Below are positions 1-64,000 of a DNA stretch of 64,000 bases, one piece after another; positions within the stretch are counted from its first letter, which is position 1; each line of letters opens with the position of its first letter. The translations under genes were made by a program, and so were the position numbers. The notes under the pieces were generated by a model. It ran no database searches. It was not told where the DNA came from and saw only the letters and a list, made by a program, of their open reading frames with translations. The DNA comes from Candidatus Uhrbacteria bacterium. Its GTDB lineage: Bacteria > Patescibacteriota > Patescibacteriia > JACQRZ01. Location of the stretch: NCBI GenBank assembly GCA_016206155.1, contig JACQSC010000002.1, positions 143,473 through 207,472 on the forward strand, read 5' to 3'.

Positions 1-194
1 TGCGGATAAAGAGCGTTCCAATTGGAAAAAGTTTTGATACTCTATGGAACAGCCGTGGCGTATTTTGGAGCGTGCTGAATATGTCGAAATCATATGAATA
101 GCGATGCCCCATTTGAAGCGAAAGGGCAGTACCCCCGACGAGGTAGCGATGTGGGGCAATCTGAAAAAGTGAAGAAAATATTTTTTTCTGCGCT

Positions 195-527
195 TCATCG
201 AGCAATTCGAGATGCAGGGCCAATTGTTTTGACATAGAGTGATTCTTGTGCTGATGGAGCATTGAGAAAAAATTTCGCAAAACTAAATGCGGGCGCTGAA
301 TAGAACCCACGGTAGGGTTTCAGAAATGAGGCTCTCATTGACCGTTTTCCATACACAGCCTCGAGTTGGCGTATATCTGCAATCGATCCATAGGCGAGGA
401 GCGTATGGATGACGATATAACGATCCTGAGTGAGGTCAATTTTTTCAGGATCACAAAACCAAAAAAAGGGACGCCAATTTTTAGGTATGTTCTTCATAAG
501 GGTAGTATAGCATATTTCTTCAGGCAT
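195..527 (-). CDS. hypothetical protein (110 aa)
   Basis: Intact minus-strand ORF sitting between the window edge and the divergent giant gene. No recognisable motif. Alternative start at MKNIP (497). Confidence 0.35.
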   Translation of the reverse strand: MPEEICYTTLMKNIPKNWRPFFWFCDPEKIDLTQDRYIVIHTLLAYGSIADIRQLEAVYGKRSMRASFLKPYRGFYSAPAFSFAKFFLNAPSAQESLYVKTIGPASRIAR

Positions 528-573
528 GTAAATCCTTGTTCTACGTTATCCCCTCCTATTTCCTTTCATGTCG

Positions 574-582
574 TGGTATACT
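574..582 (+). promoter_or_regulatory. extended -10 element (TGgTATACT) upstream of the giant repeat-protein gene
   Basis: Sequence tcgTGgTATACTaac lies about 25 nt upstream of the ATG at 608. The -35 is weak (tcctat). Confidence 0.3.
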
Positions 583-607
583 AACAGCAAGAGATATATT
601 TCTCCCC

Positions 608-3600
608 ATGAGTATGCTACATGAACCATATTCCTCATCACGAGGGAAGAGCGCGTATCTGTTGAGCGCGCTGTTTGTCGTCCTTGTCGGGACGGCTTTT
701 TTGATTGTGCCAAATGGCGCGTATGCCATAAGTGCGGCTCCAACCCTTCCCGCACCTGTTTCCGGCGCCCCCAAAGCCCTTCCAGCAGATCACCTTCTTG
801 ATGTATTGAATAAGCAGACGTCAACACGAGCCGCATCAGACGCCTCCGCGTTTTCCGGCACCGTCAAGATTGGCGGGGCGACACAAGCCGCTAAAGGCAT
901 ACTTGAAATTGGCGACGTTGGAGTTACGCACGATGCGTTTCTCCTCAGTGTCGCAAGTGGCATTGCATCTACGGGCGTGGGCGCTAACAATCGCAAGGCA
1001 TTGGTGCTCCAAGGTGGTCCGACGCCAAAAATATCGGCGTACGATTATGTCGCTCGAGCTGGAATGAAACTGACCATAAACCCCGACAACAGTGATGTTG
1101 TCATTGTTCCCGGTGGCGGCAGAGTAGGCATTGGGACCATACCAACCGCAAGCAGTGTCGGACTGCTTCAAATTGCGAAAACGAACGATCGTTATTCAGG
1201 CATTACATTTAATGATTCACGTTTGCGTTTGGGATCGGATCCGAATGGAAACGGTGCGATATTTGCTCAAGGTGGTGGTGCAATACTTGAAGTTGGCGCT
1301 CAAGGGTATATTTCGTTTACCACGGGAGCTATCGCTGGACACGCTACCGAAAAAATGCGTATTAATGAAGCCGGCAACGTCGGGATTGGGACGACAGAGC
1401 CAGGCGCCGCGTTAGAGGTTAAGCGCACCGTCGGCAATGGCAATGCTGAAATCTTTGCTAATTACAATGGAACAAATATTGGCAGGTTAAATGCAGCCTC
1501 AAATGGAAATGTTTATATGGGTGTATCTAGTGGGACTGGCGATTTAGCAATTGGCGTCAATGATAATGTTACCGCTTTGAATATTTTAGGCAAAGTCATC
1601 AAACGCGAAGATAACGTTGAAGTTGGCAGCATCGGCAACGTAGGCATCGGGATAGCGAAACCACTGGCAAAGCTTCATATTGAGGGACAGAGTACTTGGG
1701 GTGGGCTTACGATAAAAAATAAAAATAATTGGTACACCCATTTTAATTATCCTGACGACAAAAATTATATTCGCGGCACTACTATCATCGCCGATAACGA
1801 CGCCAACGTCAAAGTCGGCATCGGGACGTCAAGCCCTGGTTATAAACTGGAAGTAAATGGTGATATTCGTACTGGCGCTGGAGGTGACATTCGTTTAGGT
1901 CCCGCTAACTCTGGAACTGATGCGATATTATACTCCGACAACGGGGAATTAAGCTTTTACACCAATAAGGACAGGAGAATGGTCCTTGATACTTCAGGGA
2001 GACTTGGCATTGGGACGCCAGAACCAGAAAATAAGCTTGAAATTAGTGGAAATAATCAAGCCATTGCACTAACAACCGGTGGTGGAGAAAAGAATAATCT
2101 ATACGGAGGGAGATGGCGCGTACATGATACAGGTAATGGCGTGTATACAAGTTTTGATACAAAAAATGTCAATAGCTGGACAAATGATAGGCTTACCATT
2201 TTATCGAGCAATGGCAACGTCGGCATCGGGACTACCGCGCCCGTTGTCGCTGGAGGAGGTTTTACTGGAATAGATATACGTGGGACTAATGGTTCCAGTG
2301 TAGTACTCGGAAAATCAGGAGGATCACCCACTTTTCTTTACAGTGATAGTTCATATTTGAATTTTGAGACCCCGGGCGTTATTGCATTTCGTCCTGGAGG
2401 CTCAGAAAAGATGATAATAACAAGCGATGGCAAAGTCGGGATTGGGACGACAACGCCAGAATCAAAATTGCATATTCAAAATGTTCTTGAGGGAAATCCG
2501 GCAGACAAATCGCTCTTCTCAATCTATGATCTCCACAACCAGGGTAGAAACGGTCAATATTTCAGAATACTTGGAGGGACAAGGGGGATTAATCTTATAT
2601 CGAACTGGACTAGTTTGAGTTTCGGTGCGAGATATGATGCGGGAGGTGAATTTAAGCAGGATCTTACGATCGACACGAATGGCAAAGTCGGGATTGGGAC
2701 AACGAGTCCGAGAGTAAAACTTGAGGTTGCTGGCAGTGTTTCGACAGGACTGCTGGCTCCTAGAAATACGTACCTTGCGGATACATATCCGACATTTAGT
2801 GGATGGTCAAACACTCAAACTTCAACATGTGGGACATGGGAGATGCTTGGAGGATTTGAAATTCTTGGAGGAAGAGACTATGTAAGAAAAACAATACCAA
2901 ATTTGCCTGCCGGAGATTATATTGTTGAGTTTGATTTTTATAAAATTGATAGCTGGGATGGTGAACTGGCGATTTTTATGTGGAATGATGATCGTAAATG
3001 GAGCAGGAAGTATTATTCATCAGAGGGAACACAAATCTGTGGCCAGCAACATAACAATTGGAATGAGGATAAAGCTCATGTAGCAGTGGAAGTAAATCAA
3101 ACAGAGACTGGAAATGCTACATTACACTTTGGCGCAACGCTTGACAGTCATGCTGGGGATGAGTCATGGGGAGTGAATAATATAGTGGTGTATAAGAAAG
3201 GAAGCACGACAACTCTAGCCGCGATAGGAGATTTGAAAGTCAACGGCAACGTCGGGATTGGGACGAGTGATCCTTGGGCAAAGCTCCACATCGAGGGACG
3301 GGATAAGTGGGGTGGGCTTGCGATTGTGAATGCGAATACTCATGTCACCCATTTTAATTATCCTGACGGCAAAAATTATATTCGCGGCACTACTATCATC
3401 GCCGATGACGGCGGCAACGTCGGGATCGGCACTACGAGCCCGCATTCCGAACGAAAACTCCATGTCATGGGAACTGAAAGGATAGAAACGGCAGCCGATG
3501 CATGGAATTGGCTCGAAATTGCGCGAGGTGACGACACGATCTATTTTGGAAGCGACGTTACTAATCGCGGAATTTGGTCAAACGGTAGACGTGGCGTTGG

Positions 3601-5323
3601 TATTTATACTAATAGCTACAATAGACTTTATGTAAGGGGTGATACTGGCAACGTCGGCATCGGGACGACAGTTCCGAACCAAAAATTGGAAGTAAAAGCC
3701 GGCGATGGTACGAACAGTTTGATTTATGGTCTGAAATTGGAAAATGTTGGTGCCCAAGATGACGGTAATGGAGTTGCAACCGGCATACTGTTTGGAGTAA
3801 GTAGTAGCGCTGACTCTAACCGCGGGAAAGGCGGTTTGGTCTATGCTTATCCACCTAGCGGAGGGACATGGAATAGGGGCGACTTTTATTTCTTACAGAA
3901 CACTGATGAAACTTCTGCTGTTGCAGGCTTGTCAGACGCAGTCATGACCATAAAAAACAACGGCAACGTCGGGATTGGGACAGACCCATCAAGTCCTTTC
4001 CATATACTGAACTCATCTGGTGACATGATGAGGATTCAGAATTCTGGAGGGGGTGAAGCCGACATTCGATATCTTACGGGCAGTAGTAGTTGGGAGGTGG
4101 GCACGAACAATGTTGGCAACGGGACAGACAAAAATCAATTTTATATCTATGATGCAAGCGGCGTTCCTAATCCCTATGCATTTACCGTGCAGCGTGGAAC
4201 TGGCAACGTCGGCATTGGGATGACCCCCCTAACAGAAAAATTGGAGGTCGCAGGTTCGATCAAAGCAAACGATCACATTGAATCGCGCTGGACTAGTGTT
4301 GTAGATACCGCCTATAACGCAAACCCACGTACCTATTATACAAGCAGAAATATGACAATGCGGACGGGCCTTAATGAGCAATACGAACTTGGTGAAATTG
4401 CTGTAACGTCACAACATCCTCTTGCATTTTATGCCAATGGTTATGAGCATATGCGCATCACCGTGGATGGCAAAGTCGGGATTGGGACGGCAGATCCGAA
4501 AGAAGGTCTTGATGTTTATGGTAAACGCACTGTCCTTCGAGGAGGATTATATGTCGGCGGAAATGACAATTTTAATTGGATTTCTGGATTTTTTAGTAAG
4601 CCGCTTGCATTCTTTGTCCGCGATAATAGTGGAGCATTTTCAGAAAAAATGAGAATTTTGCAGAACGGTTACGTCGGGATTGGAACGGATGAACCAAAAA
4701 CAAAACTTGATGTTCAGGGTGGGGATATCAACGTTGGGTATCTCGGAGAAAAAAAGAAATTCGCTGATTTGTCAAAACATGAAAAATTGGCGTTTGAAAC
4801 CGATCGTGTCGGGCTCGATGTTGCAGAGCTTTTTGAATCAGAAGAAACCGTTGAGGTCGGAGATTTGTTAGTGGTATCAGCGACAAACGAACGTAAACTC
4901 AAAAAATCATCCCATTCCTACCAAGACACGATTGTCGGCGTTGTGTCCGGTTCGCCCGCGCTTCTTTTTGAGGGCAGTGAGTTAAAGCTTGGGGCAAAAC
5001 CGAATAGATTTGAAAAAGGCGAAAAGCCCCCTGTTGCGCTTGCCGGCCGCATTCCGGTAAAAGTGTCTCTTGAAAACGGTACGATCAAGCCCGGTGATTA
5101 TCTTACCACGTCCAGCAAACCGGGCGTTGCCATGAAGGCAACCGAACCCGGCATGACAATAGGCGTTGCGCTTGAGAGTTATGACGGCGAGGGCGATGGG
5201 AAAATTTTGGTTTTTCTCAATCTTGGTGAAAAGAACACAAGCAGTGTTATCAAAGAGCTTCAAGGGCTTCTCAAATCCCTTGAACGCCGCATCCGGATGA
5301 TGGAATACAAACCCCGATGGTAA
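608..5323 (+). CDS. giant secreted repeat protein, tail-fibre-like (about 1570 aa), with 13 or more G-N-V-G-I-G-T-x-x-P-x-x-K-L-x-V repeats
   Basis: The track ORF 536..5323 is used, with the start moved to M25 (608, MSMLHEPY...). The next 40 aa look like a signal peptide (SAYLLSALFVVLVGTAFLIVPNGAYA). The repeated 'NGNVGIGTTSPxxKLEV' motif is the one I recognise from proteins annotated tail-fibre-domain-containing in phages and bacteria. The C-terminal ~150 aa form a separate beta-rich domain (IVGVVSGSPALL...IKPGDYLTTSSKPGVAMKA...GVALE). A jelly-roll or lectin-like insert sits at about aa 730-900. Confidence 0.8.
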   Translation: MSMLHEPYSSSRGKSAYLLSALFVVLVGTAFLIVPNGAYAISAAPTLPAPVSGAPKALPADHLLDVLNKQTSTRAASDASAFSGTVKIGGATQAAKGILEIGDVGVTHDAFLLSVASGIASTGVGANNRKALVLQGGPTPKISAYDYVARAGMKLTINPDNSDVVIVPGGGRVGIGTIPTASSVGLLQIAKTNDRYSGITFNDSRLRLGSDPNGNGAIFAQGGGAILEVGAQGYISFTTGAIAGHATEKMRINEAGNVGIGTTEPGAALEVKRTVGNGNAEIFANYNGTNIGRLNAASNGNVYMGVSSGTGDLAIGVNDNVTALNILGKVIKREDNVEVGSIGNVGIGIAKPLAKLHIEGQSTWGGLTIKNKNNWYTHFNYPDDKNYIRGTTIIADNDANVKVGIGTSSPGYKLEVNGDIRTGAGGDIRLGPANSGTDAILYSDNGELSFYTNKDRRMVLDTSGRLGIGTPEPENKLEISGNNQAIALTTGGGEKNNLYGGRWRVHDTGNGVYTSFDTKNVNSWTNDRLTILSSNGNVGIGTTAPVVAGGGFTGIDIRGTNGSSVVLGKSGGSPTFLYSDSSYLNFETPGVIAFRPGGSEKMIITSDGKVGIGTTTPESKLHIQNVLEGNPADKSLFSIYDLHNQGRNGQYFRILGGTRGINLISNWTSLSFGARYDAGGEFKQDLTIDTNGKVGIGTTSPRVKLEVAGSVSTGLLAPRNTYLADTYPTFSGWSNTQTSTCGTWEMLGGFEILGGRDYVRKTIPNLPAGDYIVEFDFYKIDSWDGELAIFMWNDDRKWSRKYYSSEGTQICGQQHNNWNEDKAHVAVEVNQTETGNATLHFGATLDSHAGDESWGVNNIVVYKKGSTTTLAAIGDLKVNGNVGIGTSDPWAKLHIEGRDKWGGLAIVNANTHVTHFNYPDGKNYIRGTTIIADDGGNVGIGTTSPHSERKLHVMGTERIETAADAWNWLEIARGDDTIYFGSDVTNRGIWSNGRRGVGIYTNSYNRLYVRGDTGNVGIGTTVPNQKLEVKAGDGTNSLIYGLKLENVGAQDDGNGVATGILFGVSSSADSNRGKGGLVYAYPPSGGTWNRGDFYFLQNTDETSAVAGLSDAVMTIKNNGNVGIGTDPSSPFHILNSSGDMMRIQNSGGGEADIRYLTGSSSWEVGTNNVGNGTDKNQFYIYDASGVPNPYAFTVQRGTGNVGIGMTPLTEKLEVAGSIKANDHIESRWTSVVDTAYNANPRTYYTSRNMTMRTGLNEQYELGEIAVTSQHPLAFYANGYEHMRITVDGKVGIGTADPKEGLDVYGKRTVLRGGLYVGGNDNFNWISGFFSKPLAFFVRDNSGAFSEKMRILQNGYVGIGTDEPKTKLDVQGGDINVGYLGEKKKFADLSKHEKLAFETDRVGLDVAELFESEETVEVGDLLVVSATNERKLKKSSHSYQDTIVGVVSGSPALLFEGSELKLGAKPNRFEKGEKPPVALAGRIPVKVSLENGTIKPGDYLTTSSKPGVAMKATEPGMTIGVALESYDGEGDGKILVFLNLGEKNTSSVIKELQGLLKSLERRIRMMEYKPRW

Positions 5324-5343
5324 TGAGTATATGAATTTGGCGT

Positions 5344-7362
5344 ATGAATATAAAGGTAAAATCAGGGGCTGTTTTTTTGGTTGCGGTTATTTTTGGACTG
5401 TTTGCATTTGGAACTCACGATGCAAATGCGGCATCCTATTGCATTTCGAATGACTGCAGACCCATTCCGCCGCCAAGTCAAAAAAAATATGTTGCACCAT
5501 ATAATGTTTTTGATACAGAAAACAAATACTGCGCTAATAAGGGAAAAAACTGCACCCCTGTTTGGCCGATTAGTTCATATAGGAAGTCGATTGATAGTGT
5601 AGGATATTGTACGAAATATAAATGTGTTTCTCCATGGCTGACAACTATAGAATTAGCGAACATTCAGAAGCAGACAGACGGATACAGCGCATGGCTTGAA
5701 GCAGTTTTTTTTACGCAAGGGGAAGTAACGAACATATCATGGGGTGTGGAGAAGGCGGGAGAGTCCGAAAAAAAGTGCGAGGAACGTCGCGTAAGTTTTA
5801 TCCGATCAAAAGATGTGCCATGCGGCTGGAGAAATTCTTCTACGAGTGTAGAAAGATTGGATAAAGATTCTCAAATGTATAGCGCCAAATTCAGAAATTA
5901 TTATTCGAAAGATCCCAAAAAATGTGATTTCCGCGTAACCGGACCACAAGGATTTCCATCTGAATTTGGCTTTTGTCTAACACAAACACTTCCGCCGCCG
6001 CCCGTAATAAATTATTTTACGATCAACGGTTTGCCGGATATTGCATTTGTGCCAAGAGGGAAACGATTTACAGTAGCATGGAATATTTTTGGGGCAACAT
6101 CAATATCTATCGAACCATTAACACTGGAGGGTTTAGCACAACAAGTTGATAATGCTGGAAATTTAGATGCAGGACATTGGATGAACAAGGCGCTACGCCA
6201 AAATTGGTTAGTTTCAACGAGCTGGAAAAATGATATTGCAAAACTTACAGGAGGAGGCGAATTCGGCTTATCGGCCCAAGCTCATACGAGGTATCGTTTG
6301 ACAGCCTCTAATCCTGGCGGTAAAACAGTAAAAGACGTTATTATTAATGTGCCAAGAAATAGTTATGGTAAATGGTTTCGAGCACTACCTCCGCAGGGGA
6401 TAAAATATGTACTTCCTGACGGCACAATTGACTATGCAGTTAAGTATCTGGAGGAGTATTACGTAACGGACACTAAGCGTTCGTATGGTGTTACAAATTA
6501 TGTTCCCCCTAATGCAAAGGATATTGGCCGCTTTGATTTTATGGATTCAAAAGAGTACGTTAAGGCACGTGACTCTGTCATACGCGGCGATAAAATCAAT
6601 GCTAGCGGCACTCGTATTAGTTCACAAGAAGAATTTGAAAAAATATTCGGACCACCACCATGTCTTGGCGGAAAAACATATGATATATCAGATACTGAAA
6701 CCAGCGGTTTGTTCGGTCCTCGTTATTTAACACCCACGTTCTGGTGTTCAAATGAAAATGATGGTATGTGTGTAGACTATGGACCCGATTGCGATGGAGT
6801 TGACTTACAAGCAGAATGGGATAAAGCTCCAAACGGTATAACTTTCAGGTGCACGTTGGCTGGATTAAAAGCACGGATAGCTACGTGTGTCGGTGAGCAT
6901 GAACGTAAGATTACCTATCTTACACAAGGAAGATATCATAGTAAAGCAGGAATATCGGTAATACAACAATTCTTTACTACACTTTTATTGGCACAATTAT
7001 TTGGAAGTAATGCCAGTAACGCTAGCGTACAGTCATCAAACCTTCCAGCTTCAATGTTAAATTTGCGGTGCCCAACCTGTGATATTGTTAAAAAAGAAGG
7101 TTTTAGTCCTCAGGGAAGCCTTATTCTTGGGCAGGGTGGCGTGCACCAAGATGCAAACGAATTAATGAAACGTATTGGAGAAAAGGAGGCGCGAGATGTA
7201 GGAGTACATTCAGTGAGAGGTTTAAATTTCAACGCAGTTGCTCTTAATAAGGAACCTTTGTCATATAATACGTCTGATTGGATTATGAGTGCGTGCGGAG
7301 CTGATACAGCATGCCAAGATTTTGCAGCGGCAAATGCATATAGGCCAAGGACTTCATGGTGA
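5344..7362 (+). CDS. secreted cysteine-rich protein (672 aa)
   Basis: N-terminal signal peptide MNIKVKSGAVFLVAVIFGLFAFGTHDANA followed by CISNDC. About 30 Cys in total, a poly-Pro linker, and an Ig-like middle section. Lies 21 nt after the preceding gene. Confidence 0.75.
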   Translation: MNIKVKSGAVFLVAVIFGLFAFGTHDANAASYCISNDCRPIPPPSQKKYVAPYNVFDTENKYCANKGKNCTPVWPISSYRKSIDSVGYCTKYKCVSPWLTTIELANIQKQTDGYSAWLEAVFFTQGEVTNISWGVEKAGESEKKCEERRVSFIRSKDVPCGWRNSSTSVERLDKDSQMYSAKFRNYYSKDPKKCDFRVTGPQGFPSEFGFCLTQTLPPPPVINYFTINGLPDIAFVPRGKRFTVAWNIFGATSISIEPLTLEGLAQQVDNAGNLDAGHWMNKALRQNWLVSTSWKNDIAKLTGGGEFGLSAQAHTRYRLTASNPGGKTVKDVIINVPRNSYGKWFRALPPQGIKYVLPDGTIDYAVKYLEEYYVTDTKRSYGVTNYVPPNAKDIGRFDFMDSKEYVKARDSVIRGDKINASGTRISSQEEFEKIFGPPPCLGGKTYDISDTETSGLFGPRYLTPTFWCSNENDGMCVDYGPDCDGVDLQAEWDKAPNGITFRCTLAGLKARIATCVGEHERKITYLTQGRYHSKAGISVIQQFFTTLLLAQLFGSNASNASVQSSNLPASMLNLRCPTCDIVKKEGFSPQGSLILGQGGVHQDANELMKRIGEKEARDVGVHSVRGLNFNAVALNKEPLSYNTSDWIMSACGADTACQDFAAANAYRPRTSW

Positions 7363-7392
7363 TAGTACAATAATATATTTATTTATTCATGT

Positions 7393-7890
7393 ATGATTCT
7401 ATCAGCTAGCGGTTTTATAAAAAAATTATTTAGAATACTCGTTTTACTTGGAATTTTTTGTATCGGATTTATTGGCGGGTATTATTATAATGCTAATGAT
7501 ACGAAGCGGATCGTTTCGGATATGCAAGAAAGAATTATAGACGGATCAGAGATCGCGAAAGTTCAAGGATATCAAGTGGAAGATTTTTATGGAAAAATAA
7601 AAGAATTAAATGGCAGTATTTTATGGGTAAGAAAGATCGTTGGACCAGACGCAGAAACGCAAGATATTATTGAAGTTGGCATTTCCCCTCGCACAGAGCT
7701 TATTGCAATGAAGTATCAAAATGTAAAAGATATTTCTAAACAATTCCTCAAAAGCGATGGGAACATTGGTGAACTAAAAGAGAACATATACGTACGGGTT
7801 TATTACCGCGTAACGGATGCGAATAGTACTGAAAAAGTCGAAGCCCAAACGATATATTATTCAGATAAAAATCCCTTTCTTTTCCAGTAA
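7393..7890 (+). CDS. small membrane-anchored protein (165 aa)
   Basis: N-terminal TM helix (ILVLLGIFCIGFIGGYYY). Tightly packed between neighbouring genes. Confidence 0.55.
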   Translation: MILSASGFIKKLFRILVLLGIFCIGFIGGYYYNANDTKRIVSDMQERIIDGSEIAKVQGYQVEDFYGKIKELNGSILWVRKIVGPDAETQDIIEVGISPRTELIAMKYQNVKDISKQFLKSDGNIGELKENIYVRVYYRVTDANSTEKVEAQTIYYSDKNPFLFQ

Positions 7891-7910
7891 AGCATTGTTT
7901 GCCGTTGTAT

Positions 7911-9683
7911 ATGACACGAGAACAAGAGGACGCGCGTGAAAAATATGCAAATCGTGGAGAATATAATACAGGGTATGTGCGTCAGAGACTGCGCGCGTAC
8001 ATAGCCTCACTTATTGTTTTTTTTTCTCAAGCGCAAGAAGTATCAGCTAAAATAGAATATCAGTTTGATAAACAACAAGGTTCATACGAACTTATTTATC
8101 AAGAAAATGAATCTGAGCGGCCTGTTCATTTTTTGCCAGTTCCAATTGCAGCGATCGGCGAACATGAAAACGGAGAGCGCATACGCCTTCCGTTTTTTGA
8201 TCGATTAAGAAAAATAGACATTACAGAAGGAGGGGTAAATTACTCAATAAAAGATCCGATTGCATTTCGTAATTTTATTGAAAATGAGCTTGACCGCTAT
8301 GTGCGAGCGCTTAACATACATGGAGATATTAAGCCGCAAGATCTTATACAGATAACGGCATTGATAACTAAAAATAATATGCTTCCAACGTCTGATGAGC
8401 GTCTTTTAGATAGCATTAATCATACTCCGTTGGATGAATTACTGATGGGCGTAAAACGCGGTGTTTGCCGTCATTACGCCGCCGCTTTTGAAACGGTGGC
8501 AGAAACTATCATTGAAATCACTCAATCAAAATATCTGCAGAACATTATTGTTGATGAAGTAGGTATGGCCGATGTAAATCATGCATGGAACGTTGTTTAC
8601 CATTTGACTCAAAATAACGGGGCGCATTTTATCAATATGGGATTTATTGATACGACAATCAAGCCACACGGGACATTTTCCGATCTGGGCGAAATCGAAA
8701 AAAGACAAGGCGATGTAAAAAATTTTAGAACCATCTATCTTAATCAATTATATTATGCAGTAAACCCTGAAGATAGAATTGCTGTTGTTCGAGATTCAGT
8801 GCTCTTGGCGGAAAACGAAAAAGAAAAGCTGCAGTACGTGACAGAGCTTGCCTTTACTTTTTTATCGCAAGTTAAAGAACTGTATCAACGGAAAGAAAAT
8901 GGCAAAGCGAGACAAGTATTTGAGGAGGCGGATAAGTATTTTAACAAATGGTACGAACAGTATTCAAAAGACGACACAGCGCTTCAGCATGTGCAGTTTA
9001 TTCGGACAATAATGATATCCATCTATTCTGTTGTGGCAGATAATACGCCTGATGCAGAAGGCAAGGTATCTGTTTACAAACGCGCATTGTTATGGAGCGA
9101 TATATTTAATTATGCTTTGGCGGATGCATATCTAAAAAGCGGCAATCAAGATGAGGCGCGGGCTATTTACGTTGGGATGCTTGAAAACATAAACGACAGC
9201 AGAGTGTTTGAAAAGGTATTTGGATTTTTCAATAAACTCAATGAAAGTGAAAATGTTGAAAAAACATTGAGCGCATACAAAAAATATCTTGAAAAAAGAC
9301 CAGTATCAGAGCAAGCATTCGGTTTTACTATACTTGCCGACGCATATGAGGTATTGGGAAATATTGAACAAAAACTATTATATTTAAAAAAAGCATTTTT
9401 CTGCGACGATGAACGAGCCGAAAGGAGGATGGAGAGAGGGGAACGATACGCTGATTCTGTTCTCGCGCAGGGAGATGCGATAACTGCCAGGAAAATATAT
9501 GATGAAATGTTTAAAATCTATAAAAAAGCAAAAAAGGACGGAAAGATAACCATTCCTTTCAAGCGTCAGATGCCCGGTAAAGGTTTTGTGGAAGTTTTTG
9601 CCGAGGAAGATGTATATAAAGAATATCTAAAGGAGAAACTGGGACAGCCACCGTTTTTACACATTAACGAAGCGGAGAACTAA
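7911..9683 (+). CDS. transglutaminase-like cysteine peptidase superfamily protein with alpha-helical (TPR-like) C-terminal region (paralog A)
   Basis: The track ORF starts at TTG 7899, and the first ATG is at 7911. The motif G-V-C-R-H-Y-A-A-A-F...H-A-W-N-V-V fits the transglutaminase-like core Cys...His arrangement. A signal-like segment (LRAYIASLIVFFSQAQEVSA) follows the start. The last 11 codons lie inside the 190-bp direct repeat described below. Confidence 0.65.
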   Translation: MTREQEDAREKYANRGEYNTGYVRQRLRAYIASLIVFFSQAQEVSAKIEYQFDKQQGSYELIYQENESERPVHFLPVPIAAIGEHENGERIRLPFFDRLRKIDITEGGVNYSIKDPIAFRNFIENELDRYVRALNIHGDIKPQDLIQITALITKNNMLPTSDERLLDSINHTPLDELLMGVKRGVCRHYAAAFETVAETIIEITQSKYLQNIIVDEVGMADVNHAWNVVYHLTQNNGAHFINMGFIDTTIKPHGTFSDLGEIEKRQGDVKNFRTIYLNQLYYAVNPEDRIAVVRDSVLLAENEKEKLQYVTELAFTFLSQVKELYQRKENGKARQVFEEADKYFNKWYEQYSKDDTALQHVQFIRTIMISIYSVVADNTPDAEGKVSVYKRALLWSDIFNYALADAYLKSGNQDEARAIYVGMLENINDSRVFEKVFGFFNKLNESENVEKTLSAYKKYLEKRPVSEQAFGFTILADAYEVLGNIEQKLLYLKKAFFCDDERAERRMERGERYADSVLAQGDAITARKIYDEMFKIYKKAKKDGKITIPFKRQMPGKGFVEVFAEEDVYKEYLKEKLGQPPFLHINEAEN

Positions 9684-9838
9684 TTCATATTATACACAGA
9701 GTTTTTGGGACATAACCGCATATTTTATTTTATCGCGCAAGAGATCTTATGAAGATCCGTATTTATATTTTCATTCCCATTTTTTTCCTGATTATAGTAA
9801 ATAGTGTAGAGGCAACAATCTGTATTAACGGTGATTGT
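9649..9838 (+). repeat. 190-bp direct repeat, copy 1 (about 99% identical to 17797..17986)
   Basis: Compared directly: caccgtttttacacattaacgaagcggagaactaattcat...atctgtattaacggtgattgt. Only 2 mismatches. Confidence 0.9.
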
Positions 9839-9868
9839 ATTAACGGTGTCAGGAATAGTTTTTATTGA
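9749..9868 (+). pseudogene. truncated 5' fragment (39 codons) of the PA14 secreted-protein gene
   Basis: MKIRIYIFIPIFFLIIVNSVEATICINGDC is identical to the N-terminus of the gene at 17897. It is then broken at an attaacggtg microhomology and stops at 9868. Confidence 0.75.
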
Positions 9869-9891
9869 ACGCAGATTGAGGTGGTAATTTT

Positions 9892-12800
9892 ATGTCATTC
9901 CGCTCAAAGCGAGGAATCCCTCGTTTCACCATATTACGAATAACGCCAAAGACCACGTTTGGTTTCCTGGCGTTGTTTTTTATTGGTATTGTCATCCTAT
10001 CTTTTTTTGTTATCGGCACGGCTGCGTCCGCGGCATCGTTTTGTTTTAATAGCAAAACTCCACAAGAGCAATGTTACCCCAACCTTAAATTCATTGGTAC
10101 GGTCGGGACACGACCGGTAAAGAACACGTATCTCAAAAAGCTAGAGCCGCCAAAAAGTGATTATTGGGGGGACACACAAAGGCATTGGCCAACCTCAAAC
10201 CTTGGGGACGCAACTAAAGATCGTTACTGCAATAACAGTAAATGGGGCGGGGGAACTACAAATCAAACGTGCATTTCCCGCGCCGGCTTGGAAACTGCAA
10301 TGCCGCGACTCGAGATTGTCAATCGTGGGGCAGATAGCTCCTTGGAAAATTTTCCGATGACCCTGCGCGTCCGAGGCCAGACGAAGAAGTACTGGTATTT
10401 TCCCGCCTATTACAGTATTCTTCCTTTTAAAAACCCATATACAGGTGAAGATAAGATATACCAGTATGATGTTCGCCCCGATCTCAGCTATAATTTTAAA
10501 GACCTGAAAGGACGCAAATGTCCCTGCGCTCCAGCGACACCACCAATACTTGATGATCAATGGGGACAAGGAGATGGTTATTATACTTACCACGGCGCTC
10601 CCTTTTTTAAAGAGGAAAAAAACGGTTTCCGGAAGTGCAATTTTTTGTCAGACAAACGCGACTACTATCCTGTAGATGTGTCCGGATGGAGTCACCGCAC
10701 ATGGGAGGAGACAGAAGATCCAAACGATTGTTATTTTGAAATTGCGAGTTCATCAAACGTACCCGGTGCAAATAAAAAATTTTATTATCGTGTCAAAAAA
10801 ATTCCCGTTATTCATCTTGAAGAAATTTTCCATAATGATACGAACGCTTTTCGTAATTATGAATATTCGGTAAAACAAGAGTCAGTGGCACGAAACGAGT
10901 ATGAAAGAGTAAAGACCGAAGAAATTGAAACGCCAAAACTGATAAACAAATGGCGTATTTATTATCGATATGACTATGGAAAGGAACGGATAGATTTAGA
11001 AACAGATAATTTTGGGAAGATCGTCGCGGCACGTTATGGCAATCAAACACCTGCTGAATGCCCTTGTTCTAAAAACGGAAAAATATGTATTGTTGGAGAT
11101 GTAGTTCCATGGGATGTCTATTCTTGTTATGAAAAATATAAAGATTGGAATAAACCATGGTCACAGTTAGCGGAAGAAGATAAAAGAAAAGATCGTAGAG
11201 TGCAATCAGCAAGGAAGAGCTACTTTAAAGCCTTCGGAGAATTGCAGAAAGATTCTGGAGAATTGTTAGAACAAAATAGAGTCGCAAATATCGCGAGAGA
11301 GAAGGGGGAATACTATCCATACAAAGTATATGAACCAGGGGTCGATCCGCCAGTAAATTCCTTTGATTTTATATCCACGTATGATGGTCAATTGCTACCA
11401 ACGGCAAAACAAGCATATAAGGTAAAAAATGAACAGGAGATCTGGAATAGAAATGCGTTGAACTTTGGCTACGGTGCCATAGTAGACTTAAGGTATACGC
11501 CTACGAATTGCAATATTAACGGCCATTTCGATAACATCGAAATTGGTTGGGACAATAAAGGCAGATATACGGATTATACGCTCACGATGCACGGAAATCC
11601 CAGAAATAAGATTAGTGATATAAAGAAGAGTGCAGAAGCTAGACGTATTCAGGCAGTCGCGGTCCCGACGCAGTTAAGTCTTAGTGGCGCAGAATGTAGA
11701 CTGCAAATGACCCCTCATCTTTTTGACTTTCCTGTGACATACTATTTTTCAACAGGGGACGTGGACATGCCACCGATAAGGATTCAATCATTTAAGGTTT
11801 CCGTCGAAGGAAAAACATCCAATCCGTTAGGGGAATGCAGCGCAGACAATTACACAAAATGTCTCCCGAAAGAAAAACTGCCAAGCGGCATGGAAAGTAG
11901 TGAGGCGTTTTTTACCGATGGTCGTACTCCTTTACGTTCGAAAAGAAGCGCACCAGCCAATACAACACTTGAGATTGAAACAAAAGAGAAAGAAACATTT
12001 GCCAATGTAAACTGGAATGTCACCGGAATGGATGATGTAAATGGAATTGTGGTTACGGTGGTGAAACATACACAAGACATAAATCATAGAGTTTACGATA
12101 TCGCCAACGTTGTTCAGGGGGGGACAGGAAGTTATACATCTCAACTTAAACCTGGAGACTGTAAAACAGAAAATAATAAACAAACATGTTCATGGAATAC
12201 CTATTCATTTTTTCTTACTGCGGTCAACGACCGCGCAGTAACAGATTCCGATAGATTAAAATATAATGAAGATAACATACAATACGTTTGGGCCGCTTCG
12301 CAAAAGATTGATGTAAAAGTAAAAAAAGAGGAATTGGCTATTCCTAAGTTTAGCGTTAAGAAATCCACTGGGAAGAAAGATTCCGCGGACTTAGAATGGA
12401 AAACAACAGGCGCGGAATTTATTAGGATAGAGATGCAGTATTCGTGGGGCAGGAAGAAGTCATATCCTCAGGGTGATAAGTGGGAAGACGGAACATGGAG
12501 CAAAGATACGAACGGCTCTGTGACGATTAATGGCATCGATACAAGAGATACGGTGTTTACCCTGTTCGCCCAAGACAACGAGGGCAATACCATCACATCA
12601 AACACAGAAAAGCTTGGTGATCCAAAGGAAGTGAACATCATCGATGTTGTTATTAATGGTCTGGGACTTCGAAATAGGCTTCTGAATAGATCACTCTATG
12701 AAATTATTACTGATTCTGATTGTCCCGACATTCCCATTGTCGGAGATATTTGTAGAGCGTTATCATTCAACAATATTTGGAGAACAGTTGGAGGTCTTGT

Positions 12801-14223
12801 AACAAAGGTTATCCCAGGTCTTGGTGATTTAGTGGGAATGTTCCTTAATTTCTTGAAGGAACCGGTGGTCGCAATTTTTGGGGTTATTATGGAGATTGTT
12901 GACAATTTTGTGATTCAAAAGAATACCGTGAAGGGTGCGGCAGAAAGCATCAATGAATTCATTGGCGGCTTCTTGAGAGAGTTTATTCCAAATTTTATCG
13001 CTGGCGCCGCCGAAGGGGTATTTAATAAGTTGATGGGTGATTGTGTTGGTTCAAAAATGGGTGGATGGATCAACATTGGAGTGCAAGCGCTGTATTCAGG
13101 AGTTGGGGGATTATTGCAGTTGATTGGAAAAATTCCGCTTCTTGGTGGTGTGGGTAAGATTGGTGAAAGTATGACGTCAGCATGTCCTGTCGAAAACTCC
13201 GGATGTACGATTGGGATTTGCGCGGGACAAGACACAGGTAAAGAAATAGGAAAAACCGTGCTTGAGGATGTTATCTCCGGGCTCCTTCCGTTTGTGCCTG
13301 TTACAGGAGCGCTTGATAGCGCCAAGAAGTTTATCGAACCTATGGCGACAACAATTTTCCCTGAGTGTAAAAATACCGTTCCCAAAGAACGTCAAGATAC
13401 AGATGCGTACGCCTGTATAAGTGGTTCTTGTCAGAAAGCTGAGAGAAAAGTTGAAATTTGCGGACTTGAAGGTGGAGGTGGTGGAGCGTATCCAAACAAG
13501 GCAGCCTGTCTAGCGTCGTGTGGCATACCACCGGTTACGACAGAAGTGAAGTATTATTATAAATGCAACGATCCAAGCACGCTTACATGTGATAAACAGG
13601 AAGAGAAAACAGAGTATGAGGGAGACGCTGGACTGTATGCATGTAATTTGACATGTAAGGAAAAGAAATTTGATGAGCCGACTAAAGACTATTTTAAATG
13701 CATAAATAAGAACGAAGGTCAATGTAGAAAAGTGGAAGAAAGTACCACTTATGTGGGTCTTATAGGAAAAGCAGCGTGTGACATTACGTGTAAGAAAACA
13801 GGAGTTGGTTGTGGATGTCCTAAACATCCCGAGTATCTTACCACATCTGAAATTGGCAAGAATCCTTTAAATAGAAAGAGAGCGATTGCAAATGTTTTGA
13901 TGACAACCGTCTACGTTTCGACCGGTGGTGTATTTTGTGTACGACGGGATGCCGCATATAATTGCGCGGAAATACTAGATAAGGCAGGCAAAGCTGACGA
14001 CCTTATAAAACTGGGGCGAGACAATAATTGGGATGTGTCCCAGAAGAAAGAAAGCATTGATCGTAGTGTATTTACCGGACTGTACGAAAAAGCAAAGCTA
14101 GTTCCTGGATGCGCTGCCTTTATAGCTATTGATAGCATTAAAAATTTTAAATTGCCTCTTTGCGAACAGGAAATAACTAATGCACGGTGCGAGGCAATTA
14201 CCTCTGAAGATGACTGCAGATAG
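9892..14223 (+). CDS. giant secreted or membrane-anchored cysteine-rich protein (1443 aa) with a glycine-zipper hydrophobic segment and three tandem about 40-aa Cys-rich repeats
   Basis: N-terminal TM/signal segment (FGFLALFFIGIVILSFFVIGTAASAASF). About 70 Cys in total. Residues around 930-1110 are Gly/Ala/Ile-rich with GxxxG runs (GVGGLLQLIGKIPLLGGVGKIG). Three 'K-Y-[YF]-K-C...C...E-x-T-x-Y-x-G...A-C...C' repeats sit near the C-terminus. Confidence 0.8.
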   Translation: MSFRSKRGIPRFTILRITPKTTFGFLALFFIGIVILSFFVIGTAASAASFCFNSKTPQEQCYPNLKFIGTVGTRPVKNTYLKKLEPPKSDYWGDTQRHWPTSNLGDATKDRYCNNSKWGGGTTNQTCISRAGLETAMPRLEIVNRGADSSLENFPMTLRVRGQTKKYWYFPAYYSILPFKNPYTGEDKIYQYDVRPDLSYNFKDLKGRKCPCAPATPPILDDQWGQGDGYYTYHGAPFFKEEKNGFRKCNFLSDKRDYYPVDVSGWSHRTWEETEDPNDCYFEIASSSNVPGANKKFYYRVKKIPVIHLEEIFHNDTNAFRNYEYSVKQESVARNEYERVKTEEIETPKLINKWRIYYRYDYGKERIDLETDNFGKIVAARYGNQTPAECPCSKNGKICIVGDVVPWDVYSCYEKYKDWNKPWSQLAEEDKRKDRRVQSARKSYFKAFGELQKDSGELLEQNRVANIAREKGEYYPYKVYEPGVDPPVNSFDFISTYDGQLLPTAKQAYKVKNEQEIWNRNALNFGYGAIVDLRYTPTNCNINGHFDNIEIGWDNKGRYTDYTLTMHGNPRNKISDIKKSAEARRIQAVAVPTQLSLSGAECRLQMTPHLFDFPVTYYFSTGDVDMPPIRIQSFKVSVEGKTSNPLGECSADNYTKCLPKEKLPSGMESSEAFFTDGRTPLRSKRSAPANTTLEIETKEKETFANVNWNVTGMDDVNGIVVTVVKHTQDINHRVYDIANVVQGGTGSYTSQLKPGDCKTENNKQTCSWNTYSFFLTAVNDRAVTDSDRLKYNEDNIQYVWAASQKIDVKVKKEELAIPKFSVKKSTGKKDSADLEWKTTGAEFIRIEMQYSWGRKKSYPQGDKWEDGTWSKDTNGSVTINGIDTRDTVFTLFAQDNEGNTITSNTEKLGDPKEVNIIDVVINGLGLRNRLLNRSLYEIITDSDCPDIPIVGDICRALSFNNIWRTVGGLVTKVIPGLGDLVGMFLNFLKEPVVAIFGVIMEIVDNFVIQKNTVKGAAESINEFIGGFLREFIPNFIAGAAEGVFNKLMGDCVGSKMGGWINIGVQALYSGVGGLLQLIGKIPLLGGVGKIGESMTSACPVENSGCTIGICAGQDTGKEIGKTVLEDVISGLLPFVPVTGALDSAKKFIEPMATTIFPECKNTVPKERQDTDAYACISGSCQKAERKVEICGLEGGGGGAYPNKAACLASCGIPPVTTEVKYYYKCNDPSTLTCDKQEEKTEYEGDAGLYACNLTCKEKKFDEPTKDYFKCINKNEGQCRKVEESTTYVGLIGKAACDITCKKTGVGCGCPKHPEYLTTSEIGKNPLNRKRAIANVLMTTVYVSTGGVFCVRRDAAYNCAEILDKAGKADDLIKLGRDNNWDVSQKKESIDRSVFTGLYEKAKLVPGCAAFIAIDSIKNFKLPLCEQEITNARCEAITSEDDCR

Positions 14224-14240
14224 ACAGAAAGGTTTTTATT

Positions 14241-15392
14241 ATGTTAAACGAACGCGCACATAAAGAGTTGCTACCGGCAGAGCGGTATGAAAAATTTATC
14301 CTCCCCCTTGCGTTTGTATGCGGTATGTCTCTGCCTCCTGAAGCTCGCGCTGCAGAGCCGCACGCACGCGAATCGTTGCAGCCGCTTACCGCAGAACAGC
14401 TTAAAGAAGTCCGTGAATTAGAAAAAACATCTCCGCTTGCAAAAGCAATTGATGCTGTGCCCGATTCCTTAATGAGAGAAGAAGGATATGATGGGGATAT
14501 TTTGTCACGCAAAGAGCGGGCGAAGTCCCAAATCCCGATCTTGTACGATGTAAGATGGAAGGTTGGTCCGGGTGAAAAGCCGTTGTCACAACGATATCCG
14601 CTTATTAATGTAGAGATATTTACTAACGGCGCTTTTATCTATTTCAATATTCCTGATGATGCGCGATTGCACAAGTTGGGCATCACGCGAGAGGAGATGG
14701 AAGTTGTTGCATCAGAAATTAAAGAGTCAACAACGATCCTGACCGATATGCCCGCGCACCGAGTTAGTCAGCCGAAAGATTCTAACCTTATTGTTTTTTT
14801 TAGTGACAATCCTCAAGAATCCTCAAGCATTAGAGACGGAAGGGCTGTTGGTCATACTCTGTATACAGTAGGTGTGCCAATCTCGTTTTTTCCATTGGGA
14901 ACTGTATACCCAATAGAATTTATTGAGCCTGGCAGTAATGGAGGTGTTTATATTCCACTGGAATCTTATAATGATAAAATTGAAAAAATGTTATCAGGTA
15001 AGAATCTTCATGAAAAAACTCGTGAATTAATATATGATATTACGCGGCACGCATACTTCAAGGAGTTGATTTATACAGCAGAGCATGAAATATGCCATTT
15101 TCTCGGTTACGGTCATAGCAACAATAAGAAGCATATTACTTATGGCGGGCCGGGCGTGGTGAGCTCGGGTACCGTCGTATCTCTCGGAAAAAGATCTGGA
15201 AAAAAACCAGTAATTCCCGAAGGCGCTTCTCTATATACTGATAAAATGGGAAATGATTATTATTTTTTATCTGCATGGGGTGACATTCGAAAATCTCCAG
15301 TCGTTGATCTGAATTTTTTTCTACGGATATTTGCGAAACAGAATAAGGAGCGAAAACTTATGGAAGAGCGCAATCAGCAGCATATGGAGTAA
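14241..15392 (+). CDS. putative zinc metallopeptidase with metzincin-type HEICHFLGYGH motif (383 aa)
   Basis: Matches the HExxHxxGxxH consensus exactly. RBS gaaagg lies 8 nt upstream. The gene starts 18 nt after the giant gene. The N-terminal region is hydrophobic. Confidence 0.6.
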   Translation: MLNERAHKELLPAERYEKFILPLAFVCGMSLPPEARAAEPHARESLQPLTAEQLKEVRELEKTSPLAKAIDAVPDSLMREEGYDGDILSRKERAKSQIPILYDVRWKVGPGEKPLSQRYPLINVEIFTNGAFIYFNIPDDARLHKLGITREEMEVVASEIKESTTILTDMPAHRVSQPKDSNLIVFFSDNPQESSSIRDGRAVGHTLYTVGVPISFFPLGTVYPIEFIEPGSNGGVYIPLESYNDKIEKMLSGKNLHEKTRELIYDITRHAYFKELIYTAEHEICHFLGYGHSNNKKHITYGGPGVVSSGTVVSLGKRSGKKPVIPEGASLYTDKMGNDYYFLSAWGDIRKSPVVDLNFFLRIFAKQNKERKLMEERNQQHME

Positions 15393-15697
15393 TAACGCAC
15401 GAGAAAAAGGATGCGGGAAAGCTGTGCAAAAAACGGTGTCAGGAATGGTTTATTGCAAAAACTCCTACTTATAGGCATAGATAGGAGCATGGGTAGGGGG
15501 ATAGGAATCATTTTATGTGTGGTATGATTTTCGTATGCTTCGACCACACAGAACAGATGTCGGAGATGTCGTGTATCACTTATCAATCTTGCGAACGCTC
15601 GATTGGGCAAAAACGTGACCATGGGCCGTTTTTGAAATCAAATGTCTTGACAACGATACCGTATACCTGTATTGTATAGTTACATACAATTATCACT

Positions 15698-16021
15698 ATG
15701 AAGCTTGGATTTAGCGCTATATCAATTGAGGGGTTTGATTGGGATACGGGGAACAGTGAAAAGAATTGGATAAAGCATCACGTCAGAAAGAATGAATGCG
15801 AGGAGGTTTTTTTCAATAAGCCGTTAAGAATTTTTGATGATCAGGTATATTCCAAGACTGAGAAACGTTTTGGGGCCCTCGGAAGAACGGATAGAGGAAG
15901 ACGGCTCACTATTATATTCACTATACGAAAAAAAATGATTCGGGTCATTTCTGCACGAGAACAAGGTCGGCACGATCGAAAAATTTATGAAGCAGTCGAG
16001 CAAAACTATTACCAATCATAA
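15698..16021 (+). CDS. brnT: BrnT-family (DUF497) toxin
   Basis: FDWDTGNSEKNWIKHHV...EVFF...RTDRGRRLTIIFTIRKKMIRVISAREQGRHDRKIY matches the BrnT pattern (FEWD..K...N..KHGV, R.ISAR). It lies immediately upstream of a small RHH gene. Confidence 0.7.
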   Translation: MKLGFSAISIEGFDWDTGNSEKNWIKHHVRKNECEEVFFNKPLRIFDDQVYSKTEKRFGALGRTDRGRRLTIIFTIRKKMIRVISAREQGRHDRKIYEAVEQNYYQS

Positions 16022-16036
16022 TCAGGACGCACCTTT

Positions 16037-16327
16037 ATGAAAGAAGGGACAAGGAGAAAAATCAAAATGCTTCCATCGTTCCGCAGTGAGGATGAGGAGC
16101 GGGAGTATTGGGATAGCCATGAATTGAGCGATGTGTTCGACGTAACACATGGCACTGATATGACATTTCCCAACCTCAGGCCATCAACGAAAAACATTAC
16201 GATCCGCGTGCCCGAATCCATGCTTTTTGCCCTGAAGGGTATTGCACGAAAAAAAGATGTGCCATATCAGTCACTTGCAAAAGTGTATCTTGACGAAAAA
16301 ATTCATGAGGAGTATTTCGTGAAATGA
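16037..16327 (+). CDS. brnA: BrnA-family antitoxin (ribbon-helix-helix)
   Basis: PNLRPSTKNITIRVPESMLFALKGIARKKDVPYQSLAKVYLDEKI matches the BrnA consensus (FPNLKPSTK.ISIRLP...DVPYQSLIK). Alternative start at M11 (16067). Confidence 0.65.
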   Translation: MKEGTRRKIKMLPSFRSEDEEREYWDSHELSDVFDVTHGTDMTFPNLRPSTKNITIRVPESMLFALKGIARKKDVPYQSLAKVYLDEKIHEEYFVK

Positions 16328-16513
16328 AATAACTTCGCTTAGTGTCACGGAAAATTGGGGAAAATTGGTGTCAGAAAATTGGTGTCAAGTCCGCATTTTC
16401 GCATTTGGAAAATGGATTCACTACGACAAGTTAAACCATATACTTTCCAGCCGCTTTTTACCGCGTCGAAGTAACGTTTTCTGCCCGCCACTTTTATCAT
16501 GAGGCAAAAAAGG

Positions 16514-16541
16514 TTGACACAATTTTTAACCATGGTAGAAT
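16514..16541 (+). promoter_or_regulatory. sigma70-like promoter (TTGACA-16 nt-TAGAAT) for the ATPase gene
   Basis: Sequence ttgacacaatttttaaccatggtagaat. The same element is present in the decayed copy at about 22266. Confidence 0.5.
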
Positions 16542-16569
16542 ATTGTAGTAATACATTTTTTGTCAACTT

Positions 16570-17751
16570 ATGCGTATTGACCGCTATATTCATGACGTCA
16601 TCCTTGCGGATCTTCATGAGCCAACCATGGTGTTTCTTGCAGGTCCCCGACAAGTCGGCAAGACGACACTCGCGCACATTCTCGGAGAGAAAGACTTCAC
16701 TGCTTATCAGTATTTGAACTGGGATGACAGCGACGACCAGAAGCGTATTCTCGCCCGTGATTTTGAAGCTGATGCGCGCTTACTTGTCTTTGATGAACTG
16801 CATAAATACCGCAACTGGAAAAATTATCTTAAGGGACTATACGATAAACAAAAAACTCGATTCGCCATCATCGCAACAGGCAGTGCGCGTCTTGATATGT
16901 ATCGTCGCGGCGGCGATTCGTTGATGGGGCGTTATCATCATCTTCGGCTTCATCCGTTTTCACTTGCGGAACTTGTTGGGCAGAGGTTTTCCAGCAGTCC
17001 ATTTTCAGAGCTGATGTTTCCCGTTGAAACGAGTACCATTGCCCAAGCGGCGCGCGACCTGCTCCGCTTTGGAGGTTTCCCAAAGCCATTTTTGCAAAAG
17101 AGCGATACTGCGTTGAGACGTTTTCACAACGAGCGCTTTGATCGCTTAATCAAAGAAGATATTCGTGATACCGAACGGGTGCACGACCTTTCGTTACTCC
17201 AAGAGCTCGCTGCGCTTCTTCCGGAACGGGCAAGCTGCCGCCTCTCATTAAACAATCTGCGAGAGGATCTTGGAGTTGCGCATAAGACCGTGAGCCATTG
17301 GATGGATGTGTTTGAGAGATTTTACTATCATTTTCGTATTACGCCATTCGCGATCAAAACAGCCGCCTCGCTTCGCAAGGAACCAAAACTCTATTTATGG
17401 GACTGGTCGGTGGTGGAGGATGCTGGAAATCGTTTTGAGAATATGATCGCGTCACATCTTCTTAAGTTTGTTCATTTTTTATGCGACACGCAAGGATACA
17501 AAGCGATGGTGCACTATATGCGGGATCGTGATGGACGCGAAGTTGATTTTTTGATAACGATTAATCAGAAGCCATGGTTTGCTGTTGAGGTAAAATATTC
17601 AGACACCACTATCTCGCCACATCTTTCCTATTATATGCAACGCGCTCGGATTCCATTCGGATATCAGGTTGTCGCAACGCCAGGGATTCATCGAATAAGA
17701 GATTCAATTCATGTGATAAGCGCCAGTCGTTTTCTTGCGGGGCTTGTGTAA
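16570..17751 (+). CDS. COG1373-type ATPase (AAA domain plus DUF4143-like C-terminal domain)
   Basis: Walker A GPRQVGKTT and Walker B LLVFDELH. Overall architecture of the widespread 'ATPase, AAA_14/DUF4143' family. Has its own promoter and terminator. Confidence 0.8.
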   Translation: MRIDRYIHDVILADLHEPTMVFLAGPRQVGKTTLAHILGEKDFTAYQYLNWDDSDDQKRILARDFEADARLLVFDELHKYRNWKNYLKGLYDKQKTRFAIIATGSARLDMYRRGGDSLMGRYHHLRLHPFSLAELVGQRFSSSPFSELMFPVETSTIAQAARDLLRFGGFPKPFLQKSDTALRRFHNERFDRLIKEDIRDTERVHDLSLLQELAALLPERASCRLSLNNLREDLGVAHKTVSHWMDVFERFYYHFRITPFAIKTAASLRKEPKLYLWDWSVVEDAGNRFENMIASHLLKFVHFLCDTQGYKAMVHYMRDRDGREVDFLITINQKPWFAVEVKYSDTTISPHLSYYMQRARIPFGYQVVATPGIHRIRDSIHVISASRFLAGLV

Positions 17752-17772
17752 GGAGGGAAAACGGTGAAGGAG

Positions 17773-17796
17773 AAACGGTGACTGTCACCGTTTTTA
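17773..17796 (+). terminator. rho-independent terminator (aaacggtgactgtcaccgttttt)
   Basis: Perfect 8-bp stem with loop ctgt followed by a T-run. Lies 22 nt after the ATPase stop. Confidence 0.65.
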
Positions 17797-17986
17797 CACC
17801 GTTTTTACACATTAACGAAGCGGAGAACTAATTCATATCATACACAGAGTTTCTGGGACATAACCGCATATTTTATTTTATCGCGCAAGAGATCTTATGA
17901 AGATCCGTATTTATATTTTCATTCCCATTTTTTTCCTGATTATAGTAAATAGTGTAGAGGCAACAATCTGTATTAACGGTGATTGT
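17797..17986 (+). repeat. 190-bp direct repeat, copy 2
   Basis: See 9649..9838. Here it spans the terminator-proximal spacer, the RBS and the first 30 codons of the PA14 gene. Confidence 0.9.
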
Positions 17987-20599
17987 CTTGATCAGCAACA
18001 ACTTCATGAGTTTGACAAGATTCAGAATTATTTAGATTCTTCCGCTATCAATCGTTATAGCCAAAATGGAGAACGATTTATAAGGTGGCCGAAGGGAAGT
18101 TACAGAGAGACCGGAAAGAGCGCTCTTTGCATAAATGGGAATTGTATTACCGAGTGGCCACCTCGTTTGAAAAATTTCGAATTAACTCTCGAAGGCGAGG
18201 ATTCAATGCAACGATATGTGGGCAGGTATTTTGTATTCGGACGAGTAGCAGCTCAGGATTATTATCGAGCTGGAGTTGTTTTGAAATACAATAACCAGTA
18301 CAAGCGATGGCTTGATCCTTCAACCGCTTCCCCGCCAGAAATTATTTATACAACGCCAGCATTTTCAGATACGGGGTATTCATTTGAGACATATTTAGGG
18401 CAATCCGTGGTTGGAAAAAGAAACTTTAATTATTTAAAATCGTCAAGGTATACCGATTTGAGCAATTTTGCTTGTAACAAGGTATCTACAAAGACAGAAT
18501 ATATTTACAATGATAAAGCACGATATATAAAATTTGAGGGCGGCAGAGACGAAGCAAGCTATCGCGGTTCGCTCACCTGTAAAATTCGTCACAAAAGTCC
18601 TATTGGCCTAGAGGCTGTTTATCCATTTGCTGTTGGAAAATTTGAATTGCCAGCTCCGAAAATACTTCAATTCAACGGAATACAGACTTCAGATGGAAAA
18701 CTTCAATTTTTTATCTTTGGTGACGGATACCAATTGACCGCTAAATATGTTGCAGAACTTGATTCGTCGGGACAGGAAAAGAAAGTCATTTTTGATTTGT
18801 TGAATGATCCGTTTGATTTGATGCATATCATTCCTTATCCCGCCGTAGAAACATCATATCGTTTTGTTATAAAAAATTCAGCTGGTGTCGTAACAGCGGA
18901 ATTTTCAAAGAGGCCAAATTATTACGGTCCATGGAGACCGGGCCCTCGATGGGCGACCGACACGCTTGATGATGGGCTAAGGGAGTGGTATAGTTCAGTT
19001 CGCTCATATCAAAGCGTTATAGATGAATTGGCTAATCCACCAAAAGAGAGGAAAGCAAGGGAGGATTCTTCGGAGCGCAACACAAGACAAAAAACAAAAA
19101 TTCAAAGCATTATCAGCAATGTAGGCAGTGGAATCACGTATTACGGACAAAATATTCAAGACATGTCGTATATTCATGATCCAGAGGTTGCTTTCGAGGA
19201 TACGTACACAGATCACCTTGTAGACTCCCTTCCTCCTTGCAGTCCAAAACCAAACCCGCTCTTAATTCAAGAGGCCTACCCAGATCTTTCAGAATTTTAT
19301 CCGGCATATCGCTGTTTTGGTAAAGCAAAACATTGTCTTGACGTGCTGCCGGATTGTCATATATCAGCTGTTAATATAACTGATATATTTAATTTAGATC
19401 AAATACATGCGAAAGATCTTCAAAATGAAGCGTTCATAGTAGAGTCTTGTGGTTTTTGGAGCTCCAATGAAAACAAATTAAAGCATCCTGATCTTGGACG
19501 ACGATGGTTATGGGACCCGAAGCGAAAATATCTTGTAAAAGATAATCCAGTTCAGACGAAAGTACGAGAAGTGCGTTGTGAAGATGGCGTGGTAGATACA
19601 CAGTATACGTATTCAAGCGTTCGCGGACCTAAAGTTAAATACGAATGCGGCCTTATGGATTCACGGTGCAGGGAGGGCGGGGTACGATCGCGCATGGAAA
19701 TCGCGAGAGAGTTAAAATCGCGTTCCATAGAAATTCCGACAGAATCGCCGACTTCGATTAAACAACAAGGAAAGCCAATCAATGCTGAGTCAACAGGCAG
19801 TGAGTGGGTTGATTGCTCGAAAACCCCTGAAGGGTGTAATAAATTTGTTCCAGATGATATAAATGACAATGCTGGCCATCTTTATCATTCTGAAGGGCAT
19901 TCAAATGATGGCATTCGTGATTTTCAGCGTCGCCTGAATGAGGCGCGCAGGGATGGTTCTGGAACCCATCCGATTGATCTTTATAATCCCCAAACACAAA
20001 AACAATATGTTGAATCAAATACAGGAGTTGTCACAAAGGAAGAGGCGGAATCTATCTATGGTAGTACAACTTCTGAGCAGCGTGAAGAAATCATTGACAA
20101 GGCAAAAGAGAAAAGAACCGATAGCGCGTTTAGTGTTGCGTCAATTATAGGCCAGAAGAAATGCAAGACTGACTTTCCATACGGCATCTTCCATGTGTGT
20201 TATTTTTCCGGGATAAACGCACCGATGACTGACGCGTCGGTCATTTTACAACAGCCTGAATGGAACGTGCCAGGTCCCATAAAAACAGGAGTGTTGATGG
20301 ATAATAGCTGGGGGACGGGGGTTATCAGTGCGACCAAGAGAACAGATGACATATCTGGCGTCTGGCGCGGACAATTTTTGTTTGAAAAGGGAACTTATTC
20401 ATTTTTCACGGTTGCAGATGATGGTGTTGAGGTTTGGTTTGACGATACCATGATTATTCAAAATTGGGCTGATCACGGAGAGACAGAAAACCGATCATCC
20501 CCTATTTTTCTTGATGGAGGATTTCATACCATTATGGTTCGATGGTACGAAAAAAACGGAGGGACTCGCTTGTTACTGCGAACCGAATTTATTCAGTAA
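17897..20599 (+). CDS. secreted protein with C-terminal PA14-like domain (900 aa)
   Basis: Signal peptide MKIRIYIFIPIFFLIIVNSVEA followed by a CINGDC / CINGNC motif. The C-terminal segment GVWRGQFLFEKGTYSFFTVADDGVEVWFDDTMIIQNWADHGETENRSSPIFLDGGFHTIMVRWYEKNGGTRLLL matches the PA14 pattern (Y.F...DDG..L.ID......NW.DHG.......L.AG.H.I.V.Y.E.GG.A.L.L). Confidence 0.8.
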   Translation: MKIRIYIFIPIFFLIIVNSVEATICINGDCLDQQQLHEFDKIQNYLDSSAINRYSQNGERFIRWPKGSYRETGKSALCINGNCITEWPPRLKNFELTLEGEDSMQRYVGRYFVFGRVAAQDYYRAGVVLKYNNQYKRWLDPSTASPPEIIYTTPAFSDTGYSFETYLGQSVVGKRNFNYLKSSRYTDLSNFACNKVSTKTEYIYNDKARYIKFEGGRDEASYRGSLTCKIRHKSPIGLEAVYPFAVGKFELPAPKILQFNGIQTSDGKLQFFIFGDGYQLTAKYVAELDSSGQEKKVIFDLLNDPFDLMHIIPYPAVETSYRFVIKNSAGVVTAEFSKRPNYYGPWRPGPRWATDTLDDGLREWYSSVRSYQSVIDELANPPKERKAREDSSERNTRQKTKIQSIISNVGSGITYYGQNIQDMSYIHDPEVAFEDTYTDHLVDSLPPCSPKPNPLLIQEAYPDLSEFYPAYRCFGKAKHCLDVLPDCHISAVNITDIFNLDQIHAKDLQNEAFIVESCGFWSSNENKLKHPDLGRRWLWDPKRKYLVKDNPVQTKVREVRCEDGVVDTQYTYSSVRGPKVKYECGLMDSRCREGGVRSRMEIARELKSRSIEIPTESPTSIKQQGKPINAESTGSEWVDCSKTPEGCNKFVPDDINDNAGHLYHSEGHSNDGIRDFQRRLNEARRDGSGTHPIDLYNPQTQKQYVESNTGVVTKEEAESIYGSTTSEQREEIIDKAKEKRTDSAFSVASIIGQKKCKTDFPYGIFHVCYFSGINAPMTDASVILQQPEWNVPGPIKTGVLMDNSWGTGVISATKRTDDISGVWRGQFLFEKGTYSFFTVADDGVEVWFDDTMIIQNWADHGETENRSSPIFLDGGFHTIMVRWYEKNGGTRLLLRTEFIQ

Positions 20600-20606
20600 G
20601 TCGTCT

Positions 20607-22163
20607 ATGAGCGAAAAAACCAGAAAGTTTGAAAAAGCTGTGGTAGCTCTTGGTGCGGTAGGAGCGCTTCAATTTATCCAGCAGGATGCTCGCGCGGAAA
20701 GCGTTCGCCATCCAGTATCACAACAATTTGAATTAACCTACCAAGAGCGCGAAGGCGGAGAGCCGATCATTATTCGATTCCAATCTCCGAAAAATTTCGG
20801 ACATGAACAAGCTGACGAAACAGTAGACGATCATCCACTAATAAGAAAAATGAAAGAGACTGATGTATTTATTCATCATGTGAACGGATCTATCCTAGAC
20901 AGGAAACAATTTAGAGCATCAATCATTGAACGCATTCCCTCGATAAAGCAGCGATTGCGCATACCGGAACAAAATATTTCCCCACGAGAAAGTATTAAGC
21001 TCGGGGAATATATCATAAAGCAAGACCTTAGGTATGATTATTCTAGTGTTTATCCGTCCGACAGTGACGCGAGGAAGCGATCGGAAATTATTGACATCAC
21101 GCCAGTAGATCAGCTTCGCGGGAAGGGAGTTGTATGTCGCCATGCCGCGGTATATTTTTCGAAAACGCTTGAAGAGATTATTCAATCTGAAGCTCAACAC
21201 TCTCCCCAGGTACGCGGAATGTCAGTTGATGAACTTAGTGGTGATGTTAGACACGCGCTGAATAGTGTTCATAGAATATATCGGAAGGATGGTAAAACAA
21301 TTTTTGAGATAACGCCAATAGATATAACTCCTTCTGAGCGTAAAGAATTTCGGGTTGATACAGAACAGACAGTAACGAAACCCGCGGAAAGGATTTTATC
21401 GTTTCTTCGTCTCCATATTTTTCCTTTCGTGTCGTCAGAGTATATCTTCGCTAGTTTACGTTCTTTTTTTTCCGAAGTCATGCCACATGATGAAAAACTG
21501 TATGCCGTCAATGAGGCATATGAAATCTACCGCGATTCAGTGGAAGCGTTGAAAAAAAACGCACATCATGAGATACCATCACTTTTTTCTTCGGCAGTTC
21601 TATTTTTTGATGATATTCACGCTGGAGCTGTTCAAAAAAAGGACTGGGGTATAGTGTTGGCGGTTCAGGACGTTCTATATCAAATATTTCGTTCGCATGC
21701 AAATGATTTTTCAGATGTCAATAAAGCTCTTGCAATATACAAGGATAGGATTGCGCAAACAGCATCATCGGAGAATATGCGACAGATTCACGCATACTCT
21801 TGCTATGGAGACGCGCTACGAAGGTATGGACGGCCTGGCGAAAGTCTTGATGCTATGGAACGCGCATATATAATTAGCAGAATGGTGGAGTATTGGAAAT
21901 ATCATGTTGAAATAGGTATGGCATACGCTGATTTTTTAGGTGATGCCGGAATGAGAAAAGAAGCCCTTGCAATTTTGCGTGAGCTTTTTGAGTATTTTCA
22001 AAAGCTCCCGAAAAATGGAGCACTTGCAATCGGTTATCATAATGAGATCTATGAGAACGGTGAATATAAGAAGATTGAACCATTTGCGTCGCGCGAGAAT
22101 TTTGAACGATATGTTGAGCACAAAAAGAGGGGGTGGGAATCCAAAGCAAAATCACGAGATTAA
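20607..22163 (+). CDS. transglutaminase-like cysteine peptidase superfamily protein (paralog B), secreted
   Basis: The track ORF 20511 overlaps the upstream gene by 89 nt. The start was moved to M33 (atg 20607), 8 nt after the upstream stop. Signal-like N-terminus KTRKFEKAVVALGAVGALQFIQQDARA. Core G-K-G-V-V-C-R-H-A-A-V-Y-F is a paralog of CRHYAAAF in 7911..9683. Helical C-terminal half. Confidence 0.65.
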   Translation: MSEKTRKFEKAVVALGAVGALQFIQQDARAESVRHPVSQQFELTYQEREGGEPIIIRFQSPKNFGHEQADETVDDHPLIRKMKETDVFIHHVNGSILDRKQFRASIIERIPSIKQRLRIPEQNISPRESIKLGEYIIKQDLRYDYSSVYPSDSDARKRSEIIDITPVDQLRGKGVVCRHAAVYFSKTLEEIIQSEAQHSPQVRGMSVDELSGDVRHALNSVHRIYRKDGKTIFEITPIDITPSERKEFRVDTEQTVTKPAERILSFLRLHIFPFVSSEYIFASLRSFFSEVMPHDEKLYAVNEAYEIYRDSVEALKKNAHHEIPSLFSSAVLFFDDIHAGAVQKKDWGIVLAVQDVLYQIFRSHANDFSDVNKALAIYKDRIAQTASSENMRQIHAYSCYGDALRRYGRPGESLDAMERAYIISRMVEYWKYHVEIGMAYADFLGDAGMRKEALAILRELFEYFQKLPKNGALAIGYHNEIYENGEYKKIEPFASRENFERYVEHKKRGWESKAKSRD

Positions 22164-22188
22164 TTGATTTGGAAAAAAATACGAACAA

Positions 22189-22494
22189 AACCATATACTT
22201 TCCAGCCGCTCTTGTTGCGTTGAAGTAACGTTTTCTGCCCGCCATTTTATAATGAGGCAAAAAAGGTTGACACAATTTTAAACTAAGGTCGAATATTGTA
22301 GTAATACATTCTGATCGCTTAATCAAAGAAGATATTAGTGATACCGAACGGGTGCACGACCTTTCGTTACTCCAAGAGCTCGCTGCGCTTCTTCCGGAAC
22401 GGGCAAGCTGCCGCCTCTCATTAAACAATCTGCGAGAGGATCTTGGAGTTGCGCATAAGTGTAAGGAGGGAAAACGGTGACTGTCACCGTTTTT
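22189..22494 (+). pseudogene. decayed copy of the ATPase gene: promoter/5'UTR + 137-bp internal fragment + stop/terminator
   Basis: Compared directly. 22189..22310 matches 16434..16560, 22312..22459 matches 17149..17289, and 22460..22494 matches 17747..17795 (with one internal repeat unit missing). Confidence 0.85.
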
Positions 22495-22588
22495 TTCCTG
22501 TCACCGTTTTTTTGCCGTTTTTTTGTGAACTAGCGTTGAAAATTCCGATGTGGTATAGTAATAATTGAATCAGGTTGATGCAATTATT

Positions 22589-24280
22589 ATGACACCTATT
22601 GAAAAGAAGGAGAGTGATCTTCTGGTCGAGCATGACATCGTTTCAAAGGACGATATAGCCGCAGCTAAGGAAGAGGGGGAAAAGCAAAACAAGCCCTTCT
22701 TCGACGCACTGCTTGCGCGCACAAAACTCACAGAGGAAAAAATCGGCACAGCGTTGTCCAAAGCGCTTGGAAGTTCGTTCTGCAATCTCAAAGCAGAACA
22801 TGTTGATGAGGGCGTATTCCATCTCATCCCGCAGGTTGTTGCCGCATCGCGCGGTATCATTGCGTTTGGACGTGAAAAAGAGGGAATCTCGGTGGGTATG
22901 ATCGATCCGCGCGATCTTGAAATGCGCCATTTTCTTGAGAAGCGTCTTAGCGAGCCAATCATCCCATGCGTGATTACTCTCGGCGGATTATCAAAAGCGC
23001 TCAAGGAGTACAAGGGCAGTTTAGCCGAGGCATTTAAGAACATCTATCAGCGCATCAAGGATACGACGCTCTCGCGCGAGCAGCGCGACAGCGCGACAGT
23101 GGAGCTTGTTGACGTGATTGTACGCCATGGGTATATAAATCGCGTATCAGATATCCACATTGAGCCATTTTCGCGAAAAATTCTTGTGCGTTTCCGCATC
23201 GATGGCGTCATGCACGATGTGCTTGAGATGCCAAAGGAGCTTTCCGACCTCATTGTCACGCGCATTAAAATTCTCTCGCGCATGCGCACTGACGAGCATC
23301 GCGCGGCGCAGGATGGCAAGTTTCGCTTTACCGCCGATGGCGAGCAAATAGATGTGCGCGTGTCGGTTGTTCCGGTAACATACGGAGAAAATATCGTCAT
23401 GCGTCTTCTTTCGACAAAGGCGCAGCAATTTAACTTGAGCGATCTTGGATTTGCGGAGCAAGATTTGAAAAAAGTTCAACGCGCGATCAAAAAACCCTAC
23501 GGCATGGTGCTTGTCACCGGACCGACCGGAAGCGGCAAAACTACAACCGTCTATGCGTTTCTTAAAATTTTGAACAAGCGTGATGTTCACATCATCACGA
23601 TTGAGGATCCCGTCGAGTACGACATAGAAGGCGTGACACAGATACAGGTTGATCCAAAGACAAATCTGACCTTTGCCAAGGGGCTGCGCGCGATTGTGCG
23701 CCAAGACCCCGACACGATCATGGTGGGCGAGATTCGCGATGCGGAGACGGCTGGTATTGCGGTAAATTCCGCCATGACCGGACACTTGGTCCTCTCAACT
23801 CTGCACGCAAATGATTCCGCAACGACATTGCCGCGCATGCTTGATATGGGTATAGAGCCTTTTCTTTTGGCGACAACAGTCAACATCGTTGTCGCCCAGA
23901 GGCTGGTCAGAAAAATTTGCGAGAAGTGCCGCGAGTCGTATACGATTACAACCGAGGAGAAGCGGCTGCTTGAGGAGGAGCCGATGTTAAAGGAAAAGAT
24001 CATCGCCCGCGGGACAAAAGCAATTGCGCAGGTGCGGTGGTATCACGGGAAGGGCTGTGGAGCGTGCAGCCACACGGGCTACCGAGGACGTCTTGGCATC
24101 TACGAAGTCATGGAGCTGTCTGAAAAAACGCGAGAGGCCATATTGCGCAGGGCTCCAAGCGAGGAGCTGATGGAACTAGCGGTTAAGGAAGGGATGACGA
24201 CGATGCTTGATGATGGGCTTGAGAAGATATTCCTTGGCACAACAACGCTGCACGAAGTAATCCGCGTAACGAGAACGTAA
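22589..24280 (+). CDS. pilB: type IV pilus assembly ATPase PilB (GspE family)
   Basis: Walker A GPTGSGKTT and Asp/His boxes (MVGEIRD). GspE N-terminal domain present. C4 zinc cluster CEKC...CGAC. The track ORF starts at TTG 22565, and the first ATG is at 22589. Confidence 0.9.
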   Translation: MTPIEKKESDLLVEHDIVSKDDIAAAKEEGEKQNKPFFDALLARTKLTEEKIGTALSKALGSSFCNLKAEHVDEGVFHLIPQVVAASRGIIAFGREKEGISVGMIDPRDLEMRHFLEKRLSEPIIPCVITLGGLSKALKEYKGSLAEAFKNIYQRIKDTTLSREQRDSATVELVDVIVRHGYINRVSDIHIEPFSRKILVRFRIDGVMHDVLEMPKELSDLIVTRIKILSRMRTDEHRAAQDGKFRFTADGEQIDVRVSVVPVTYGENIVMRLLSTKAQQFNLSDLGFAEQDLKKVQRAIKKPYGMVLVTGPTGSGKTTTVYAFLKILNKRDVHIITIEDPVEYDIEGVTQIQVDPKTNLTFAKGLRAIVRQDPDTIMVGEIRDAETAGIAVNSAMTGHLVLSTLHANDSATTLPRMLDMGIEPFLLATTVNIVVAQRLVRKICEKCRESYTITTEEKRLLEEEPMLKEKIIARGTKAIAQVRWYHGKGCGACSHTGYRGRLGIYEVMELSEKTREAILRRAPSEELMELAVKEGMTTMLDDGLEKIFLGTTTLHEVIRVTRT

Positions 24281-24339
24281 GACTTTAAACTTTCAATTTT
24301 ATACTTTCGAAAAGAACAAGAACAAAGAAGGAACAGGGA

Positions 24340-25398
24340 ATGCTTACCATGTCGATAGGGGGGGTTTCCTTGGGTCAGCGCGCGCTTCTTGCGCGCCACC
24401 TGGCAATTATGCTGAAAGCGGGGCTTTCTCTCACTGAGTCGCTTGCAATCGCAAAGGATTCGGTCAAGGGGATGCTCAAAAACATTCTTGAAGACGTGTC
24501 GCGTTCAGTGACATCGGGTCGTTCGTTTGCCGACTCGCTTCTTGATCATCAGAGGCATTTTTCAGGGATATTTATCAGTGCGGTCAGAGCCGGAGAGGTG
24601 TCTGGCACACTTGAGATCAATCTGGAGCACTTGGCGGTTCAGCTGGAAAAAGATCGCGCAATTGCCTCAAAAGTAAAGGGCGCCATGCTGTATCCCATTA
24701 TAGTGCTGGTTGCAACATTTGGACTCGGTCTTGTGATTGCGTTCTTTGTACTTCCTCAAATTGTACCGCTGTTTATTGGGATGAAGGCGGAGCTCCCGAT
24801 TACCACGCGCATGCTTATCGCGTTTTCCGCGCTTATTCAAAACCACGGCAAGGCGCTGCTTCTCGGCATTGTGCTGGCAATTATTTTTCTATTCTGGCTT
24901 TCTCGCCAGCCGTTTGTAAAACCACTGACGCACGGGCTCTTGCTGCGCCTTCCAATCATCAGGCCAATTACGCAGGCGACCAATCTCGCGCGCTTCTCAC
25001 GGACGCTTGGTATGCTCCTTAAAAGCGGTCTGCGCATTGATGAGGCTATCGAGATTATGAAGACGACCCTTGGCAATGTGTATTACAAGCGCGCAATGAA
25101 CGAACTGGGCATGCGCGTGACAAAAGGCAGCACGTTGCATGAGATCCTCGAGCATCATCCAAACATTTTCCCGATGGTGCTCGTGCATATGGTTCGAGTT
25201 GGCGAGGAGTCCGGTAAACTCGACGAAACGCTTCTCTATCTTGGCGATTACTATGAATCAGAAGTCGATAACGCGACAAAAGCGCTTTCAACAATCATTG
25301 AGCCGCTGCTCCTTATCTTTATTGGCCTTGCGGTAGGTTTTCTCGCGCTCTCCATCATTACGCCGATCTATAATATCACCGGGGGAGTGAGGAGATAA
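24340..25398 (+). CDS. pilC: type IV pilus inner-membrane platform protein PilC (GspF family)
   Basis: GspF-type repeats and 3 TM segments. Lies directly downstream of pilB. Confidence 0.85.
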   Translation: MLTMSIGGVSLGQRALLARHLAIMLKAGLSLTESLAIAKDSVKGMLKNILEDVSRSVTSGRSFADSLLDHQRHFSGIFISAVRAGEVSGTLEINLEHLAVQLEKDRAIASKVKGAMLYPIIVLVATFGLGLVIAFFVLPQIVPLFIGMKAELPITTRMLIAFSALIQNHGKALLLGIVLAIIFLFWLSRQPFVKPLTHGLLLRLPIIRPITQATNLARFSRTLGMLLKSGLRIDEAIEIMKTTLGNVYYKRAMNELGMRVTKGSTLHEILEHHPNIFPMVLVHMVRVGEESGKLDETLLYLGDYYESEVDNATKALSTIIEPLLLIFIGLAVGFLALSIITPIYNITGGVRR

Positions 25399-25432
25399 CG
25401 TAATCCGTAATCCGTAACTTGTAACTTGTTCT

Positions 25433-25993
25433 ATGGGAAGATTGCGAGGCGTTATAAGACAAGGATTGTTACATATGGTCACATTGCTTGGAGGTCCTTG
25501 TACTAGTTACAGATTACGAGTTACGAGTTACGGTCTCGGGTTTACGCTCATCGAACTCCTCATTGCAATGGCATTGATGATTGTGCTTATCGGCGCGGCG
25601 GCGCCACTCTACAGCAACCTCCAGACAAGCAGCCAGCTCAATGAAAGCGCTGTTACTGTTGCAAGTACGCTTCGACTTGCGCGCACCCGGAGTGTTGCGC
25701 GGCAGAATAATAGCAGCTATGGAGTATATATTGAGGCGAATGCTGGCGGCGCTGATCGTCTCATTCTCTTTGCCGGTATATCCTATGCCGCGAGGAATCC
25801 CGCCTATGACCGGATCACAACATTTGACAGCGCGCTTTCTGTGACGCCCATGCTTTCGGGCGGTGTGACGGAAATCGTATTTTCACGAGCAACAGGCGTC
25901 CCGTCGGCGACAGGAACGATCGGCATTTCGCATGCCACAACGGGAAGCCGTTCTGTTTCAATAAATGCGCTTGGCGCAGTTGATTATGATTGA
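25433..25993 (+). CDS. prepilin-type N-terminal cleavage/methylation domain protein (pseudopilin-like, 186 aa)
   Basis: G|FTLIELLIAMALMIVL class III signal motif. The leader is unusually long; an alternative ATG lies at 25475. The leader-coding region contains 7-mer tandem repeats and one arm of an inverted repeat. Confidence 0.7.
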   Translation: MGRLRGVIRQGLLHMVTLLGGPCTSYRLRVTSYGLGFTLIELLIAMALMIVLIGAAAPLYSNLQTSSQLNESAVTVASTLRLARTRSVARQNNSSYGVYIEANAGGADRLILFAGISYAARNPAYDRITTFDSALSVTPMLSGGVTEIVFSRATGVPSATGTIGISHATTGSRSVSINALGAVDYD

Positions 25994-27746
25994 ACAGCAG
26001 AGGGGACAGACCATTCTAGAAATTGTCATCGCGCTTGCGATTTTTATTTTTATATCAAGCGCGCTTGCTTCACTGATACTCGGCGGGTTGCATGGCGTCG
26101 CGCAGGGGTCACAGCATCTTGAGGCAGACGCGCTTGCGCAGGAGGGAATGGAAGCGCTCCGGTCGATTAAAAACGGCGCGTGGAATGAGTTGTCTCAATC
26201 ACCGGCGGGGGTGCGCGTATCCGGAGGTGAGTGGATTCTCTCCGGAGCAAGCGACAGCATGCCGCCATTTACCCGTACGATTACCCTTGACGCGGTATGC
26301 CGATCACAGGCCGGCGACATTGTTTCGTGTCCCGGTTCATATACAGATCCGCATACGCTGTACGGCGCAAGCGCGGTTACATGGACAACGCTTGAAGGAA
26401 CCCGGAATCAGGTGACTCGCAGCTCCTATCTCACTTCTTGGAATGAGTCGGCGTGGACGCAAACTGATTGGAGCGGTGGTACGGGACAGAGCATATGGTC
26501 GGTAGAGAATCGCTATGATGCGGACGATGGAAATATCGATTCGGCGGTTGCAGGGCAGGTTCAACTCGCGGCATCCGCAATAACTGGAACATGGTCTCTG
26601 CACTCGCAGATACCGGAGGGGGATGATCTTCACGATCTCTGGACCGTGGGCGGAAGCGATATATGGGCTGTCGGAGACGATGGGCTCATCATTCATTGGG
26701 ATGGAACAACGTGGACAACTGTTACATCTCCGCATGGCAGTCGGATCAATGGCATTTTTATGCTCTCTGCCAGTAGTGGGTGGGCTGTTGGCGATGGAGG
26801 AAAGATTATACGGTACGACGGTACATCCTGGACACAGGTAAGCTCGCCCGTTACCGATCACCTTAACAGTATATGGATGGTATCTGAAAGCGATGGCTGG
26901 GCAGTTGGTGAAGCGGGCAAGATTCTCCGCTTTGACGGTACTTCCTGGACGCAATTTACCGATACCGGAGGAAATACCTGGCATGATATTCAAATGATCT
27001 CGGCAGCCGATGGATGGGTTGTTGGAAACCAGGGCCTTATCTACCGCTGGAACGGATCTGCGTGGTCATTGCATACCGATAGCGGCGGTACGGTATGGCG
27101 ATCGCTCTATCTTCTGAGCGCAACGGATGGTTGGGTTGCAGGCGATCAAGGACTTATCTACCGCTGGAATGGTTCTGAGTGGTTGCTTTCAGCCGATACC
27201 GGCGGAACGAACTGGCGCTCTGTGTATCATGCATCATCATCAGACGGCTGGGTGACAGGAACAGGCGGTGAAATCTACCACTGGAATGGCGTTATGTGGA
27301 GCGCATACTCGTCGCCCACAACGGCAGATATTAATGAGGTGCGCATGCTCTCGTCAAGCCTCGGGTGGGCTGTTGCTGATGGCGGGCGACTCTTTCGCTA
27401 CCAAGCAAGCGCCTTTGAGACAAGCGGTGTCGTGACGTCATCCGCCTTCTCGCTTGGCGATGCCTCGCCGGTTACTGTTATCGAGTGGGATGAGGTGGTT
27501 CCCGCATGTACACCGGCGTGTGATGTCCGCCTTCAGATACGCACCGCTCCTGATAGTGGAGGTACACCCGGAGTCTTTGGTCCATGGTACGGAGCGACGG
27601 GTATCGATACGTTTTTTTTAACGCCTACCGGATCGTTGATTCCACAAGAAGCAAACGGCGGATCGTGGGTGCAGTATCGTGCCGTGCTTGACGGCGACGG
27701 CACAGCGACCCCGACGCTAAACGAGGCGCGCGTGTATTATAAATAA
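25986..27746 (+). CDS. prepilin-like protein fused to a multi-bladed beta-propeller domain (about 586 aa)
   Basis: N-terminus MIEQQRGQTILEIVIALAIFIF is a pilin-like hydrophobic helix. It is followed by 8 or more about 40-aa repeats of 'S..DGWAVGd.G.I..wdGt.W' (Ycf48/BNR-like propeller blades). Confidence 0.7.
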   Translation: MIEQQRGQTILEIVIALAIFIFISSALASLILGGLHGVAQGSQHLEADALAQEGMEALRSIKNGAWNELSQSPAGVRVSGGEWILSGASDSMPPFTRTITLDAVCRSQAGDIVSCPGSYTDPHTLYGASAVTWTTLEGTRNQVTRSSYLTSWNESAWTQTDWSGGTGQSIWSVENRYDADDGNIDSAVAGQVQLAASAITGTWSLHSQIPEGDDLHDLWTVGGSDIWAVGDDGLIIHWDGTTWTTVTSPHGSRINGIFMLSASSGWAVGDGGKIIRYDGTSWTQVSSPVTDHLNSIWMVSESDGWAVGEAGKILRFDGTSWTQFTDTGGNTWHDIQMISAADGWVVGNQGLIYRWNGSAWSLHTDSGGTVWRSLYLLSATDGWVAGDQGLIYRWNGSEWLLSADTGGTNWRSVYHASSSDGWVTGTGGEIYHWNGVMWSAYSSPTTADINEVRMLSSSLGWAVADGGRLFRYQASAFETSGVVTSSAFSLGDASPVTVIEWDEVVPACTPACDVRLQIRTAPDSGGTPGVFGPWYGATGIDTFFLTPTGSLIPQEANGGSWVQYRAVLDGDGTATPTLNEARVYYK

Positions 27747-27756
27747 TTTCAAATTT

Positions 27757-28320
27757 ATGATTTTAAATTTCAAATTGAAGAAAAATTTGCAATTTGAAAT
27801 TTGCAATTTGAAATTATGTATTGGGTTTACGTTGGTTGAAATTGTTATTTCTGTCGGAATTATGCTCATCATCGTTGGCAGTCTCGGCGGTTTTGTCGTA
27901 TCTCTGCAGTCGGCGCGACAACATATGGCAAGCGCGCAGGAAGTTGACGGTAATTTTCGCATAGCGCTCGATCTTCTTGGTTCGCGTATCCGCGGCGCGC
28001 GCGGGGTTAATGCCGGCGCATCGATATTTGATACGGATCCGGGGGTATTGTCGCTTGAGATGGCTAATCCCGCGCTCAATCCGACGGTATTTCGTCTTGA
28101 TCAGGATAATGGTATTCTGCAAATGCAAGAGGGAGCGGGAAGCCCCGTGTCAGTGACATCAAACGAAGTACGCGTGTCAGATCTCGTCTTTTCACTGCGC
28201 TCTCCTGCGGGAGAGCCCGAGAATGTTGGTATTGCGCTGACGATTGATTATTATTCGCAAACTGATTCCTATGCCGGCTTTTCCCATTCGCTCACAACCG
28301 CGGTTACCGCTCGAGAGTAG
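27757..28320 (+). CDS. prepilin-type protein (187 aa)
   Basis: G|FTLVEIVISVGIMLII follows a 23-aa leader whose coding sequence contains a perfect 14-nt tandem duplication. Confidence 0.7.
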   Translation: MILNFKLKKNLQFEICNLKLCIGFTLVEIVISVGIMLIIVGSLGGFVVSLQSARQHMASAQEVDGNFRIALDLLGSRIRGARGVNAGASIFDTDPGVLSLEMANPALNPTVFRLDQDNGILQMQEGAGSPVSVTSNEVRVSDLVFSLRSPAGEPENVGIALTIDYYSQTDSYAGFSHSLTTAVTARE

Positions 28321-28324
28321 CGGT

Positions 28325-28693
28325 GTGTCGCTCCTGATTGTTATTGTTATTCTGGGATCGGCTTTGCTTATAATATCCGCCGGCGCGCTTCTGGTTGGGC
28401 TTTCGGAGCGAGAGAGCGGCTTTGTCGCCGGTCTCGGAGGTGAGGCGCGCGCGTTGGCCGACGGATGCATGGATGAAGCATACTTGCGCATGGAGCGTGA
28501 TGCGTCCTGGGGACTCACGAGCGTGGTCCTCTTCACAGCGCCGAATGGTTCATGTAGTATTGAGGTCAGCGATCTTGGCGGGAATACCAGACGTATTGAT
28601 ATTGTCGCAACTCGCGATGCATATACATCACATATCCGTTCAACCTACGTGATTGGCGGCGGGATATCCGAGTGGGAAGAACGCACCGACTAA
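28325..28693 (+). CDS. putative pseudopilin-like protein (about 123 aa, GTG start)
   Basis: The track ORF 28244 overlaps the previous gene. An in-frame GTG at 28325 gives VSLLIVIVILGSALLIISAGALLVG, a pilin-like N-terminal helix. Confidence 0.4.
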   Translation: MSLLIVIVILGSALLIISAGALLVGLSERESGFVAGLGGEARALADGCMDEAYLRMERDASWGLTSVVLFTAPNGSCSIEVSDLGGNTRRIDIVATRDAYTSHIRSTYVIGGGISEWEERTD

Positions 28694-28695
28694 TT

Positions 28696-29757
28696 ATGAT
28701 TTTTACTCGTCGAGCCATTGGTCTAGACATTGCCGACCACAGCATTCAGATTGTCGAGATTGAACAACCCCTTTTTTCGCATACGCCAAAGGTCGTTTCA
28801 AAGGCGCGCCGCTCCCTTGAACGGGGGATTGTTGAAAAAGGCAAGGTTGTTTTAAAAAAGCAGCTTATCGAGGCGTTGTCTGAACTTGCGCGCCAAGCAC
28901 AGCCGAGAGAAATTGCGCCGGGTGACGTTATCTTTGGTGTGCCGGAGCCCCTGGTCTATACCCAAATTCTTATGCTTGAGACGGATCGCGCCACATCGCT
29001 TGATGAACAGATCGAGCGCATCGCCCATGAATCCATTCCGCTTGAATCTGCCGATCTTGTGTATGCGTACGGACTCATATCGCAGATTGAGGGAAAGCGA
29101 GAAGCGCTGCTCTATGGAACAAGCAAGGAAGCGCTTGCCGACTGGGATGATGTGCTTGCGGCGGCGGGCTTTGGCGTTCGCGCGTTTGATCATGAATTGC
29201 TTGCGATTGCGCGCGGCATGTTTGGCAGCACCATTCCATCGCCCGTCTGCATTGTTGATAGCGGAGCGGAACGTACCAAAATTGCCGTTTATTCGCGCCG
29301 CGGACTGCACTATGTGCATTCGATTGATAGGGCCGGTGATTATTTTACAGACGAAATTGCAAAGTCGCTCGATGTGCCAAAGGAAGTTGCCGAGCAGATG
29401 AAGAGAGATGAGGGAATCGTCAACCTGACGCTCCACGCGCTGTTTATAAAACTTTTGGATCCGATTATTGCAGAGATTGTGACGGCATGCGATTTTTTTG
29501 AAAAAACGCATCATCATCCGGTTGCAGAAATTGTGCTTGTCGGCGGATCGGCACAGCTAAAAGGTCTGACCACATATGTTCGGGATGGGGTTGGGCGGCC
29601 GTGCAGGCTTGGCGCTTCATTGCTTCCTTCGCTTCGCACAGAGTCAGACCATGACGCCCTTCACTACATCGAAGCCTTGGGACTCGCGCTCAAGGGTCTT
29701 CGCAAAACAGCGTGGGAGCGGGAACATCCCTCGTTCAAAATGCCGCGCGCGGCATAA
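28696..29757 (+). CDS. pilM: type IV pilus assembly protein PilM (actin-like ATPase fold)
   Basis: IGLDIADHSIQIVE...CIVDSGAERTKIAV...EIVLVGGSAQLKGL matches the PilM/FtsA-like pattern. ATG at 28696 is M9 of the track ORF. Confidence 0.75.
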   Translation: MIFTRRAIGLDIADHSIQIVEIEQPLFSHTPKVVSKARRSLERGIVEKGKVVLKKQLIEALSELARQAQPREIAPGDVIFGVPEPLVYTQILMLETDRATSLDEQIERIAHESIPLESADLVYAYGLISQIEGKREALLYGTSKEALADWDDVLAAAGFGVRAFDHELLAIARGMFGSTIPSPVCIVDSGAERTKIAVYSRRGLHYVHSIDRAGDYFTDEIAKSLDVPKEVAEQMKRDEGIVNLTLHALFIKLLDPIIAEIVTACDFFEKTHHHPVAEIVLVGGSAQLKGLTTYVRDGVGRPCRLGASLLPSLRTESDHDALHYIEALGLALKGLRKTAWEREHPSFKMPRAA

Positions 29758-29771
29758 TTATGGTTATCCAC

Positions 29772-29805
29772 TGCACAAGAAATCAAATATGTGCTATACT
29801 ATAAT
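29772..29805 (+). promoter_or_regulatory. promoter for major pilin gene (TGcTATACT/TATAAT)
   Basis: Sequence gtgctatactataat lies 36 nt upstream of the ATG at 29841. Confidence 0.4.
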
Positions 29806-29840
29806 AAAGTCTTCAGATGAGAAGACATAAGTTTATTATT

Positions 29841-30341
29841 ATGAGACACAATTCCCGACGAGGGTTTACGCTCATTGAACTGCTTATTGTGATTGCTGTG
29901 ATCGCGATTTTGGCGGCTGTTGCATTTGTCGCCCTTGATCCTTTGACACGATTCCGCGATACGCGAGATGCGCGGCGCTGGTCTGATATCTCCGCAATCA
30001 TGACTGCCATCAAGGCAGATCAGGTTGACAGCAGAGGAAACTATTTGACGGCGATTCAGAACATGACCGACGGTCAGGTATATATGGTTGGAACCGGCGC
30101 GGCCGGATGTGACGATCTCAACGCGAGTTGCGCTACGGCAGTTAGCTCAGATGCAAACTGTGTCAATCTTGCAGGATTGGTTACAGCCGGTAAATTGGGC
30201 GCCGTACCAACCAGTCCAAACGGAGCGGCGACATGGACCGCCGCGCGTGGCGGGTATACGTTGCAGCGCGACACGACTGGCATCATCACGGTGCGGGCGT
30301 GCGAACATGAGAATACGACCGAAATTTTCCTCTCACGATAA
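29841..30341 (+). CDS. type IV pilin (major pilin candidate, 166 aa)
   Basis: 8-aa leader MRHNSRRG|FTLIELLIVIAVIAILAAVAF is a canonical prepilin. Its own promoter and a strong terminator suggest high expression. The track ORF begins at the upstream ATG 29817. Confidence 0.8.
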   Translation: MRHNSRRGFTLIELLIVIAVIAILAAVAFVALDPLTRFRDTRDARRWSDISAIMTAIKADQVDSRGNYLTAIQNMTDGQVYMVGTGAAGCDDLNASCATAVSSDANCVNLAGLVTAGKLGAVPTSPNGAATWTAARGGYTLQRDTTGIITVRACEHENTTEIFLSR

Positions 30342-30352
30342 AGAGGTCACTT

Positions 30353-30380
30353 AAAAGCCCCCTCGCGGGGGCTTTTTTTA
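30353..30380 (+). terminator. rho-independent terminator (aaaagcccccTCGCgggggcttttttt)
   Basis: 9-bp GC stem followed by T7. Lies 12 nt after the pilin stop. Confidence 0.85.
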
Positions 30381-30444
30381 TTGCCCTATTTTTACATTTG
30401 TGATACTATATAGATGACAATATTAACTTATAAGCATCCTAACT

Positions 30445-30840
30445 ATGCCGTATTTTGATTTATCGATCTATGGTTCAGAGTGGGCATTGCTCATTATGAG
30501 GATTGCGCTTGCGGCTGTATTTTTGACCCATGGACTCTCAAAGCGCGGGATGTGGAAAGCTGCGCCAAGCGATTCGATGCCGCCATCACAGCTTTGGTTG
30601 ATGCGCATTCTCTCGGTCATTGAGCCTATTGCGGGTATTGGCGTGTTGTTTGGCATCTTTACCGCGTTGTCTGCATATGCGATTGCCATTGTGATGATTG
30701 GAGCAATGTATTACAAGATTGCGGTCTGGAAGAAAAAATTTAGCGAAACAGGCGGATGGGAATTTGACCTCGTGCTTTTTGCCGCCGCGCTTATCATCGC
30801 CGCGTTTGGTCCCGGTGTCTTTTCTCTCGCAATGTACTAA
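30445..30840 (+). CDS. DoxX-family membrane protein
   Basis: 131 aa with 4 TM segments. RIALAAVFLTHGLSK is DoxX-like. Confidence 0.55.
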   Translation: MPYFDLSIYGSEWALLIMRIALAAVFLTHGLSKRGMWKAAPSDSMPPSQLWLMRILSVIEPIAGIGVLFGIFTALSAYAIAIVMIGAMYYKIAVWKKKFSETGGWEFDLVLFAAALIIAAFGPGVFSLAMY

Positions 30841-30848
30841 CGATCAGC

Positions 30849-31715
30849 ATGAAACCCATTATTTTTTACCACGGGCAGTGCCTTGACGGGTTTGCCGGGG
30901 CATGGGCAGCATGGAAAAAATTCGGAAATGCCGCTGAGTATCGGGGGGTTTCTCATGATCTCAACCGCATTCCCACCGGCATCACCGGACGGACAGTTTA
31001 TTTTATCGATTATTGTCTATCGGAGGCGCTGATGCGACGAGCGCTTGCGCGGACGCGACGCTGTATTGTTATTGATCATCACGCAACTCATAGGACCATT
31101 GCGGGCATGGCGGACGAGTCAGTATTTTCGCTGTCGAAATCGGGCTGTGTGCTTGCGTGGAATTATTTTCATCCTAAAAAAAACCCCCCGCAATTGTTGC
31201 TTGCGATCCAGGACTATGATCTTTTTACCCTCAAGCGTAAACATACACTGGAAATCGCGACTGCGCTGACACTTGCGGAGCGAGAATTCGATGCATGGTC
31301 GAACCTTGTTCGCGACTTTGCAGATCCGCTGCTGAGGAAAACATTCGTGTTGCTCGGTTCGCTTCTCATGCGGTATAAGGATGAATGTATTGATCGCATT
31401 CTTGAGAGTGCGCAGCGCGTCGTCTTTCATGGGCATCGCGCCTATGCGGTAAATACGTCCGCGTTCTATTCGGAAGTCGGTACGCGAATGTATCAAACTC
31501 GTCCTGTGCACCTTGGCATTGTTTGGTATTACAGGAATGGGCGCATGAAGGTCTCTCTTCGCTCTGATGGGCGAATTGATTGTGGGGCGCTTGCCATCAG
31601 GTACGGTGGCGGCGGACATGTTGGCGCGGCGGCATTTTGGCTGCCGTTTAAGGGCGAGTTCCCATGGAGGACAATAGGAAATGGTGTCCCCATTTCCCTG
31701 CAAAGTAAATCATAA
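30849..31715 (+). CDS. DHH-family phosphoesterase (NrnA-like)
   Basis: N-terminal HGQCLDGFAGAWAAW and the IDHH motif. Confidence 0.65.
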   Translation: MKPIIFYHGQCLDGFAGAWAAWKKFGNAAEYRGVSHDLNRIPTGITGRTVYFIDYCLSEALMRRALARTRRCIVIDHHATHRTIAGMADESVFSLSKSGCVLAWNYFHPKKNPPQLLLAIQDYDLFTLKRKHTLEIATALTLAEREFDAWSNLVRDFADPLLRKTFVLLGSLLMRYKDECIDRILESAQRVVFHGHRAYAVNTSAFYSEVGTRMYQTRPVHLGIVWYYRNGRMKVSLRSDGRIDCGALAIRYGGGGHVGAAAFWLPFKGEFPWRTIGNGVPISLQSKS

Positions 31716-31729
31716 ATTTGAAATTCTCT

Positions 31730-32017
31730 ATGGGTATCTTCGACAAACTCAAGGATATCAACGAGCTTCGCAAGAACGCAAGCGAATTAAAAGCCCTGCA
31801 AGCGCAACTGGCAAAAGAGGAAATTGTCAGTACGTCAAAGGATGGACTGGTGACGATCGTTCTTGACGGAAACCAGAACGTCGTACGCGTGCAGGTTCAT
31901 GATTCTATTCTTGGAAACAAGAATCAGTTAGAGGCATCGATCAAAGATGCGCTTTTTCGCGCGCTTGACGGCCTGAAGAAAATGATGGCTTCAAAGTTCT
32001 CCTCATTTCTCAAATAG
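31730..32017 (+). CDS. YbaB/EbfC-family nucleoid-associated protein
   Basis: GIFDKLKDINELRKNASELKALQAQLAKEEIVSTSKDGLVTIVLDGNQNVVRVQVHDSIL matches the YbaB pattern. The track ORF starts at TTG 31718. Confidence 0.75.
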   Translation: MGIFDKLKDINELRKNASELKALQAQLAKEEIVSTSKDGLVTIVLDGNQNVVRVQVHDSILGNKNQLEASIKDALFRALDGLKKMMASKFSSFLK

Positions 32018-32037
32018 AATTGCGAAAGGTCAAGAGC

Positions 32038-32526
32038 ATGACGGTTATTCTTTTTATCGCGGTACTGTTTGCGCTTTGCGTGTTATGGATTGCAAGCCCG
32101 TTGCCGGGCGCTCCCTTATTCATGATCGCGCTTTTTTCTTTGTACGTTCTTCCATATCGCCAATCGCTTGCCGTCGTACTTGTGGCAGGCGTTCTCGCCG
32201 ATCTTTTTTCTCCGATAAAGGGACTCTCGACAGTGACTTATTTATTTGGATTTATTGCCGCGCGTTTTTTGTCCCGACATGTCGTTGACTACCGCACGTG
32301 TTTTGGCAGCATGATTCTTTTTGTCGGAATGAGCGCCGTTGTTGGATACGTTTCCATTTTCATCAGTTTCGGTCTTGATGTCATTCGCCTGGATGATCGA
32401 GCTGCTGCGGGAGCCTATGCACTTACCGCAAGCCTGCTCTTTATTCCGTGGCTTCTTATCAGCATTCCGGTCGCTTTGCTCCTCTATGGCCTTTCTCGCC
32501 TTATTGGTAATCGGACATCGGTATGA
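32038..32526 (+). CDS. rod-shape protein MreD-like membrane protein
   Basis: Polytopic, about 160 aa. Immediately upstream of PBP2 and overlapping it, which is the typical mreD-mrdA arrangement. No direct motif evidence. Confidence 0.45.
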   Translation: MTVILFIAVLFALCVLWIASPLPGAPLFMIALFSLYVLPYRQSLAVVLVAGVLADLFSPIKGLSTVTYLFGFIAARFLSRHVVDYRTCFGSMILFVGMSAVVGYVSIFISFGLDVIRLDDRAAAGAYALTASLLFIPWLLISIPVALLLYGLSRLIGNRTSV

Positions 32527-34475
32527 GTCGCGCGTCAGTTCCTTTTGTTCCCGACTTTGGCTCAACAATAGAACTGCACCGCACAGTGAGACATGAATGG
32601 GTGGAGTCTGTTGTTCCGGGGCAGGAAAGCGATCAGTCACGCCAATTCTTGGGGACAAGCATTTCGCGCCGAACAATTTCGCTCACCTATGGATTGATCA
32701 TATGCACGCTCGCGGTGTTTGCATTTCGCAGCGCTTATCTTCAACTTTTTGAGGGGCGCGGATTTGCCATGATTGCAGAATCGCAAAAGGACAAAGTTGA
32801 GATTAAGCCGGCACGAAGAGGGATTATATTTGATAGAAATGGCGCTGTGCTGGTAAACAACACTCCGCGATTTGTCCTTGAGGTATTGCCTGCGCAGATG
32901 GCGCGAAATCACGATGAGCGCGAGAAAAGCATCAAACAAGCAAGTGCGCTTGTCGGCATGAGCGCTGAGGAGCTTGGCGGTCTTATTGCGAATCACCATT
33001 TTCTCGAACCACTTGTCGTTGCTGACAATCTTGCATATCCGGATGCGTTGCGTGTCATGGTTGAGGCGGAGAATATTCCAGGTGTCGCCGTTGTGCCGAC
33101 GTTTTCCCGCGGTTATCAGTTCGGGGGAGCGTCGAGCCTTGCGCATGTCGTCGGTACGATGGGGCGCATTTCAGAGCAAGAATATACAAAAGCCGCCGGG
33201 ATCTATCGATTGTCAGACATCATCGGAAAGTCGGGGCTCGAATTTTACTATGAGTCCCAACTTCGCGGGCGCGATGGAAGGCGGGTGATCGAGGTTGATG
33301 CGCTTGGCCGCGAAAAGCGTATTCTTTCAGAGGATCGGCCGCAGGATGGTACGTCGCTGACGTTGAGCATCGATCGCGAGCTGCAAGCGAAGAGCGAAGA
33401 AGCGCTGCGCGCATGGATGGAAACGATTGGATCGTCCGGTGGGGTAGTCATTATATCTGATCCCAAAACCGGAGCAGTGCGCACACTTGTAAGTTTACCC
33501 GCATTTGACAGCGCCATCCTTGCAAAGGGCATTTCCGCAACTGCGTATGCCGATCTCATTCGCGACCCCTCGCGGCCACTGTTTAATCGTGCGCTACAAG
33601 GGGAATATCCATCCGGCTCAACAATCAAGCCGCTGGTTGCTGCGGCCGCGCTACAGGGGGGTATCATTACTCCACTGACGTCGTTCATGAGCACCGGAGG
33701 CATTCGCATATCGCAGTGGTTCTTTCCTGACTGGAAATCGGGCGGGCACGGGAGGACGAACGTAACGAAGGCGTTGGCAGAATCGGTAAATACATTTTTT
33801 TATATTGTAGGAGGTGGGTACGAGTCTGTTCCTGGGCTTGGTATAGCCCGAATGGCTGACACCTTTCGTAGTTTTGGCCTTGGGGACAGAGTGGGAATTG
33901 ATATTCCGGGAGAGGCTTTTGGATTTATCCCAAGTCCCGAATGGAAGCAAGAAAAAAAAGGAGAGCGATGGTATATCGGCGATACCTATCATGCGGCAAT
34001 CGGGCAAGGCGATATTCTTGTAACACCACTGCAGGTTCATGCATTCACCTCTTATTTTGCAAACAACGGTACATCGTACGCACCTTTTGTCGTGGAATCA
34101 ACAATGAATGCAGTAACCGGTTTGCGCCAAACAGAGCCGCGCGTGGCGCATCAAAATCTCATCGATGCGGCGCATGTTAAGACTATTCGCGAGGGGATGC
34201 GGCGCGCGGTGACGGATGGAAGCGCGCGCAAGTTGAGCTATTTGCCGGTGACTTCTGCGGGAAAGACTGGAACCGCGCAGTGGAGCAGTACAAAAAAACC
34301 GCATGCGTGGTATACGGGTTGGGCGCCGTTCGAGAATCCCGAGCTTGCTATTACGGTCCTCGTTGAGGAAGGGGAGGAGGGAAGTAGGACCGCGCTCGGT
34401 GTCACTAACGATATTTTGAAGTGGTATTTTTCGCCCCGTGCAGAGCCGACCAAACAACCATCAGTACAACCTTGA
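32523..34475 (+). CDS. mrdA: penicillin-binding protein 2 (transpeptidase)
   Basis: N-terminal TM segment, then SxxK (STIKP), SxN and KTG (KTGTA) motifs, and the PBP dimerisation domain. Confidence 0.9.
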   Translation: MSRASVPFVPDFGSTIELHRTVRHEWVESVVPGQESDQSRQFLGTSISRRTISLTYGLIICTLAVFAFRSAYLQLFEGRGFAMIAESQKDKVEIKPARRGIIFDRNGAVLVNNTPRFVLEVLPAQMARNHDEREKSIKQASALVGMSAEELGGLIANHHFLEPLVVADNLAYPDALRVMVEAENIPGVAVVPTFSRGYQFGGASSLAHVVGTMGRISEQEYTKAAGIYRLSDIIGKSGLEFYYESQLRGRDGRRVIEVDALGREKRILSEDRPQDGTSLTLSIDRELQAKSEEALRAWMETIGSSGGVVIISDPKTGAVRTLVSLPAFDSAILAKGISATAYADLIRDPSRPLFNRALQGEYPSGSTIKPLVAAAALQGGIITPLTSFMSTGGIRISQWFFPDWKSGGHGRTNVTKALAESVNTFFYIVGGGYESVPGLGIARMADTFRSFGLGDRVGIDIPGEAFGFIPSPEWKQEKKGERWYIGDTYHAAIGQGDILVTPLQVHAFTSYFANNGTSYAPFVVESTMNAVTGLRQTEPRVAHQNLIDAAHVKTIREGMRRAVTDGSARKLSYLPVTSAGKTGTAQWSSTKKPHAWYTGWAPFENPELAITVLVEEGEEGSRTALGVTNDILKWYFSPRAEPTKQPSVQP

Positions 34476-34529
34476 CAATAATTCGGGAGCGGTGTATTCT
34501 TCGCACCATCATTCGTGTCACAAAGCGCT

Positions 34530-34994
34530 ATGCAGCATTATCTCACTCAAGATGGATATTTGAAGCTAAAGAGTGAACTTGAACATCTCAAAACTTTTGG
34601 CCGCAAAGAAGTAAGTGAACGCATCGCTACCGCAAAGGAGCTTGGCGATCTCAAGGAAAATGCAGAATATGCAGAGGCAAAAGATGATCAAGGACTCATG
34701 GAGGCTAAAATTTCTGAACTTGAGGAAGTTATTAAAAATGCTGTCATTGTCGATGAGGAGAAAAAGCGCGGCAACACACAGACGGTTTCAATCGGTTCCG
34801 TAGTTTCTGTAAGCTGCAACGGGAATACCTGCGAATACATGATAGTGGGCAGCGAGGAGGCGGATCCATCTCATGCGAAGATATCCTATGAATCTCCTCT
34901 CGGACGAGCTTTCTTAAATCGGCGCATCGGAGATCGAGTTGCTGTAACGGCGCCTAAGGGTGAGTATACCTACGTAATACTCGAGATTAAGTAA
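34530..34994 (+). CDS. greA: transcription elongation factor GreA
   Basis: YLTQDGYLKLKSELEHLK...LKENAEYAEAKDDQ coiled coil plus an FKBP-like C-terminal domain. The track ORF starts at GTG 34515. Confidence 0.85.
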   Translation: MQHYLTQDGYLKLKSELEHLKTFGRKEVSERIATAKELGDLKENAEYAEAKDDQGLMEAKISELEEVIKNAVIVDEEKKRGNTQTVSIGSVVSVSCNGNTCEYMIVGSEEADPSHAKISYESPLGRAFLNRRIGDRVAVTAPKGEYTYVILEIK

Positions 34995-35023
34995 TACCCT
35001 TGAGCGGTGTTGGCAAACAGGGT

Positions 35024-35051
35024 GAACCGTTGACTGTAAACGGTTTTTTTT
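35024..35051 (+). terminator. rho-independent terminator (aaccgttgactgtaaacggttttttttt)
   Basis: 7-bp stem followed by T9, downstream of greA. Confidence 0.65.
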
Positions 35052-35066
35052 GTATATTGAGAACAT

Positions 35067-36542
35067 ATGGATCGTCCAGAAGAATACAACATCCGCATAA
35101 AGAAAGCGGAAGCGCTTGAAAAGACCGGAGTTTCGCTATACCCATCGGGATGTGGCCGCACGCATATGTGTGCCGCCGCACGCACCATTATTGAGCAGGA
35201 GGGCAGGTCAGTGCCAGTGACGGTTGCAGGCCGCATTCGACAGATTCGTAAGCACGGTGGATCGACATTTGCGCGCCTTGAAGATGAGAGCGGGGATATC
35301 CAACTCTATCTCAAGAAGGATGCCATTGGCGACGAGCGCTACGCGCGTTTCCTCGATGATGTTGACCTTGGCGATATTCTCGAAGCTGCTGGCGAGTTGT
35401 TTGTTACAAAGACCGGCGAGTCTAGCGTGCTTGTTTATTCCTATGCGATACTTGCAAAGGCGCTCCTTCCACTGCCGGATCAGTGGCATGGGCTCTGTGA
35501 TGTCGAACAGCGCTATCGTCACCGTGAACTTGACCTCATTGCAAATGAGGATGTGCGCAGACGCTTTGTCGTGCGATCAAAGCTTGTTTCCGCGTTGCGC
35601 CGCTTTCTTGATGATCGCGATTTTCTCGAGGTGGAAACGCCCATTCTCCAATCCATACCGGGAGGCGCAAGCGCGCGGCCCTTTATGACGCATCACAACG
35701 CGCTTGATGTTGACATGTATCTTCGCATCGCGCCCGAGCTATACCTTAAGCGTTTGATCATCGGTGGATTTGAACGACTGTATGAAATTGGCCGCACCTT
35801 TCGAAATGAGGGCATCGATTTCGCGCATAGTCCCGAATTCAGCATGATAGAACTCTATTGGGCATATGTGCCGGACAGAGACCTTTATATTCGATTTCTT
35901 GAGGAGCTGCTTCGCTACGGAATACGCGAAGCAATTGGTACACTCGTGGTTGTGGGTGAGGAACACACGATTGATTTTGGTTCACAGTGGCCGCAGATAA
36001 CCTTTCGTGATGCCGTTCATCAGGAGACCGGTATCGATATTGACGTGCTTAAAAACGCGCAGGATGTGCTTGATATCGTCAAAAAAGTTAAGCTTTCAAT
36101 AGATTTTTCCAATTGTGTCGGACTCGGGGAGCACATAGATCAGTTATTTAAAAAAACGGCGCGGCAGAGGATTGTACAACCAACGTGGATCCTTGATTAC
36201 CCGATTGAACTCAAGCCTCTCACGCGCGCATGCGATGACGATCCAACCAAGAGCGCATCCGCACAACTTATCGTAGAGGGGGTTGAAATTGTTAATGCCT
36301 ACTATCATGAATTGAATGATCCGCGCGAGCAGCGCACACGTTTTATGCAGCAGGAGGTGTTGCGCGCTCAAGGGAGCGAGAGCGCCCAATTCGTTGATGA
36401 GGATTTTCTCTTTGCGCTCGAGCATGGCATGCCGCCTACCAGTGGCATGGGCTTTGGGATCGATCGGCTGGTACTGTTTTTGACCGGGCAGAAGAATATT
36501 AAAGAAGTAATTTTATTTCCAACACTTCGTCCAAAAGAGTAG
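35067..36542 (+). CDS. lysS: lysine--tRNA ligase (class II)
   Basis: OB-fold anticodon-binding N-terminal domain and class II motifs (FRNEG, GGGIGIDRL-like GFGIDRL). Confidence 0.9.
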   Translation: MDRPEEYNIRIKKAEALEKTGVSLYPSGCGRTHMCAAARTIIEQEGRSVPVTVAGRIRQIRKHGGSTFARLEDESGDIQLYLKKDAIGDERYARFLDDVDLGDILEAAGELFVTKTGESSVLVYSYAILAKALLPLPDQWHGLCDVEQRYRHRELDLIANEDVRRRFVVRSKLVSALRRFLDDRDFLEVETPILQSIPGGASARPFMTHHNALDVDMYLRIAPELYLKRLIIGGFERLYEIGRTFRNEGIDFAHSPEFSMIELYWAYVPDRDLYIRFLEELLRYGIREAIGTLVVVGEEHTIDFGSQWPQITFRDAVHQETGIDIDVLKNAQDVLDIVKKVKLSIDFSNCVGLGEHIDQLFKKTARQRIVQPTWILDYPIELKPLTRACDDDPTKSASAQLIVEGVEIVNAYYHELNDPREQRTRFMQQEVLRAQGSESAQFVDEDFLFALEHGMPPTSGMGFGIDRLVLFLTGQKNIKEVILFPTLRPKE

Positions 36543-36565
36543 TCTGCTGTTTTGGCACGTTTGAC

Positions 36566-36952
36566 GTGATACATCCCGGGCATCTCGCGTATCTCAAGGC
36601 AGCAAAGCGATTGGGAGATGAACTGGTTGTTGTTGTGACACGCGATGAAACCGCCAAACGCCGAAAGGGCCGCAGGACAGCGTGTCACGAGAAAGATCGG
36701 ATGGCGCTTGTCAGAGGATTCCGCATTGTTGATAAAGTAGTGCTTGGGGATCGCGATGACTCATGGCGCATCATCATGAAGCTGCGTCCCAGGACAATAT
36801 GCTTTGGATACGATCAGCAAGCAGCGATCGATTCGCTAAAGCGAACGTTGCCCGCGATATTTCATAAAAACGTTTGCATTGTCATGGCAAAGCCGTTTCA
36901 CCCAAAAACATATCATTCCAGCTTTTTCAAACTCCTAACCCCTAAATCCTAA
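36566..36952 (+). CDS. cytidylyltransferase-like nucleotidyltransferase (HxGH family). True start is probably upstream, around 36503-36540.
   Basis: The in-frame upstream codons encode VVCCFGTFDVIHPGH, the canonical nucleotide-binding start of this family. No ATG, GTG or TTG lies between the stop at 36500 and GTG 36566. Confidence 0.55.
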   Translation: MIHPGHLAYLKAAKRLGDELVVVVTRDETAKRRKGRRTACHEKDRMALVRGFRIVDKVVLGDRDDSWRIIMKLRPRTICFGYDQQAAIDSLKRTLPAIFHKNVCIVMAKPFHPKTYHSSFFKLLTPKS

Positions 36953-37040
36953 ACTCTAAACTCTAACGCACAATTCAATGTATAAGCCGGTTTATACATT
37001 GAGTTTTACAAACCCTAACCCCTAACCCCTAACCCCTATT
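36931..37040. repeat. CCCTAA-type short tandem repeats flanking a 9-bp-stem hairpin
   Basis: ctcctaacccctaaatcctaaactctaaactctaac ... caatgtataAGCCGGTTtatacattg ... aaaccctaacccctaacccctaacccctatt. Confidence 0.8.
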
Positions 37041-37042
37041 AT

Positions 37043-38314
37043 ATGCTTGATATACATTTTGTTCGGGATAACACTGAACGAGTTCAGCAAGAGCTTGATA
37101 AACGGGGAATGCTATTTGATCTTGCGGCATTTATGGCGCTTGACCAGAAGCGACGAGCCGCTATTGCGCGGCTCGATGACCATCGCGCTGAGTTGAATGC
37201 TGCAAGCGAGGGATTTTCACAACTTGCAGATGAGGTAAAAGATGGTGAGAGAAAACGCCTCAAAGAACTCAAGGCAAAAATTGCGACGGGCGAGTATGAG
37301 TTGAAAGATATAGAAGAAGAGTGGACTCGCGGCCTATTGCAGCTCCCCAATATGAGTCATGAATCCGTGCCGGTTGGCCCTGATTCATCGGGAAATGTCG
37401 TGGTCAAAAAGGTTGGGAACGCGCCTGTTTTCTCATTTGCGCCGCTTGGGCATCAGGACGTTCCTGCCATAAAGCAGTGTATTGACTTGGATCGCGGCGC
37501 TAAGATTTCGGGGAGCCGCTTTTGGTACCTTAAGGGTCCGCTTGCGCGTCTCGCACTCGCATTGATGCACTACGCACTTGATTTTTATGCCTCAAAAGGG
37601 TTTGAGCCAATGATGGTACCAATGCTCGTGAAGGAGTCGGCAATGATTGGAACGGGTTTTTTTCCTGCCGACAAGAACGAAATATATACCGTCAATCCCG
37701 ATGAGGACAATCTTTTTCTGGTTGGTACGGCAGAGGTTGCGCTTGCGTCGTATCATATGGATGAATGCGTCGATTTGTCTCATGGGCCTATCCGTTATGC
37801 GGGTTTTTCGTCGTGCTTTCGGCGCGAAGCGGGAACATACGGTAAAGACTTGCACGGCATCATTCGCGGGCATCAGTTTAACAAAGTAGAGATGTTTATT
37901 TTTTGCCGTCCCGAGGATTCGTGGCGCGAGCATGAATTTCTATTACAGTGTTCTGAGGAGTTTCTTCAATCATTGGGGCTTCACTATCAGGTATTGAATA
38001 TGTGTACCGGAGATATTGGTGCGCCAAATGCTAAGAAGTATGATATCGAAACATGGATGCCCGGCTCACAAATGTATCGCGAGACGAATTCGTGCAGCAA
38101 TGATACTGATTTTCAGGCGCGGCGACTCCACTGCACCTATCGGGATGCTATCGGAAAGCAACAACACGCGCATACATTGAATAACACCGGTTGTGCGGAC
38201 TTGCGCACCATGATTGCGCTTATTGAAACCTACCAGCAAGAAGATGGAAGTGTCCTTATCCCGCCGGCGCTTCAGCCCTACTGCGGCTTTGATATGATCT
38301 CAGTGCAACGATGA
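37043..38314 (+). CDS. serS: serine--tRNA ligase
   Basis: N-terminal coiled coil followed by a class II core (motif 2 FRREAG..., motif 3). Confidence 0.9.
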   Translation: MLDIHFVRDNTERVQQELDKRGMLFDLAAFMALDQKRRAAIARLDDHRAELNAASEGFSQLADEVKDGERKRLKELKAKIATGEYELKDIEEEWTRGLLQLPNMSHESVPVGPDSSGNVVVKKVGNAPVFSFAPLGHQDVPAIKQCIDLDRGAKISGSRFWYLKGPLARLALALMHYALDFYASKGFEPMMVPMLVKESAMIGTGFFPADKNEIYTVNPDEDNLFLVGTAEVALASYHMDECVDLSHGPIRYAGFSSCFRREAGTYGKDLHGIIRGHQFNKVEMFIFCRPEDSWREHEFLLQCSEEFLQSLGLHYQVLNMCTGDIGAPNAKKYDIETWMPGSQMYRETNSCSNDTDFQARRLHCTYRDAIGKQQHAHTLNNTGCADLRTMIALIETYQQEDGSVLIPPALQPYCGFDMISVQR

Positions 38315-39168
38315 TGCGCAACAGACGGTATGCCAAAGATCGGGAACGCCACCGAACATTATTCCCCGGTACGCGCAAGTTGCTGAGTATCGGTTGCGGC
38401 GTCATTGCGGCAGTTGCGTTTGTGGGTGTGGTATTTTTTTCTCCCTTTTTTACAATTGAATTTGTCGATATCGAGGCGCAGGGGGGGATTGAAGAGGGCG
38501 CCGTGCGCGCTCACATGTTTGCCCAGATGGAGCAAAAGCGCTTTTGGCTTTTTTCCCAAAAGAATATTTTTTTCTTTTCATCAAAGCAGGCGCAAGAGGC
38601 ATTATCTCAGCGATTCGTGCTTGAGCGTTCAGCGATCTCTAAGCGCTATCCCCACACACTTCGCGTAAGCGCAACAGGCAAGCAATTCCGACTCCTCTTG
38701 ATCGGAAAAGGAACAGTGCTTGATCTTGCGTCTGATGGTACGCCAAGCGCGGATTTGTCGCAGGATCGCTCAGACACCAATCCCTCAGCGGTGTATGCGC
38801 GCACGCTTGCTATGTCTTATGGCGGCGGCACCCCGCCGATCCCGAAAGAGGAAATAGATGCGCCTCTTGTGCTGTCAGACAGCTTAGCGCTCGACCGGGA
38901 GACGGTTATGTTCATTCGTGCGGTATTTGCCCAAAGCAGAGATCGCGGATATCGGCCGTTGTTGTTTTATCATAAGCAGAACACCCCATCGATTCGACTG
39001 AAGACGAGCCAAGGCTGGGATATTCTGTTTTCTCTGATTGAGGATCCGGAAAGTCAGATTAAAAATGTCGGGACTATTCTCGATACATACTTCCAGAAAA
39101 AAGATAGGCGGTCTCTTGACTATATTGATGTTCGTTTTGACCGCAGAGTTTTTTATAAAGAGGATTAG
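38311..39168 (+). CDS. FtsQ-like cell-division membrane protein (POTRA)
   Basis: Single TM segment, then FVLERSAISKRYPHTLRVSATGKQFRLLL resembles the FtsQ POTRA pattern. ATGA overlap with serS. Confidence 0.45.
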   Translation: MMRNRRYAKDRERHRTLFPGTRKLLSIGCGVIAAVAFVGVVFFSPFFTIEFVDIEAQGGIEEGAVRAHMFAQMEQKRFWLFSQKNIFFFSSKQAQEALSQRFVLERSAISKRYPHTLRVSATGKQFRLLLIGKGTVLDLASDGTPSADLSQDRSDTNPSAVYARTLAMSYGGGTPPIPKEEIDAPLVLSDSLALDRETVMFIRAVFAQSRDRGYRPLLFYHKQNTPSIRLKTSQGWDILFSLIEDPESQIKNVGTILDTYFQKKDRRSLDYIDVRFDRRVFYKED

Positions 39169-39178
39169 TGGTGTCGGT

Positions 39179-40297
39179 ATGAGAATTGGTATTGATGTTC
39201 GCGCATTGCAATGGCAAGCCGGCGGCGTACAAGAGTATACGCGCCATGTTGTTCGTGCGCTTCTTGCGTCAGAGAAGCGTCATCAGTATGTACTCTTTGG
39301 CAATGCATGGCGCGGCACTCCTCCACTTGATTTCCCCGCGAAGGGACCGTTCCACAAGACATGTTATCTGCGCAATCCAAACAAGCTTCTGCACGCCTCA
39401 CTTGTGATGTTTGACAGGCCGCGCATCGACAATCTTATTCATCACCACACGGGGGTGCGGGTAGATTTGATGTTTTATCCGAACATTCATTTTATTGCCA
39501 ATTCCCCCAATTGCGCCAGCGTCGTGACAATGCATGACCTTTCCTATCATCATTGTCCTGATCTGTATTCACGAAAAAGCCGATTTTGGCACCGCATCGT
39601 GCGGCCGCGAACGATCACTGCGCGAGCCACTCACATCATCGCCGTATCCAACGCCACGCGCAATGATCTGATTGCAAGCTATGGAATAGACGGATCAACT
39701 ATAACGGTAACACCTCTTGACTGCGCCGAGGAATTTAAAGATCGCCGGCATGGAGGACCGCACCGTGTACGTGATGTTATTCTGCTTTTTGGAGCCGACC
39801 ACTTGAGGAAAAATGCAGAAGGGTTGCGCGAGGCCTTTCTGACTGCGCGCGCGCGATCCACTACGCTGCAAAAATATACGCTCGTACTTATAGGGCGAGG
39901 AATGACACGTGCGCGTTCGCACGCCGCTCTGCGCCATGAGGGTATTGTTCATAGGGAGCTGGTTTCTCGCCATGAACGCATCGACCTGTATCAACGAGCC
40001 GCCCTTATCGCGTTTCCGAGCTTTATGGAGGGTTTTGGTATTCCGCTTCTTGAGGCGGCACACATGCGTGTACCGATTGTATGCGCGAATCATTCAAGCA
40101 TCGGCGAGGTTATCGGAATGGGCGCCTATTATGTTAATCCCTATAACACGAGGGAGCTTGCAAAGGCGCTCATTGACATTCTCACCGATACGGCGCTTGC
40201 CACTTCTCTTACGAATGATGCATACGCCGCTGCGAGTTCGTATTCTTGGGATCGGACCGCATCGATTACACGTTCAGTCTTTGAAAAAGTCTTATGA
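39179..40297 (+). CDS. glycosyltransferase family 4 (GT-B, retaining)
   Basis: MRIGIDVRAL... with the EGFGIPLLEAAHMRVPIVCANHSSIGEV motif. ATG at 39179. The track ORF extends further upstream. Confidence 0.8.
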   Translation: MRIGIDVRALQWQAGGVQEYTRHVVRALLASEKRHQYVLFGNAWRGTPPLDFPAKGPFHKTCYLRNPNKLLHASLVMFDRPRIDNLIHHHTGVRVDLMFYPNIHFIANSPNCASVVTMHDLSYHHCPDLYSRKSRFWHRIVRPRTITARATHIIAVSNATRNDLIASYGIDGSTITVTPLDCAEEFKDRRHGGPHRVRDVILLFGADHLRKNAEGLREAFLTARARSTTLQKYTLVLIGRGMTRARSHAALRHEGIVHRELVSRHERIDLYQRAALIAFPSFMEGFGIPLLEAAHMRVPIVCANHSSIGEVIGMGAYYVNPYNTRELAKALIDILTDTALATSLTNDAYAAASSYSWDRTASITRSVFEKVL

Positions 40298-41436
40298 AGA
40301 TTGGTATTGACGCACGGCTCTATGGCCAAGGACTTGGGTTGGGGCGCTATGTCTCAAAGCTTATTGAGCACCTCGAGCTCCATGATGATACCAACACCTA
40401 TACTATTTTTTTGCGAAAGGCAAACTATGATCTCTATACGCCGCGCAATACTCGATTTAAAAAAGTTTGCGCCGATGTTCCGTGGTATTCACTGAAGGAG
40501 CAGTGGCTCTTGCCCTGGATTTTTTTCAAGGAGCGATGCGATCTCTTGCACGTGCCGCACTTCAATGTTCCGGTTCTCTATCCGGGGGCGCTGATCATTA
40601 CTATTCACGATGTCATTCTTCTCAAACATAGGTTGTCCGCTACTTCTGCCGCCTCGACGCGTCATCCAGTCAGTCATTGGTTAAAATATATGGGCTTTCG
40701 AGTGGTCGTGCGCATTGCCATTGCCCGAGCAAGTCGGATTATAGTAGTATCGCAATCGGTTGCTCACGATCTCTCCGCATTTTTTCCTTCATGCAAACGC
40801 AAGCTTCGTATTGTTCGTGAGGCTGCCGATGCAATTTCCCACTCCCAGCCGCTTGTCGATCCATCGTTCGATCCCGGAAAGCAATTTTTTTTCACGGCAG
40901 GAAACGCCTATCCGCATAAAAATATATCAACGCTTCTCGAGGCTGTACGGCTAGCTTCTAGGCAGATACCAGAAATCCGGCTTATTCTGTGCGGACAGGA
41001 GGATTTTTTCCAAAAGCGGCTGATACAGGAAATAAACGACCGTGGATATGCATCGATTGCGCATCATGTCGGATGTGTTTCTGATGCAGTGCTGCGATGG
41101 CTCTATGAGCACGCTGTTGCGATCGTACTTCCATCGCTTGAAGAAGGTTTTGGATTACAGATTGTTGAAGCGTTTGTCCACTCATGTCCAGTCATCGCTT
41201 CTCGGATTCCTCCCTATGAAGAAATAGGCGGCGATGCTGTTTGTTTTGTAGATGCAAGAAAGGCATTTGAGATTGCCGGCGCCATGCAGGAGCTTCTGCG
41301 TGACAATGAGCGTCGCTGTGCTATGATACAGCGCGGTACCGTACGAGCGGGCATGTTTTCCTGGAATGCCGCAGCACACGCAACGGTTCTTGTTTATGCG
41401 GAATCTATATATGAGGCCAAAGAAACTATTGTATAA
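40294..41436 (+). CDS. glycosyltransferase family 4 (second copy)
   Basis: MKIGIDARLYGQ... with EEGFGLQIVEAFVHSCPVIASRIPPYEEIGGDA. ATGA overlap with the previous GT. Confidence 0.8.
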   Translation: MKIGIDARLYGQGLGLGRYVSKLIEHLELHDDTNTYTIFLRKANYDLYTPRNTRFKKVCADVPWYSLKEQWLLPWIFFKERCDLLHVPHFNVPVLYPGALIITIHDVILLKHRLSATSAASTRHPVSHWLKYMGFRVVVRIAIARASRIIVVSQSVAHDLSAFFPSCKRKLRIVREAADAISHSQPLVDPSFDPGKQFFFTAGNAYPHKNISTLLEAVRLASRQIPEIRLILCGQEDFFQKRLIQEINDRGYASIAHHVGCVSDAVLRWLYEHAVAIVLPSLEEGFGLQIVEAFVHSCPVIASRIPPYEEIGGDAVCFVDARKAFEIAGAMQELLRDNERRCAMIQRGTVRAGMFSWNAAAHATVLVYAESIYEAKETIV

Positions 41437-42187
41437 TCACGGATGGTGGGCGACTGGCGTGATCGTTGGCGCTCTCTTTGCCCTCACAAACACGTGGGTC
41501 GTATGGTTTGCGCTCGCTTTGTTGATTGCGCTTATCATTGAGTCGGGAATTGTTTTTCTTTATCTTCGGGGCCGCGAACCGGGTGCAGTATGGGCTGCCA
41601 CGGGCATGATCATGATCACAATTTCAAGCGCAGGCGCTCTATTGCTCTTTCTGGAGCGTACCTTGTTTAAAATACCGCTTATAGGAGTCATTGTTTTTCT
41701 TTTGTTATTTGCGCACTACACACTCCGTTCCGCGTGGCTGCATCGCGATGTTGATGTCCGCATTATGGCCCGAGACAGTATGCGCCTGCTCGCATTCGGA
41801 TCAGTTTTTTTCTATGGAGCAGTATTTTTTGCAACCCTCTTTTATTTCGGTGTGGGCATTGCGCATCTTCTTCTGCCATTGCTTCTCGTTCCTTTTGGCG
41901 TGAGTATGATTCACGGATGGTTTGATCATCCCGCGATTCGGACGCGTATTGTGCATTCGGTCGGCGCCGAAATTCTTATGCTCGAGTCGCTCGTTGTTCT
42001 TCTCTTTCTTCCGGTATCATACGGATTTTCCGCGCTCGTGATTCTCCTGACCTATTTCCTCTACGACGAGTATGTTTCGCGTCCCAGCCAAGAGCATGGG
42101 GGTGCACATCAGAACGATCGAGCGATTTCTTTCGTTATCGCCGGAATTGTGATATCCTTGTTGTTAGCAGTTGCGCGTTGGCGGTAA
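41411..42187 (+). CDS. polytopic membrane protein (hypothetical)
   Basis: Seven or more hydrophobic segments. Start chosen at M16 of the track ORF. Confidence 0.5.
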   Translation: MRPKKLLYNHGWWATGVIVGALFALTNTWVVWFALALLIALIIESGIVFLYLRGREPGAVWAATGMIMITISSAGALLLFLERTLFKIPLIGVIVFLLLFAHYTLRSAWLHRDVDVRIMARDSMRLLAFGSVFFYGAVFFATLFYFGVGIAHLLLPLLLVPFGVSMIHGWFDHPAIRTRIVHSVGAEILMLESLVVLLFLPVSYGFSALVILLTYFLYDEYVSRPSQEHGGAHQNDRAISFVIAGIVISLLLAVARWR

Positions 42188-42198
42188 GGCTATAATGT

Positions 42199-43299
42199 AT
42201 GAACTATCTGCGGATCGAAAAGTCACCTATTTTTGATATGCTCCTGTTTTGGGTTTGTGTCGCGCTCGTCGCCGGCGGCGCAGGCTTTATTGGGGGCGGC
42301 ATGCGCATCAATGAACAGATTACGCTTGAGCCTGCCGCGCAGACTCAAACGGTCGTACTGGAGGATCGAACCAGGGGAGCCGACGAACAGAGCGGTACTA
42401 TTGACGGTATTCTCTCATCGATAGGAAGGAGCATGGTTTCACTGTATCGATGGCAGCTTCCGCAGGGAGGCGCGTTATCGTTATCATTTCCAGAAGAGTC
42501 GCAGTTCTTGGGTTTTGCGCTTGCTGTCACCAGCGATGGATGGCTGGTCACAACTGCGCCACTCAATGATCGACCAGACTCATTTACTGTGCTTACCGAT
42601 CAGAATACCTATTTCCCCATAACGCAGATTGTGCAGGACGCTGTTGCCGGCTACACGTTTTTTAAGATTGAAAATTCGGACCTACGGCCCATTGAATTTT
42701 CTTCATTTACAGACCCCTTCCGTTTCGAGGATGGCTATCTTATTCGTAATCGATCGGCGATTGAACGAATGATTGTCACGCCGCCACGAATACCTGACAG
42801 TGAAACAGGACCCGATGGTATGTTAAAAACATCACGTTTGAGCAAGGTGCTCAATCCATCCGCATCATTTAAAACAGCTTGCATGCCGGTTATACGTGAT
42901 GAACGTTATGTGTTTGGCTGTACGGCTGAGACCGGCGTGCGATCGTTCCGTTACTTGCAGCGATCCCTCTCTGCAATTTTAAAAAAGGGAGACCATGGAC
43001 GGTCCACGCTTGATATTCCCTATAGGAATCTTGCGTCAGTACCAGCTTCGGCGTCCGCACCACAACGAACAGGTGCATTGATCGTGCTTGATTCCAAAAA
43101 AACAATTCGCATTGCCGTTGCCGGCGGTGGAATTCTCGAGCTTCGCAACGGTGATAGTATCATGAGCGTTGGAGGGGAGGCGGTTGATCAGAACAGGGAT
43201 CTTGGCGAGTTGCTCGGCCAGTATGCCGTTGGGGAAACCGTTGCAATTCGCGTAATTTCCGGCGGTTTAGAAAAAGAGCATCGCATTATTCTTAACTAA
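42199..43299 (+). CDS. membrane-anchored PDZ-domain protein (HtrA-like, catalytic triad not evident)
   Basis: N-terminal TM segment. C-terminal PDZ-like segment ILELRNGDSIMSVGGEAVDQNRDLGELLGQYAVGETVAIRV. No GNSGG motif seen. Confidence 0.55.
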   Translation: MNYLRIEKSPIFDMLLFWVCVALVAGGAGFIGGGMRINEQITLEPAAQTQTVVLEDRTRGADEQSGTIDGILSSIGRSMVSLYRWQLPQGGALSLSFPEESQFLGFALAVTSDGWLVTTAPLNDRPDSFTVLTDQNTYFPITQIVQDAVAGYTFFKIENSDLRPIEFSSFTDPFRFEDGYLIRNRSAIERMIVTPPRIPDSETGPDGMLKTSRLSKVLNPSASFKTACMPVIRDERYVFGCTAETGVRSFRYLQRSLSAILKKGDHGRSTLDIPYRNLASVPASASAPQRTGALIVLDSKKTIRIAVAGGGILELRNGDSIMSVGGEAVDQNRDLGELLGQYAVGETVAIRVISGGLEKEHRIILN

Positions 43300-43306
43300 T
43301 ATCGCT

Positions 43307-43612
43307 ATGTCCAGCTACGATCTATTCCTTCTCGTCGCAACACTAGCGCTTGTTTTTATCGCCGCTTTTCTCTGTTGCGCGCTCTATTGGCTCATCAGAG
43401 TGCTGCGTATTTGGACGGCTCTGAGCGCGGAGTTCGAACGAAATGTCCATCAAGGTATTGACCGCTTTTATCAAGCGCTGCACGCGTTGTCATCATTTAA
43501 AGCCGTTGCCGATATCGGCATGCAAACTCTTCAGGCAGCGCTGTCGGTATACCAGCGAAAGAAGACATCCGCGCGCAGCAAACGCGCTCTGTCAAAGGAG
43601 TCCGATTCATAA
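43307..43612 (+). CDS. small membrane protein (hypothetical, 101 aa)
   Basis: N-terminal TM segment. Tightly packed upstream of dnaE. Confidence 0.4.
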   Translation: MSSYDLFLLVATLALVFIAAFLCCALYWLIRVLRIWTALSAEFERNVHQGIDRFYQALHALSSFKAVADIGMQTLQAALSVYQRKKTSARSKRALSKESDS

Positions 43613-43621
43613 TGGTTTGTG

Positions 43622-46600
43622 ATGGAGAAGGCTTTTGTTAATCTACACACCCATAGCCACTATAGCCTCCTTGATGGTCTTGCACGCATTGAGGGTCTTG
43701 TGCAACGCGCGTGCTCATTTCATATGCCAGCCGTAGCCCTGACCGATCATGGCGCGCTGTATGGCGCCATTGATTTTTATAAATCGTGTACCCGCTGTGG
43801 AATAAAGCCTATTATCGGCATTGAAACATATCTTACCCAAAAAAGCAGATTCGATCGAGGATCGCGGGAGGATGATCAGCGCAACCATCTGATTCTCCTT
43901 GCAAAAAACGAGCAGGGGTATCGGAATCTTATGAAGCTTGCGACGGCCGCTCATCTTGAGGGTTTTTACTATCGTCCGCGAATTGACTTTGATCTTCTCG
44001 GGCGCCATCACGAGGGGCTGATCGCAACATCGGCGTGTATCAATGGACCCTTGGGCGCAGCAATTCTGGAAGGAAGAGATGCGCGACCGCTGCTTCAGAG
44101 GTTCCTTGATGTATTCGAAGATGATTTTTATCTCGAATTACAGCACCACCCAAACATTCCTGAACAGGAGACGGTGAATCGGGGTTTGATTGCGCTTGCG
44201 CGTGGCGTCGGGGTTCCTCTTGTCGCAACGCTTGATTCGCATTATCTCACGCCAGATGACGCGGATGCGCATGATGTGTTGCTCTGCCTGCAGACAAAGA
44301 AAGAAAAGAGCGACAAGAATCGTATGTGCATGCTCGGCGAAGACTTTTCCTTTTCTGACGGTACGCGCTTGCGTGAAGCATTTGCCGATATTCCCGAATG
44401 CCTTGACAATACCCTTGCCATTGCTGACAAGTGCGATCTCATGATTAGCTTTGGAAAGACGATTTTGCCCCACTACGAACTTCCATGCGATGTGAGTCCC
44501 GAGTCTGCGCTGCACGGGCTTTGCGAGCGAGGATTGAAGAAGCGGTATGGCGATCATGTCACCGAACACATTCGTGAGCGCCTCGCCTACGAGCTTGAGA
44601 CCATCATTGCTGCGGGCTTTTCTTCATATATGCTTATTGTTCAGGATTTTGTAAACTGGGCAAAGGGGCGTGGCATTGTTGTCGGTCCAGGACGCGGGAG
44701 CGCGGCAGGCAGTATCGTTGCTTATGTACTTGGCATCACGAACGTTGATCCGCTCGTGTATAACCTCTATTTTGAGCGATTTTTAAATCCGGAGCGTGTA
44801 TCCATGCCGGATATTGATCTGGATTTTGCCGATTCCCGTCGCGACGAGGTGCTTGCGTATGCTGAAGAGAAGTACGGCAAGGATCATGTGGCGCAGATTA
44901 TTACCTTTGGAACAATGGCTGCGCGCGTTTCACTGCGCGATGTTGGCAGAGTGCTTGGCAAGCCCTATTCATTCTGTGACGCTCTTGCAAAAATGATTCC
45001 CCCGCATATGACGCTTGCCGAGAGCCAGGCTGCGGTTGCGGAATTGCGAAATTATGTTTCACAAAACAGTGACGCGCGGGAAGTGATGACCATCGCGCAA
45101 AAGTTGGAGGGTGTCGCACGCCACACATCAACGCATGCGTGCGCGGTAGTGATTACCCCCAAGCCCCTGACTGATTACATTCCATGCCAACACGCTTCCC
45201 CGGACGACAAACGGGTGGTGACACAGTACGAAATGCACGCCATCGATGAGTTGGGCCTTTTAAAAATCGATTTTCTCGGGCTTTCAAACCTTACCATCTT
45301 GGAGCACGCCAAAAAAATTGTTCATCGGACACGGAAAATTGACATTGATTATGATACACTTCCCCTTGATAACGATGCAACGTTTCGCCTGCTCCAGCAG
45401 GGAAGGACGACCGGTGTTTTTCAGCTTGAGAGCAGCGGCATGAAGCGTTACTTGAAGGCATTGCAGCCAACGGAGGTGGAGGATATCATTGCTATGGTTT
45501 CGCTGTACCGGCCCGGTCCCATGGATTTGATTCCTGAATACATTGCCGGAAAAAAAGGCATAAAGAAGCCAAAATATCTTCACCCGATACTTGAACCGAT
45601 TTTAGCAAAAACATATGGAATCGCGGTGTATCAGGAGCAAGTCATGCAGATGGCCCGAGACTGTGCCGGTTTTTCCTTGGGTGAAGCAGATGTATTGCGC
45701 AAAGCGGTCGCAAAAAAAATACCAAAATTACTCGCAGAACAAAAGGAGAAATTTATCGCAGGATGCATGCAGCGCGGCATGGCAAGGGAGCTCGGCCAGA
45801 AAATTTTTGAATTTATCGAACCATTTGCGGGGTATGGCTTCAATCGAAGCCATGGCACGTGTTACGCGCTCATTGCCTATCAGACGGCATACATGAAGGC
45901 GAATTTCCCCGCAGAATTTATGGCTGCCCTGCTTACGGCTGATCAGAACAATATGGATCGCATTGCCATTGAGATTGAGGAGTGCCGTCAAATGGGCATA
46001 ACAGTGTTACCGCCCGATATCAACGAGAGTTTCAAATCGTTTACGGTTGTCTATGATCCTTCCGGGAAGTCGGCTACAATTCGATTTGGCCTGTTGGCGA
46101 TTAAGAATGTCGGTGAGCATTGTGTGGACTCGCTTGGTGCGCAGCGGAAAGAAGGGGGGGGCTTTGCTTCGCTTCAGGATTTTCTCGAGCGTATGCCGTC
46201 AGGAGATATAAATCGCAAATCCCTGGAGAGTCTTATCCGGAGCGGTGCATTGGATCGATTTGGCGATCGCAATAGTATGATGTATAATATAGAGAGGTTG
46301 TTATCGTTTCATCGGGATGTGGTTGGCGCGCGAGTGAATCGTCAGGCGACGTTATTTGGGTTGCAGCCTCTTGCGGTTTCATTGACGCTTGAGGAAACTG
46401 AACCGCTTGACATGCACGTCAAGCTGACATGGGAGAAGGAACTGCTTGGACTCTATCTCAGCGCCCATCCGCTTCACGATATTCAACCGTTTTTTGCGAA
46501 TCATGTACGCACATGCGCAGATGTGAGAGCGCTTGCCGATGGAGAGGTTGTGAGGATCTGCGGCATTGTGTCGCAGACGAAAAAAATAGTTACGAAGAAG

Positions 46601-46837
46601 AATGAATCTATGCTTTTTGCCAGGCTGGAAGATCTCTCGGATTCGCTTGAGATTATTGTTTTTCCTTCTATCTGGAGAGAGAGTATGGCGGCATGGCAGA
46701 ATGAATCAATTCTTATCGTTGAGGGTCGTGTTTCATTGAAGGATGCGGAGACCAAGGTGATCTGTTCGCGCGCGCGCATTGTTGATTCGGCATTACTTGA
46801 TACGATGCGATCCCGCGAAGAGGTTGCAATAGTGTGA
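43622..46837 (+). CDS. dnaE: DNA polymerase III alpha subunit
   Basis: PHP domain (FVNLHTHSHYSLLDG), polymerase core (GRGSAAGS), and OB fold. The track ORF begins at GTG 43619. Confidence 0.9.
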   Translation: MEKAFVNLHTHSHYSLLDGLARIEGLVQRACSFHMPAVALTDHGALYGAIDFYKSCTRCGIKPIIGIETYLTQKSRFDRGSREDDQRNHLILLAKNEQGYRNLMKLATAAHLEGFYYRPRIDFDLLGRHHEGLIATSACINGPLGAAILEGRDARPLLQRFLDVFEDDFYLELQHHPNIPEQETVNRGLIALARGVGVPLVATLDSHYLTPDDADAHDVLLCLQTKKEKSDKNRMCMLGEDFSFSDGTRLREAFADIPECLDNTLAIADKCDLMISFGKTILPHYELPCDVSPESALHGLCERGLKKRYGDHVTEHIRERLAYELETIIAAGFSSYMLIVQDFVNWAKGRGIVVGPGRGSAAGSIVAYVLGITNVDPLVYNLYFERFLNPERVSMPDIDLDFADSRRDEVLAYAEEKYGKDHVAQIITFGTMAARVSLRDVGRVLGKPYSFCDALAKMIPPHMTLAESQAAVAELRNYVSQNSDAREVMTIAQKLEGVARHTSTHACAVVITPKPLTDYIPCQHASPDDKRVVTQYEMHAIDELGLLKIDFLGLSNLTILEHAKKIVHRTRKIDIDYDTLPLDNDATFRLLQQGRTTGVFQLESSGMKRYLKALQPTEVEDIIAMVSLYRPGPMDLIPEYIAGKKGIKKPKYLHPILEPILAKTYGIAVYQEQVMQMARDCAGFSLGEADVLRKAVAKKIPKLLAEQKEKFIAGCMQRGMARELGQKIFEFIEPFAGYGFNRSHGTCYALIAYQTAYMKANFPAEFMAALLTADQNNMDRIAIEIEECRQMGITVLPPDINESFKSFTVVYDPSGKSATIRFGLLAIKNVGEHCVDSLGAQRKEGGGFASLQDFLERMPSGDINRKSLESLIRSGALDRFGDRNSMMYNIERLLSFHRDVVGARVNRQATLFGLQPLAVSLTLEETEPLDMHVKLTWEKELLGLYLSAHPLHDIQPFFANHVRTCADVRALADGEVVRICGIVSQTKKIVTKKNESMLFARLEDLSDSLEIIVFPSIWRESMAAWQNESILIVEGRVSLKDAETKVICSRARIVDSALLDTMRSREEVAIV

Positions 46838-46939
46838 TATATACGACAGTCGTTCTATTTAGTCTGCGTAATTGTTAATCGGCAATATATGTTTTTTAAA
46901 CAATTTGTTCACAGGCGCCAGGCGGAAGGTCATCCGCGT

Positions 46940-48052
46940 ATGTACCGTTCGCTCGCGCTTTCTTTTTTTGGCGTTTCGGTCATTATTGCTATTATTGTTT
47001 TTTATGTTTCATTTTCATGGGCGACAATTCGGATATCGCCTCGAGTGAAGGCGTATCCCTACTCTGCCGTGCTTGTCGTGCAGGATGGAGCTGCGTCTGA
47101 GTCGGCGCTTTTTGGAAAAGTGCTCGAGCGGGAGCTCGAAGGATCGGGAACATTCACGCCCACCACAGCAGAGACGCGCGTAGGCCGCGCATCAGGCGTG
47201 ATCACTGTTGTCAATAAGACAAGCAGGACACAACCGCTTCGTGCCACGACACGGTTTTTGACCCCAGATCAAATACTCTTTCGCTCTGAGTCCGCGGTAA
47301 CGGTACCGGCCGGAGGTCAGATTGAGGTGCCTGTACAAGCTGACAAGGAAGGTGAACTTGGAAAGATTGACACATCGCGCTTTACGATACCTGGGCTTTG
47401 GGAGCAGACACAGTCGCTTATATACGGTGTCTCGTTTCGTGAAACAATCGGTGGCGCAACCGATGTTAAAAAAGTAACGAGTGCGGATCTTGAGCGCGCA
47501 GAGAAGGAGGTGCTCCGGAAGCTTGAAGAAAAATTTGCTCTCATGCTTGATGCTGAGAAGCCATCTTTTGTGGCGCCGAGTGTCGGATCAGTGTACCGCG
47601 CTGACGTTCTTACGCGAACCGCGAGTCATTCCGTTGGACAGGAAGCAGACGAGCTTTCTCTGCGCCTGAAGGTGCGATTTACCGCGGTACTCTTTGACGA
47701 GCAACAGATACTGCAGCGCCTCGCACAGCGCATGCGGGCGGAACTTTCGGCAGGATATGAGTTAATGCCAATTGGCGCCGATCGATATACAGGGACAATG
47801 AGCTCAGTCAATAAAGAGCAAAAAAGTGTTACGCTTCAGATGGACGTACAGGGATCAAAGCTGCGGACTGATGATATTCAACCCTATCATACGCGCGATC
47901 TTGCGGGCCTGAAAAAAGACGCCATCATTGAGTATTTTCGCGGATATGACGACATTAAGGATGTATCGGTTTCATTCTATCCCTTTTGGGTTACGCGCGC
48001 ACCCTTGCTGGTTGATCATATAAAGATCGTCGTCGATAAATCAGCGCAATAA
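46940..48052 (+). CDS. hypothetical membrane-anchored protein
   Basis: N-terminal TM segment (LALSFFGVSVIIAIIVFYVSF), then a soluble domain. M18 of the track ORF. Confidence 0.5.
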   Translation: MYRSLALSFFGVSVIIAIIVFYVSFSWATIRISPRVKAYPYSAVLVVQDGAASESALFGKVLERELEGSGTFTPTTAETRVGRASGVITVVNKTSRTQPLRATTRFLTPDQILFRSESAVTVPAGGQIEVPVQADKEGELGKIDTSRFTIPGLWEQTQSLIYGVSFRETIGGATDVKKVTSADLERAEKEVLRKLEEKFALMLDAEKPSFVAPSVGSVYRADVLTRTASHSVGQEADELSLRLKVRFTAVLFDEQQILQRLAQRMRAELSAGYELMPIGADRYTGTMSSVNKEQKSVTLQMDVQGSKLRTDDIQPYHTRDLAGLKKDAIIEYFRGYDDIKDVSVSFYPFWVTRAPLLVDHIKIVVDKSAQ

Positions 48053-48266
48053 ATCGACGCACGCAGTTGGCGCATTTCTTCGTTACCGCCTCCGTCTACT
48101 GGCCACCGTACCATCAAAGTACGCCTTACTCCGTTCCTCGGCGGTGCCTTGAACTGCATCCAACTGCCTGCGCCGTATGTTAATAACTGTACTATCATAG
48201 ATAGATGGGCCGTTGTTTTTTTTTATTGCCGCGCTATACTATGGCAATACTCTTAGAATATGTTTT

Positions 48267-50015
48267 ATGGAAGAATCTCTTGAAGGCATACGACATTCTC
48301 TTGCGCACTTGCTCGCCGCAGCCGTTCTCAAGCGCTACCCGGACGCAAAGCCGACTATCGGTCCCGCGATTGAAAACGGGTTTTATTATGATTTTGATTT
48401 CACAGAGAGTCCATCGGTCGATGATTTGCCAACTATTGAGGCGGAAATGAAAAAAATACTAAAGGGATGGCGGACGGTTGAATCGAGGAAGGTCTCTTCG
48501 GATGAGGCGCGGACGATATTTGCGGATAATAGGTACAAGCTTGAGTTGATCGATGACATTGTCAGCAGGGGCGAAGATATCACGCTCTATACATGGGGAG
48601 ACTTTCAGGATTTGTGTCGAGGGGGTCACGTTGTTGATGCGCAGAAGATTGATCCTGAATCGTTCAAGCTTGTGAAAGTGGCTGGCGCCTACTGGCGCGG
48701 TGATGAAAAGAATCCAATGCTCACGCGCATCTATGGTCTTGCATTTGCCACAAAGGAGGAGCTTGACGCGCATCTTATTATGCTTGAGGAGGCAGAAAAG
48801 CGCGATCACAGGAAGCTTGGTAAGGAGCTGGATTTGTTCACGTTTTCCGATCTTGTGGGACCGGGCCTACCGCTCTGGACTGCTCGAGGCACATTGCTCC
48901 GCAATCTTCTGGATGACTATATCTGGCAATTGCGAAAAAAGCGTGGATATGAGCAAGTCACGATTCCGCATATTACCAAGCGGGCACTCTATGAAACGAG
49001 CGGCCATTGGGAGAAGTTTCAAAACGATTTGTTCAAAGTAAGCACGCGCGAGGAGCACGAGTTTGCGATGAAGCCGATGAACTGTCCGCACCATACGCAG
49101 ATTTTTGCCAGAAAACCGCATAGTTATCGCGACATGCCCCAGCGGTATGCCGAGACAACCATGGTGTATCGTGATGAGCAGAGCGGGGAACTTCATGGTC
49201 TTTCTCGCGTGCTGTGCATTACCCAGGACGATGCCCACGTTTTTTGCCGTGGATCGCAGATAAAGGAAGAGGCGCTGAAAATTTGGGATATTATTGACAC
49301 ATTCTACACGACAGTAGGCTTTGGCGCGCTCCGTGCTCGGCTTTCACTCCACAACCCTGCCGAGATGGAAAAGTATCTTGGCTCCGAGGATATGTGGCTA
49401 ACAATTGAGGAGGAGTTACGCGCGCTTACTCGTGAGCGGGGCGCAACAGTAGTCGAAGCAATCGGTGAGGCGGCATTTTATGGACCAAAAATTGACTTTA
49501 TCGCAAAAGATTCCATTGGCCGTGAATGGCAAGTCGCCACGATCCAGCTTGACTTCAATATGCCGGAGCGCTTTGATCTTTGCTGCACCAATGAACAGGG
49601 TGAGCGCGAACGAATTTTTATGATTCATGCCGCGATCATGGGATCTATTGAACGCTTTCTTTCGATCTATATTGAACACTGCGCGGGCGTATTTCCACTG
49701 TGGCTTTCCCCGGTGCAGGTCGCAATTCTTTCCGTTGGGGAAGCCCACCATGAGGCGTCTGCAAAACTTGCCGGACAACTGAAAGAACAAGGAATTCGAG
49801 CAGAAGTTGACGAGTCAAGCGAGACTGTCGGTAAAAAAATCCGAAATGCCGAGAAGATGAAAATACCTTATATGCTCGTCATTGGCGACAAGGAGAATGA
49901 TCTCACGGTGCTTTCTGTAAGAAAACGGGGATCCAAAGATACGGTGGAGCACGCCACCAACGAATTTATTACAACAGTCAGGAACCTTATTCAAGAGCGT
50001 TCGCATGAGCTTTAG
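48267..50015 (+). CDS. thrS: threonine--tRNA ligase (N-terminally short form, about 582 aa)
   Basis: Starts directly in the N2/editing-like region (RHSLAHLLAAAV). Class II core and anticodon-binding domain present. No N-terminal TGS-like domain. Confidence 0.9.
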   Translation: MEESLEGIRHSLAHLLAAAVLKRYPDAKPTIGPAIENGFYYDFDFTESPSVDDLPTIEAEMKKILKGWRTVESRKVSSDEARTIFADNRYKLELIDDIVSRGEDITLYTWGDFQDLCRGGHVVDAQKIDPESFKLVKVAGAYWRGDEKNPMLTRIYGLAFATKEELDAHLIMLEEAEKRDHRKLGKELDLFTFSDLVGPGLPLWTARGTLLRNLLDDYIWQLRKKRGYEQVTIPHITKRALYETSGHWEKFQNDLFKVSTREEHEFAMKPMNCPHHTQIFARKPHSYRDMPQRYAETTMVYRDEQSGELHGLSRVLCITQDDAHVFCRGSQIKEEALKIWDIIDTFYTTVGFGALRARLSLHNPAEMEKYLGSEDMWLTIEEELRALTRERGATVVEAIGEAAFYGPKIDFIAKDSIGREWQVATIQLDFNMPERFDLCCTNEQGERERIFMIHAAIMGSIERFLSIYIEHCAGVFPLWLSPVQVAILSVGEAHHEASAKLAGQLKEQGIRAEVDESSETVGKKIRNAEKMKIPYMLVIGDKENDLTVLSVRKRGSKDTVEHATNEFITTVRNLIQERSHEL

Positions 50016-50017
50016 GC

Positions 50018-51361
50018 ATGGCTGGCTATTTTAAAATCACCACCTTTGGATGCCAAATGAACAAGTCGGATTCCGAGCGATTGAGTTCAATTTTGACACG
50101 AAGCGGTCTTGTATGCACGGATGATGATGAACGGGCAGATGTGTTGATCTATAACACCTGCGCCGTGCGCCAAAAAGCAGAGGATCGCGTATACGGTATT
50201 CATCGCACGTTACAGACACTAAAAGAAAATAATCCCAATCTCATCGTCGCAATCACCGGCTGTATGGCGGGACGCGACCACGATGGTAAGATTAGACAGC
50301 GTCTATCGGCAGTTGATCTGTTTTTTCCAACCGAGGAGATGATCCATCTTCCGCGAGCTTTGAGCGGTCTGAATCCATCACTGATTGATCCGTCCGGGGT
50401 GGGAGATGAGTATGATCATTATCTGAAAATTGCACCATCGTATTTGAATACATTTCAGGCGTATCTTGCGATTAGCAATGGGTGCAATAAATTTTGTACA
50501 TACTGTGTGGTGCCGTATGCCCGCGGTCGTCAAAAAGATCGGCCGCTTGTTGATGTGCTTGCAGAGGCGCGCAATCTTGCCAGTTCTGGTGTCTTTGAGA
50601 TAACGCTTCTCGGGCAGTGCGTTAATTTGTATAATCCGCCCGACAAGGAACATTTTTCAAAAGATAATTCCTTTGATAATTCAAAAAATGGCTTCGCGGC
50701 GCTCATGTGGGAGATAAATCAGATTGCAGGAATAGAGAGGATTCATTTTACCGCTCCGCACCCGCAGTATATGGATGAGCAGACCGTCGCGGCCCTTACC
50801 ATGCCAAAAAATATCAATTATCTTCATCTGCCCGTGCAGGCAGGAAGTAATGTGGTATTGAAGCGCATGAATCGTCATTATACGCGAGAGTATTACATTG
50901 ATAAAATTCAAGAGATCAGAGCGTCAAAGCCTGGCATCGCAATCGGCACCGATATTATTGTCGGTTTCTGTGGTGAAACTGAGGGAGATTTTGAACAGAC
51001 AATGGATTTGTATCGGGAGTGCGATTTTGACATCGCATACACCGCGCAATATTCAGTTCGTTCCGGTACCGCCGGTGCGCGAATGTATAAAGACGATGTT
51101 CCACGTCAGGAGAAGAAGCGGCGATGGAATGTGTTGCAGAAGTTGATGGAGGAAACTGCGCTTCGCAAGAATCAAGCATATGTCGGCCGTACAGTATCGG
51201 TTTTGGTTGAGTCGTGCGAAAAAGATCTCTGCAGTGGCAACTCACGTGAGATGAAACGCGTGCTCTTTCGAGGCGATGAATCGCTTGTCGGTACAATACA
51301 AAACGTCACCATTGACCGCGCTGTTGAATGGATATTATATGGAAGCAGAATCAAGAATTAA
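50018..51361 (+). CDS. miaB: tRNA methylthiotransferase (MiaB/RimO radical-SAM family)
   Basis: MTTase N-terminal domain (GCQMN), radical SAM CNKFCTYCVVP, and a TRAM domain. Confidence 0.85.
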   Translation: MAGYFKITTFGCQMNKSDSERLSSILTRSGLVCTDDDERADVLIYNTCAVRQKAEDRVYGIHRTLQTLKENNPNLIVAITGCMAGRDHDGKIRQRLSAVDLFFPTEEMIHLPRALSGLNPSLIDPSGVGDEYDHYLKIAPSYLNTFQAYLAISNGCNKFCTYCVVPYARGRQKDRPLVDVLAEARNLASSGVFEITLLGQCVNLYNPPDKEHFSKDNSFDNSKNGFAALMWEINQIAGIERIHFTAPHPQYMDEQTVAALTMPKNINYLHLPVQAGSNVVLKRMNRHYTREYYIDKIQEIRASKPGIAIGTDIIVGFCGETEGDFEQTMDLYRECDFDIAYTAQYSVRSGTAGARMYKDDVPRQEKKRRWNVLQKLMEETALRKNQAYVGRTVSVLVESCEKDLCSGNSREMKRVLFRGDESLVGTIQNVTIDRAVEWILYGSRIKN

Positions 51362-52361
51362 GAATCAAGAATTAAGAATTGAGACACCTGTGATAGCGAT
51401 CATTGGGCCGACGTCATCGGGGAAGTCGGATCTCGCTATTAAACTTGCAAAAAAGTTTAACGGCGTGATTATTTCTGCTGACTCACGCCAGATATACAGG
51501 GGGCTCGATATATGTACTGGAAAAATCACAAAGAAGGAGCAGAAAATGGTTAAACACCATTGCCTTGATATTGTCGCGCCGCCAAAGCGGTGGAGGGGCG
51601 GTGTACAGCCCTTTACGCTTGCAGATTATAGAACATGCGCTGATCGCGCGATTCAGGACATTCGCAGCAGGGGGCATGTGCCATTTATTGTCGGCGGCAC
51701 CCATCTGTATGTTCGGGCGGTTCTCTACGATTATGATATTCCGAGTGTACCACCCAACCATGAATACAGAATGAGGCTGGAGAAAAAGTCACTTGCCGCG
51801 CTCCAGCGACAATTATACAAAATTGATCCTGCGATGCGGGTATGGAAAGATCGCGATAATAAACGGCGTGTTTTGCGTGCGCTGGAAATTTATCGTGCAA
51901 CAAAGAGGAAGCCGTCGTTGGTGTATTCAAACCCTACGCTTCGTCCACGATACAACGCGCTTCAACTTTGCGTTGACGTTCCGCGAGAGACGCTTTATAA
52001 ACGAATTGACAAGCGGGTTGATGATCGGATAAAAGGGGGGATGATTCGTGAGGTGGAGCGACTGCGAGAAAGGGGTGTGTCCAAACAATGGCTCAGGAGC
52101 TTAGGTCTTGAGTGTCGATTTATTTCAAACTATCTTGATGGAAAAAAAACAAAAAAACGGAAGGATGATATGATCGAGCGGCTCAAATTTGCCATTCATC
52201 ACTATGCGCGTCGCCAACTCACCTGGTATCGAAAGCAAAATGACATTACATACGTAACGTCATATTCGTCTGCTCAAAACAATATTAAGCTGTTTCTCAC
52301 ATCAATAGGGACTGGATCCCCCAGGCCTAAAGGCCGGGCAAGCTACCCTTCGGCGGGATGA
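51339..52361 (+). CDS. miaA: tRNA dimethylallyltransferase
   Basis: P-loop IAIIGPTSSGKSDLAIKLA...ISADSRQIYRGLDICTGKI. Overlaps miaB by 23 nt. The overlap contains a 14-nt tandem repeat. Confidence 0.85.
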   Translation: MEAESRIKNQELRIETPVIAIIGPTSSGKSDLAIKLAKKFNGVIISADSRQIYRGLDICTGKITKKEQKMVKHHCLDIVAPPKRWRGGVQPFTLADYRTCADRAIQDIRSRGHVPFIVGGTHLYVRAVLYDYDIPSVPPNHEYRMRLEKKSLAALQRQLYKIDPAMRVWKDRDNKRRVLRALEIYRATKRKPSLVYSNPTLRPRYNALQLCVDVPRETLYKRIDKRVDDRIKGGMIREVERLRERGVSKQWLRSLGLECRFISNYLDGKKTKKRKDDMIERLKFAIHHYARRQLTWYRKQNDITYVTSYSSAQNNIKLFLTSIGTGSPRPKGRASYPSAG

Positions 52362-52368
52362 CAGCTGA

Positions 52369-54033
52369 TCAAATGACTTCCGCTTGATAGCACTCAACGC
52401 AATACACGATCTCCGGGCGGTTGGGTGCGAATGTCGTACGAATATCCTTAGAACACTTTACACACGAACGCTCAAAGAGCTTCATCGGTCCACGTCGCTT
52501 AATCCTATCAACATGTCGGCAGCTAAAGCATTGCCGAGGAATTGGAAGCGACATATTTTGATAAAATGCCAATTCTTTCGGTGTAATCTTATAATTTCGC
52601 TTGCAGTCAAGGCATGCAAGGACATCCTTCGTGATTGTACTGGTAACCTGCACGATGTGGTCGGGGATAGATTCGGGAGCAAGCGTTTCTGCACCCACTG
52701 TCATCGGTAGCTTATCCTGCCATCGATACCCTTGAGCAAGCGCTTCCTCCTTGGTCAGGGGCATGTAGTCCTGCGCCACGGCTTCATTGTAGGAAAAAGG
52801 TGCAATAACGGGCGGAAAAAACAATCCATACTCACCGTCACGTTTCAACTCATCAATGATTTTCTCGCGAAGTGCGTGATACTCTTTTTCACTGTACTCT
52901 CTGTTAAGAATACAGTATTTTCCCTTCTTTAGTCCGTCACAGCCAAAGCAGTATTCAGACGCATGGGTAAAAAAACAATACTCGCAATCATGGCCATTCT
53001 CTACCCAATACGATCCGATGACACGATTGGCATATCCGGTAGCTGCGCAGTCAAGAAGCAGTTCGCTTCCATATCCATAGCCAAGCGTATCGTAGGAATC
53101 CTTGATATTCTTGGACGCGAACATGTACTTGCAGTTCTCTCCTTCGGTAATCTCATAACAATCGCGCAGGGCCGTTGATGAGAAGAGGTAATCGCCGGTG
53201 CAGTCCTCTGACTTCATGTTGTTATTTTCTCGATGAGGAAATTGAAGGGCAAATTCCTCAAATTTTTTCCGCATTTCATTCAACTTCTGACAGCTTCCCT
53301 TAACTTCAGCAAGGCGCTTCTCATATTCATTCTTTGTCAGCTCCTCATTAAACCAGTGATAGCTCTTGTGGCGGAGGTTGACACAGCCAAAGCAGTTGAT
53401 GCAGTCAGTACAGCTTAACAAGAACCACGAATCAACGCAGTTGGTCACATTATGTCCAAATATAACGCCCGATGACTGATGAACATTCACTGCTTCATAG
53501 CAGCGCTCCATATCAATGCCAAAATATGCGTCAACCGTATCGCGACAGCGCATCAAGCCGCGAGAGTACATCGTATCCTCACAATAACTCGTATTGAAGA
53601 GGAGGTAACAATTTTTGTTATTCGCGGCGGTATTGGTGTAGTCGCTATTTATATTATTGCTGCCGCCGGTAATGCCCAACGCTTTTTTGGGGACACGTTT
53701 TAAGAGTTCGTCCATCTGTTCAAAGAATGGCCGATGAGAGTCATACGGGGTCCCATATTGAAAAGCATCCCAGTCGTCGGCATCAAAGCAGTCAAGACAG
53801 TAGACTGTATAGGGCGACTCCTCGTGGTAGACAGAGATAATGCTCTTCTTGCACTTATCGCATGGGCGGCTATAGAGAATCCGCTCATTACGAAACTGCG
53901 CCCTGCGCTTAAAGCGGCAGTCAGGACACAACCGCGGTACGGGAACGCTCATTTTTTCGTAAAACTCAAGGTCCTCCGGTTCAATTGAGTATAACCTGTT
54001 ACAATTTTTGCATGTCATTTGCTGAGCTGTCAT
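52369..54033 (-). CDS. cysteine-rich protein with paired zinc-ribbon modules at both termini and Cys-repeat core (554 aa)
   Basis: N-terminus CKNC-x23-CPDC and CDKC-x17-CLDC. C-terminus CLDC-x23-CFSC and CVKC-x17-CVEC. The core has repeated C..C..C..C blocks (SCTDCINCFGC, DCEYCFF...YCFGCDG). Roughly 55 Cys in total. Confidence 0.7.
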   Translation of the reverse strand: MTAQQMTCKNCNRLYSIEPEDLEFYEKMSVPVPRLCPDCRFKRRAQFRNERILYSRPCDKCKKSIISVYHEESPYTVYCLDCFDADDWDAFQYGTPYDSHRPFFEQMDELLKRVPKKALGITGGSNNINSDYTNTAANNKNCYLLFNTSYCEDTMYSRGLMRCRDTVDAYFGIDMERCYEAVNVHQSSGVIFGHNVTNCVDSWFLLSCTDCINCFGCVNLRHKSYHWFNEELTKNEYEKRLAEVKGSCQKLNEMRKKFEEFALQFPHRENNNMKSEDCTGDYLFSSTALRDCYEITEGENCKYMFASKNIKDSYDTLGYGYGSELLLDCAATGYANRVIGSYWVENGHDCEYCFFTHASEYCFGCDGLKKGKYCILNREYSEKEYHALREKIIDELKRDGEYGLFFPPVIAPFSYNEAVAQDYMPLTKEEALAQGYRWQDKLPMTVGAETLAPESIPDHIVQVTSTITKDVLACLDCKRNYKITPKELAFYQNMSLPIPRQCFSCRHVDRIKRRGPMKLFERSCVKCSKDIRTTFAPNRPEIVYCVECYQAEVI

Positions 54034-54107
54034 AGAGACTGGATCCCGTCCGGAGTTTACCCCGAGTACTCCCGAGGGGCCGGGATGACAAATAAGGGCG
54101 TTGAAAA

Positions 54108-55628
54108 CTAGCTAAGGATTTTTTTGAGCTCGTCCCTAATAAGCTCCGGCTGGCCCTTGCCTTTTAGCTCTTTCATCACCTGGCCGACGAGGAACATGAT
54201 TGCGTTTTCTTTGCCCGCTTTGTAGTTTGCGACAGCGTCGGGGTTGGCGTCTACAATCTTCTGCGCCGTCTGTCCAATCAGTCCGGAGTCAGAAACCTGC
54301 TCGAGGCCCTGCTCCTTAATCATCTGCGCAGGATCAATGGCAGTCTTTAGCGAGTGCTCAAGTATCTCCTGTGCAGTTGTACTATTGATTTTGTCCTCTG
54401 CAATATACGCAATCAGCTGAGCCATATTTTCTGGCGTGAGCTTAGACTGGTCAATATACTGACCGGTTGATGCGAGAAGGCCCTGCAGCTTATTCACGGT
54501 CCACGCGGAAAGAAGCTTGTATGATTTTTCCTTAAACGCGTCATCGCAGCCAGAGAGGGCACAGAGCCATGCATCAAGTTCCGAACAGGCATTTTCAAAA
54601 AAAGATGCGAGCGCTCGATCATCGACAAGAATGCGCGCGTCATCCAACGATATGCCATATGTGCTAATCAGCCGCTGGCGCTTCTGTTGCGGCAATTCCG
54701 GCAACTCCGCGCGAATTTCATCAATTGCCTCATGCGAAAAGCGTAGGGGCGGAAGATCGGGTTCCGGGAAATAGCGATAATCATGCGCCTCCTCCTTCCA
54801 TCGCTGAACAATGGTTTTTTGATTTTGCTCATCCCAGCCCACGGTAATCTTGTAATTTCGCGTACGCACCTCGCCTCCCGCAGTCCACTCCTCCCTCAAG
54901 CGATTCCTTTCATACTCCAGCGCCCGCTCGACCGCGCGGAATGAGTTGAGGTTCTTTATTTCCGAAATTGCGCTTGATACCTCGGCGCCATCTTCTGTAG
55001 TTTGGATAGAAATATTCGCATCACAGCGAAGATGACCCTTTTCCATGTCAGCAGACGATATATCAAGATAACGCGCAAGAAGGCGCAGTTCTTGCAAAAA
55101 TATTTTCGCCTCAAGCGGTGTTTTAAAGTCCGGTTCAGTGACAATCTCTGCAAGGGGGGTTCCCGCACGATTAAAATCAACAAGGCTTACATCCGAGCCC
55201 GGCGCGTGCAGAAGCTTTGCCGCATCTTCCTCAAGATGAAGACGCCGAATGCGAATACGCGCGGTCGAGCGGGGGACATCACCCGGAATAGCAATGTCAA
55301 CATACCCGTGAATGCCCAAGGGCTGATCATATTGTGAAATTTGATATCCCTTTGGGAGATCTGGATAAAAGTAATTTTTGCGGTCAAACTTGCTTTCCTC
55401 GTTGATGGTACAGTTGAGGGCTAGTGACGCCTTTGCGCCCATGCGTACTGCCGCAGCATTCATAACCGGGAGGGTACCCGGATGGCCCATGCAAACAGGA
55501 CAGACGGTTGTGTTTGGCGATTCATTTTCACCCGCATTGGAGCAGCGACAAAACATTTTGCTTGCCGTCTTCAGCTGAACATGAATTTCAAGTCCAATGG
55601 TATATTCAAATGGCAGATTGGATGCCAT
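54108..55628 (-). CDS. gatB: Asp-tRNA(Asn)/Glu-tRNA(Gln) amidotransferase subunit B
   Basis: MASNLPFEYTIGLEIHVQL...CRCSN matches the GatB N-terminus. GatB/YqeY C-terminal domain present. Start at M19 of the track ORF. Confidence 0.9.
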   Translation of the reverse strand: MASNLPFEYTIGLEIHVQLKTASKMFCRCSNAGENESPNTTVCPVCMGHPGTLPVMNAAAVRMGAKASLALNCTINEESKFDRKNYFYPDLPKGYQISQYDQPLGIHGYVDIAIPGDVPRSTARIRIRRLHLEEDAAKLLHAPGSDVSLVDFNRAGTPLAEIVTEPDFKTPLEAKIFLQELRLLARYLDISSADMEKGHLRCDANISIQTTEDGAEVSSAISEIKNLNSFRAVERALEYERNRLREEWTAGGEVRTRNYKITVGWDEQNQKTIVQRWKEEAHDYRYFPEPDLPPLRFSHEAIDEIRAELPELPQQKRQRLISTYGISLDDARILVDDRALASFFENACSELDAWLCALSGCDDAFKEKSYKLLSAWTVNKLQGLLASTGQYIDQSKLTPENMAQLIAYIAEDKINSTTAQEILEHSLKTAIDPAQMIKEQGLEQVSDSGLIGQTAQKIVDANPDAVANYKAGKENAIMFLVGQVMKELKGKGQPELIRDELKKILS

Positions 55629-55641
55629 AAAAAGCATGCGG

Positions 55642-56328
55642 TTAGACAGTAATGCGGATGCCGGGGCCCATGGTCGTAGCAATGGTGATACCCCTTATAT
55701 AGCTTCCTTTCACGGCTGCGGGCCTGCTCTTTCGAAGAGTCTCAATAAACGCAGTATAGTTTTCTAGCAATTTTTCGATATCGAACGAGCGTCTGCCAAT
55801 CACCTGGTGGACAATACCGGAATCATCGTTTTTGAATGTTACTTTTCCGGCTTTGACTGCCGCAATTGCATCCTTTATGTTTTGCGTGACAGTATCATTT
55901 TTCGGGGAGGGCATTAGTCCTTTTGGTCCAAGCACTTTTGCAACACCGGCAAGATTTTTCATAATGTCGGGGGTCGCAATTGCGATATCAAAATCACATC
56001 GACCAGTTGTTTTAATCTCCGCAATCAATTCCGGTCCGCCGACAATATCCGCACCCGCTTCACTGGCCTCGGTTGCCTTCTCTCCTTCGGCAAAAACAGC
56101 GACCCTCTTGGTTTTTCCGGTACCATGAGGAAGTGTCACGCTCGCACGAATAATTTGATCGCCCTTCTTGGGGTCAATACCCGTGCGAACATGAACCTCG
56201 ATCGACGCATCAAAATTTTCATACGAGAGCTTTTGGGCGAGTTCTAATGCCTCGCGAGGCTGGTACGCGGTGTTTTTTAAATCAAGCGATGCAAGCTTTG
56301 ATTGAAATGGTGCTGACTGCTTTCTCAT
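55642..56328 (-). CDS. rplA: 50S ribosomal protein L1
   Basis: GTGKTKRVAVFAEGEKA...GRCDFDIAIATPD...KAGKVTFKND matches L1. Start at M13 of the track ORF. Confidence 0.9.
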   Translation of the reverse strand: MRKQSAPFQSKLASLDLKNTAYQPREALELAQKLSYENFDASIEVHVRTGIDPKKGDQIIRASVTLPHGTGKTKRVAVFAEGEKATEASEAGADIVGGPELIAEIKTTGRCDFDIAIATPDIMKNLAGVAKVLGPKGLMPSPKNDTVTQNIKDAIAAVKAGKVTFKNDDSGIVHQVIGRRSFDIEKLLENYTAFIETLRKSRPAAVKGSYIRGITIATTMGPGIRITV

Positions 56329-56425
56329 AGTAGTGTGGTTTTTGCGAGAAATGCTCTCTCCCACATAATTTATGACTTACGATTTGTGATTTATACGTTA
56401 TTTGATAATCTGAAATTTGCAATCA

Positions 56426-56851
56426 TCAATCTGAAATCTCAACTCCCATTTGGCGGGCCGTGCCCGCAATGGTCCTCATCGCCGCCTCAATGCTGTTTGC
56501 TGAAAGGTCGGCGGCCTTTTTTTCTGCAATTTCTACAAGTTGCGCCTTTGTCAGCTTGCCGATTTTCTCCGTGAGCGCCTTACCCGAACCCTTTGGGATG
56601 CCCGCCGCCTTCTTGATCAGCGCTGAAGCGGGGGGCGTCTTGAGAATAAAGTCATAGGTTCTGTCCTCATAGACAGTAATGACAACCGGTGTAATATCAT
56701 CGCCCAATTTCTGTGTAGCCGCGTTAAACTTTTGACAAAATTCAGCAATGTTGAGTCCATGCTGTCCCAGCGCAGGTCCGACCGGCGGTGCGGGATTTGC
56801 TTTTCCTGCAGGAATCTGGAGTTTTATGAGTGCTTTTACTTTTTTTGCCAT
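56426..56851 (-). CDS. rplK: 50S ribosomal protein L11
   Basis: [35 protein letters not shown] matches L11. Confidence 0.92.
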
Positions 56852-56857
56852 ACGAAT

Positions 56858-56900
56858 AGGTTAGAAGGTTAGAAGGTTAGAAGGTTAGAAGGTGATCCTT
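56858..56900. repeat. 4 x tandem 8-mer (aggttaga) followed by a gaagg/ccttc hairpin, in the nusG-rplK spacer
   Basis: Read directly. Lies immediately 5' of the rplK start codon on the coding strand. Confidence 0.8.
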
Positions 56901-56918
56901 CGACTTGATGACGAACAT

Positions 56919-57464
56919 TTAGATTTTTTTAACCTGGAGAAAGTCAAGTTCAACCGGCGTTTCCCGTCCGAACATTGTCACCGACACCTTAACCTTTCCA
57001 CGATCGCTGTCAACGTCCGTAACCTTTCCTTCAAAGTTCTTAAAGGGTCCGTCGATGATTTGGACTGTGGTCTGGAGAGGGAGGTCGACATCATACTTTG
57101 GCTCCTCAACGCCCATGCGTTTCAGCAGATGCTCAACCTCGTCGTCGGTTACCGGAGATGGTGTTGTGCCGCTGCCGATGAAGCCGGTAACGTGAGGGGT
57201 GTTTCGTACGACATACCATGACTCATCGGTTACAATCATTTGAACAAGCACATAGCCCGGGAAAATTTTTTCCTTTACTGTTCGACGTTTTCCGTTTTTA
57301 ATTTTAATCTTCGTCTCGGTTGGAATGAGGACATTAAAGATTTTCTCTTCCATGTCCATTGATTCAATGCGTTGTTTGAGGTTGCGCACCACCGTCTCCT
57401 CATAGCCGGAATTTGTGTGAATTGCGTACCAACGAACGCCGTGATGTTCTATTTGTTTTGGCAT
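56919..57464 (-). CDS. nusG: transcription antiterminator NusG
   Basis: NGN domain (WYAIHTNSGYEETV) and a KOW motif. Conserved secE-nusG-rplK-rplA order. Confidence 0.9.
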   Translation of the reverse strand: MPKQIEHHGVRWYAIHTNSGYEETVVRNLKQRIESMDMEEKIFNVLIPTETKIKIKNGKRRTVKEKIFPGYVLVQMIVTDESWYVVRNTPHVTGFIGSGTTPSPVTDDEVEHLLKRMGVEEPKYDVDLPLQTTVQIIDGPFKNFEGKVTDVDSDRGKVKVSVTMFGRETPVELDFLQVKKI

Positions 57465-57492
57465 GGCCTACGAATTATCCGGCGGCGCCGGA

Positions 57493-57699
57493 CTAACGAA
57501 TAAGTACCTTTTCAAGAATAAAGGCAAAAATCATGTCAAGAACTCCAAGGAATAATGCAATCAGCACTGAAAAAACAATAACAAGGATTGTGTGCATGAT
57601 CACCTGGCGGCGATTTGGCCAGACTACATTTCGCATCTCGTTGTAGGAGTCTCTCAGGTACTTTGTTGCCGCCTGGGCGCCAGCTTTAACTGCAGACAT
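57493..57699 (-). CDS. secE: preprotein translocase subunit SecE
   Basis: 68 aa with a single C-terminal TM segment. Immediately upstream of nusG. Confidence 0.8.
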   Translation of the reverse strand: MSAVKAGAQAATKYLRDSYNEMRNVVWPNRRQVIMHTILVIVFSVLIALFLGVLDMIFAFILEKVLIR

Positions 57700-57893
57700 A
57701 GACGAAAGGGCGATGAATAGATGGAATTCCAGTAATTAAAAAAGACCCCGTGGCCTTTATATAGTAGTAAGATAGCACGCCCTTTATGGTTGTCAAGACA
57801 TCTATGAGACTGGTGAAAAATATCACGTATTAGTTTCTTCCGGCTCATTTCCAGCCAATTTCGCCCCAAAAATGCGCTGAACTCGTCTGAATA

Positions 57894-59918
<2,025 letters not shown>

Positions 59919-60066
59919 TCATTGAATTGCTAAAATAAAACAAGCACCTGTACACAGGCGAACCATTATATCAGTATAGCACAAATTTGTTTATTTGAAC
60001 AGGGGAAAAAGGCAAAAGGAAAGAACTGCGTACCGCATGGGCAAACGAACGTGAATATGTTATTTC

Positions 60067-60945
60067 ATGACAGCGACTAATCTGCTATACTGTTCCTGTA
60101 TGAACATAAACGATCAACACGCGCTCAGCGATAAAGAGCTAAAAAAAAGCTATTGGCTTGTAGTCCATGCGGGCGATATTCGCATGTGGTCAACGCGGGT
60201 TGGTGCCGGCGCAGTTATTATAATTGTGCTGATCGCCATAATATCGCTTGCCTCTGCGGTCATTGGCCAGTTTACTCGAGCCGAATATGTCGTTTCCCCA
60301 CTTCTCGCAAACGCGAATAGAGCGCTTCCGATGGTTGTGCTTGATGTGCCACGCATTGTCAGCAGCGGCGCGATTGATAGGGGCAGCGGCATATATGATT
60401 TGTATGCGGTTGTTGAGAATAGCCATGCGAGGTGGCGAGCAGACATTGAAGTAATTTTTACTGTCGGTGGAAGCGACCAGCTTCCGGTGCGAACGTTCGT
60501 CTTTCCTGGCGACAAGAAGTATGTGCTGCTCTATGGCATTGCAAGCGTTCCATCACAACTCACCGAAGCGCGTGTTGAGCACACGGCGTGGAAGCGCCTT
60601 ACGGATGATGAGCGCGCTCGAGCGAATGAACGCAAGAGCATACGCATATCGGGCTTTAATTATGAATCGGGGAGAACAGCAGGCGGAGAGATTCTTACGG
60701 GTTCGCGAGCGCGCTTTGTGCTTGAGAACACAGGCGTCTATGATTTTTTTGATTTTCCTCTTCAGGTTATTCTGATGCACGGATCATCACCAGTTGCCGC
60801 CGGGACGATTCCCGTATTTTCCCTCCGCAGAAATCAAAAACTTCCGCTCGAAGCGCGATGGGACTATATTTTTGCCGCAAACGAGTATGATATTATCCCT
60901 GACATAGATTTGTTTGAGGGTCGATCGATGCGCCCGGCGTTATAA
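60067..60945 (+). CDS. hypothetical membrane-anchored protein (292 aa)
   Basis: Single TM segment (GAVIIIVLIAIISLASAVIG). Confidence 0.5.
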   Translation: MTATNLLYCSCMNINDQHALSDKELKKSYWLVVHAGDIRMWSTRVGAGAVIIIVLIAIISLASAVIGQFTRAEYVVSPLLANANRALPMVVLDVPRIVSSGAIDRGSGIYDLYAVVENSHARWRADIEVIFTVGGSDQLPVRTFVFPGDKKYVLLYGIASVPSQLTEARVEHTAWKRLTDDERARANERKSIRISGFNYESGRTAGGEILTGSRARFVLENTGVYDFFDFPLQVILMHGSSPVAAGTIPVFSLRRNQKLPLEARWDYIFAANEYDIIPDIDLFEGRSMRPAL

Positions 60946-60950
60946 TAGCT

Positions 60951-62030
60951 ATGCTAGCCAAATTAAAATCGTTTGACTGGATGCTCGTTGTCGCGCTTGG
61001 CGGTATTGTTCTGTTCGGCCTTACGGCGCTATATAGTATCGGACTTGGACGGCCGGATGCAGGCTATCTTGAACGACAGGCGACAGCACTGTCCATAGGT
61101 CTCGTGTTGATGGTCATTGTTTCCCTTGTCAACTATCGTACGGTAAAAAATTTCACGATACCCTTGTATATCGCAACGGTCATTGTGTTGGCGGCGGTAC
61201 TTTTTTTTGGCGAAAAGGTTCGCGGAACTCGGGGTTGGTTTTTTGTTGGATCATTCGGCTTCCAGCCCGTTGAGCTTGCTAAACCCGTGTTGATTCTTGC
61301 GCTTGCGCGCTATTTTTCCGTGTGGACGCGCCAGGTTGGACGCATACGGACGTTTTTGGTGAGCGCAGCAATAATCGCGCTCCCCGTTGGTTTGATTTTG
61401 CTGCAGCCCGATTTTGGAAGCGCGGTCATTGTTTTTGCTATTTGGTTTTCCATGGTTATCGCGCGCGGGATTCCTAAACGGCTTCTTCTTTCGCTTGCGG
61501 TACTCTGTGCAGTCGGCATGATGGGGGCATGGCTTTTCCTTTTTCAAGATTATCAAAAGGAGCGAATTCAATCATTTCTATTTCCTCGAAGCGATACATC
61601 CGGCGCGGGATATAATGTTCGACAGGCGCTTATCGCAATTGGCGGGGGGCAGGTACTCGGCGCAGGGATAGGCGCAGGCTCTGGAAGTCAGCTTCGCTTT
61701 TTGCCGGAGGCCCAGACAGACTTTATCTTCGCTGTCATAGCCGAGGAGCTTGGTTTCGTTGGCGTGCTATCACTTCTTCTTTTGTGGACGCTTCTGTTTT
61801 ATCGGCTGGTGAGTATCCTTCGCAAAACAACGGACGACTTTGCCGCCTTTATTGTATTTGGATCTCTTATTATTTTTTTTATGCAATTCGTTATTACCGT
61901 TGGTGGAAACCTCGGCCTCATACCCATCACAGGATTGGTGCTGCCTTTTATCAGTTATGGGGGGAGCGCGCTTGTGGCTTCATTCACATTGGTTGGTCTC
62001 ATCCAAAGCATTCGCATCCATTCCGCATGA
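60951..62030 (+). CDS. SEDS-family peptidoglycan glycosyltransferase (RodA/FtsW)
   Basis: 10 TM segments. GWFFVGSFGFQPVELAKPVLILALARY and the IPITGLVLPFISYGGSA motif. Confidence 0.85.
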   Translation: MLAKLKSFDWMLVVALGGIVLFGLTALYSIGLGRPDAGYLERQATALSIGLVLMVIVSLVNYRTVKNFTIPLYIATVIVLAAVLFFGEKVRGTRGWFFVGSFGFQPVELAKPVLILALARYFSVWTRQVGRIRTFLVSAAIIALPVGLILLQPDFGSAVIVFAIWFSMVIARGIPKRLLLSLAVLCAVGMMGAWLFLFQDYQKERIQSFLFPRSDTSGAGYNVRQALIAIGGGQVLGAGIGAGSGSQLRFLPEAQTDFIFAVIAEELGFVGVLSLLLLWTLLFYRLVSILRKTTDDFAAFIVFGSLIIFFMQFVITVGGNLGLIPITGLVLPFISYGGSALVASFTLVGLIQSIRIHSA

Positions 62031-62100
62031 ACCCGCTGGCGCAGAGTTGACAAGAACGGAAACGTAAATTAGTATTGCTTCATATCTTATATCATAGTCT

Positions 62101-62766
62101 ATGCAAGAACACAGCTATATACTTCAAGCACAGGTGCGAGACCTCCTTGGAAAGAAGGCGCAATCACTACGTAGCAATGCGCAGATACCCGCTGTCGTAT
62201 ACGGACCCGGTGTCGACAATCAAAACCTGACACTTGATGCGCGTTCATTTGAAAAGGTTTACCGCGCTGCGGGAGAGAGCAGCCTTGTTCAGCTGGTCAT
62301 CGGAGCCGTGGATGCGACCACTGTTCTCATCCATGATGTCGCGCGCGAGCCGCTGACAGGTCGAGTCATTCATGTCGATCTGTATCGCGTTAATATGGCT
62401 GAAAAGCTGACGACACATATTCCGTTACATTTCACCAATGAATCGCGCGCCGTAAAGGAACTGGGAGGTATTCTGATTAAAAATATGTCAGAAATCGAAG
62501 TGCGCTGTCTTCCAAAAAATCTCGTTCCGGAAATCGATGTGAGTCTGGAGCCGCTGACGGAACTCGAATCGAGCATTAAAATTAAAGATGTTGTGTTGCC
62601 GGTTGGCATCGAAGCAAGCAGTCACCACGCTCCGGACGATATTATTGTGATTGTGACCCCGCCAGTCTCTGAGGATGAACTCCGCAAAATGGATGAACAG
62701 GGTGCGGTGAGCGCACCGGCAGAAATAGCAAAATCAGAGGAAAAAGGAAAAAAGACCGAGGAATAA
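62101..62766 (+). CDS. rplY: 50S ribosomal protein L25 / general stress protein Ctc
   Basis: L25 N-terminal beta-barrel (IPAVVYGPG...VIHVDLYRV) plus a Ctc-type C-terminal extension. Confidence 0.85.
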   Translation: MQEHSYILQAQVRDLLGKKAQSLRSNAQIPAVVYGPGVDNQNLTLDARSFEKVYRAAGESSLVQLVIGAVDATTVLIHDVAREPLTGRVIHVDLYRVNMAEKLTTHIPLHFTNESRAVKELGGILIKNMSEIEVRCLPKNLVPEIDVSLEPLTELESSIKIKDVVLPVGIEASSHHAPDDIIVIVTPPVSEDELRKMDEQGAVSAPAEIAKSEEKGKKTEE

Positions 62767-62780
62767 CGCGTAGCGCTAAT

Positions 62781-63356
62781 ATGTCAAAGAAGATCGTTGT
62801 TGGAATCGCGGGAAAACTTGCATCGGGAAAGGGAACGGTGACGGGATACATTCTGCGGCAGTACGCCGCCGAAAAGACACGATCCTCCGATTCGCTGCGC
62901 GCAGCGCTTGATATTTTTGATATTCCTCAATCGAGGGAGAACCTTGATTCACTATCGACATTTTTGCGCTCCACCTATGGTGAAGACACCATTGCGCGTG
63001 CGGTTGCCCGCGTGTTGAGACAGTCGGACGCATCCGTCGCCATCTTTGATGGTATGCGCCGGTTGGTTGACATTGAGACTATTCGCACATTTGAACACGC
63101 TCTGTTCATATACGTTGAAGCGGATCAAAAAATCCGCTATGAGCGGTGTCGCCAGCGCAATGAAAATGTTGGTGATGACACAATGTCATTCGAGGTATTC
63201 CAGCAAAAAGACAACGAAGAACCACAACAGCAAATCGAAGCGCTTCGCGAATATGCTGATATTGTGATAGACAACAATGGAACATGGGATGAACTCATGG
63301 CGAAGATCGTTGAGCGTGTCGATGCGGTTATTCAAAAAATGATCGCGCCTCAATAA
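62781..63356 (+). CDS. P-loop NTPase, putative nucleotide/nucleoside kinase (191 aa)
   Basis: Walker A GIAGKLASGKGT. Size and layout resemble CoaE or AAA_17-type kinases. Confidence 0.55.
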   Translation: MSKKIVVGIAGKLASGKGTVTGYILRQYAAEKTRSSDSLRAALDIFDIPQSRENLDSLSTFLRSTYGEDTIARAVARVLRQSDASVAIFDGMRRLVDIETIRTFEHALFIYVEADQKIRYERCRQRNENVGDDTMSFEVFQQKDNEEPQQQIEALREYADIVIDNNGTWDELMAKIVERVDAVIQKMIAPQ

Positions 63357-63381
63357 GCCGCTATGCTGCTGACATTCGCTT

Positions 63382-63948
63382 ATGTCAATTGAAATCATTG
63401 CGCTTGCCGGTCGCATTGCATCGGGCAAATCAAAGGCAGCGGAACTTCTTGCGGCGGAGTTTGATGCGGAGCATATTGAATACTCCTCATTTATCTATCG
63501 CGCAATGGATCTGTTTGACATTGAGCACACCCGACAAAATATCGAAAAAATGTCTTATCTCTTGCGCCACGCGCTCGCACCCGATATCTTGTGCCGCGCA
63601 GTCCTCAAGCGGCTGCGCGAAACACGCAAGCGGTGGGTTGTGTTGAGTACGATTCGCCGCGCGGCGGATCTTGACGGCATCAAGGAACGATATCCGGTCC
63701 ATCTTTGGTATGTTGATGCGGACCAGCATACTCGATACCGGCGCCATGTATCATCAGCCCGAAAGGTGGGGGATGTTGATATGACATTTACGGAGTTTCA
63801 AGAGATTGAAAACAATGAAGTTCAGCGCACCATCCCTTTGCTGAAAGGCAACGCTGAGGTGATTATTGAAAACAACAGCGATTACGAGATGTTTCTCAAT
63901 CTCATTCGATCTCACGCATCAAATCTCATCAAGGCATCTGAATCATGA
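63382..63948 (+). CDS. P-loop NTPase, tandem paralog of the previous gene (188 aa)
   Basis: Walker A ALAGRIASGKSKA. Collinear similarity to 62781..63356 (TIRTFEH/YVEADQKIRYER versus ERYPVHLWYVDADQHTRYRR). Confidence 0.55.
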   Translation: MSIEIIALAGRIASGKSKAAELLAAEFDAEHIEYSSFIYRAMDLFDIEHTRQNIEKMSYLLRHALAPDILCRAVLKRLRETRKRWVVLSTIRRAADLDGIKERYPVHLWYVDADQHTRYRRHVSSARKVGDVDMTFTEFQEIENNEVQRTIPLLKGNAEVIIENNSDYEMFLNLIRSHASNLIKASES

Positions 63949-64000
63949 TCACGCGGTCACGCGCGCAATCATCTTTCATAATGGTCACCTCCCCGGTTGG

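What the first reader, a model, noticed from the sequence alone, without database searches (positions are those of the whole stretch)
9842..15458. Second nested repeat pair delimits a two-gene cassette (giant protein + metzincin)
aacggtgtcaggaatAgttttTattgAa at 9842..9869 and aacggtgtcaggaatGgttt-attgCa at 15432..15458 are direct repeats of about 25 bp with 3 differences. They flank exactly the 1443-aa gene and the HExxH peptidase gene. The left copy abuts an attaacggtg microhomology that also occurs at the break of the truncated gene fragment. No integrase or transposase is present, so this could be a recombination site of an unknown mobilising system, or a scar.
Basis: seen in the sequence. 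Interest (0 to 1): 0.55.

Follow-up and report, generated by a model that had tools for sequence, protein, structure and literature searches.

The report
Dispersed transposase-linked repeat, not cassette borders
The two 25-bp repeats are real, but they are two copies of a short repeat scattered through the genomes of these tiny groundwater bacteria and tied to a domesticated-type transposase (a dead copy of its gene lies beside the right repeat), so they do not mark a dedicated mobile two-gene cassette.

Summary
A 15-mer pair alone is within chance (about 3 expected per window).

The same 20-22-nt core, AACGGTGTCAGGAATAGTTTTT, recurs with unrelated flanks in three other Candidatus Uhrbacteria genomes and in metagenome contigs. 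It lies directly upstream of, and inverted downstream of, a Y1/HUH transposase. That protein is closest to REP-associated tyrosine transposases (RAYT; best solved structure E. coli TnpA-REP, 4ER8). All four intact genes with both flanks visible are bracketed by inverted copies of one element variant.

In the window, a frameshifted stub of this gene (15535-15605, E = 2.2e-10) lies 77 nt downstream of the right copy. The left copy matches foreign copies better than it matches the right copy. It sits at the join of a 209-bp duplication that placed the PA14 gene's promoter-like region and 5' end in front of the giant gene.

Homologous giant + HExxH pairs in two other organisms lack the type-A element.

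Verdict: a REP-like, RAYT-associated dispersed repeat in a rearranged accessory island. It is a new member of a known kind. The cassette interpretation is only partly supported.

The parts
9842..9863 (+). It lies in the leader of the giant gene and supplies the last codons and the stop of a 39-codon PA14 gene-fragment ORF.
   Evidence: 100% identical over 22-23 nt to copies in L009, L012 and L013, and over 24 nt to L017. It does not fold alone (0 kcal/mol).
15432..15451 (+). It differs from the consensus by A16G and a shorter T run. It is 40 nt after the HExxH stop and 77 nt upstream of the transposase stub, in the same orientation.
   Evidence: It is present with identical flanks in Logan contig L001, and L002/L003 span the same stretch. 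It forms only a weak hairpin (-5 kcal/mol, z -1.1).
15535..15605 (+). Pseudogene stub of a RAYT-like Y1/HUH transposase: MLRPHRTDVGDVVYH, then a 1-nt frameshift, then INLANAR. Homology is lost after that.
   Evidence: nhmmer with a profile of six RAYT 5' coding regions gives this as the only significant hit in the window, E = 2.2e-10. It is also the top hit of the protein profile, starting at profile position 1, and it aligns at the DNA level. tblastn first flagged it.
9630..9838 (+). Duplicated segment S': a degenerate palindrome, a promoter-like region and the first 29-30 codons of the PA14 gene. It is joined at its right end to the left element copy.
   Evidence: about 99% identical to 17797-17986 (2 substitutions in 190 nt). 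The palindrome part carries 4 changes in 14 nt.
17767..17986 (+). Source copy S: palindrome, promoter-like region and 5' end of the intact PA14-domain gene (17897-20599).
9821..9848 (+). Junction: TGTATTAACGGTG repeated 15 nt apart. The first copy is native PA14 gene sequence (it encodes CINGDC). The second bridges into the element.
   Evidence: The intact gene reads ...GATTGTCTTGAT where the fragment reads ...GATTGTATTAACGGTGTCAGG.
9892..14223 (+). Giant gene: 1443-aa predicted membrane-anchored or secreted Cys-rich protein with no Pfam family (HY623_01370; NCBI calls 1307 aa).
   Evidence: Homologues are L005 3366-6884 (34% identity) and L006 (46%).
14241..15392 (+). 383-aa protein with an invariant HExxHxxGxxH motif (HY623_01375). 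The metzincin fold is not verified.
   Evidence: The AlphaFold model has mean pLDDT 38 and is unusable.
16350..16389 (+). Tandem GAAAATTGG(TGTCAG) units, resembling the tandem half-units seen upstream of RAYT genes. They lie between BrnA and the AAA_14 promoter.
   Evidence: compare the tandem arrays in L016, L020, L021 and L022.
17757..17810 (.). Palindromic relative of the element (GAAAACGGTGA, GAAACGGTGAC-T-GTCACCGTTTTT). It is terminator-like and lies right after the AAA_14 stop.
   Evidence: -16.8 kcal/mol, z -6.3.
22466..22526 (.). Second palindromic relative plus an extra inverted half-site (the reverse strand reads AACGGTGACAGGAA). It follows the decayed AAA_14 copy.
   Evidence: -11.4 kcal/mol, z -3.2.
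15698..16327 (+). BrnT/BrnA-type toxin-antitoxin pair downstream of the transposase stub.
22188..22459 (+). Decayed second copy of the AAA_14/DUF4143 gene (intact copy 16570-17751) with its promoter and two internal deletions.

Best explanation
The two repeats are independent copies of a short dispersed element, here called type A (core AACGGTGTCAGGAATAGTTTTT). It belongs to a REP-like repeat family of Candidatus Uhrbacteria and related CPR bacteria. The family is the cognate flanking sequence of a RAYT-like Y1/HUH transposase, arranged as in a REPtron: tandem copies upstream of the gene and an inverted copy just after its stop codon.

Shown: the right copy is the gene-proximal element of such a locus, and the transposase gene there has decayed to a 71-nt frameshifted stub. 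The left copy is a consensus-type solo copy. It sits exactly at the join where a 209-bp duplicate of the PA14 gene's palindrome, promoter-like region and 5' end was placed in front of the giant gene.

Inferred: by analogy with E. coli TnpA-REP, the enzyme would bind the imperfect single-strand hairpin (AAA[A/C]GGTG / TCAGG loop / 3' arm) and nick and rejoin it, which spreads the element. The copies then act as recombination-prone punctuation between co-directional accessory genes. The left junction looks like serial template switching: the native gene sequence runs to ...GATTGT, then comes a 10-nt templated ATTAACGGTG, then entry into the element through AACGGTG microhomology. A likely consequence is that the giant-HExxH pair is now transcribed from the copied PA14 promoter.

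The two-gene 'cassette' is an old, conserved gene pair. It is not a unit defined or moved by these repeats.
For: (1) The 20-mer recurs in 3 other Uhrbacteria MAGs (L009, L012, L013 with 3 copies) with unrelated flanks. It also recurs in 8 metagenome contigs.
(2) L012 has two tandem near-copies (+), then a 225-aa ORF, then an exact copy (-). The ORF matches Pfam Y1_Tnp at 1.4e-19 and NCBIfam REP_Tyr_transpos at 72 bits against 18.6 bits for IS200.
(3) A 25-member profile of the family hits 4ER8 (E. coli TnpA-REP) best, at 4.5e-6, ahead of the IS200/IS605 TnpA structures. H60-W61-H62 and Y122 in a Y---NP motif are invariant. All 25 members best-match REP_Tyr_transpos.
(4) The element lies 18-77 nt upstream of the transposase start, in the same orientation, in L012, L015, L017, L018, L021 and the window. 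It lies about 385 nt upstream in L020, whose gene is directly flanked by type B. It lies inverted after the 3' end in L012 and L009.
(5) All four intact genes with both flanks visible are bracketed by inverted pairs of one variant: L012 A/A, L022 B/B, L020 B/B, L024 C/C.
(6) The window stub at 15535-15605 scores E = 2.2e-10.
(7) The putative hairpin pairs in 80.6% of cells (0 of 500 shuffles reach this). The given register beats all slid registers, and one pair switches A-T to C-G in 9 of 20 sequences.
(8) The left copy is identical to foreign copies over 22-24 nt but to the right copy over only 15 ungapped nt.
(9) The giant + HExxH pair sits in a conserved neighbourhood in L005, and also occurs in L006, with no type-A element within 4 mismatches.
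Against: - The single window copies do not form stable hairpins, and there is no GT[AG]G foot, so they are not canonical REPs.
- Copy number looks low. The exact 20-mer occurs on only one contig in each of the three other MAGs, and only 2 copies plus about 3 relatives occur in the 64-kb window.
- The proteins score below NCBIfam's curated cutoff (72 against 80). phmmer with one sequence found no PDB match.
- The covariation rests on a single pair that may reflect one inherited change.
- Whether the source genome encodes an intact transposase is unknown.
- The left junction rests on one MAG assembly.
- The template-switch model and the promoter-donation idea are inferences.
Confidence: 0.8

Rival explanations
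1. Cassette-specific recombination sites. The two repeats are an attL/attR pair or a target-site duplication left by one insertion of a mobile giant + HExxH cassette.
For: The copies are direct repeats that bracket exactly the two genes. The left copy sits at a break with microhomology. The region has low GC and is mosaic.
Against: The left copy matches copies in other genomes better than it matches the right copy. The element occurs at many unrelated sites. The homologous gene pair in L005 and L006 lacks it and sits in a conserved neighbourhood. The right copy is accounted for as the upstream element of a decayed transposase gene.
Confidence: 0.05
2. HUH-mediated cassette shuffling. Directly oriented element copies serve as left and right ends for the Y1 transposase, as in IS200/IS605, so genes lying between two copies can be excised as single-stranded circles and reinserted at another copy.
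For: Accessory genes are individually bracketed by co-oriented copies in several genomes. In L013 the layout is TM gene | 138 aa + HEPN/MNT | AAA_14 | NTase pair. In L005 the AAA_14 gene, 80% identical to the L013 gene, is bracketed by degenerate type-B copies at equivalent positions but has different neighbours. The transposase stub lies downstream of AAA_14 in L005 and upstream of it in L013, which is a circular-permutation-like pattern.
Against: Co-directional genes with a repeat after every stop codon give the same bracketing trivially. Tandem duplication followed by differential loss also explains the permutation. The transposase genes themselves are flanked by inverted copies, not direct ones. 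No excision junction was seen. The giant + HExxH pair is not found elsewhere with these ends.
Confidence: 0.08
3. A transcription signal only. The element is a conserved operator, promoter-upstream or terminator motif, kept because it regulates the transposase gene and neighbouring genes, with no role in mobility or recombination.
For: Its position is fixed 18-77 nt upstream of the transposase start, ahead of -10-like boxes. Copies and palindromic relatives lie just after stop codons and are followed by T runs.
Against: Exact solo copies occur far from any transposase gene and inside the 3' ends of ORFs (L013a, window left). Inverted copies follow the gene. The variant changes together with the transposase lineage. 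The single copies are poor terminator hairpins.
Confidence: 0.06
4. A chance 15-mer match between two AT-rich intergenic regions.
For: About 3 exact 15-mer direct pairs are expected per window by chance. The extension beyond the 15-mer is weak.
Against: The same 20-24-mer is conserved in other genomes and is tied to a transposase family.
Confidence: 0.01

Closest known systems
REPtron / REP-BIME with TnpA-REP (RayT) of E. coli; REPIN-RAYT systems of Pseudomonas (Nunvar 2010; Bertels & Rainey 2011, PMC3116915; Ton-Hoang 2012; Messing 2012, PMC3479197; Bertels 2017, PMC5581495; Quentin 2018, PMC6006769)
   Same: The protein is a Y1/HUH enzyme with the class-2 Y---NP signature, and its best solved-structure match is 4ER8. 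The gene is flanked by inverted copies of its own short repeat. Solo and doublet copies are dispersed in intergenic DNA. The repeat variant tracks the protein lineage. Copies sit at the 3' ends of genes and at rearrangement joins.
   Different: There is no GT[AG]G foot. The type-A unit is only an imperfect hairpin with a conserved TCAGG loop. Tandem 13-15-nt half-units lie upstream of the gene. The protein has a roughly 100-aa C-terminal extension and HWH rather than the usual HuH residues listed in PMC6006769. Copy number appears low. The hosts are CPR bacteria with small genomes. Many loci keep only a 5' gene stub. NCBIfam scores fall below the curated cutoff.
IS200/IS605 insertion sequences (IS608, ISDra2)
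   Same: They share the Y1/HUH transposase fold family (Pfam PF01797; weaker PDB matches 2XM3 and 2FYX). Subterminal hairpins are recognised on single-stranded DNA.
   Different: IS200/IS605 ends are hairpins in direct orientation on one strand, whereas here the flanking copies are inverted. No tnpB is present. The NCBIfam IS200 model scores only 18.6 bits.
Integron gene cassettes (attC / IntI)
   Same: Co-directional accessory genes are separated by a recurring short sequence with hairpin potential.
   Different: No Pfam integrase match was found among the 15 long ORFs screened within 1-27.7 kb. The element is 22 nt, not a 57-141-nt attC with R''/R' cores (attC features from my own knowledge). 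The associated enzyme is a Y1/HUH nuclease.
REP-mediated chromosomal duplications in enterobacteria (join points inside REP sequences; recalled from my own knowledge of Shyamala et al. 1990, not retrieved here)
   Same: A segmental duplication has its join point exactly at a REP-like element, with microhomology.
   Different: Here the duplicated piece is only about 209 bp (promoter-like region plus gene 5' end), and the junction carries a 10-nt templated insertion.

Membership tests
RAYT / TnpA-REP (class 2 TnpA-Y1) | Y1/HUH catalytic core: an HuH motif and a catalytic Tyr in a Y---NP motif | tested here: met
   Pfam Y1_Tnp matches at 1.4e-19. H60-W61-H62, Y122, N126 and P are invariant or nearly so in 25 homologues. 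The motifs align to PEHMH and YIYINP of 4ER8. The Y---NP signature is as defined in PMC6006769.
RAYT / TnpA-REP (class 2 TnpA-Y1) | Closer to RAYTs than to IS200 transposases by sequence | tested here: met
   NF047646 scores 72 bits against 18.6 bits for NF033573. All 25 of 25 members best-match NF047646. The PDB profile search gives 4ER8 at 4.5e-6 against ISDra2 at 6e-4.
RAYT / TnpA-REP (class 2 TnpA-Y1) | Reaches the curated NCBIfam equivalog cutoff (80 bits) | tested here: not met
   P0006 scores 72 bits. This is a divergent lineage, not the E. coli-type equivalog.
REPtron arrangement | The gene is flanked by copies of its cognate repeat in inverted orientation | tested here: met
   L012 (copies at 1385+ and 1418+, then 2162-), L022 (9928+ and 9949+, then 10697-), L020 (2070-, then 1353+) and L024 (4228+, then 4964-).
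REP / REPIN sequences | Short repeat dispersed in multiple copies in extragenic DNA away from the transposase gene | tested here: inconclusive
   Solo copies are seen: window 9842; L013 at 6871 and 3835; L022 at 8164 and the 3859/3906 doublet. Genome-wide counts were not possible, and the exact 20-mer lies on only one contig per MAG.
REP / REPIN sequences | Each unit is an imperfect palindrome forming a hairpin | tested here: inconclusive
   Types B and C and the hybrids form 6-8-bp stems. Type A pairs at 6 of 8 positions and is not stable alone (0 and -5 kcal/mol). Across the family, 80.6% of cells pair and one pair covaries.
REP / REPIN sequences | Conserved 5' GT[AG]G guide tetranucleotide at the hairpin foot (canonical REP, PMC6006769) | tested here: not met
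   The foot is A-rich (GAAAAC/GAAAAG) and no GTAG or GTGG is present. Atypical REPs without GT[AG]G are reported for subclasses 2.6 and 3.
RAYT | Typically single copy per genome and vertically inherited | not testable with these tools
   Only loci around hits could be fetched. The JACQWH MAG has one intact gene (L022) plus a stub (L013).
RAYT | The enzyme cleaves and rejoins its REP on single-stranded DNA | not testable with these tools
   This needs biochemistry.
IS200/IS605 | Left and right end hairpins in the same orientation, with the element transposing as a unit | tested here: not met
   The flanking copies are inverted in 4 of 4 intact loci.
Integron cassette array | IntI tyrosine recombinase plus attC sites at cassette 3' ends | tested here: not met
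   No Pfam integrase match among the 15 long ORFs screened within 1-27.7 kb. The element is too short and lacks attC organisation.
Metzincin peptidase (the 383-aa protein) | HExxHxxGxxH zinc-binding motif | tested here: met
   HEICHFLGYGH; H282, E283, H286, G289 and H292 are invariant in 4 homologues.
Metzincin peptidase (the 383-aa protein) | Metzincin fold with a Met-turn | tested here: inconclusive
   There is no Pfam match. The AlphaFold model has mean pLDDT 38 and is unusable. No conserved Met downstream is evident in the alignment.

The most novel reading that the evidence does not exclude
In CPR bacteria the RAYT-associated elements may work as cassette boundaries. Co-oriented copies would let the HUH enzyme, or replication slippage at the hairpins, excise and reinsert whole accessory genes (toxin-antitoxin pairs, AAA_14 ATPases, surface-protein genes). 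Truncated transposase 5' stubs with their promoters would be reused to drive the next cassette. That would amount to an integron-like shuffling system built on REP/RAYT parts.
Probability: 0.1. Interest if true: 0.75.

Novelty: new member of a known kind. Interest (0 to 1): 0.35.

Why it matters
RAYT/REP systems have mostly been studied in Proteobacteria. Two searches of the held literature found nothing on them in CPR/Patescibacteria. Here a large family (6,858 relatives at E <= 1e-10) shows the REPtron layout in these very small genomes. A 20-nt element stays 100% conserved while the proteins diverge to 60% identity.

The element marks breakpoints in an accessory island next to type IV pilus genes. 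That bears on how episymbiotic bacteria reshuffle surface-protein and defence genes.

For this scan, the practical lesson is that the repeat pair is a generic dispersed element, not evidence of a new cassette-mobilising system.

Tried and rejected
- Chance. The 15-mer pair alone is within the chance expectation. Chance was rejected only because the element recurs elsewhere.
- Hits in unrelated phyla. The 20-mer also hit Nitrospira, Myxococcota, gammaproteobacterial and other proteobacterial MAGs (L007, L008, L010, L011) and two higher-GC metagenome contigs (L014, L019). None has a Y1 transposase nearby. About 2 chance hits are expected in 596 Gb (my own calculation) and 4 were seen, so I treated these as chance and did not pursue them.
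- Known RNA families. Rfam on 9000-23000 gave nothing (one hit at E = 0.86).
- Intrinsic terminators. The consensus scan did not flag the two copies.
- Solved structures. phmmer with a single RAYT sequence gave no PDB hit. The profile search did.
- Independent assemblies of the left junction, or an empty site. Exact-protein look-ups for the 594/590-aa, 393-aa, 1443-aa and 1307-aa products were not on record. P0036 was also not on record.
- Structure of the HExxH protein. The 3-sequence run gave pLDDT 38, so no fold search was run.
- Integron, IS200/IS605 and target-site-duplication readings were considered and rejected (see the membership test).
- A literature search for REP join-point duplications returned nothing.

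Full report
**1. Observation**

AACGGTGTCAGGAAT is exact at 9842 and 15432.

An exact direct 15-mer is not unusual by itself. Markov-1 random sequences give 3.0 such pairs per window, and about five isolated pairs are seen. Position is what first set this pair apart. The left copy starts exactly where a 193-nt, about 99% identical repeat ends (9649-9841 = 17797-17989).

**2. Source and genes**

The window comes from a Candidatus Uhrbacteria (CPR) metagenome-assembled genome. The two genes are HY623_01370 and HY623_01375, on a 244,926-bp contig.

Neither cassette protein has a Pfam family, and each has only two or three relatives among 5.8 billion proteins. The HExxHxxGxxH motif is invariant in four homologues. 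The AlphaFold model was unusable (pLDDT 38), so 'metzincin' rests on the motif alone.

The surrounding genes are:
- a 1595-aa repeat protein, three proteins without strong matches, and then the cassette;
- a BrnT/BrnA toxin-antitoxin pair and an AAA_14/DUF4143 ATPase;
- a 900-aa PA14-domain protein and a 550-aa protein;
- a decayed second AAA_14 copy, followed by type IV pilus genes.

The 5-23 kb stretch has GC 0.37-0.44, against 0.49-0.54 elsewhere.

**3. The gene pair is old and conserved**

In L005 (a JGI metagenome contig) the order is: homologue of the 1595-aa protein, giant homologue, HExxH homologue, membrane protein, PA14 protein, AAA_14/DUF4143, RelB/YafQ. L006 carries the pair at 46-47% identity. 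Neither locus holds the 20-mer within 4 mismatches.

**4. The repeat is a dispersed element**

Scanning one genome per species for AACGGTGTCAGGAATRGTTT found three other Uhrbacteria MAGs: L009, L012, and L013 with three same-strand copies. It also found four hits in unrelated phyla, in line with chance (about 2 expected by my calculation) and with no transposase nearby.

The flanks differ completely between copies. The conserved core is AACGGTGTCAGGAATAGTTTTT.

In L013 the copies lie at these places:
- at the 3' end of a membrane-protein gene, where the element supplies the last five codons and the stop;
- on both sides of an AAA_14 gene;
- next to HEPN/nucleotidyltransferase pairs.

The metagenome scan added eight contigs.

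**5. Link to a transposase**

In L012, two tandem near-copies (+) precede a 225-aa ORF, and an exact copy (-) follows its stop. The evidence on what this ORF is:
- Pfam Y1_Tnp at 1.4e-19.
- NCBIfam 'REP-associated tyrosine transposase' at 72 bits (cutoff 80), against 18.6 bits for IS200.
- A profile of 25 homologues hits E. coli TnpA-REP (4ER8) best, at 4.5e-6, ahead of the IS200/IS605 transposases. The HUH motif and the catalytic Tyr align.
- All 25 homologues best-match the RAYT model.

The family is large (6,858 relatives at E <= 1e-10) and the named members are CPR lineages.

The type-A element lies 18-77 nt upstream of the gene start, in the same orientation, in L012, L015, L017, L018 and L021. 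It is often preceded by tandem GAAACGGTGTCAGG units. In L020 a type-A array lies about 385 nt upstream of a gene that is directly flanked by type B. In L009 an inverted copy follows a 3' gene remnant.

Two further variants exist: B (AAAGGTGTCAGGTACCTTTT) and C (AAAGGGGTCAGGAGCCTTTT). All four intact genes with both flanks visible are bracketed by an inverted pair of a single variant: L012 A/A, L022 B/B, L020 B/B, L024 C/C. This is the REPtron layout described for RAYTs (PMC6006769).

**6. The window holds a dead copy of this gene**

A DNA profile of six RAYT 5' coding regions hits only 15535-15605, at E = 2.2e-10. The match reads MLRPHRTDVGDVVYH, then a 1-nt frameshift, then INLANAR. It lies 77 nt downstream of the right repeat copy, in the same orientation as in the intact loci.

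So the right copy is the gene-proximal element of a decayed REPtron, and the statement that no transposase is present does not hold. No other RAYT-like sequence exists in the window. Similar 5' stubs recur in L013 and twice in L005. Each is joined to an element or hairpin variant and followed by another gene.

**7. Structure of the element**

The single window copies do not fold stably (0 and -5 kcal/mol). Variants B and C and the hybrids form 6-8-bp stems around a conserved TCAGG loop.

On 20 instances, 80.6% of cells pair (0 of 500 shuffles reach this). The given register beats all slid registers. One pair switches A-T to C-G in 9 of 20 sequences. This is modest support and could rest on a single inherited change.

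There is no GT[AG]G foot, so this is not a canonical REP. Atypical REPs lacking GT[AG]G are already reported for some RAYT subclasses.

The window's palindromes at 17757-17810 and 22466-22526 share the AAACGGTG arm and fold strongly (z -6.3 and -3.2). I read them as relatives of the element that also resemble terminators. That reading is an inference.

**8. The left copy and its junction**

The left copy equals the consensus. It is identical over 22-24 nt to copies in L009, L012, L013 and L017, but matches the right copy over only 15 ungapped nt. This argues against the two being products of one insertion event.

Homology with the intact PA14 gene runs 9630-9838 = 17767-17986, with 2 substitutions in 190 nt. 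The junction reads ...TGTATTAACGGTGATTGT | ATTAACGGTG | TCAGGAAT. In order, that is native gene sequence, a 10-nt repeat of sequence from 15 nt upstream, and then the element, which is entered through the shared AACGGTG.

I infer serial template switching at a hairpin-prone repeat. It copied the PA14 gene's promoter-like region and signal-peptide codons in front of the giant gene. The stub ORF ends inside the element, 24 nt before a strong ribosome-binding site and the giant gene's ATG.

A nick by the HUH enzyme at a pseudo-site is an alternative I cannot exclude.

This junction was not found in any independent assembly. The 13-nt shared sequence is too short to cause a de Bruijn mis-join, which is my inference.

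**9. Verdict**

The finding is a real repeat, but it is a generic one. It is REP-like, associated with a RAYT-type transposase, and lies in a rearranged accessory island.

I found no report of RAYT/REP systems in CPR bacteria in the held literature. I therefore file this as a new member of a known kind.

One more novel reading is not excluded but has only weak support. Co-oriented copies might let whole accessory genes be shuffled. The hints are that AAA_14 genes are bracketed by copies in three genomes, and that the stub/AAA_14 order is circularly permuted between L005 and L013.

Noticed in passing
window 9649-9841 and 17797-17989 (true homology 9630-9838 and 17767-17986): A segmental duplicate, about 99% identical, of a palindrome, a promoter-like region and the first 29-30 codons of the PA14-domain gene, placed in front of the giant gene. 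In the 9.6-kb copy the palindrome carries 4 changes in 14 nt. Those changes remove a TGA and let the 594-aa ORF read on to 9683.
   Followed up: partly
window 9894-9920; L005 3273; L013 3765(-); L017 5875 and 6209(-); L010 6251(-): A second recurring hairpin family, GTCATTCCCGCG(N3-5)CGCGGGAATCC. In the window a degenerate copy overlaps the giant gene's start codon (ATGTCATTCC...). In L005 it lies upstream of the giant homologue. In L017 one copy is cut by the type-A element.
   Followed up: no
window 16433-17751 and 22188-22498: The AAA_14/DUF4143 gene and its promoter have a decayed second copy. The retained parts are 92-99% identical and there are two internal deletions. The spacing of 5753-5754 bp suggests an old tandem unit of AAA_14, PA14 and the 550-aa gene.
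   Followed up: partly
window 15535; L013 ~5293(-); L005 15946 and 16026; L015 502(-); L017 5960: Truncated 5' stubs of the RAYT-like gene (8-40 codons), together with their promoter, recur in several genomes. Most are joined to an element or hairpin variant, and in the window, L005 and L013 another gene follows (a toxin-antitoxin pair or AAA_14). This may be promoter reuse.
   Followed up: partly
L013 6852-6871 (-): The element supplies the last five codons and the TAG stop of a 313-aa membrane protein whose L005 homologue ends differently. A repeat has been inserted into the 3' end of a gene without destroying it.
   Followed up: no
window 5000-23000 compared with the rest: A low-GC stretch (0.37-0.44 against 0.49-0.54) holds all the element copies and their relatives. 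It lies directly upstream of type IV pilus genes (T2SSE at 22565, T2SSF at 24340, pilins from 25433). In L022 the intact transposase gene also sits inside a pilus gene cluster, next to an IS66 transposase.
   Followed up: partly
window 9892 compared with the NCBI call: NCBI annotates the giant protein as 1307 aa. The 1443-aa ORF starting at 9892 has a strong GAGGTGG ribosome-binding site and a hydrophobic N-terminus, and the L005 homologue aligns from residue 34. The longer call is probably the right one.
   Followed up: partly
L007, L008, L010, L011, L014, L019: The exact 20-mer also occurs in Nitrospira, Myxococcota and proteobacterial MAGs and in higher-GC metagenome contigs, with no Y1 transposase nearby. 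The number is near the chance expectation, but L014 and L019 show 2-4 extra complementary bases flanking the core.
   Followed up: partly

Follow-up and report, generated by a model that had tools for sequence, protein, structure and literature searches.

Membrane permeabilisation or translocation by glycine-rich or glycine-zipper segments has been described for phage tape-measure proteins and for the T6SS effector Tde1 (PMC10240207). In phage λ, cleavage of gpH takes place within the glycine-rich region, and gpH* forms a transmembrane pore (PMC12617516). Contact-dependent killing by glycine-zipper proteins, together with a membrane protein that gives immunity, is known from CdzC/D/I (PMC5380434). 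In addition, VirB2-like pilin arrays are essential for the epibiotic growth of a cultivated relative (PMC10633639, PMC12102498).

The window analysed here is a 64,000-nt stretch of DNA from an ultra-small Candidatus Uhrbacteria bacterium, whose epibiotic lifestyle and host are assumed from other Patescibacteria. It encodes a 1443-aa protein that a sequence-only reading had proposed as a strong candidate for an effector or adhesin interacting with a host membrane. As a general assignment, "effector or adhesin" is plausible. The more specific reading that we put forward, that this is a host-contact protein acting with a neighbouring fibre-like protein and carrying a membrane-active module, is suggested by features of the sequence and is regarded as possible rather than probable.

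A Rare Family of Sec-Exported Proteins

The ORF at 9892..14223 (+) is a genuine gene with a product of 1443 aa, and a Shine-Dalgarno sequence, GAGGTGG (9878..9884, (+)), lies 7 nt before its ATG at 9892. The same protein is present at NCBI as MBI4252812.1, with the start placed at M137. Judged from the sequence, this start is too short by 136 codons, because the additional residues include a hydrophobic N-terminus and an ASAAS/FCF junction, and because alignments with homologues begin at aa 34. The predicted signal peptide (9892..10035, (+), aa 1-48) consists of a basic N-region, MSFRSKRGIPR..., a hydrophobic core of 19-22 aa (aa 23-41, KD 2.88, dG -4.2) and ASAAS, followed by mature F-C-F; thus, the charged N-region, the core and the small -3/-1 residues expected of a cleavable Sec signal peptide are all found. 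Furthermore, an A-x-A / x-[YFW]-C junction recurs in the homologues P0002/P0007, P0003, P0004 and P0005, with P0007 supplying a full-length N-terminus for comparison. Since the hydrophobic N-terminus, ASAAS before FCF and the same junction in homologues point the same way, the earlier proposal of secretion holds, and the protein, with its 46 Cys, is predicted to be a Sec-exported, disulfide-rich surface protein.

The 1443-aa protein matches no family in Pfam, NCBIfam or PDB, in agreement with the earlier statement that its fold was not recognised. When 1.84 billion representatives were searched exhaustively with HMMER, 6 clusters with 8 sequences in all were returned, and the family is thus very rare and unnamed. 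Seven loci with a family member were available, the window and six others, two of which come from one cluster; because the family is so rare, all co-occurrence statistics given below rest on these 7 loci.

Modular Organization of the 1443-aa Protein

Beyond the signal peptide, six modules can be distinguished: a Cys/Tyr-rich N-region, an Ig-like sandwich, an FN3/PKD-like sandwich, a Gly/Ile/Val/Leu-rich helical module, three Cys repeats and a C-terminal domain. The Cys/Tyr/Trp-rich N-region (10036..11772, (+), aa 49-627) has 14 conserved Cys and contains a long predicted helix at approximately aa 423-470; it is common to P0002 and P0003 and is distantly related to P0005. The Ig-like beta-sandwich region that follows (11773..12336, (+), aa 628-815; the predicted sandwich spans aa 628-818, model residues 580-770) contains the motif NTYSFFLTAxNxRAVTDSDRLKY along with 4 conserved Cys. 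Its AF2 pLDDT is 60-84, and its Foldseek matches are weak and limited to Ig-like or adhesin-repeat folds. The FN3/PKD-like beta-sandwich (12337..12621, (+), aa 816-910, with the predicted sandwich at aa 819-907; AF2 pLDDT 67-78) matches PKD/FN3 domains in Foldseek with TMt 0.5-0.74; alignment shows that P0004, P0005 and P0006 have it too, whereas P0002 and P0003 lack it. The description of the first ~900 aa as Cys-, Tyr- and Trp-rich is borne out by the composition of aa 49-821 (C 2.3%, Y 6.5%, W 2.1%), with every one of its 18 Cys preserved in P0002 and P0003, but the idea of a single globular unit gives way to at least three units, two of them predicted beta-sandwiches.

Three tandem Cys-loop repeats of ~44 aa each (13402..13797, (+), aa 1171-1302) lie toward the C-terminus. 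They follow the motif [YF]-x-C-x(4-8)-C-x(12-28)-C-x3-C, which has no other occurrence in the window, and homologues have one copy vs the three of the window protein. The earlier count of three tandem 4-Cys repeats is therefore correct as to the number of repeats but not for repeat 1, which has 5 Cys; the other two have 4. A cystine-knot domain was considered and rejected, as it needs six Cys in three disulfides, one of which threads a ring, and the label "Cys-knot-like" must be dropped for the same reason. Structure prediction of the repeats gave pLDDT values below 50, and they could be assigned to no fold.

The family members are mosaics, with evidence of recombination: the N-region of the window protein is nearest to that of P0002/P0003, and its central module is nearest to that of P0004/P0005. 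In the related loci L007 and L010, the slot of the family gene is occupied by non-homologous, architecturally similar Cys-rich and Gly/Ala-rich proteins, of which the L007 protein has two hydrophobic segments (KD about 2).

The Central Module and the Question of Membrane Anchoring

The central module (12622..13386, (+), aa 911-1165, ~255 aa) is predicted to be all-helical and moderately amphipathic, and its nearest relatives are in P0004 and P0005. The sequence-only reading had described a Gly-rich segment with GxxxG spacing that was unlike a simple TM anchor. The composition of aa 941-1100 (G 15.6%, I 11.2%, V 10.6%, L 8.8%) agrees with the first part of this description. The glycine-zipper spacing, however, is not in excess: within aa 960-1095, GxxxG occurs 4 times vs 3.97 expected from 5000 shuffles, and small-xxx-small 8 times vs 8.6 expected. 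Only the homologue P0002 shows GxxxG enrichment (15 vs 6.9 expected, P=2e-4).

As to anchoring, the window module has a single marginal segment above KD 1.6, with 2-3 charged residues (E990, E1002, D1005), and P0002 and P0006 have no segment above this value. Outside the signal peptides, the insertion dG is never below +3.2 kcal/mol in any family member, on a position-independent scale. These values agree with the distinction from a simple TM anchor, and the Gly-rich module is, by these predictions, no conventional transmembrane anchor. A multi-pass membrane anchor was likewise rejected, since several conserved uncharged segments of ~20 aa are wanting across the family. Conserved Cys at 944, 954, 1051, 1098 and 1105 are shared by the window protein, P0004 and P0005, and these Cys argue that the module is a folded extracytoplasmic domain. 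The AlphaFold2 models are of low confidence (mean pLDDT 41.5 and 40.9; ~41 for the central module), and thus the picture of a helical bundle is weak.

A different view of these data is that the protein is an adhesin held on the cell's own envelope by re-entrant or in-plane helices of the central module, by the Cys-rich C-terminal domain, or by both, with the N-region as an adhesin or receptor-binding head and without any attack on another cell. No other anchor is apparent: a sortase-type signal is absent, and the features of the signal peptide suggest cleavage. Uncharged, hydrophobic, Gly-rich stretches do occur in P0004 (aa 412-430, KD 2.06) and in the L007 analogue; in addition, beta-sandwich stalk domains are typical of adhesins, and the C-terminal domain lacks an enzyme-like motif. 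However, transmembrane propensity is not conserved, given P0002, P0006 and the acidic residues of the window segment, every dG estimate is +3.2 or higher, and the conserved Cys favour a folded domain outside the cytoplasm. Self-anchoring is consequently judged somewhat doubtful.

Resemblance to Tape-Measure Proteins

The tape-measure family phrog_58 matches the full protein at E=8e-4 and the segment alone at 5.3e-6. The match spans aa 915-1088 and profile positions 713-843 of 1544 (~130 positions, or <10% of the profile). The segment also matches the tape-measure families phrog_991 (1e-3) and phrog_1272 (0.04), and P0003 and P0004 likewise match tape-measure families; two shuffled controls gave no tape-measure match. 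The similarity is nevertheless weak and may reflect helix plus composition. That the whole protein is a phage tail tape-measure protein was rejected, because the match is confined to aa 915-1088 and the rest of the protein is unmatched. Furthermore, no relatives were found in IMG/VR viral contigs or INPHARED phages, and there are no phage tail, head or chaperone genes around the target gene, whose neighbours are surface-protein, pilus and housekeeping genes.

Exchangeable C-Terminal Domains and Downstream Genes

The C-terminal domain of the window protein, designated type A (13798..14223, (+), aa 1303-1443), is ~140 aa long, is predicted to be helical and has 8 Cys and the motif GCGCP...KRAxAxxLMT...AYxCA. 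Type A is present in the window protein, P0002, P0005 and P0006; P0003 and P0004 have instead type B, which is unrelated to it (hhalign probability 0.1%) and has no further relatives. For the C-terminal domain, neither a recognisable catalytic motif nor any known homologue was found, and searches with Pfam (at E up to 10), NCBIfam and PDB profiles gave no match of either type to a toxin family.

Beginning 18 nt past the stop codon of the target gene is a gene for a secreted, metzincin-like protein of 383 aa (14241..15392, (+)) with HEICHFLGYGH at aa 282-292 (nt 15084-15116). Such a gene is directly downstream in the window, L001 and L086; L003 has only a truncated 5' part of it, in which the zinc motif is missing. 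A DUF975/GPDPase_memb-like membrane protein is encoded downstream in 4 of the 7 loci (L001, L002, L005 and L086), but neither in the window nor in the retrieved part of L004.

Two unrelated C-terminal domains on related scaffolds, modules shuffled among members and a nearby membrane-protein gene in more than half of the loci could together describe a polymorphic toxin or large bacteriocin. Its N-region would bind a receptor, the Gly-rich module would permeabilise the target membrane or mediate translocation across it, the C-terminal domain would be toxic, and the DUF975-like protein would confer immunity; CdzC/D/I (PMC5380434) and the glycine-zipper translocation segment of Tde1 (PMC10240207) would be precedents. 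Against this, neither C-terminal domain matches a toxin family, and one and the same metzincin-like family is found behind type A in the window and L001 and behind type B in L086, so that it does not vary with C-terminal type as an immunity gene would. Nor does the DUF975-like gene distinguish the two types, being downstream of both, and it is missing in the places noted above; orphan toxin or immunity cassettes are also lacking. A toxin of this kind is therefore considered unlikely.

The Fibre Gene and the Surface-Protein Island

Upstream of the target gene in the window is a tail-fibre-like gene (536..5323, (+)). Its 1595-aa product contains at least 10 GNVGIGT repeats and has a C-terminal domain resembling Peptidase_G2. 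This C-domain is encoded upstream of the family gene in 7/7 loci and is 41-66% identical between them; in L004 and L009, the fibre gene is itself preceded by arrays of VirB2-like pilin genes (PF18895). This strict genetic linkage, the pilin arrays and the fact that the tape-measure families matched are themselves structural proteins of the tail interior would fit a structural subunit or assembly factor, for example a protein at the tip or base, or one setting the length, of a surface filament made of the fibre-like protein or of VirB2-like pilins; its hydrophobic helices would then lie inside the oligomer, not in a membrane. However, most of the more than 50 loci examined with such a fibre C-domain have no family neighbour, and the target family is far rarer than the fibre. 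In addition, conservation is far stronger in the C-domain than in the target protein, and the C-domain does not co-vary with the target's module types. A role of this sort is thus distinctly improbable.

The target gene lies in a variable surface-protein island of low GC beside type IV pilus genes; the surface neighbourhood in the window includes a PA14-domain protein, PilB, PilC, PilM and pilins. The block made up of the target gene, the metzincin-like gene, BrnT/CopG and AAA_14 is flanked by two copies of a 193-nt direct repeat that are 98% identical. The right copy (17797..17989, (+)) takes in the region upstream of the PA14-domain gene (17897..20599) together with its first 30 codons. The left copy (9649..9841, (+)) overlaps a promoter-like site at 9664-9693.

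A Proposed Role in Cell-to-Cell Contact

In the host-contact reading, the Sec-exported, disulfide-stabilised modular protein and the fibre-like protein would be parts of a cell-to-cell contact apparatus, usually joined by the metzincin-like protease and the DUF975-like membrane protein, and might help in touching or penetrating another cell. After cleavage of the signal peptide, as its sequence features predict, the Cys/Tyr-rich N-region and the two beta-sandwiches may point outward and bind a surface ligand. The ~255-aa module would be folded and water-exposed at rest; its weak tape-measure similarity and physico-chemistry suggest that it might then enter or disturb a lipid bilayer, most probably the membrane of the cell being contacted, with the supposed role of the glycine-rich hydrophobic segment in phage tape-measure proteins as the model for this step. 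A rigid spacer may be formed by the Cys-loop repeats, with a possible binding or effector activity in the exchangeable C-terminal domain. More speculatively, the neighbouring protease could mature the 1443-aa protein.

Comparison with Known Systems

With the hydrophobic segment of tape-measure proteins (PHROG 58, 991 and 1272; λ gpH), the window protein shares a helical Gly/aliphatic stretch of ~170 aa that is marginally transmembrane-like. As in those systems, a fibre-type receptor-binding protein is encoded nearby, and a protease or cleavage step is tied to the segment. It differs from them in its Sec signal peptide and its 46 Cys, in a locus without phage context or viral relatives, and in its first 900 aa, which hold one long helix (aa 423-470) and two predicted beta-sandwiches instead of a long coiled coil.

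Like the glycine-zipper proteins CdzC/CdzD (PMC5380434) and the N-terminal segment of Tde1 (PMC10240207), it is exported or surface-located and contains a hydrophobic segment rich in Gly; several loci also have a nearby gene for a multi-pass membrane protein, and the homologue P0002 is significantly enriched in GxxxG. However, there is no sequence homology with these proteins, the window protein itself shows no GxxxG enrichment, the ~255-aa module carries conserved Cys and charges within a 1443-aa multidomain protein, and secretion would be via Sec, not T1SS or T6SS.

Modularity, unrelated C-terminal domains on a related scaffold and recombination between members recall polymorphic toxin systems, yet neither pre-toxin nor trafficking domains could be recognised, none of the toxin families is matched by the C-terminal domains, and the downstream gene does not co-vary with C-terminal type.

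Finally, the phylum is shared with the patescibacterial surface and T4SS/VirB2-pilin-array loci (PMC12102498, PMC10633639), two related loci carry PF18895 arrays, and the island in the window borders a type IV pilus cluster. The window has no VirB4, VirB6 or PF18895 gene, VirB4 was not seen in the retrieved loci, and the target family is absent from the described T4SS components.

The gene, its start codon and its export signal

The 1443-aa open reading frame at 9892..14223 (+) singled out by the sequence-only reading is borne out, with a Shine-Dalgarno sequence, GAGGTGG (9878-9884, +), lying 7 nt 5' of its ATG. The product is identical to NCBI MBI4252812.1, whose public record, 1307 aa long, begins at M137 and so omits the signal peptide and 136 conserved residues (window 9892-10299). 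The long start is judged to be correct because the alignment with the homologue P0002 begins at aa 34 and because P0007, a longer cluster mate of P0002, has a complete signal peptide at its N-terminus. The protein had also been described as secreted, and this is supported: residues 23-41 form a strongly hydrophobic stretch (KD 2.88; apparent insertion dG ~-4.2), the sequences ASAAS and then FCF directly follow this hydrophobic core, and an A-x-A / x-[YFW]-C junction is common to all homologues. Judged from these sequence features, the protein is Sec-exported, and its signal peptide (aa 1-48, Sec-type) is probably cleaved.

Many secreted proteins of the surrounding island and of related loci begin in a similar manner: the signal peptide gives way directly to one short motif, A-x-[YFWI]-C-x(2-17)-C, and P often comes next. 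Carriers include the products of the window genes at 5344-7362, 9892- and 17897-, the homologues P0002-P0005, and proteins of the related fibre loci L007 and L010; instances are ASYCISNDC, ASFCFNSKTPQEQCYP and ATICINGDC. Such a start may represent a common N-terminal disulfide loop or sorting signal.

Modules and fold

After the signal peptide comes an N-region (aa 49-627) with 14 conserved Cys and a long predicted helix at aa 423-470, to which no fold is assigned. It is followed by an Ig-like sandwich (aa 628-815; AF2 pLDDT 60-84), an FN3/PKD-like sandwich (aa 816-910; pLDDT 67-78; Foldseek TMt up to 0.74 against FN3/PKD domains), a Gly-rich central module (aa 911-1165) that is all-helical by low-confidence prediction, three tandem Cys-loop repeats (aa 1171-1302), and a C-terminal domain (type A, aa 1303-1443) that is predicted to be helical and has 8 Cys. 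AlphaFold2 models of the two halves reached mean pLDDT values of only 41.5 and 40.9, from alignments of 4-5 sequences; this poor overall confidence arises because no more homologous sequences exist. Only the beta-sandwich domains are usable in these models, and Foldseek searches of the PDB with them returned beta-sandwiches only (FN3, PKD and Ig folds).

The composition agrees with the original description, both in its Cys/Tyr/Trp richness (aa 49-821: C 2.3%, Y 6.5%, W 2.1%) and in its Gly/aliphatic stretch (aa 941-1100: G 15.6%, I 11.2%, V 10.6%, L 8.8%). The three tandem Cys repeats are likewise present, but the statement that each has 4 Cys fails for repeat 1, which has 5. Given these counts, the label "Cys-knot-like" is unsupported, and a cystine knot is rejected. 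The repeat motif, [YF]xC-x(4-8)-C-x(12-28)-C-x3-C, is found in the window in this reading frame only, in three copies versus one in the homologues. A furin-like RSKR within TDGRTPLRSKR was considered as a conserved site and rejected, as it is replaced by RPNR in P0003 and P0005 has no basic pair.

The Gly-rich central module

It had been postulated that the Gly-rich segment has GxxxG spacing and is not a simple transmembrane anchor. The first part does not survive, since the motif occurs in the protein no more often than expected by chance (4 seen, 3.97 expected); in P0002, GxxxG is enriched (15 vs 6.9 expected, P=2e-4). The second part stands. Within the module, 19-residue windows exceed KD 1.6 in one place only, aa 981-1008, and this segment contains K989, E990, E1002 and D1005. 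The module is moderately amphipathic, with a hydrophobic moment (muH) of 0.3-0.55 at mean H 0.3-0.6. Furthermore, transmembrane propensity is not conserved across the family: P0002 and P0006 have no segment above KD 1.6, and the one in P0005 carries three charges. For every non-signal segment in six of six family proteins, the insertion dG is at least +3.2 kcal/mol by a position-independent estimate on a biological-hydrophobicity scale. A multi-pass anchor is rejected, given the single charged segment, the lack of conserved propensity and these estimates. Conservation of Cys 944, 954, 1051, 1098 and 1105 among the protein, P0004 and P0005 instead suggests a folded, disulfide-braced, extracytoplasmic helical domain. 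Another explanation, in which the protein is an adhesin that anchors itself, has the beta-sandwich domains in its favour and these insertion energies against it, and we regard it as somewhat doubtful.

A different resemblance emerged from the PHROGs search, which yielded only weak matches, all to tape-measure proteins. The best, to phrog_58, has E=8e-4 with the full protein and 5.3e-6 with the segment alone, and covers profile positions 713-843 of 1544; phrog_991 (1.1e-3) and phrog_1272 (0.037) match the module more weakly. P0003 and P0004 likewise reach tape-measure families, and two shuffled controls gave no tape-measure matches. At the sequence level, the module weakly resembles the glycine-rich, hydrophobic portion of tape-measure proteins and is not a member of that family.

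A rare and mosaic family

The fold had not been recognised in the earlier reading, and Pfam, NCBIfam and PDB-sequence searches were empty with the whole protein and with its separate modules. When 1.84 billion cluster representatives were searched exhaustively with HMMER, six family proteins emerged (the protein itself and P0002-P0006), and their clusters comprise eight sequences among ~15 billion. Word-indexed searches with the single protein or a 6-sequence profile recovered only the protein itself and P0002, and one with a profile of the alternative, type B C-terminal domain recovered no relatives. No members were found in pattern scans of contigs from GTDB genomes, JGI metagenomes and IMG/VR with the N-region and central module, and tblastn against phage genomes gave no family relatives.

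The few members are mosaics, with modules shuffled among them. P0002 and P0003 have the N-region in common with the protein (38% and 33% identity), are without the FN3-like domain, and carry a Gly-rich stretch that differs from its own and is more zipper-like. P0004, P0005 and P0006 have the FN3-like domain and central module in common with it (E=8e-23 for P0004); the N-parts of P0004 and P0006 differ, and that of P0005 is only distantly common. At the other end, P0002, P0005 and P0006 have the same type A domain, and P0003 and P0004 have type B. The two types are unrelated, and the idea that they are one diverged domain was rejected (hhalign probability 0.1%).

Gene neighbourhood

A family member is present at seven loci (the window, L001-L005 and L086), the L003 and L086 members belonging to one cluster. 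In all seven, a tail-fibre-like gene lies upstream, adjacent in five, one gene off in L005 and three genes off in the window. The window fibre (536-5323, +; 1595 aa) contains 10 or more repeats of the GNVGIGT type (phrog_9942, E=5e-57) and ends in a C-terminal domain that is Peptidase_G2-like. This domain of ~220 aa, whose match to Peptidase_G2 is weak (E=2e-5, 24.5 bits, cutoff 25), is 41-66% identical between loci and far better conserved than the family itself. A contig scan with it gave 80 loci and no new family member; over 50 further loci, whose fibre C-domains are more distant, had no family-type neighbour.

VirB2-like T4SS_pilin (PF18895) arrays lie upstream of the fibre in L004 (seven genes, 1087-4579) and in the related fibre locus L009 (three, 132-1855); arrays of this kind are a typical feature of Patescibacteria, and in a cultivated relative they are essential (PMC12102498, PMC10633639). 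That the family protein is itself a structural subunit of a fibre or pilus appears distinctly improbable. In L009, a thrombospondin-type-3-repeat protein follows the fibre, in the family member's place. In the syntenic loci L007 and L010, this slot is occupied by proteins that are not homologous to the family yet resemble it in layout: they have a signal peptide and an x-[YF]-C...C start, then beta domains, a Gly/Ala stretch that is very hydrophobic, and a C-terminal domain. These were considered as distant homologues and rejected, having no detectable homology; they are architectural analogues only.

Directly downstream of the family gene in the window (14241-15392, +), L001 (6885-8084) and L086 (4353-5414) is a gene for a secreted, metzincin-like protein of 350-400 aa with a conserved HExxHxxGxxH zinc motif, whose Matrixin (M10) matches are sub-threshold (E=0.018, 9e-4 and 3e-3). 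A DUF975/GPDPase_memb-like multi-pass membrane protein is encoded downstream in L001, L002, L005 and L086; the window has no such gene. A further candidate explanation is a polymorphic toxin or bacteriocin, for which the DUF975-like protein would provide immunity. The downstream genes do not change along with the C-terminal type, the metzincin-like gene being present whichever type precedes it, and the protein matches no toxin family. These findings weaken the toxin explanation, which we consider unlikely.

The island and its repeats

GC content is 0.38-0.44 across the island (window 6001-22000) and ~0.50 in the housekeeping part, which fits a surface-protein island that is exchanged horizontally or evolves fast. 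A PA14 protein is encoded in the island, which borders on a type IV pilus cluster; the remaining window is housekeeping. The two copies of a 193-nt direct repeat, 98% identical (9649-9841 and 17797-17989), bracket an ~8-kb block comprising the family gene, the metzincin-like gene, a BrnT/CopG pair and an AAA_14/DUF4143 gene. Just 5' of the family gene, a 39-codon ORF (MKIRIYIFIPIFFLIIVNSVEATICINGDCINGVRNSFY*; 9750-9869, +) duplicates, in truncated form, the start of the PA14-domain gene (17897..20599; its first 30 codons), so that the sequence in front of the family gene is probably a copy of the PA14 gene's upstream region. Given the flanking repeats and this truncated copy, the block looks like a recently recombined cassette, possibly an excisable one. 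The gene was also considered as the target of a diversity-generating retroelement; this was rejected, as no template/variable repeat pair involving it was seen. Just upstream of pilB, promoter-region and coding fragments of AAA_14 are repeated (22245-22310 copies 16492-16557, 92% identical; 22312-22459 copies 17139-17286, 99% identical), a gene remnant that points to further rearrangement of the island.

The pair within the cassette consists of a BrnT toxin and a CopG-type antitoxin (15698-16021 and 16037-16327, +); L001 has a RelB/YafQ pair at a similar place. Two paralogous TPR proteins of the island, of ~550-590 aa (7899-9683 and 20511-22163, +; Pfam: TPR only) have relatives in the syntenic loci (L007 3163-4719, L010 13432-14646). 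The first contains GVCRHYA...HAWN, which we take to recall a transglutaminase-like Cys-His core. The pilus cluster (22565-30341, +) encodes PilB (T2SSE), PilC (T2SSF), PilM and several N_methyl pilin-like proteins, one of which, of 593 aa, has internal repeats of 117-nt period at 26652-27385.

Proposed function and comparison with known systems

The protein combines an export signal, many conserved Cys, beta-sandwich domains and a non-anchor-like helical Gly-rich module, and its gene lies in a conserved operon. We offer one tentative reading of this set, as a possible rather than a probable account. In this model, the protein would work alongside the fibre on the surface of the cell, and its Gly-rich module would be membrane-active, as has been proposed for tape-measure proteins and Tde1-type glycine-rich segments (PMC10240207, PMC12617516). 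The exchangeable C-terminus would confer binding or effector specificity, and the metzincin-like protein may process the product. A bolder version, to which we give only a slim chance, is that the fibre, the family protein and the metzincin-like and DUF975-like proteins form, in some Patescibacteria, a "recognise and penetrate" kit that is independent of phages, in which the fibre would bind the host surface and the Gly-rich module would insert into the host membrane, creating a conduit or delivering the exchangeable C-terminal domain. If true, this would provide an ultra-small epibiont with a molecular route to the host membrane or cytoplasm.

For attachment to the host and resource extraction by Patescibacteria (CPR), the few known players are type IV pili together with an unusual T4SS that has pilin arrays. 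The family of secreted proteins that the locus defines is unnamed, extremely rare and recombining. It is genetically coupled to a fibre, a metzincin-like protease and a membrane protein, and carries a module similar to that part of phage tape-measure proteins which penetrates membranes. The immediate impact is limited, as the family is so rare (8 sequences) and has no cultivated carrier. The operon of fibre, family protein, metzincin and membrane protein, whose function we infer, is a concrete, testable candidate for host engagement by Patescibacteria. If the module is membrane-active, it would be such a candidate for engagement of the host membrane in particular; if it is not, the family is a clean case of cassette-like surface-protein diversification in a reduced genome.

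Compared with known systems, the protein does not qualify as a tape-measure protein, glycine-zipper toxin, polymorphic toxin, multi-pass anchor or cystine knot. We rate it among modular secreted surface or effector proteins. In its putative mode of action it comes closest to an adhesin-like secreted scaffold that has polymorphic ends and bears, as a graft, a membrane-active segment of the tape-measure or glycine-zipper sort.

What the first reader, a model, noticed from the sequence alone, without database searches (positions are those of the whole stretch)
25986..27746. Pilin-like N-terminus fused to an 8-plus-bladed beta-propeller: candidate pilus-tip adhesin
After the pilin-type hydrophobic helix (GQTILEIVIALAIFIF) there are 8 or more regular about 40-aa blades of the form 'S.sDGWAVGd.G.IlrwdGtsW....s....l..i' (WD-less, Ycf48/BNR-like). 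A pilin-anchored propeller at the tip of a type IV pilus would be a receptor-binding module. I do not recognise an equivalent in described pilus systems.
Basis: partly seen in the sequence, partly recalled or inferred. Interest (0 to 1): 0.6.

Follow-up and report, generated by a model that had tools for sequence, protein, structure and literature searches.

The report
Pilus minor pilin carrying a beta-propeller
This gene in an uncultured ultrasmall (Patescibacteria) bacterium encodes a type IV pilus subunit with a seven-bladed beta-propeller grafted onto it, most likely a tip-displayed binding module; the reading is sound, but comparable "modular pilins", including a propeller-bearing one, are already described.

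Summary
The ORF (25986-27746, 586 aa) is real and identical to a hypothetical protein of a Candidatus Uhrbacteria MAG. It has a class III (prepilin) signal (MIEQQRG|QTILE: Gly-1, Glu+5, about 20 hydrophobic residues). The AlphaFold2 model (pLDDT 89) shows a 55-residue alpha1 helix, a small beta-sheet head, a propeller and a C-terminal beta-sandwich.

The propeller has exactly seven 39-aa blades, not "8 or more". Its closest relatives by sequence profile and by fold are Ycf48 proteins.

The gene is second of four minor-pilin genes in an operon pilB-pilC-H-TARGET-J-K-pilM-major pilin. That order is kept in 48 loci from many Patescibacteria lineages.

Across relatives the N-terminal pilin module and the C-terminal sandwich are constant. 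The middle is swapped: none, one, two or three propellers, or unrelated domains, giving proteins of 171-2414 aa.

The best reading is a tip-located modular minor pilin that presents a ligand or host-binding cargo. Binding itself is inferred, not shown.

It is not unprecedented. Modular pilins are established (S. sanguinis PilB/PilC). The pilin + Ycf48-like architecture is listed once in a 2021 dataset. Saccharibacteria TM7x PilX2 is a seven-bladed-propeller minor pilin needed for host binding. Verdict: a new member of a known kind, of moderate interest.

The parts
25986..26006 (+). Leader peptide MIEQQRG (aa 1-7) of a class III (prepilin) signal, ending in Gly-1
   Evidence: Read from the sequence. 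Gly7 is nearly invariant and the leaders are short and polar or basic in 28 orthologues. The start codon overlaps the stop of the upstream pilin gene.
26007..26177 (+). Alpha1 helix of the mature pilin (aa 8-64): QTILE with Glu+5, then a hydrophobic alpha1N segment
   Evidence: The AF2 model has a helix at 10-64 and at 10-71 in the N-module-only model. E12 (= Glu+5) is invariant. Pfam N_methyl scores 16.1 bits, below the 21.2 cut-off; 18 of 28 family members hit it at E<=0.01.
26178..26465 (+). Pilin head: antiparallel beta-sheet with a conserved Cys pair (C104, C114)
   Evidence: Strands 74-159 in the model. 'VCRxxxGDIxxCP' is conserved. A profile of aa 1-166 finds 330 cluster representatives at E<=1e-30, always at the N-terminus.
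26466..26585 (+). Conserved neck (W.QTDWSGG.GQ..W...Y..DDG.I....GQ.QL) after which the cargo is inserted
   Evidence: W157, Q159 and D161 are invariant. In cargo-less relatives (P0147, P0156, P0180) this segment runs directly into the C-terminal domain.
26586..27410 (+). Seven-bladed Ycf48-like beta-propeller (aa ~201-475). The sequence repeat, in 39-aa register, spans aa 213-485 = nt 26622-27440
   Evidence: Repeat statistics. The model has 7 blades of 4 strands with pLDDT >90. The family profile hits Ycf48 PDB chains at E=5e-18. The top 12 Foldseek PDB hits are all Ycf48 (E 3e-15, TM 0.67-0.74).
27411..27746 (+). C-terminal beta-sandwich (aa 476-586) with a conserved CxxxC, plus the stop codon
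   Evidence: Strands 480-585 in the model. S485, S486, W501, P506, Y564, T575, P576 and Y585 are invariant. No Pfam or PDB sequence match. It ends 106 of the 150 best family representatives whatever the cargo.
22565..25398 (+). pilB (extension ATPase, 22565-24280) and pilC (platform protein, 24340-25398)
   Evidence: Pfam T2SSE 5.8e-128 and T2SSF 1.1e-54.
25433..25993 (+). GspH/FimU-like minor pilin (G|FTLIE)
   Evidence: TIGR01708 gspH 2.7e-7; Pfam GspH 0.012 over aa 75-181. G|F...E in 38 of 38 orthologues where a Gly was located.
27757..28320 (+). Third minor pilin (J position; G|FTLVE, Glu+5 present)
   Evidence: N_methyl 0.0031; weak ComGE, ComGF and PilV hits. Glu+5 in 27 of 27 orthologues.
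28271..28693 (+). Fourth minor pilin (K position; SSG|VSLLI, no Glu+5), the presumed tip cap
   Evidence: Sequence. A hydrophobic residue sits at +5 in 31 of 31 orthologues. No Pfam or NCBIfam hit. The start codon is uncertain (TTG 28244 or ATG 28271).
28672..30341 (+). pilM (28672-29757) and the major pilin (29817-30341; RRG|FTLIE)
   Evidence: PilM_2 7e-25; N_methyl 6e-10 and TIGR02532 1.8e-9.
30353..30376 (+). Terminator-like hairpin that closes the operon
   Evidence: 10-bp stem with 6 G-C pairs followed by a T run; it is the strongest site in 22000-30900.

Best explanation
The gene encodes a modular minor type IV pilin of a Patescibacteria (Candidatus Uhrbacteria) type IV pilus.

Proposed mechanism:
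1. A prepilin peptidase encoded elsewhere in the genome cuts after Gly7. [inferred]
2. The mature protein (N-terminal Gln, Glu at +5) inserts its hydrophobic alpha1 helix into the pilus core. [inferred]
3. Together with the three neighbouring minor pilins it forms the priming complex on the PilC/PilM platform. These are a GspH-like pilin, a second Glu5-bearing pilin, and a Glu5-less cap pilin. PilB powers assembly. Because pili grow from tip to base, this complex ends up at the tip. [inferred from the HIJK and S. sanguinis PilABC models]
4. The bulky cargo, about 45 kDa, is a seven-bladed Ycf48-like propeller inserted in front of a conserved beta-sandwich. It can only be accommodated at or near the tip. 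There it acts as the ligand-binding module, most likely for a surface glycan or protein of the host or partner cell that these episymbionts attach to. [inferred]

Shown here: the domain architecture, the class III motif, the operon context and its conservation, and the cargo swapping in the family.

Inferred, not shown: cleavage, incorporation into the pilus, tip location, binding and the ligand.
For: Class III motif.
- Short leader, Gly-1, Glu+5 and a hydrophobic stretch are present; E12 is invariant and G7 nearly invariant in 28 orthologues of 31-74% identity.
- Relatives carry either G|Q...E (49 proteins) or the canonical G|F..(L/V)E (7).
- G|Q...E is a documented class III variant (PMC3875500).

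Structure.
- AF2 model with pLDDT 89.2: helix 10-64, beta-sheet head, 7 blades of 4 strands, beta-sandwich.
- The propeller is Ycf48-like by profile (E 5e-18) and by fold (Foldseek E 3e-15, TM 0.70-0.74).

Operon.
- pilB-pilC-H-target-J-K-pilM-pilA with overlapping genes and a terminal hairpin.
- The same order is seen in L001 and L002 and in 46 further species genomes.
- The neighbours behave like H, J and K pilins: E5 in 38/38 and 27/27, and absent in 31/31 of the K-position pilin.

Cargo is exchangeable on a fixed scaffold.
- Forms with 0, 7, about 14 and about 21 blades, or with unrelated inserts. This is the pattern expected of a specificity-determining module.
- Conserved Cys pairs in the head and the C-terminal domain fit an extracellular protein.

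Precedents.
- Modular pilins PilB and PilC are tip adhesins (PMC8179133, PMC9934059).
- TM7x PilX2 is a seven-bladed-propeller minor pilin; its deletion lowers host binding from 10.6% to 4.6% (PMC11623550).
Against: - No experiment or direct computation shows cleavage, pilus incorporation or binding.
- The target scores below Pfam's N_methyl cut-off (16.1 against 21.2 bits).
- The +1 residue is Gln, not Phe or Met.
- Foldseek of the N-terminal module against the PDB gave no significant pilin match (best E 0.2; a Thermus competence pilin at E about 0.6).
- No prepilin peptidase or PilT lies in the 64-kb window.
- Ycf48 itself is a photosystem II assembly factor, so homology says nothing about the ligand.
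- Blade loops show no clearly hypervariable face among orthologues.
- Model pTM is 0.63, so the relative placement of the domains is uncertain.
Confidence: 0.65

Rival explanations
1. Structural priming or anti-retraction cap. The protein is a genuine tip minor pilin, but the propeller has no specific ligand. It acts as a bulky plug that stabilises the priming complex or prevents full retraction, as proposed for part of PilY1's role.
For: - The gene is a fixed member of the four-gene minor-pilin set in every locus, as expected of a core assembly factor.
- Cargo-less forms of about 300 aa exist, so the scaffold has a function without any cargo.
- No PilT gene is in the window.
- TM7x delta-pilX2 changes filament number and length (PMC11623550).
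Against: - A purely steric role does not explain why the cargo is swapped between 1-3 propellers and many unrelated domains, in proteins up to 2414 aa, while the scaffold stays constant.
- TM7x delta-pilX2 still makes filaments but binds hosts poorly.
Confidence: 0.15
2. DNA-uptake (competence) pilus. The pilus is Com-like, and the propeller/sandwich captures extracellular DNA or docks the pilus during DNA uptake.
For: - Patescibacteria are reduced monoderm-like cells for which pilus-mediated DNA uptake is often proposed (own knowledge; in PMC11623550 a DNA-uptake role is only hinted at for the other, essential T4P-1 pilus).
- The N-terminal helix gives its best, though very weak, NCBIfam hit to ComGE (E 0.02).
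- The H-I-J-K gene order resembles comGD-GG.
Against: - No DNA-binding family or motif was detected.
- Ycf48-type propellers are not known DNA binders.
- In TM7x the pilin mutants tested, including pilX2, kept wild-type competence.
Confidence: 0.1
3. Not assembled into a pilus. The N-terminus acts as an uncleaved signal anchor, and the protein is a membrane-tethered surface receptor that merely shares the operon.
For: - The +1 Gln is atypical.
- The target itself scores below the N_methyl cut-off.
- SignalP did not call PilD signals for the analogous TM7x PilX1 and PilX2.
- No structural match to solved pilins was found.
Against: - Gly-1 and Glu+5 are conserved across hundreds of relatives. 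A charged Glu inside a plain membrane anchor would not be kept.
- Some relatives have the canonical GFSLVE.
- The gene has a fixed position inside the minor-pilin block.
- The model has the pilin 'lollipop' shape of a long helix followed by a beta-sheet.
Confidence: 0.07
4. Enzymatic cargo. The propeller is a glycosidase or other enzyme delivered on the pilus to attack the host envelope.
For: - Some modular pilins carry predicted peptidase modules (PMC8179133).
- BNR-type propellers include sialidases (own knowledge).
Against: - There is no match to any enzyme family.
- The nearest relatives, the Ycf48 proteins, are non-enzymatic scaffolds.
- The residues conserved in every blade are structural (G, W and hydrophobic core).
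Confidence: 0.03

Closest known systems
Nanosynbacter lyticus TM7x PilX2 (Saccharibacteria T4P-2 minor pilin; PMC11623550)
   Same: - A Patescibacteria type IV pilus minor pilin.
- N-terminal hydrophobic helix plus pilin head, with a seven-bladed beta-propeller as the extra domain.
- Non-canonical signal peptide.
- The largest pilin of its locus.
- Proposed tip adhesin, with genetic support for a role in host binding.
   Different: - The PilX2 propeller is described as RCC1-repeat and PLL-lectin-like. The one here is Ycf48-like by sequence and fold, so the two are probably independent grafts.
- Here the propeller is inserted in front of a conserved C-terminal beta-sandwich.
Modular type IV pilins: Streptococcus sanguinis PilB (vWA) and PilC (lectin) (PMC8179133, PMC9934059)
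   Same: - A pilin module with a class III signal carrying a grafted domain that is not specific to pili.
- Part of a small set of minor pilins that prime assembly and sit at the tip, under a Glu5-less subunit.
- The exact architecture IPR012902-IPR028203 (Ycf48/Hcf136-like) is listed once in Dataset S1 of PMC8179133.
   Different: - The cargo fold differs: propeller plus sandwich, against vWA or lectin.
- The host phylum differs.
- There are no structural or binding data for this family.
- The cargo is an insertion between conserved N- and C-terminal parts, not simply a C-terminal addition.
PilY1 / PilC tip adhesin of diderm type IVa pili
   Same: A seven-bladed beta-propeller associated with the minor-pilin tip complex, encoded within the minor-pilin operon, with variable adhesive modules.
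   Different: - PilY1 is not a pilin. It has a Sec signal and docks onto the minor pilins, and its propeller is the carrier rather than the cargo.
- No member of this family hits the PilY1/PilC propeller Pfam family.
- No PilY1 structure appears among the 50 listed Foldseek PDB matches.
Ycf48 / HCF136 (photosystem II assembly factor; PDB 2xbg, 5ojp, 5oj5, 8am5_S)
   Same: The closest solved relatives of the propeller. Seven blades; profile E 5e-18 over aa 233-470; Foldseek E 3e-15, TM 0.70-0.74.
   Different: - Only 16-17% identity.
- Ycf48 is a soluble or lipoprotein factor of oxygenic phototrophs that binds the D1 protein.
- The biological context here is unrelated: a non-photosynthetic Patescibacterium and a pilus operon.
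GspH-I-J-K / FimU-PilV-PilW-PilX / ComGD-GG minor-pilin priming complexes
   Same: - Four consecutive pilin genes.
- The first is GspH-like.
- The last lacks Glu5, like GspK and PilX.
- The set lies next to the assembly genes.
   Different: - The target occupies the second ('I') position but is far larger than any GspI, PilV or ComGE.
- Its head could not be assigned to the I or J fold.

Membership tests
Type IV pilin / class III signal peptide proteins | Short polar or basic leader ending in Gly (-1) | tested here: met
   MIEQQRG|. G7 is at least 90% conserved in 28 orthologues.
Type IV pilin / class III signal peptide proteins | Glu at +5 followed by about 20 hydrophobic residues | tested here: met
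   QTILE-IVIALAIFIFISSALASLILGG. E12 is invariant. The motif is present in about 66 of 120 homologues and 133 of 150 family representatives.
Type IV pilin / class III signal peptide proteins | Match to Pfam PF07963 (N_methyl) or TIGR02532 above the curated cut-off | tested here: not met
   The target scores 16.1 bits against a cut-off of 21.2, with no TIGR02532 hit. 18 of 28 orthologues hit PF07963 at E<=0.01. The +1 Gln is atypical for bacteria but documented elsewhere (PMC3875500).
Type IV pilin / class III signal peptide proteins | Lollipop fold: an extended alpha1 helix of about 50 residues packed on an antiparallel beta-sheet | tested here: inconclusive
Type IV pilin / class III signal peptide proteins | Processing by a prepilin peptidase and incorporation into a filament | not testable with these tools
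   No Peptidase_A24 gene among the window ORFs scanned. This needs the whole genome and an experiment.
Type IV pilin / class III signal peptide proteins | Encoded with the pilus assembly genes | tested here: met
   Lies between pilC and pilM with three other pilin genes. The order is conserved in 48 loci.
Modular pilin (as defined in PMC8179133) | N-terminal pilin module plus at least one domain not specific to pilus biology | tested here: met
   Ycf48-like propeller plus a beta-sandwich. The same InterPro architecture is listed in that paper's Dataset S1.
Ycf48-like beta-propeller (Pfam PF14870 PSII_BNR) | Seven-bladed propeller homologous to Ycf48 | tested here: met
   Seven blades. The family profile hits Ycf48 chains at E 5e-18. 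The top Foldseek hits are all Ycf48.
Ycf48-like beta-propeller (Pfam PF14870 PSII_BNR) | Pfam PF14870 hit for this protein itself | tested here: not met
   No PF14870 hit at E<=0.1 for the target. 5 of 28 orthologues hit it, best 7.3e-12, and many homologues carry it as a precomputed domain. The target is a divergent member of the superfamily, not a functional Ycf48.
BNR / Asp-box repeat | S-x-D-x-G-x-T-W motif in the blade hairpins | tested here: not met
   Blades 3-5 carry TDTGGNTW, TDSGGTVW and ADTGGTNW, which have one residue more than the Asp-box. The other blades lack the motif (read output).
PilY1 / PilC tip adhesin | PilY1/PilC beta-propeller domain in a non-pilin protein | tested here: not met
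   No hit to that Pfam family in the target or in 28 orthologues. The protein has a pilin N-terminus.
GspI / PilV / ComGE ('I' minor pilin) | Small pilin that nucleates the I-J-K complex; second gene of the H-I-J-K block | tested here: inconclusive
   The position in the operon fits. The only sequence signal is a helix-only ComGE hit at E 0.02. No structural match was found.

The most novel reading that the evidence does not exclude
This protein may be one allele of a Patescibacteria-wide cargo-swapping tip pilin. A conserved scaffold, made of a G|Q...E pilin module and a C-terminal beta-sandwich, accepts exchangeable inserts: none, one, two or three Ycf48-like propellers, or unrelated domains, in proteins up to about 2400 aa. 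The insert would determine which host cell or substrate an episymbiont's pilus recognises, much as exchangeable receptor-binding modules set phage host range. If so, host specificity of uncultured Patescibacteria could be read, and tested, from one identifiable gene. A smaller side issue: the conserved +1 Gln could mean the mature N-terminus is not N-methyl-Phe, as in archaeal EppA-type pilins.
Probability: 0.3. Interest if true: 0.6.

Novelty: new member of a known kind. Interest (0 to 1): 0.4.

Why it matters
Patescibacteria are a large share of bacterial diversity, and every cultivated member lives attached to another microbe. How they recognise their partners is largely unknown.

The one genetically tractable case, TM7x, points to a propeller-bearing minor pilin. 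This locus shows that environmental lineages (Uhrbacteria and many Paceibacteria-type groups) have a comparable protein: a minor pilin in a fixed operon position whose middle part is freely exchanged.

That gives a concrete, easily located candidate gene for host-range prediction, for expressing ectodomains and screening them on glycan or protein arrays, and for comparing strains.

For pilus biology it adds a Ycf48-type propeller, and an insertion-type architecture, to the list of modular pilins. It does not change the concept.

Tried and rejected
- Eighth blade: searched with a profile of the seven blades. The best extra window scores 2.9 against 68-108 for the real blades. Rejected.
- DNA-level tandem repeat in the gene: none found, so the blades are old duplications.
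- WD40, Kelch, RCC1, sortilin/Vps10 and PilY1 families in Pfam: no hits. Only a faint Rax2 hit (E 0.099) for the target.
- Identity of the C-terminal sandwich. There was no Pfam hit. The only PDB hit was a weak WSxWS-like match to cytokine-receptor FN3 domains (E 0.014), treated as not significant.
- Prepilin peptidase or PilT in the window: none among the ORFs of at least 150 aa that were scanned.
- A hypervariable propeller face among orthologues: per-position entropy showed conserved structural positions but no clear variable face.
- TM7x PilX2 sequence or length from the paper's supplements: not held. Homology between the two pilin modules is therefore untested.
Full report
**1. What is at the coordinates**

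The + strand carries one long ORF ending at 27746. The ATG at 25986 overlaps the stop codon (25991-25993) of the upstream pilin gene. It gives a 586-aa product with a 7-residue leader, so it is the likelier start. An in-frame ATG at 25965 would add 7 residues. The 586-aa protein is 100% identical to NCBI 'hypothetical protein HY623_01420 [Candidatus Uhrbacteria bacterium]', on a 244,926-bp contig. The rest of the window is ordinary chromosome: tRNA synthetases, DnaE, GyrB, NusG, L1, GatB, PBP2 and FtsW/RodA.

**2. The repeat**

The blade-like repeat is real and strictly periodic.
- Seven copies lie in 39-aa register from aa 213 to 485, with mean pairwise identity 36%.
- BLOSUM62 autocorrelation is 598 at lag 39 and 389 at lag 78. 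The maximum over 500 shuffles was -47.
- A profile of the seven blades finds no further copy. The next best window scores 2.9 against 68-108.
- There is no repeat at DNA level.

**3. Structure**

AlphaFold2 was run with a 28-sequence family alignment (A1). It gave mean pLDDT 89.2 and pTM 0.63. The model contains:
- a helix at 10-64;
- a beta-sheet at 74-159;
- a partly ordered neck at 160-200;
- seven four-stranded blades at about 201-475, most blocks with pLDDT above 90;
- a beta-sandwich at 480-585.

The family profile hits Ycf48 chains in the PDB (5ojp 5e-18, 2xbg, 8am5_S) over aa 233-470. The 12 best Foldseek PDB matches are all Ycf48 (E 3e-15 to 1e-12, TM 0.67-0.74), ahead of generic WD40 propellers. 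Pfam does not report PF14870 for the target itself, but it does for 5 of 28 orthologues. The 'Ycf48-like, WD-less' description holds. A strict BNR/Asp-box does not: the DTGGxxW loops have one residue too many. The C-terminal sandwich matches no Pfam family and no solved structure by sequence.

**4. Is the N-terminus a prepilin signal?**

In favour:
- The sequence is MIEQQRG|QTILEIVIALAIFIFISSALASLILGG.
- In A1, Glu+5 is invariant and Gly-1 nearly so. Leaders are short and polar or basic.
- Among the 120 best homologues, about 66 have G-x4-E followed by a hydrophobic run at the N-terminus. The +1 residue is Gln in 49 and Phe in 7, for example GFSLVE.
- Among the 150 best representatives of the N-module family, Gln is at +1 in 82 and Phe in 20.

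Against:
- The target is below Pfam's N_methyl cut-off (16.1 against 21.2 bits).
- Foldseek of the N-module model (pLDDT 76.8) found no significant pilin in the PDB.
- No prepilin peptidase is in the window.

On balance the pilin assignment is strong, because of motif conservation, the helix-plus-sheet model and the gene context. Processing itself remains an inference.

**5. Context**

The gene lies in a compact operon:
- pilB (T2SSE 6e-128) and pilC (T2SSF 1e-54);
- a GspH-like pilin (G|FTLIE);
- the target;
- a pilin with G|FTLVE;
- a small pilin with G|VSLLI, which has no Glu5;
- pilM (7e-25);
- the major pilin (RRG|FTLIE, N_methyl 6e-10).

Genes overlap or abut, and a strong hairpin plus T-run follows the major pilin gene. 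The same order occurs around orthologues of 62% and 43% identity. It also occurs in 46 species-representative genomes of Ryan-, Vogel-, Magasanik-, Falkow-, Wildermuth-, Campbell- and Uhrbacteria and of Paceibacterota.

Across these loci the first pilin has G|F...E in 38/38, the third has Glu5 in 27/27, and the fourth lacks Glu5 in 31/31. That is the signature of an H-I-J-K-type priming set with a Glu5-less cap, as summarised in PMC9934059. The target occupies the second position.

**6. The family is a scaffold with exchangeable cargo**

- Relatives of about 1000 aa have two propellers, each followed by a sandwich (P0010, P0016, P0025).
- Others (P0066, P0095) keep the N-module and the C-terminal sandwich but have unrelated inserts.
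- In the 48 loci, the ORF that starts with the N-module has 5-7 detected blades in 13 loci, 12-14 in 4, and 20-21 in 3. The remaining loci have no detected blades or run off the contig end (three of those show 2 blades). Complete ORFs range from about 160 to 1427 aa, and one ORF that runs off its contig already exceeds 2197 aa.
- A profile of the N-module alone finds 330 cluster representatives at E<=1e-30, and 3348 at E<=1e-10, always at the protein N-terminus. The 150 best are 171-2414 aa long. Of these, 37 have Ycf48-like blades and 106 end in the conserved sandwich.
- Cargo-less forms of about 300-320 aa (P0147, P0156, P0180) run from the neck ('...GQ.QL...') straight into '(Y/F)E..G...SSAF...'. 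The propeller of the target is therefore an insertion at that junction.

**7. Most likely function**

The protein is a tip-located modular minor pilin that presents a binding module. The logic combines four things:
- the architecture;
- membership of the priming set, together with the fact that pili grow tip-first, so the priming set becomes the tip (established model; PMC9934059);
- the steric argument that a 45-kDa appendage fits only at the tip (PMC8179133);
- the cargo swapping, which is typical of specificity determinants.

Direct precedent comes from TM7x PilX2, a seven-bladed-propeller minor pilin. Its deletion lowers host binding from 10.6% to 4.6% without abolishing filaments (PMC11623550).

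The ligand is unknown. Homology to Ycf48 gives no clue to it, and no hypervariable face was evident. Rivals considered are a purely structural cap, a DNA-uptake role, an uncleaved membrane anchor, and an enzymatic cargo. They are listed with their evidence in the rival explanations.

**8. Novelty**

- The very combination IPR012902-IPR028203 is listed once in that paper's dataset.
- A propeller-bearing Patescibacteria pilin has been studied genetically.

What this analysis adds is the size and distribution of this particular family, its fixed operon position, the insertion-type architecture with a conserved C-terminal sandwich, the variants with multiple propellers or no cargo, and the conserved G|Q...E signal. 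I rate it a new member of a known kind, with moderate interest (0.4).

Noticed in passing
window 536-22163: The upstream third of the window has lower G+C (0.38-0.44, against about 0.50 downstream). It encodes very large same-strand ORFs (1595, 672, 594, 1443, 900 and 550 aa) with almost no Pfam matches. The 900-aa one (17897-20599) has an N-terminal signal-like segment and a C-terminal PA14 domain (9e-12). Two others have weak TPR hits. This could be a block of surface or adhesion proteins, or an acquired island, next to the pilus operon.
   Followed up: partly
window 28244-28693 (likely start 28271): The fourth minor pilin has no Pfam or NCBIfam hit and lacks Glu+5 (SSG|VSLLI). The lack of Glu5 is conserved in 31 of 31 orthologous loci, as in GspK/PilX-type cap pilins.
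   Followed up: yes
window 26004-26021; family-wide: The +1 residue after the predicted cleavage site is Gln in most of this pilin family (49 of about 66 and 82 of 150). The neighbouring H, J and major pilins use the canonical Phe. The same Gly/Gln/Glu pattern is known from archaeal EppA substrates (PMC3875500). This might explain why SignalP missed the PilD signals of TM7x PilX1 and PilX2.
   Followed up: partly
L015, L016, L017 (about 1277-1427 aa); L022; P0179, P0168, P0133: Orthologous scaffold pilins exist with about 20-21 blades (three propellers). Others reach 2000-2400 aa with non-propeller cargo. Some loci (L035, L039, L040) have the N-module ORF ending at about 195 aa with the C-terminal sandwich encoded kilobases downstream. 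These may be split genes, frameshifts or assembly errors.
   Followed up: partly
L015, L017, L019, L022, L025, L027, L029-L031, L033, L035, L036 (record titles): Several TPA metagenome bins titled 'uncultured Gammaproteobacteria bacterium', and others titled 'Candidatus Saccharibacteria', carry this typically Patescibacteria pilus operon. Those record titles may be placeholder or wrong taxonomy.
   Followed up: no
window 30353-30376: A strong intrinsic-terminator-like hairpin (10-bp stem, T-run) lies 12 nt after the major pilin gene and marks the operon end. The best promoter-like site (10 of 12 matches) lies at 22536-22565, just upstream of pilB.
   Followed up: partly
P0093, P0097, P0099, P0120: The same 39-aa blade type (..D.WAVG..G.I.HW.G..W..) occurs in long arrays fused to Ser/Thr protein kinase domains. 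One of these, P0097, is annotated as Myxococcales. It also occurs in many 'PSII stability/assembly factor-like' proteins of non-phototrophs. This propeller type is therefore a widely reused extracellular module.
   Followed up: no
window 16570-17751: An AAA_14 + DUF4143 ATPase gene sits inside the low-G+C region, between the giant ORFs.
   Followed up: no
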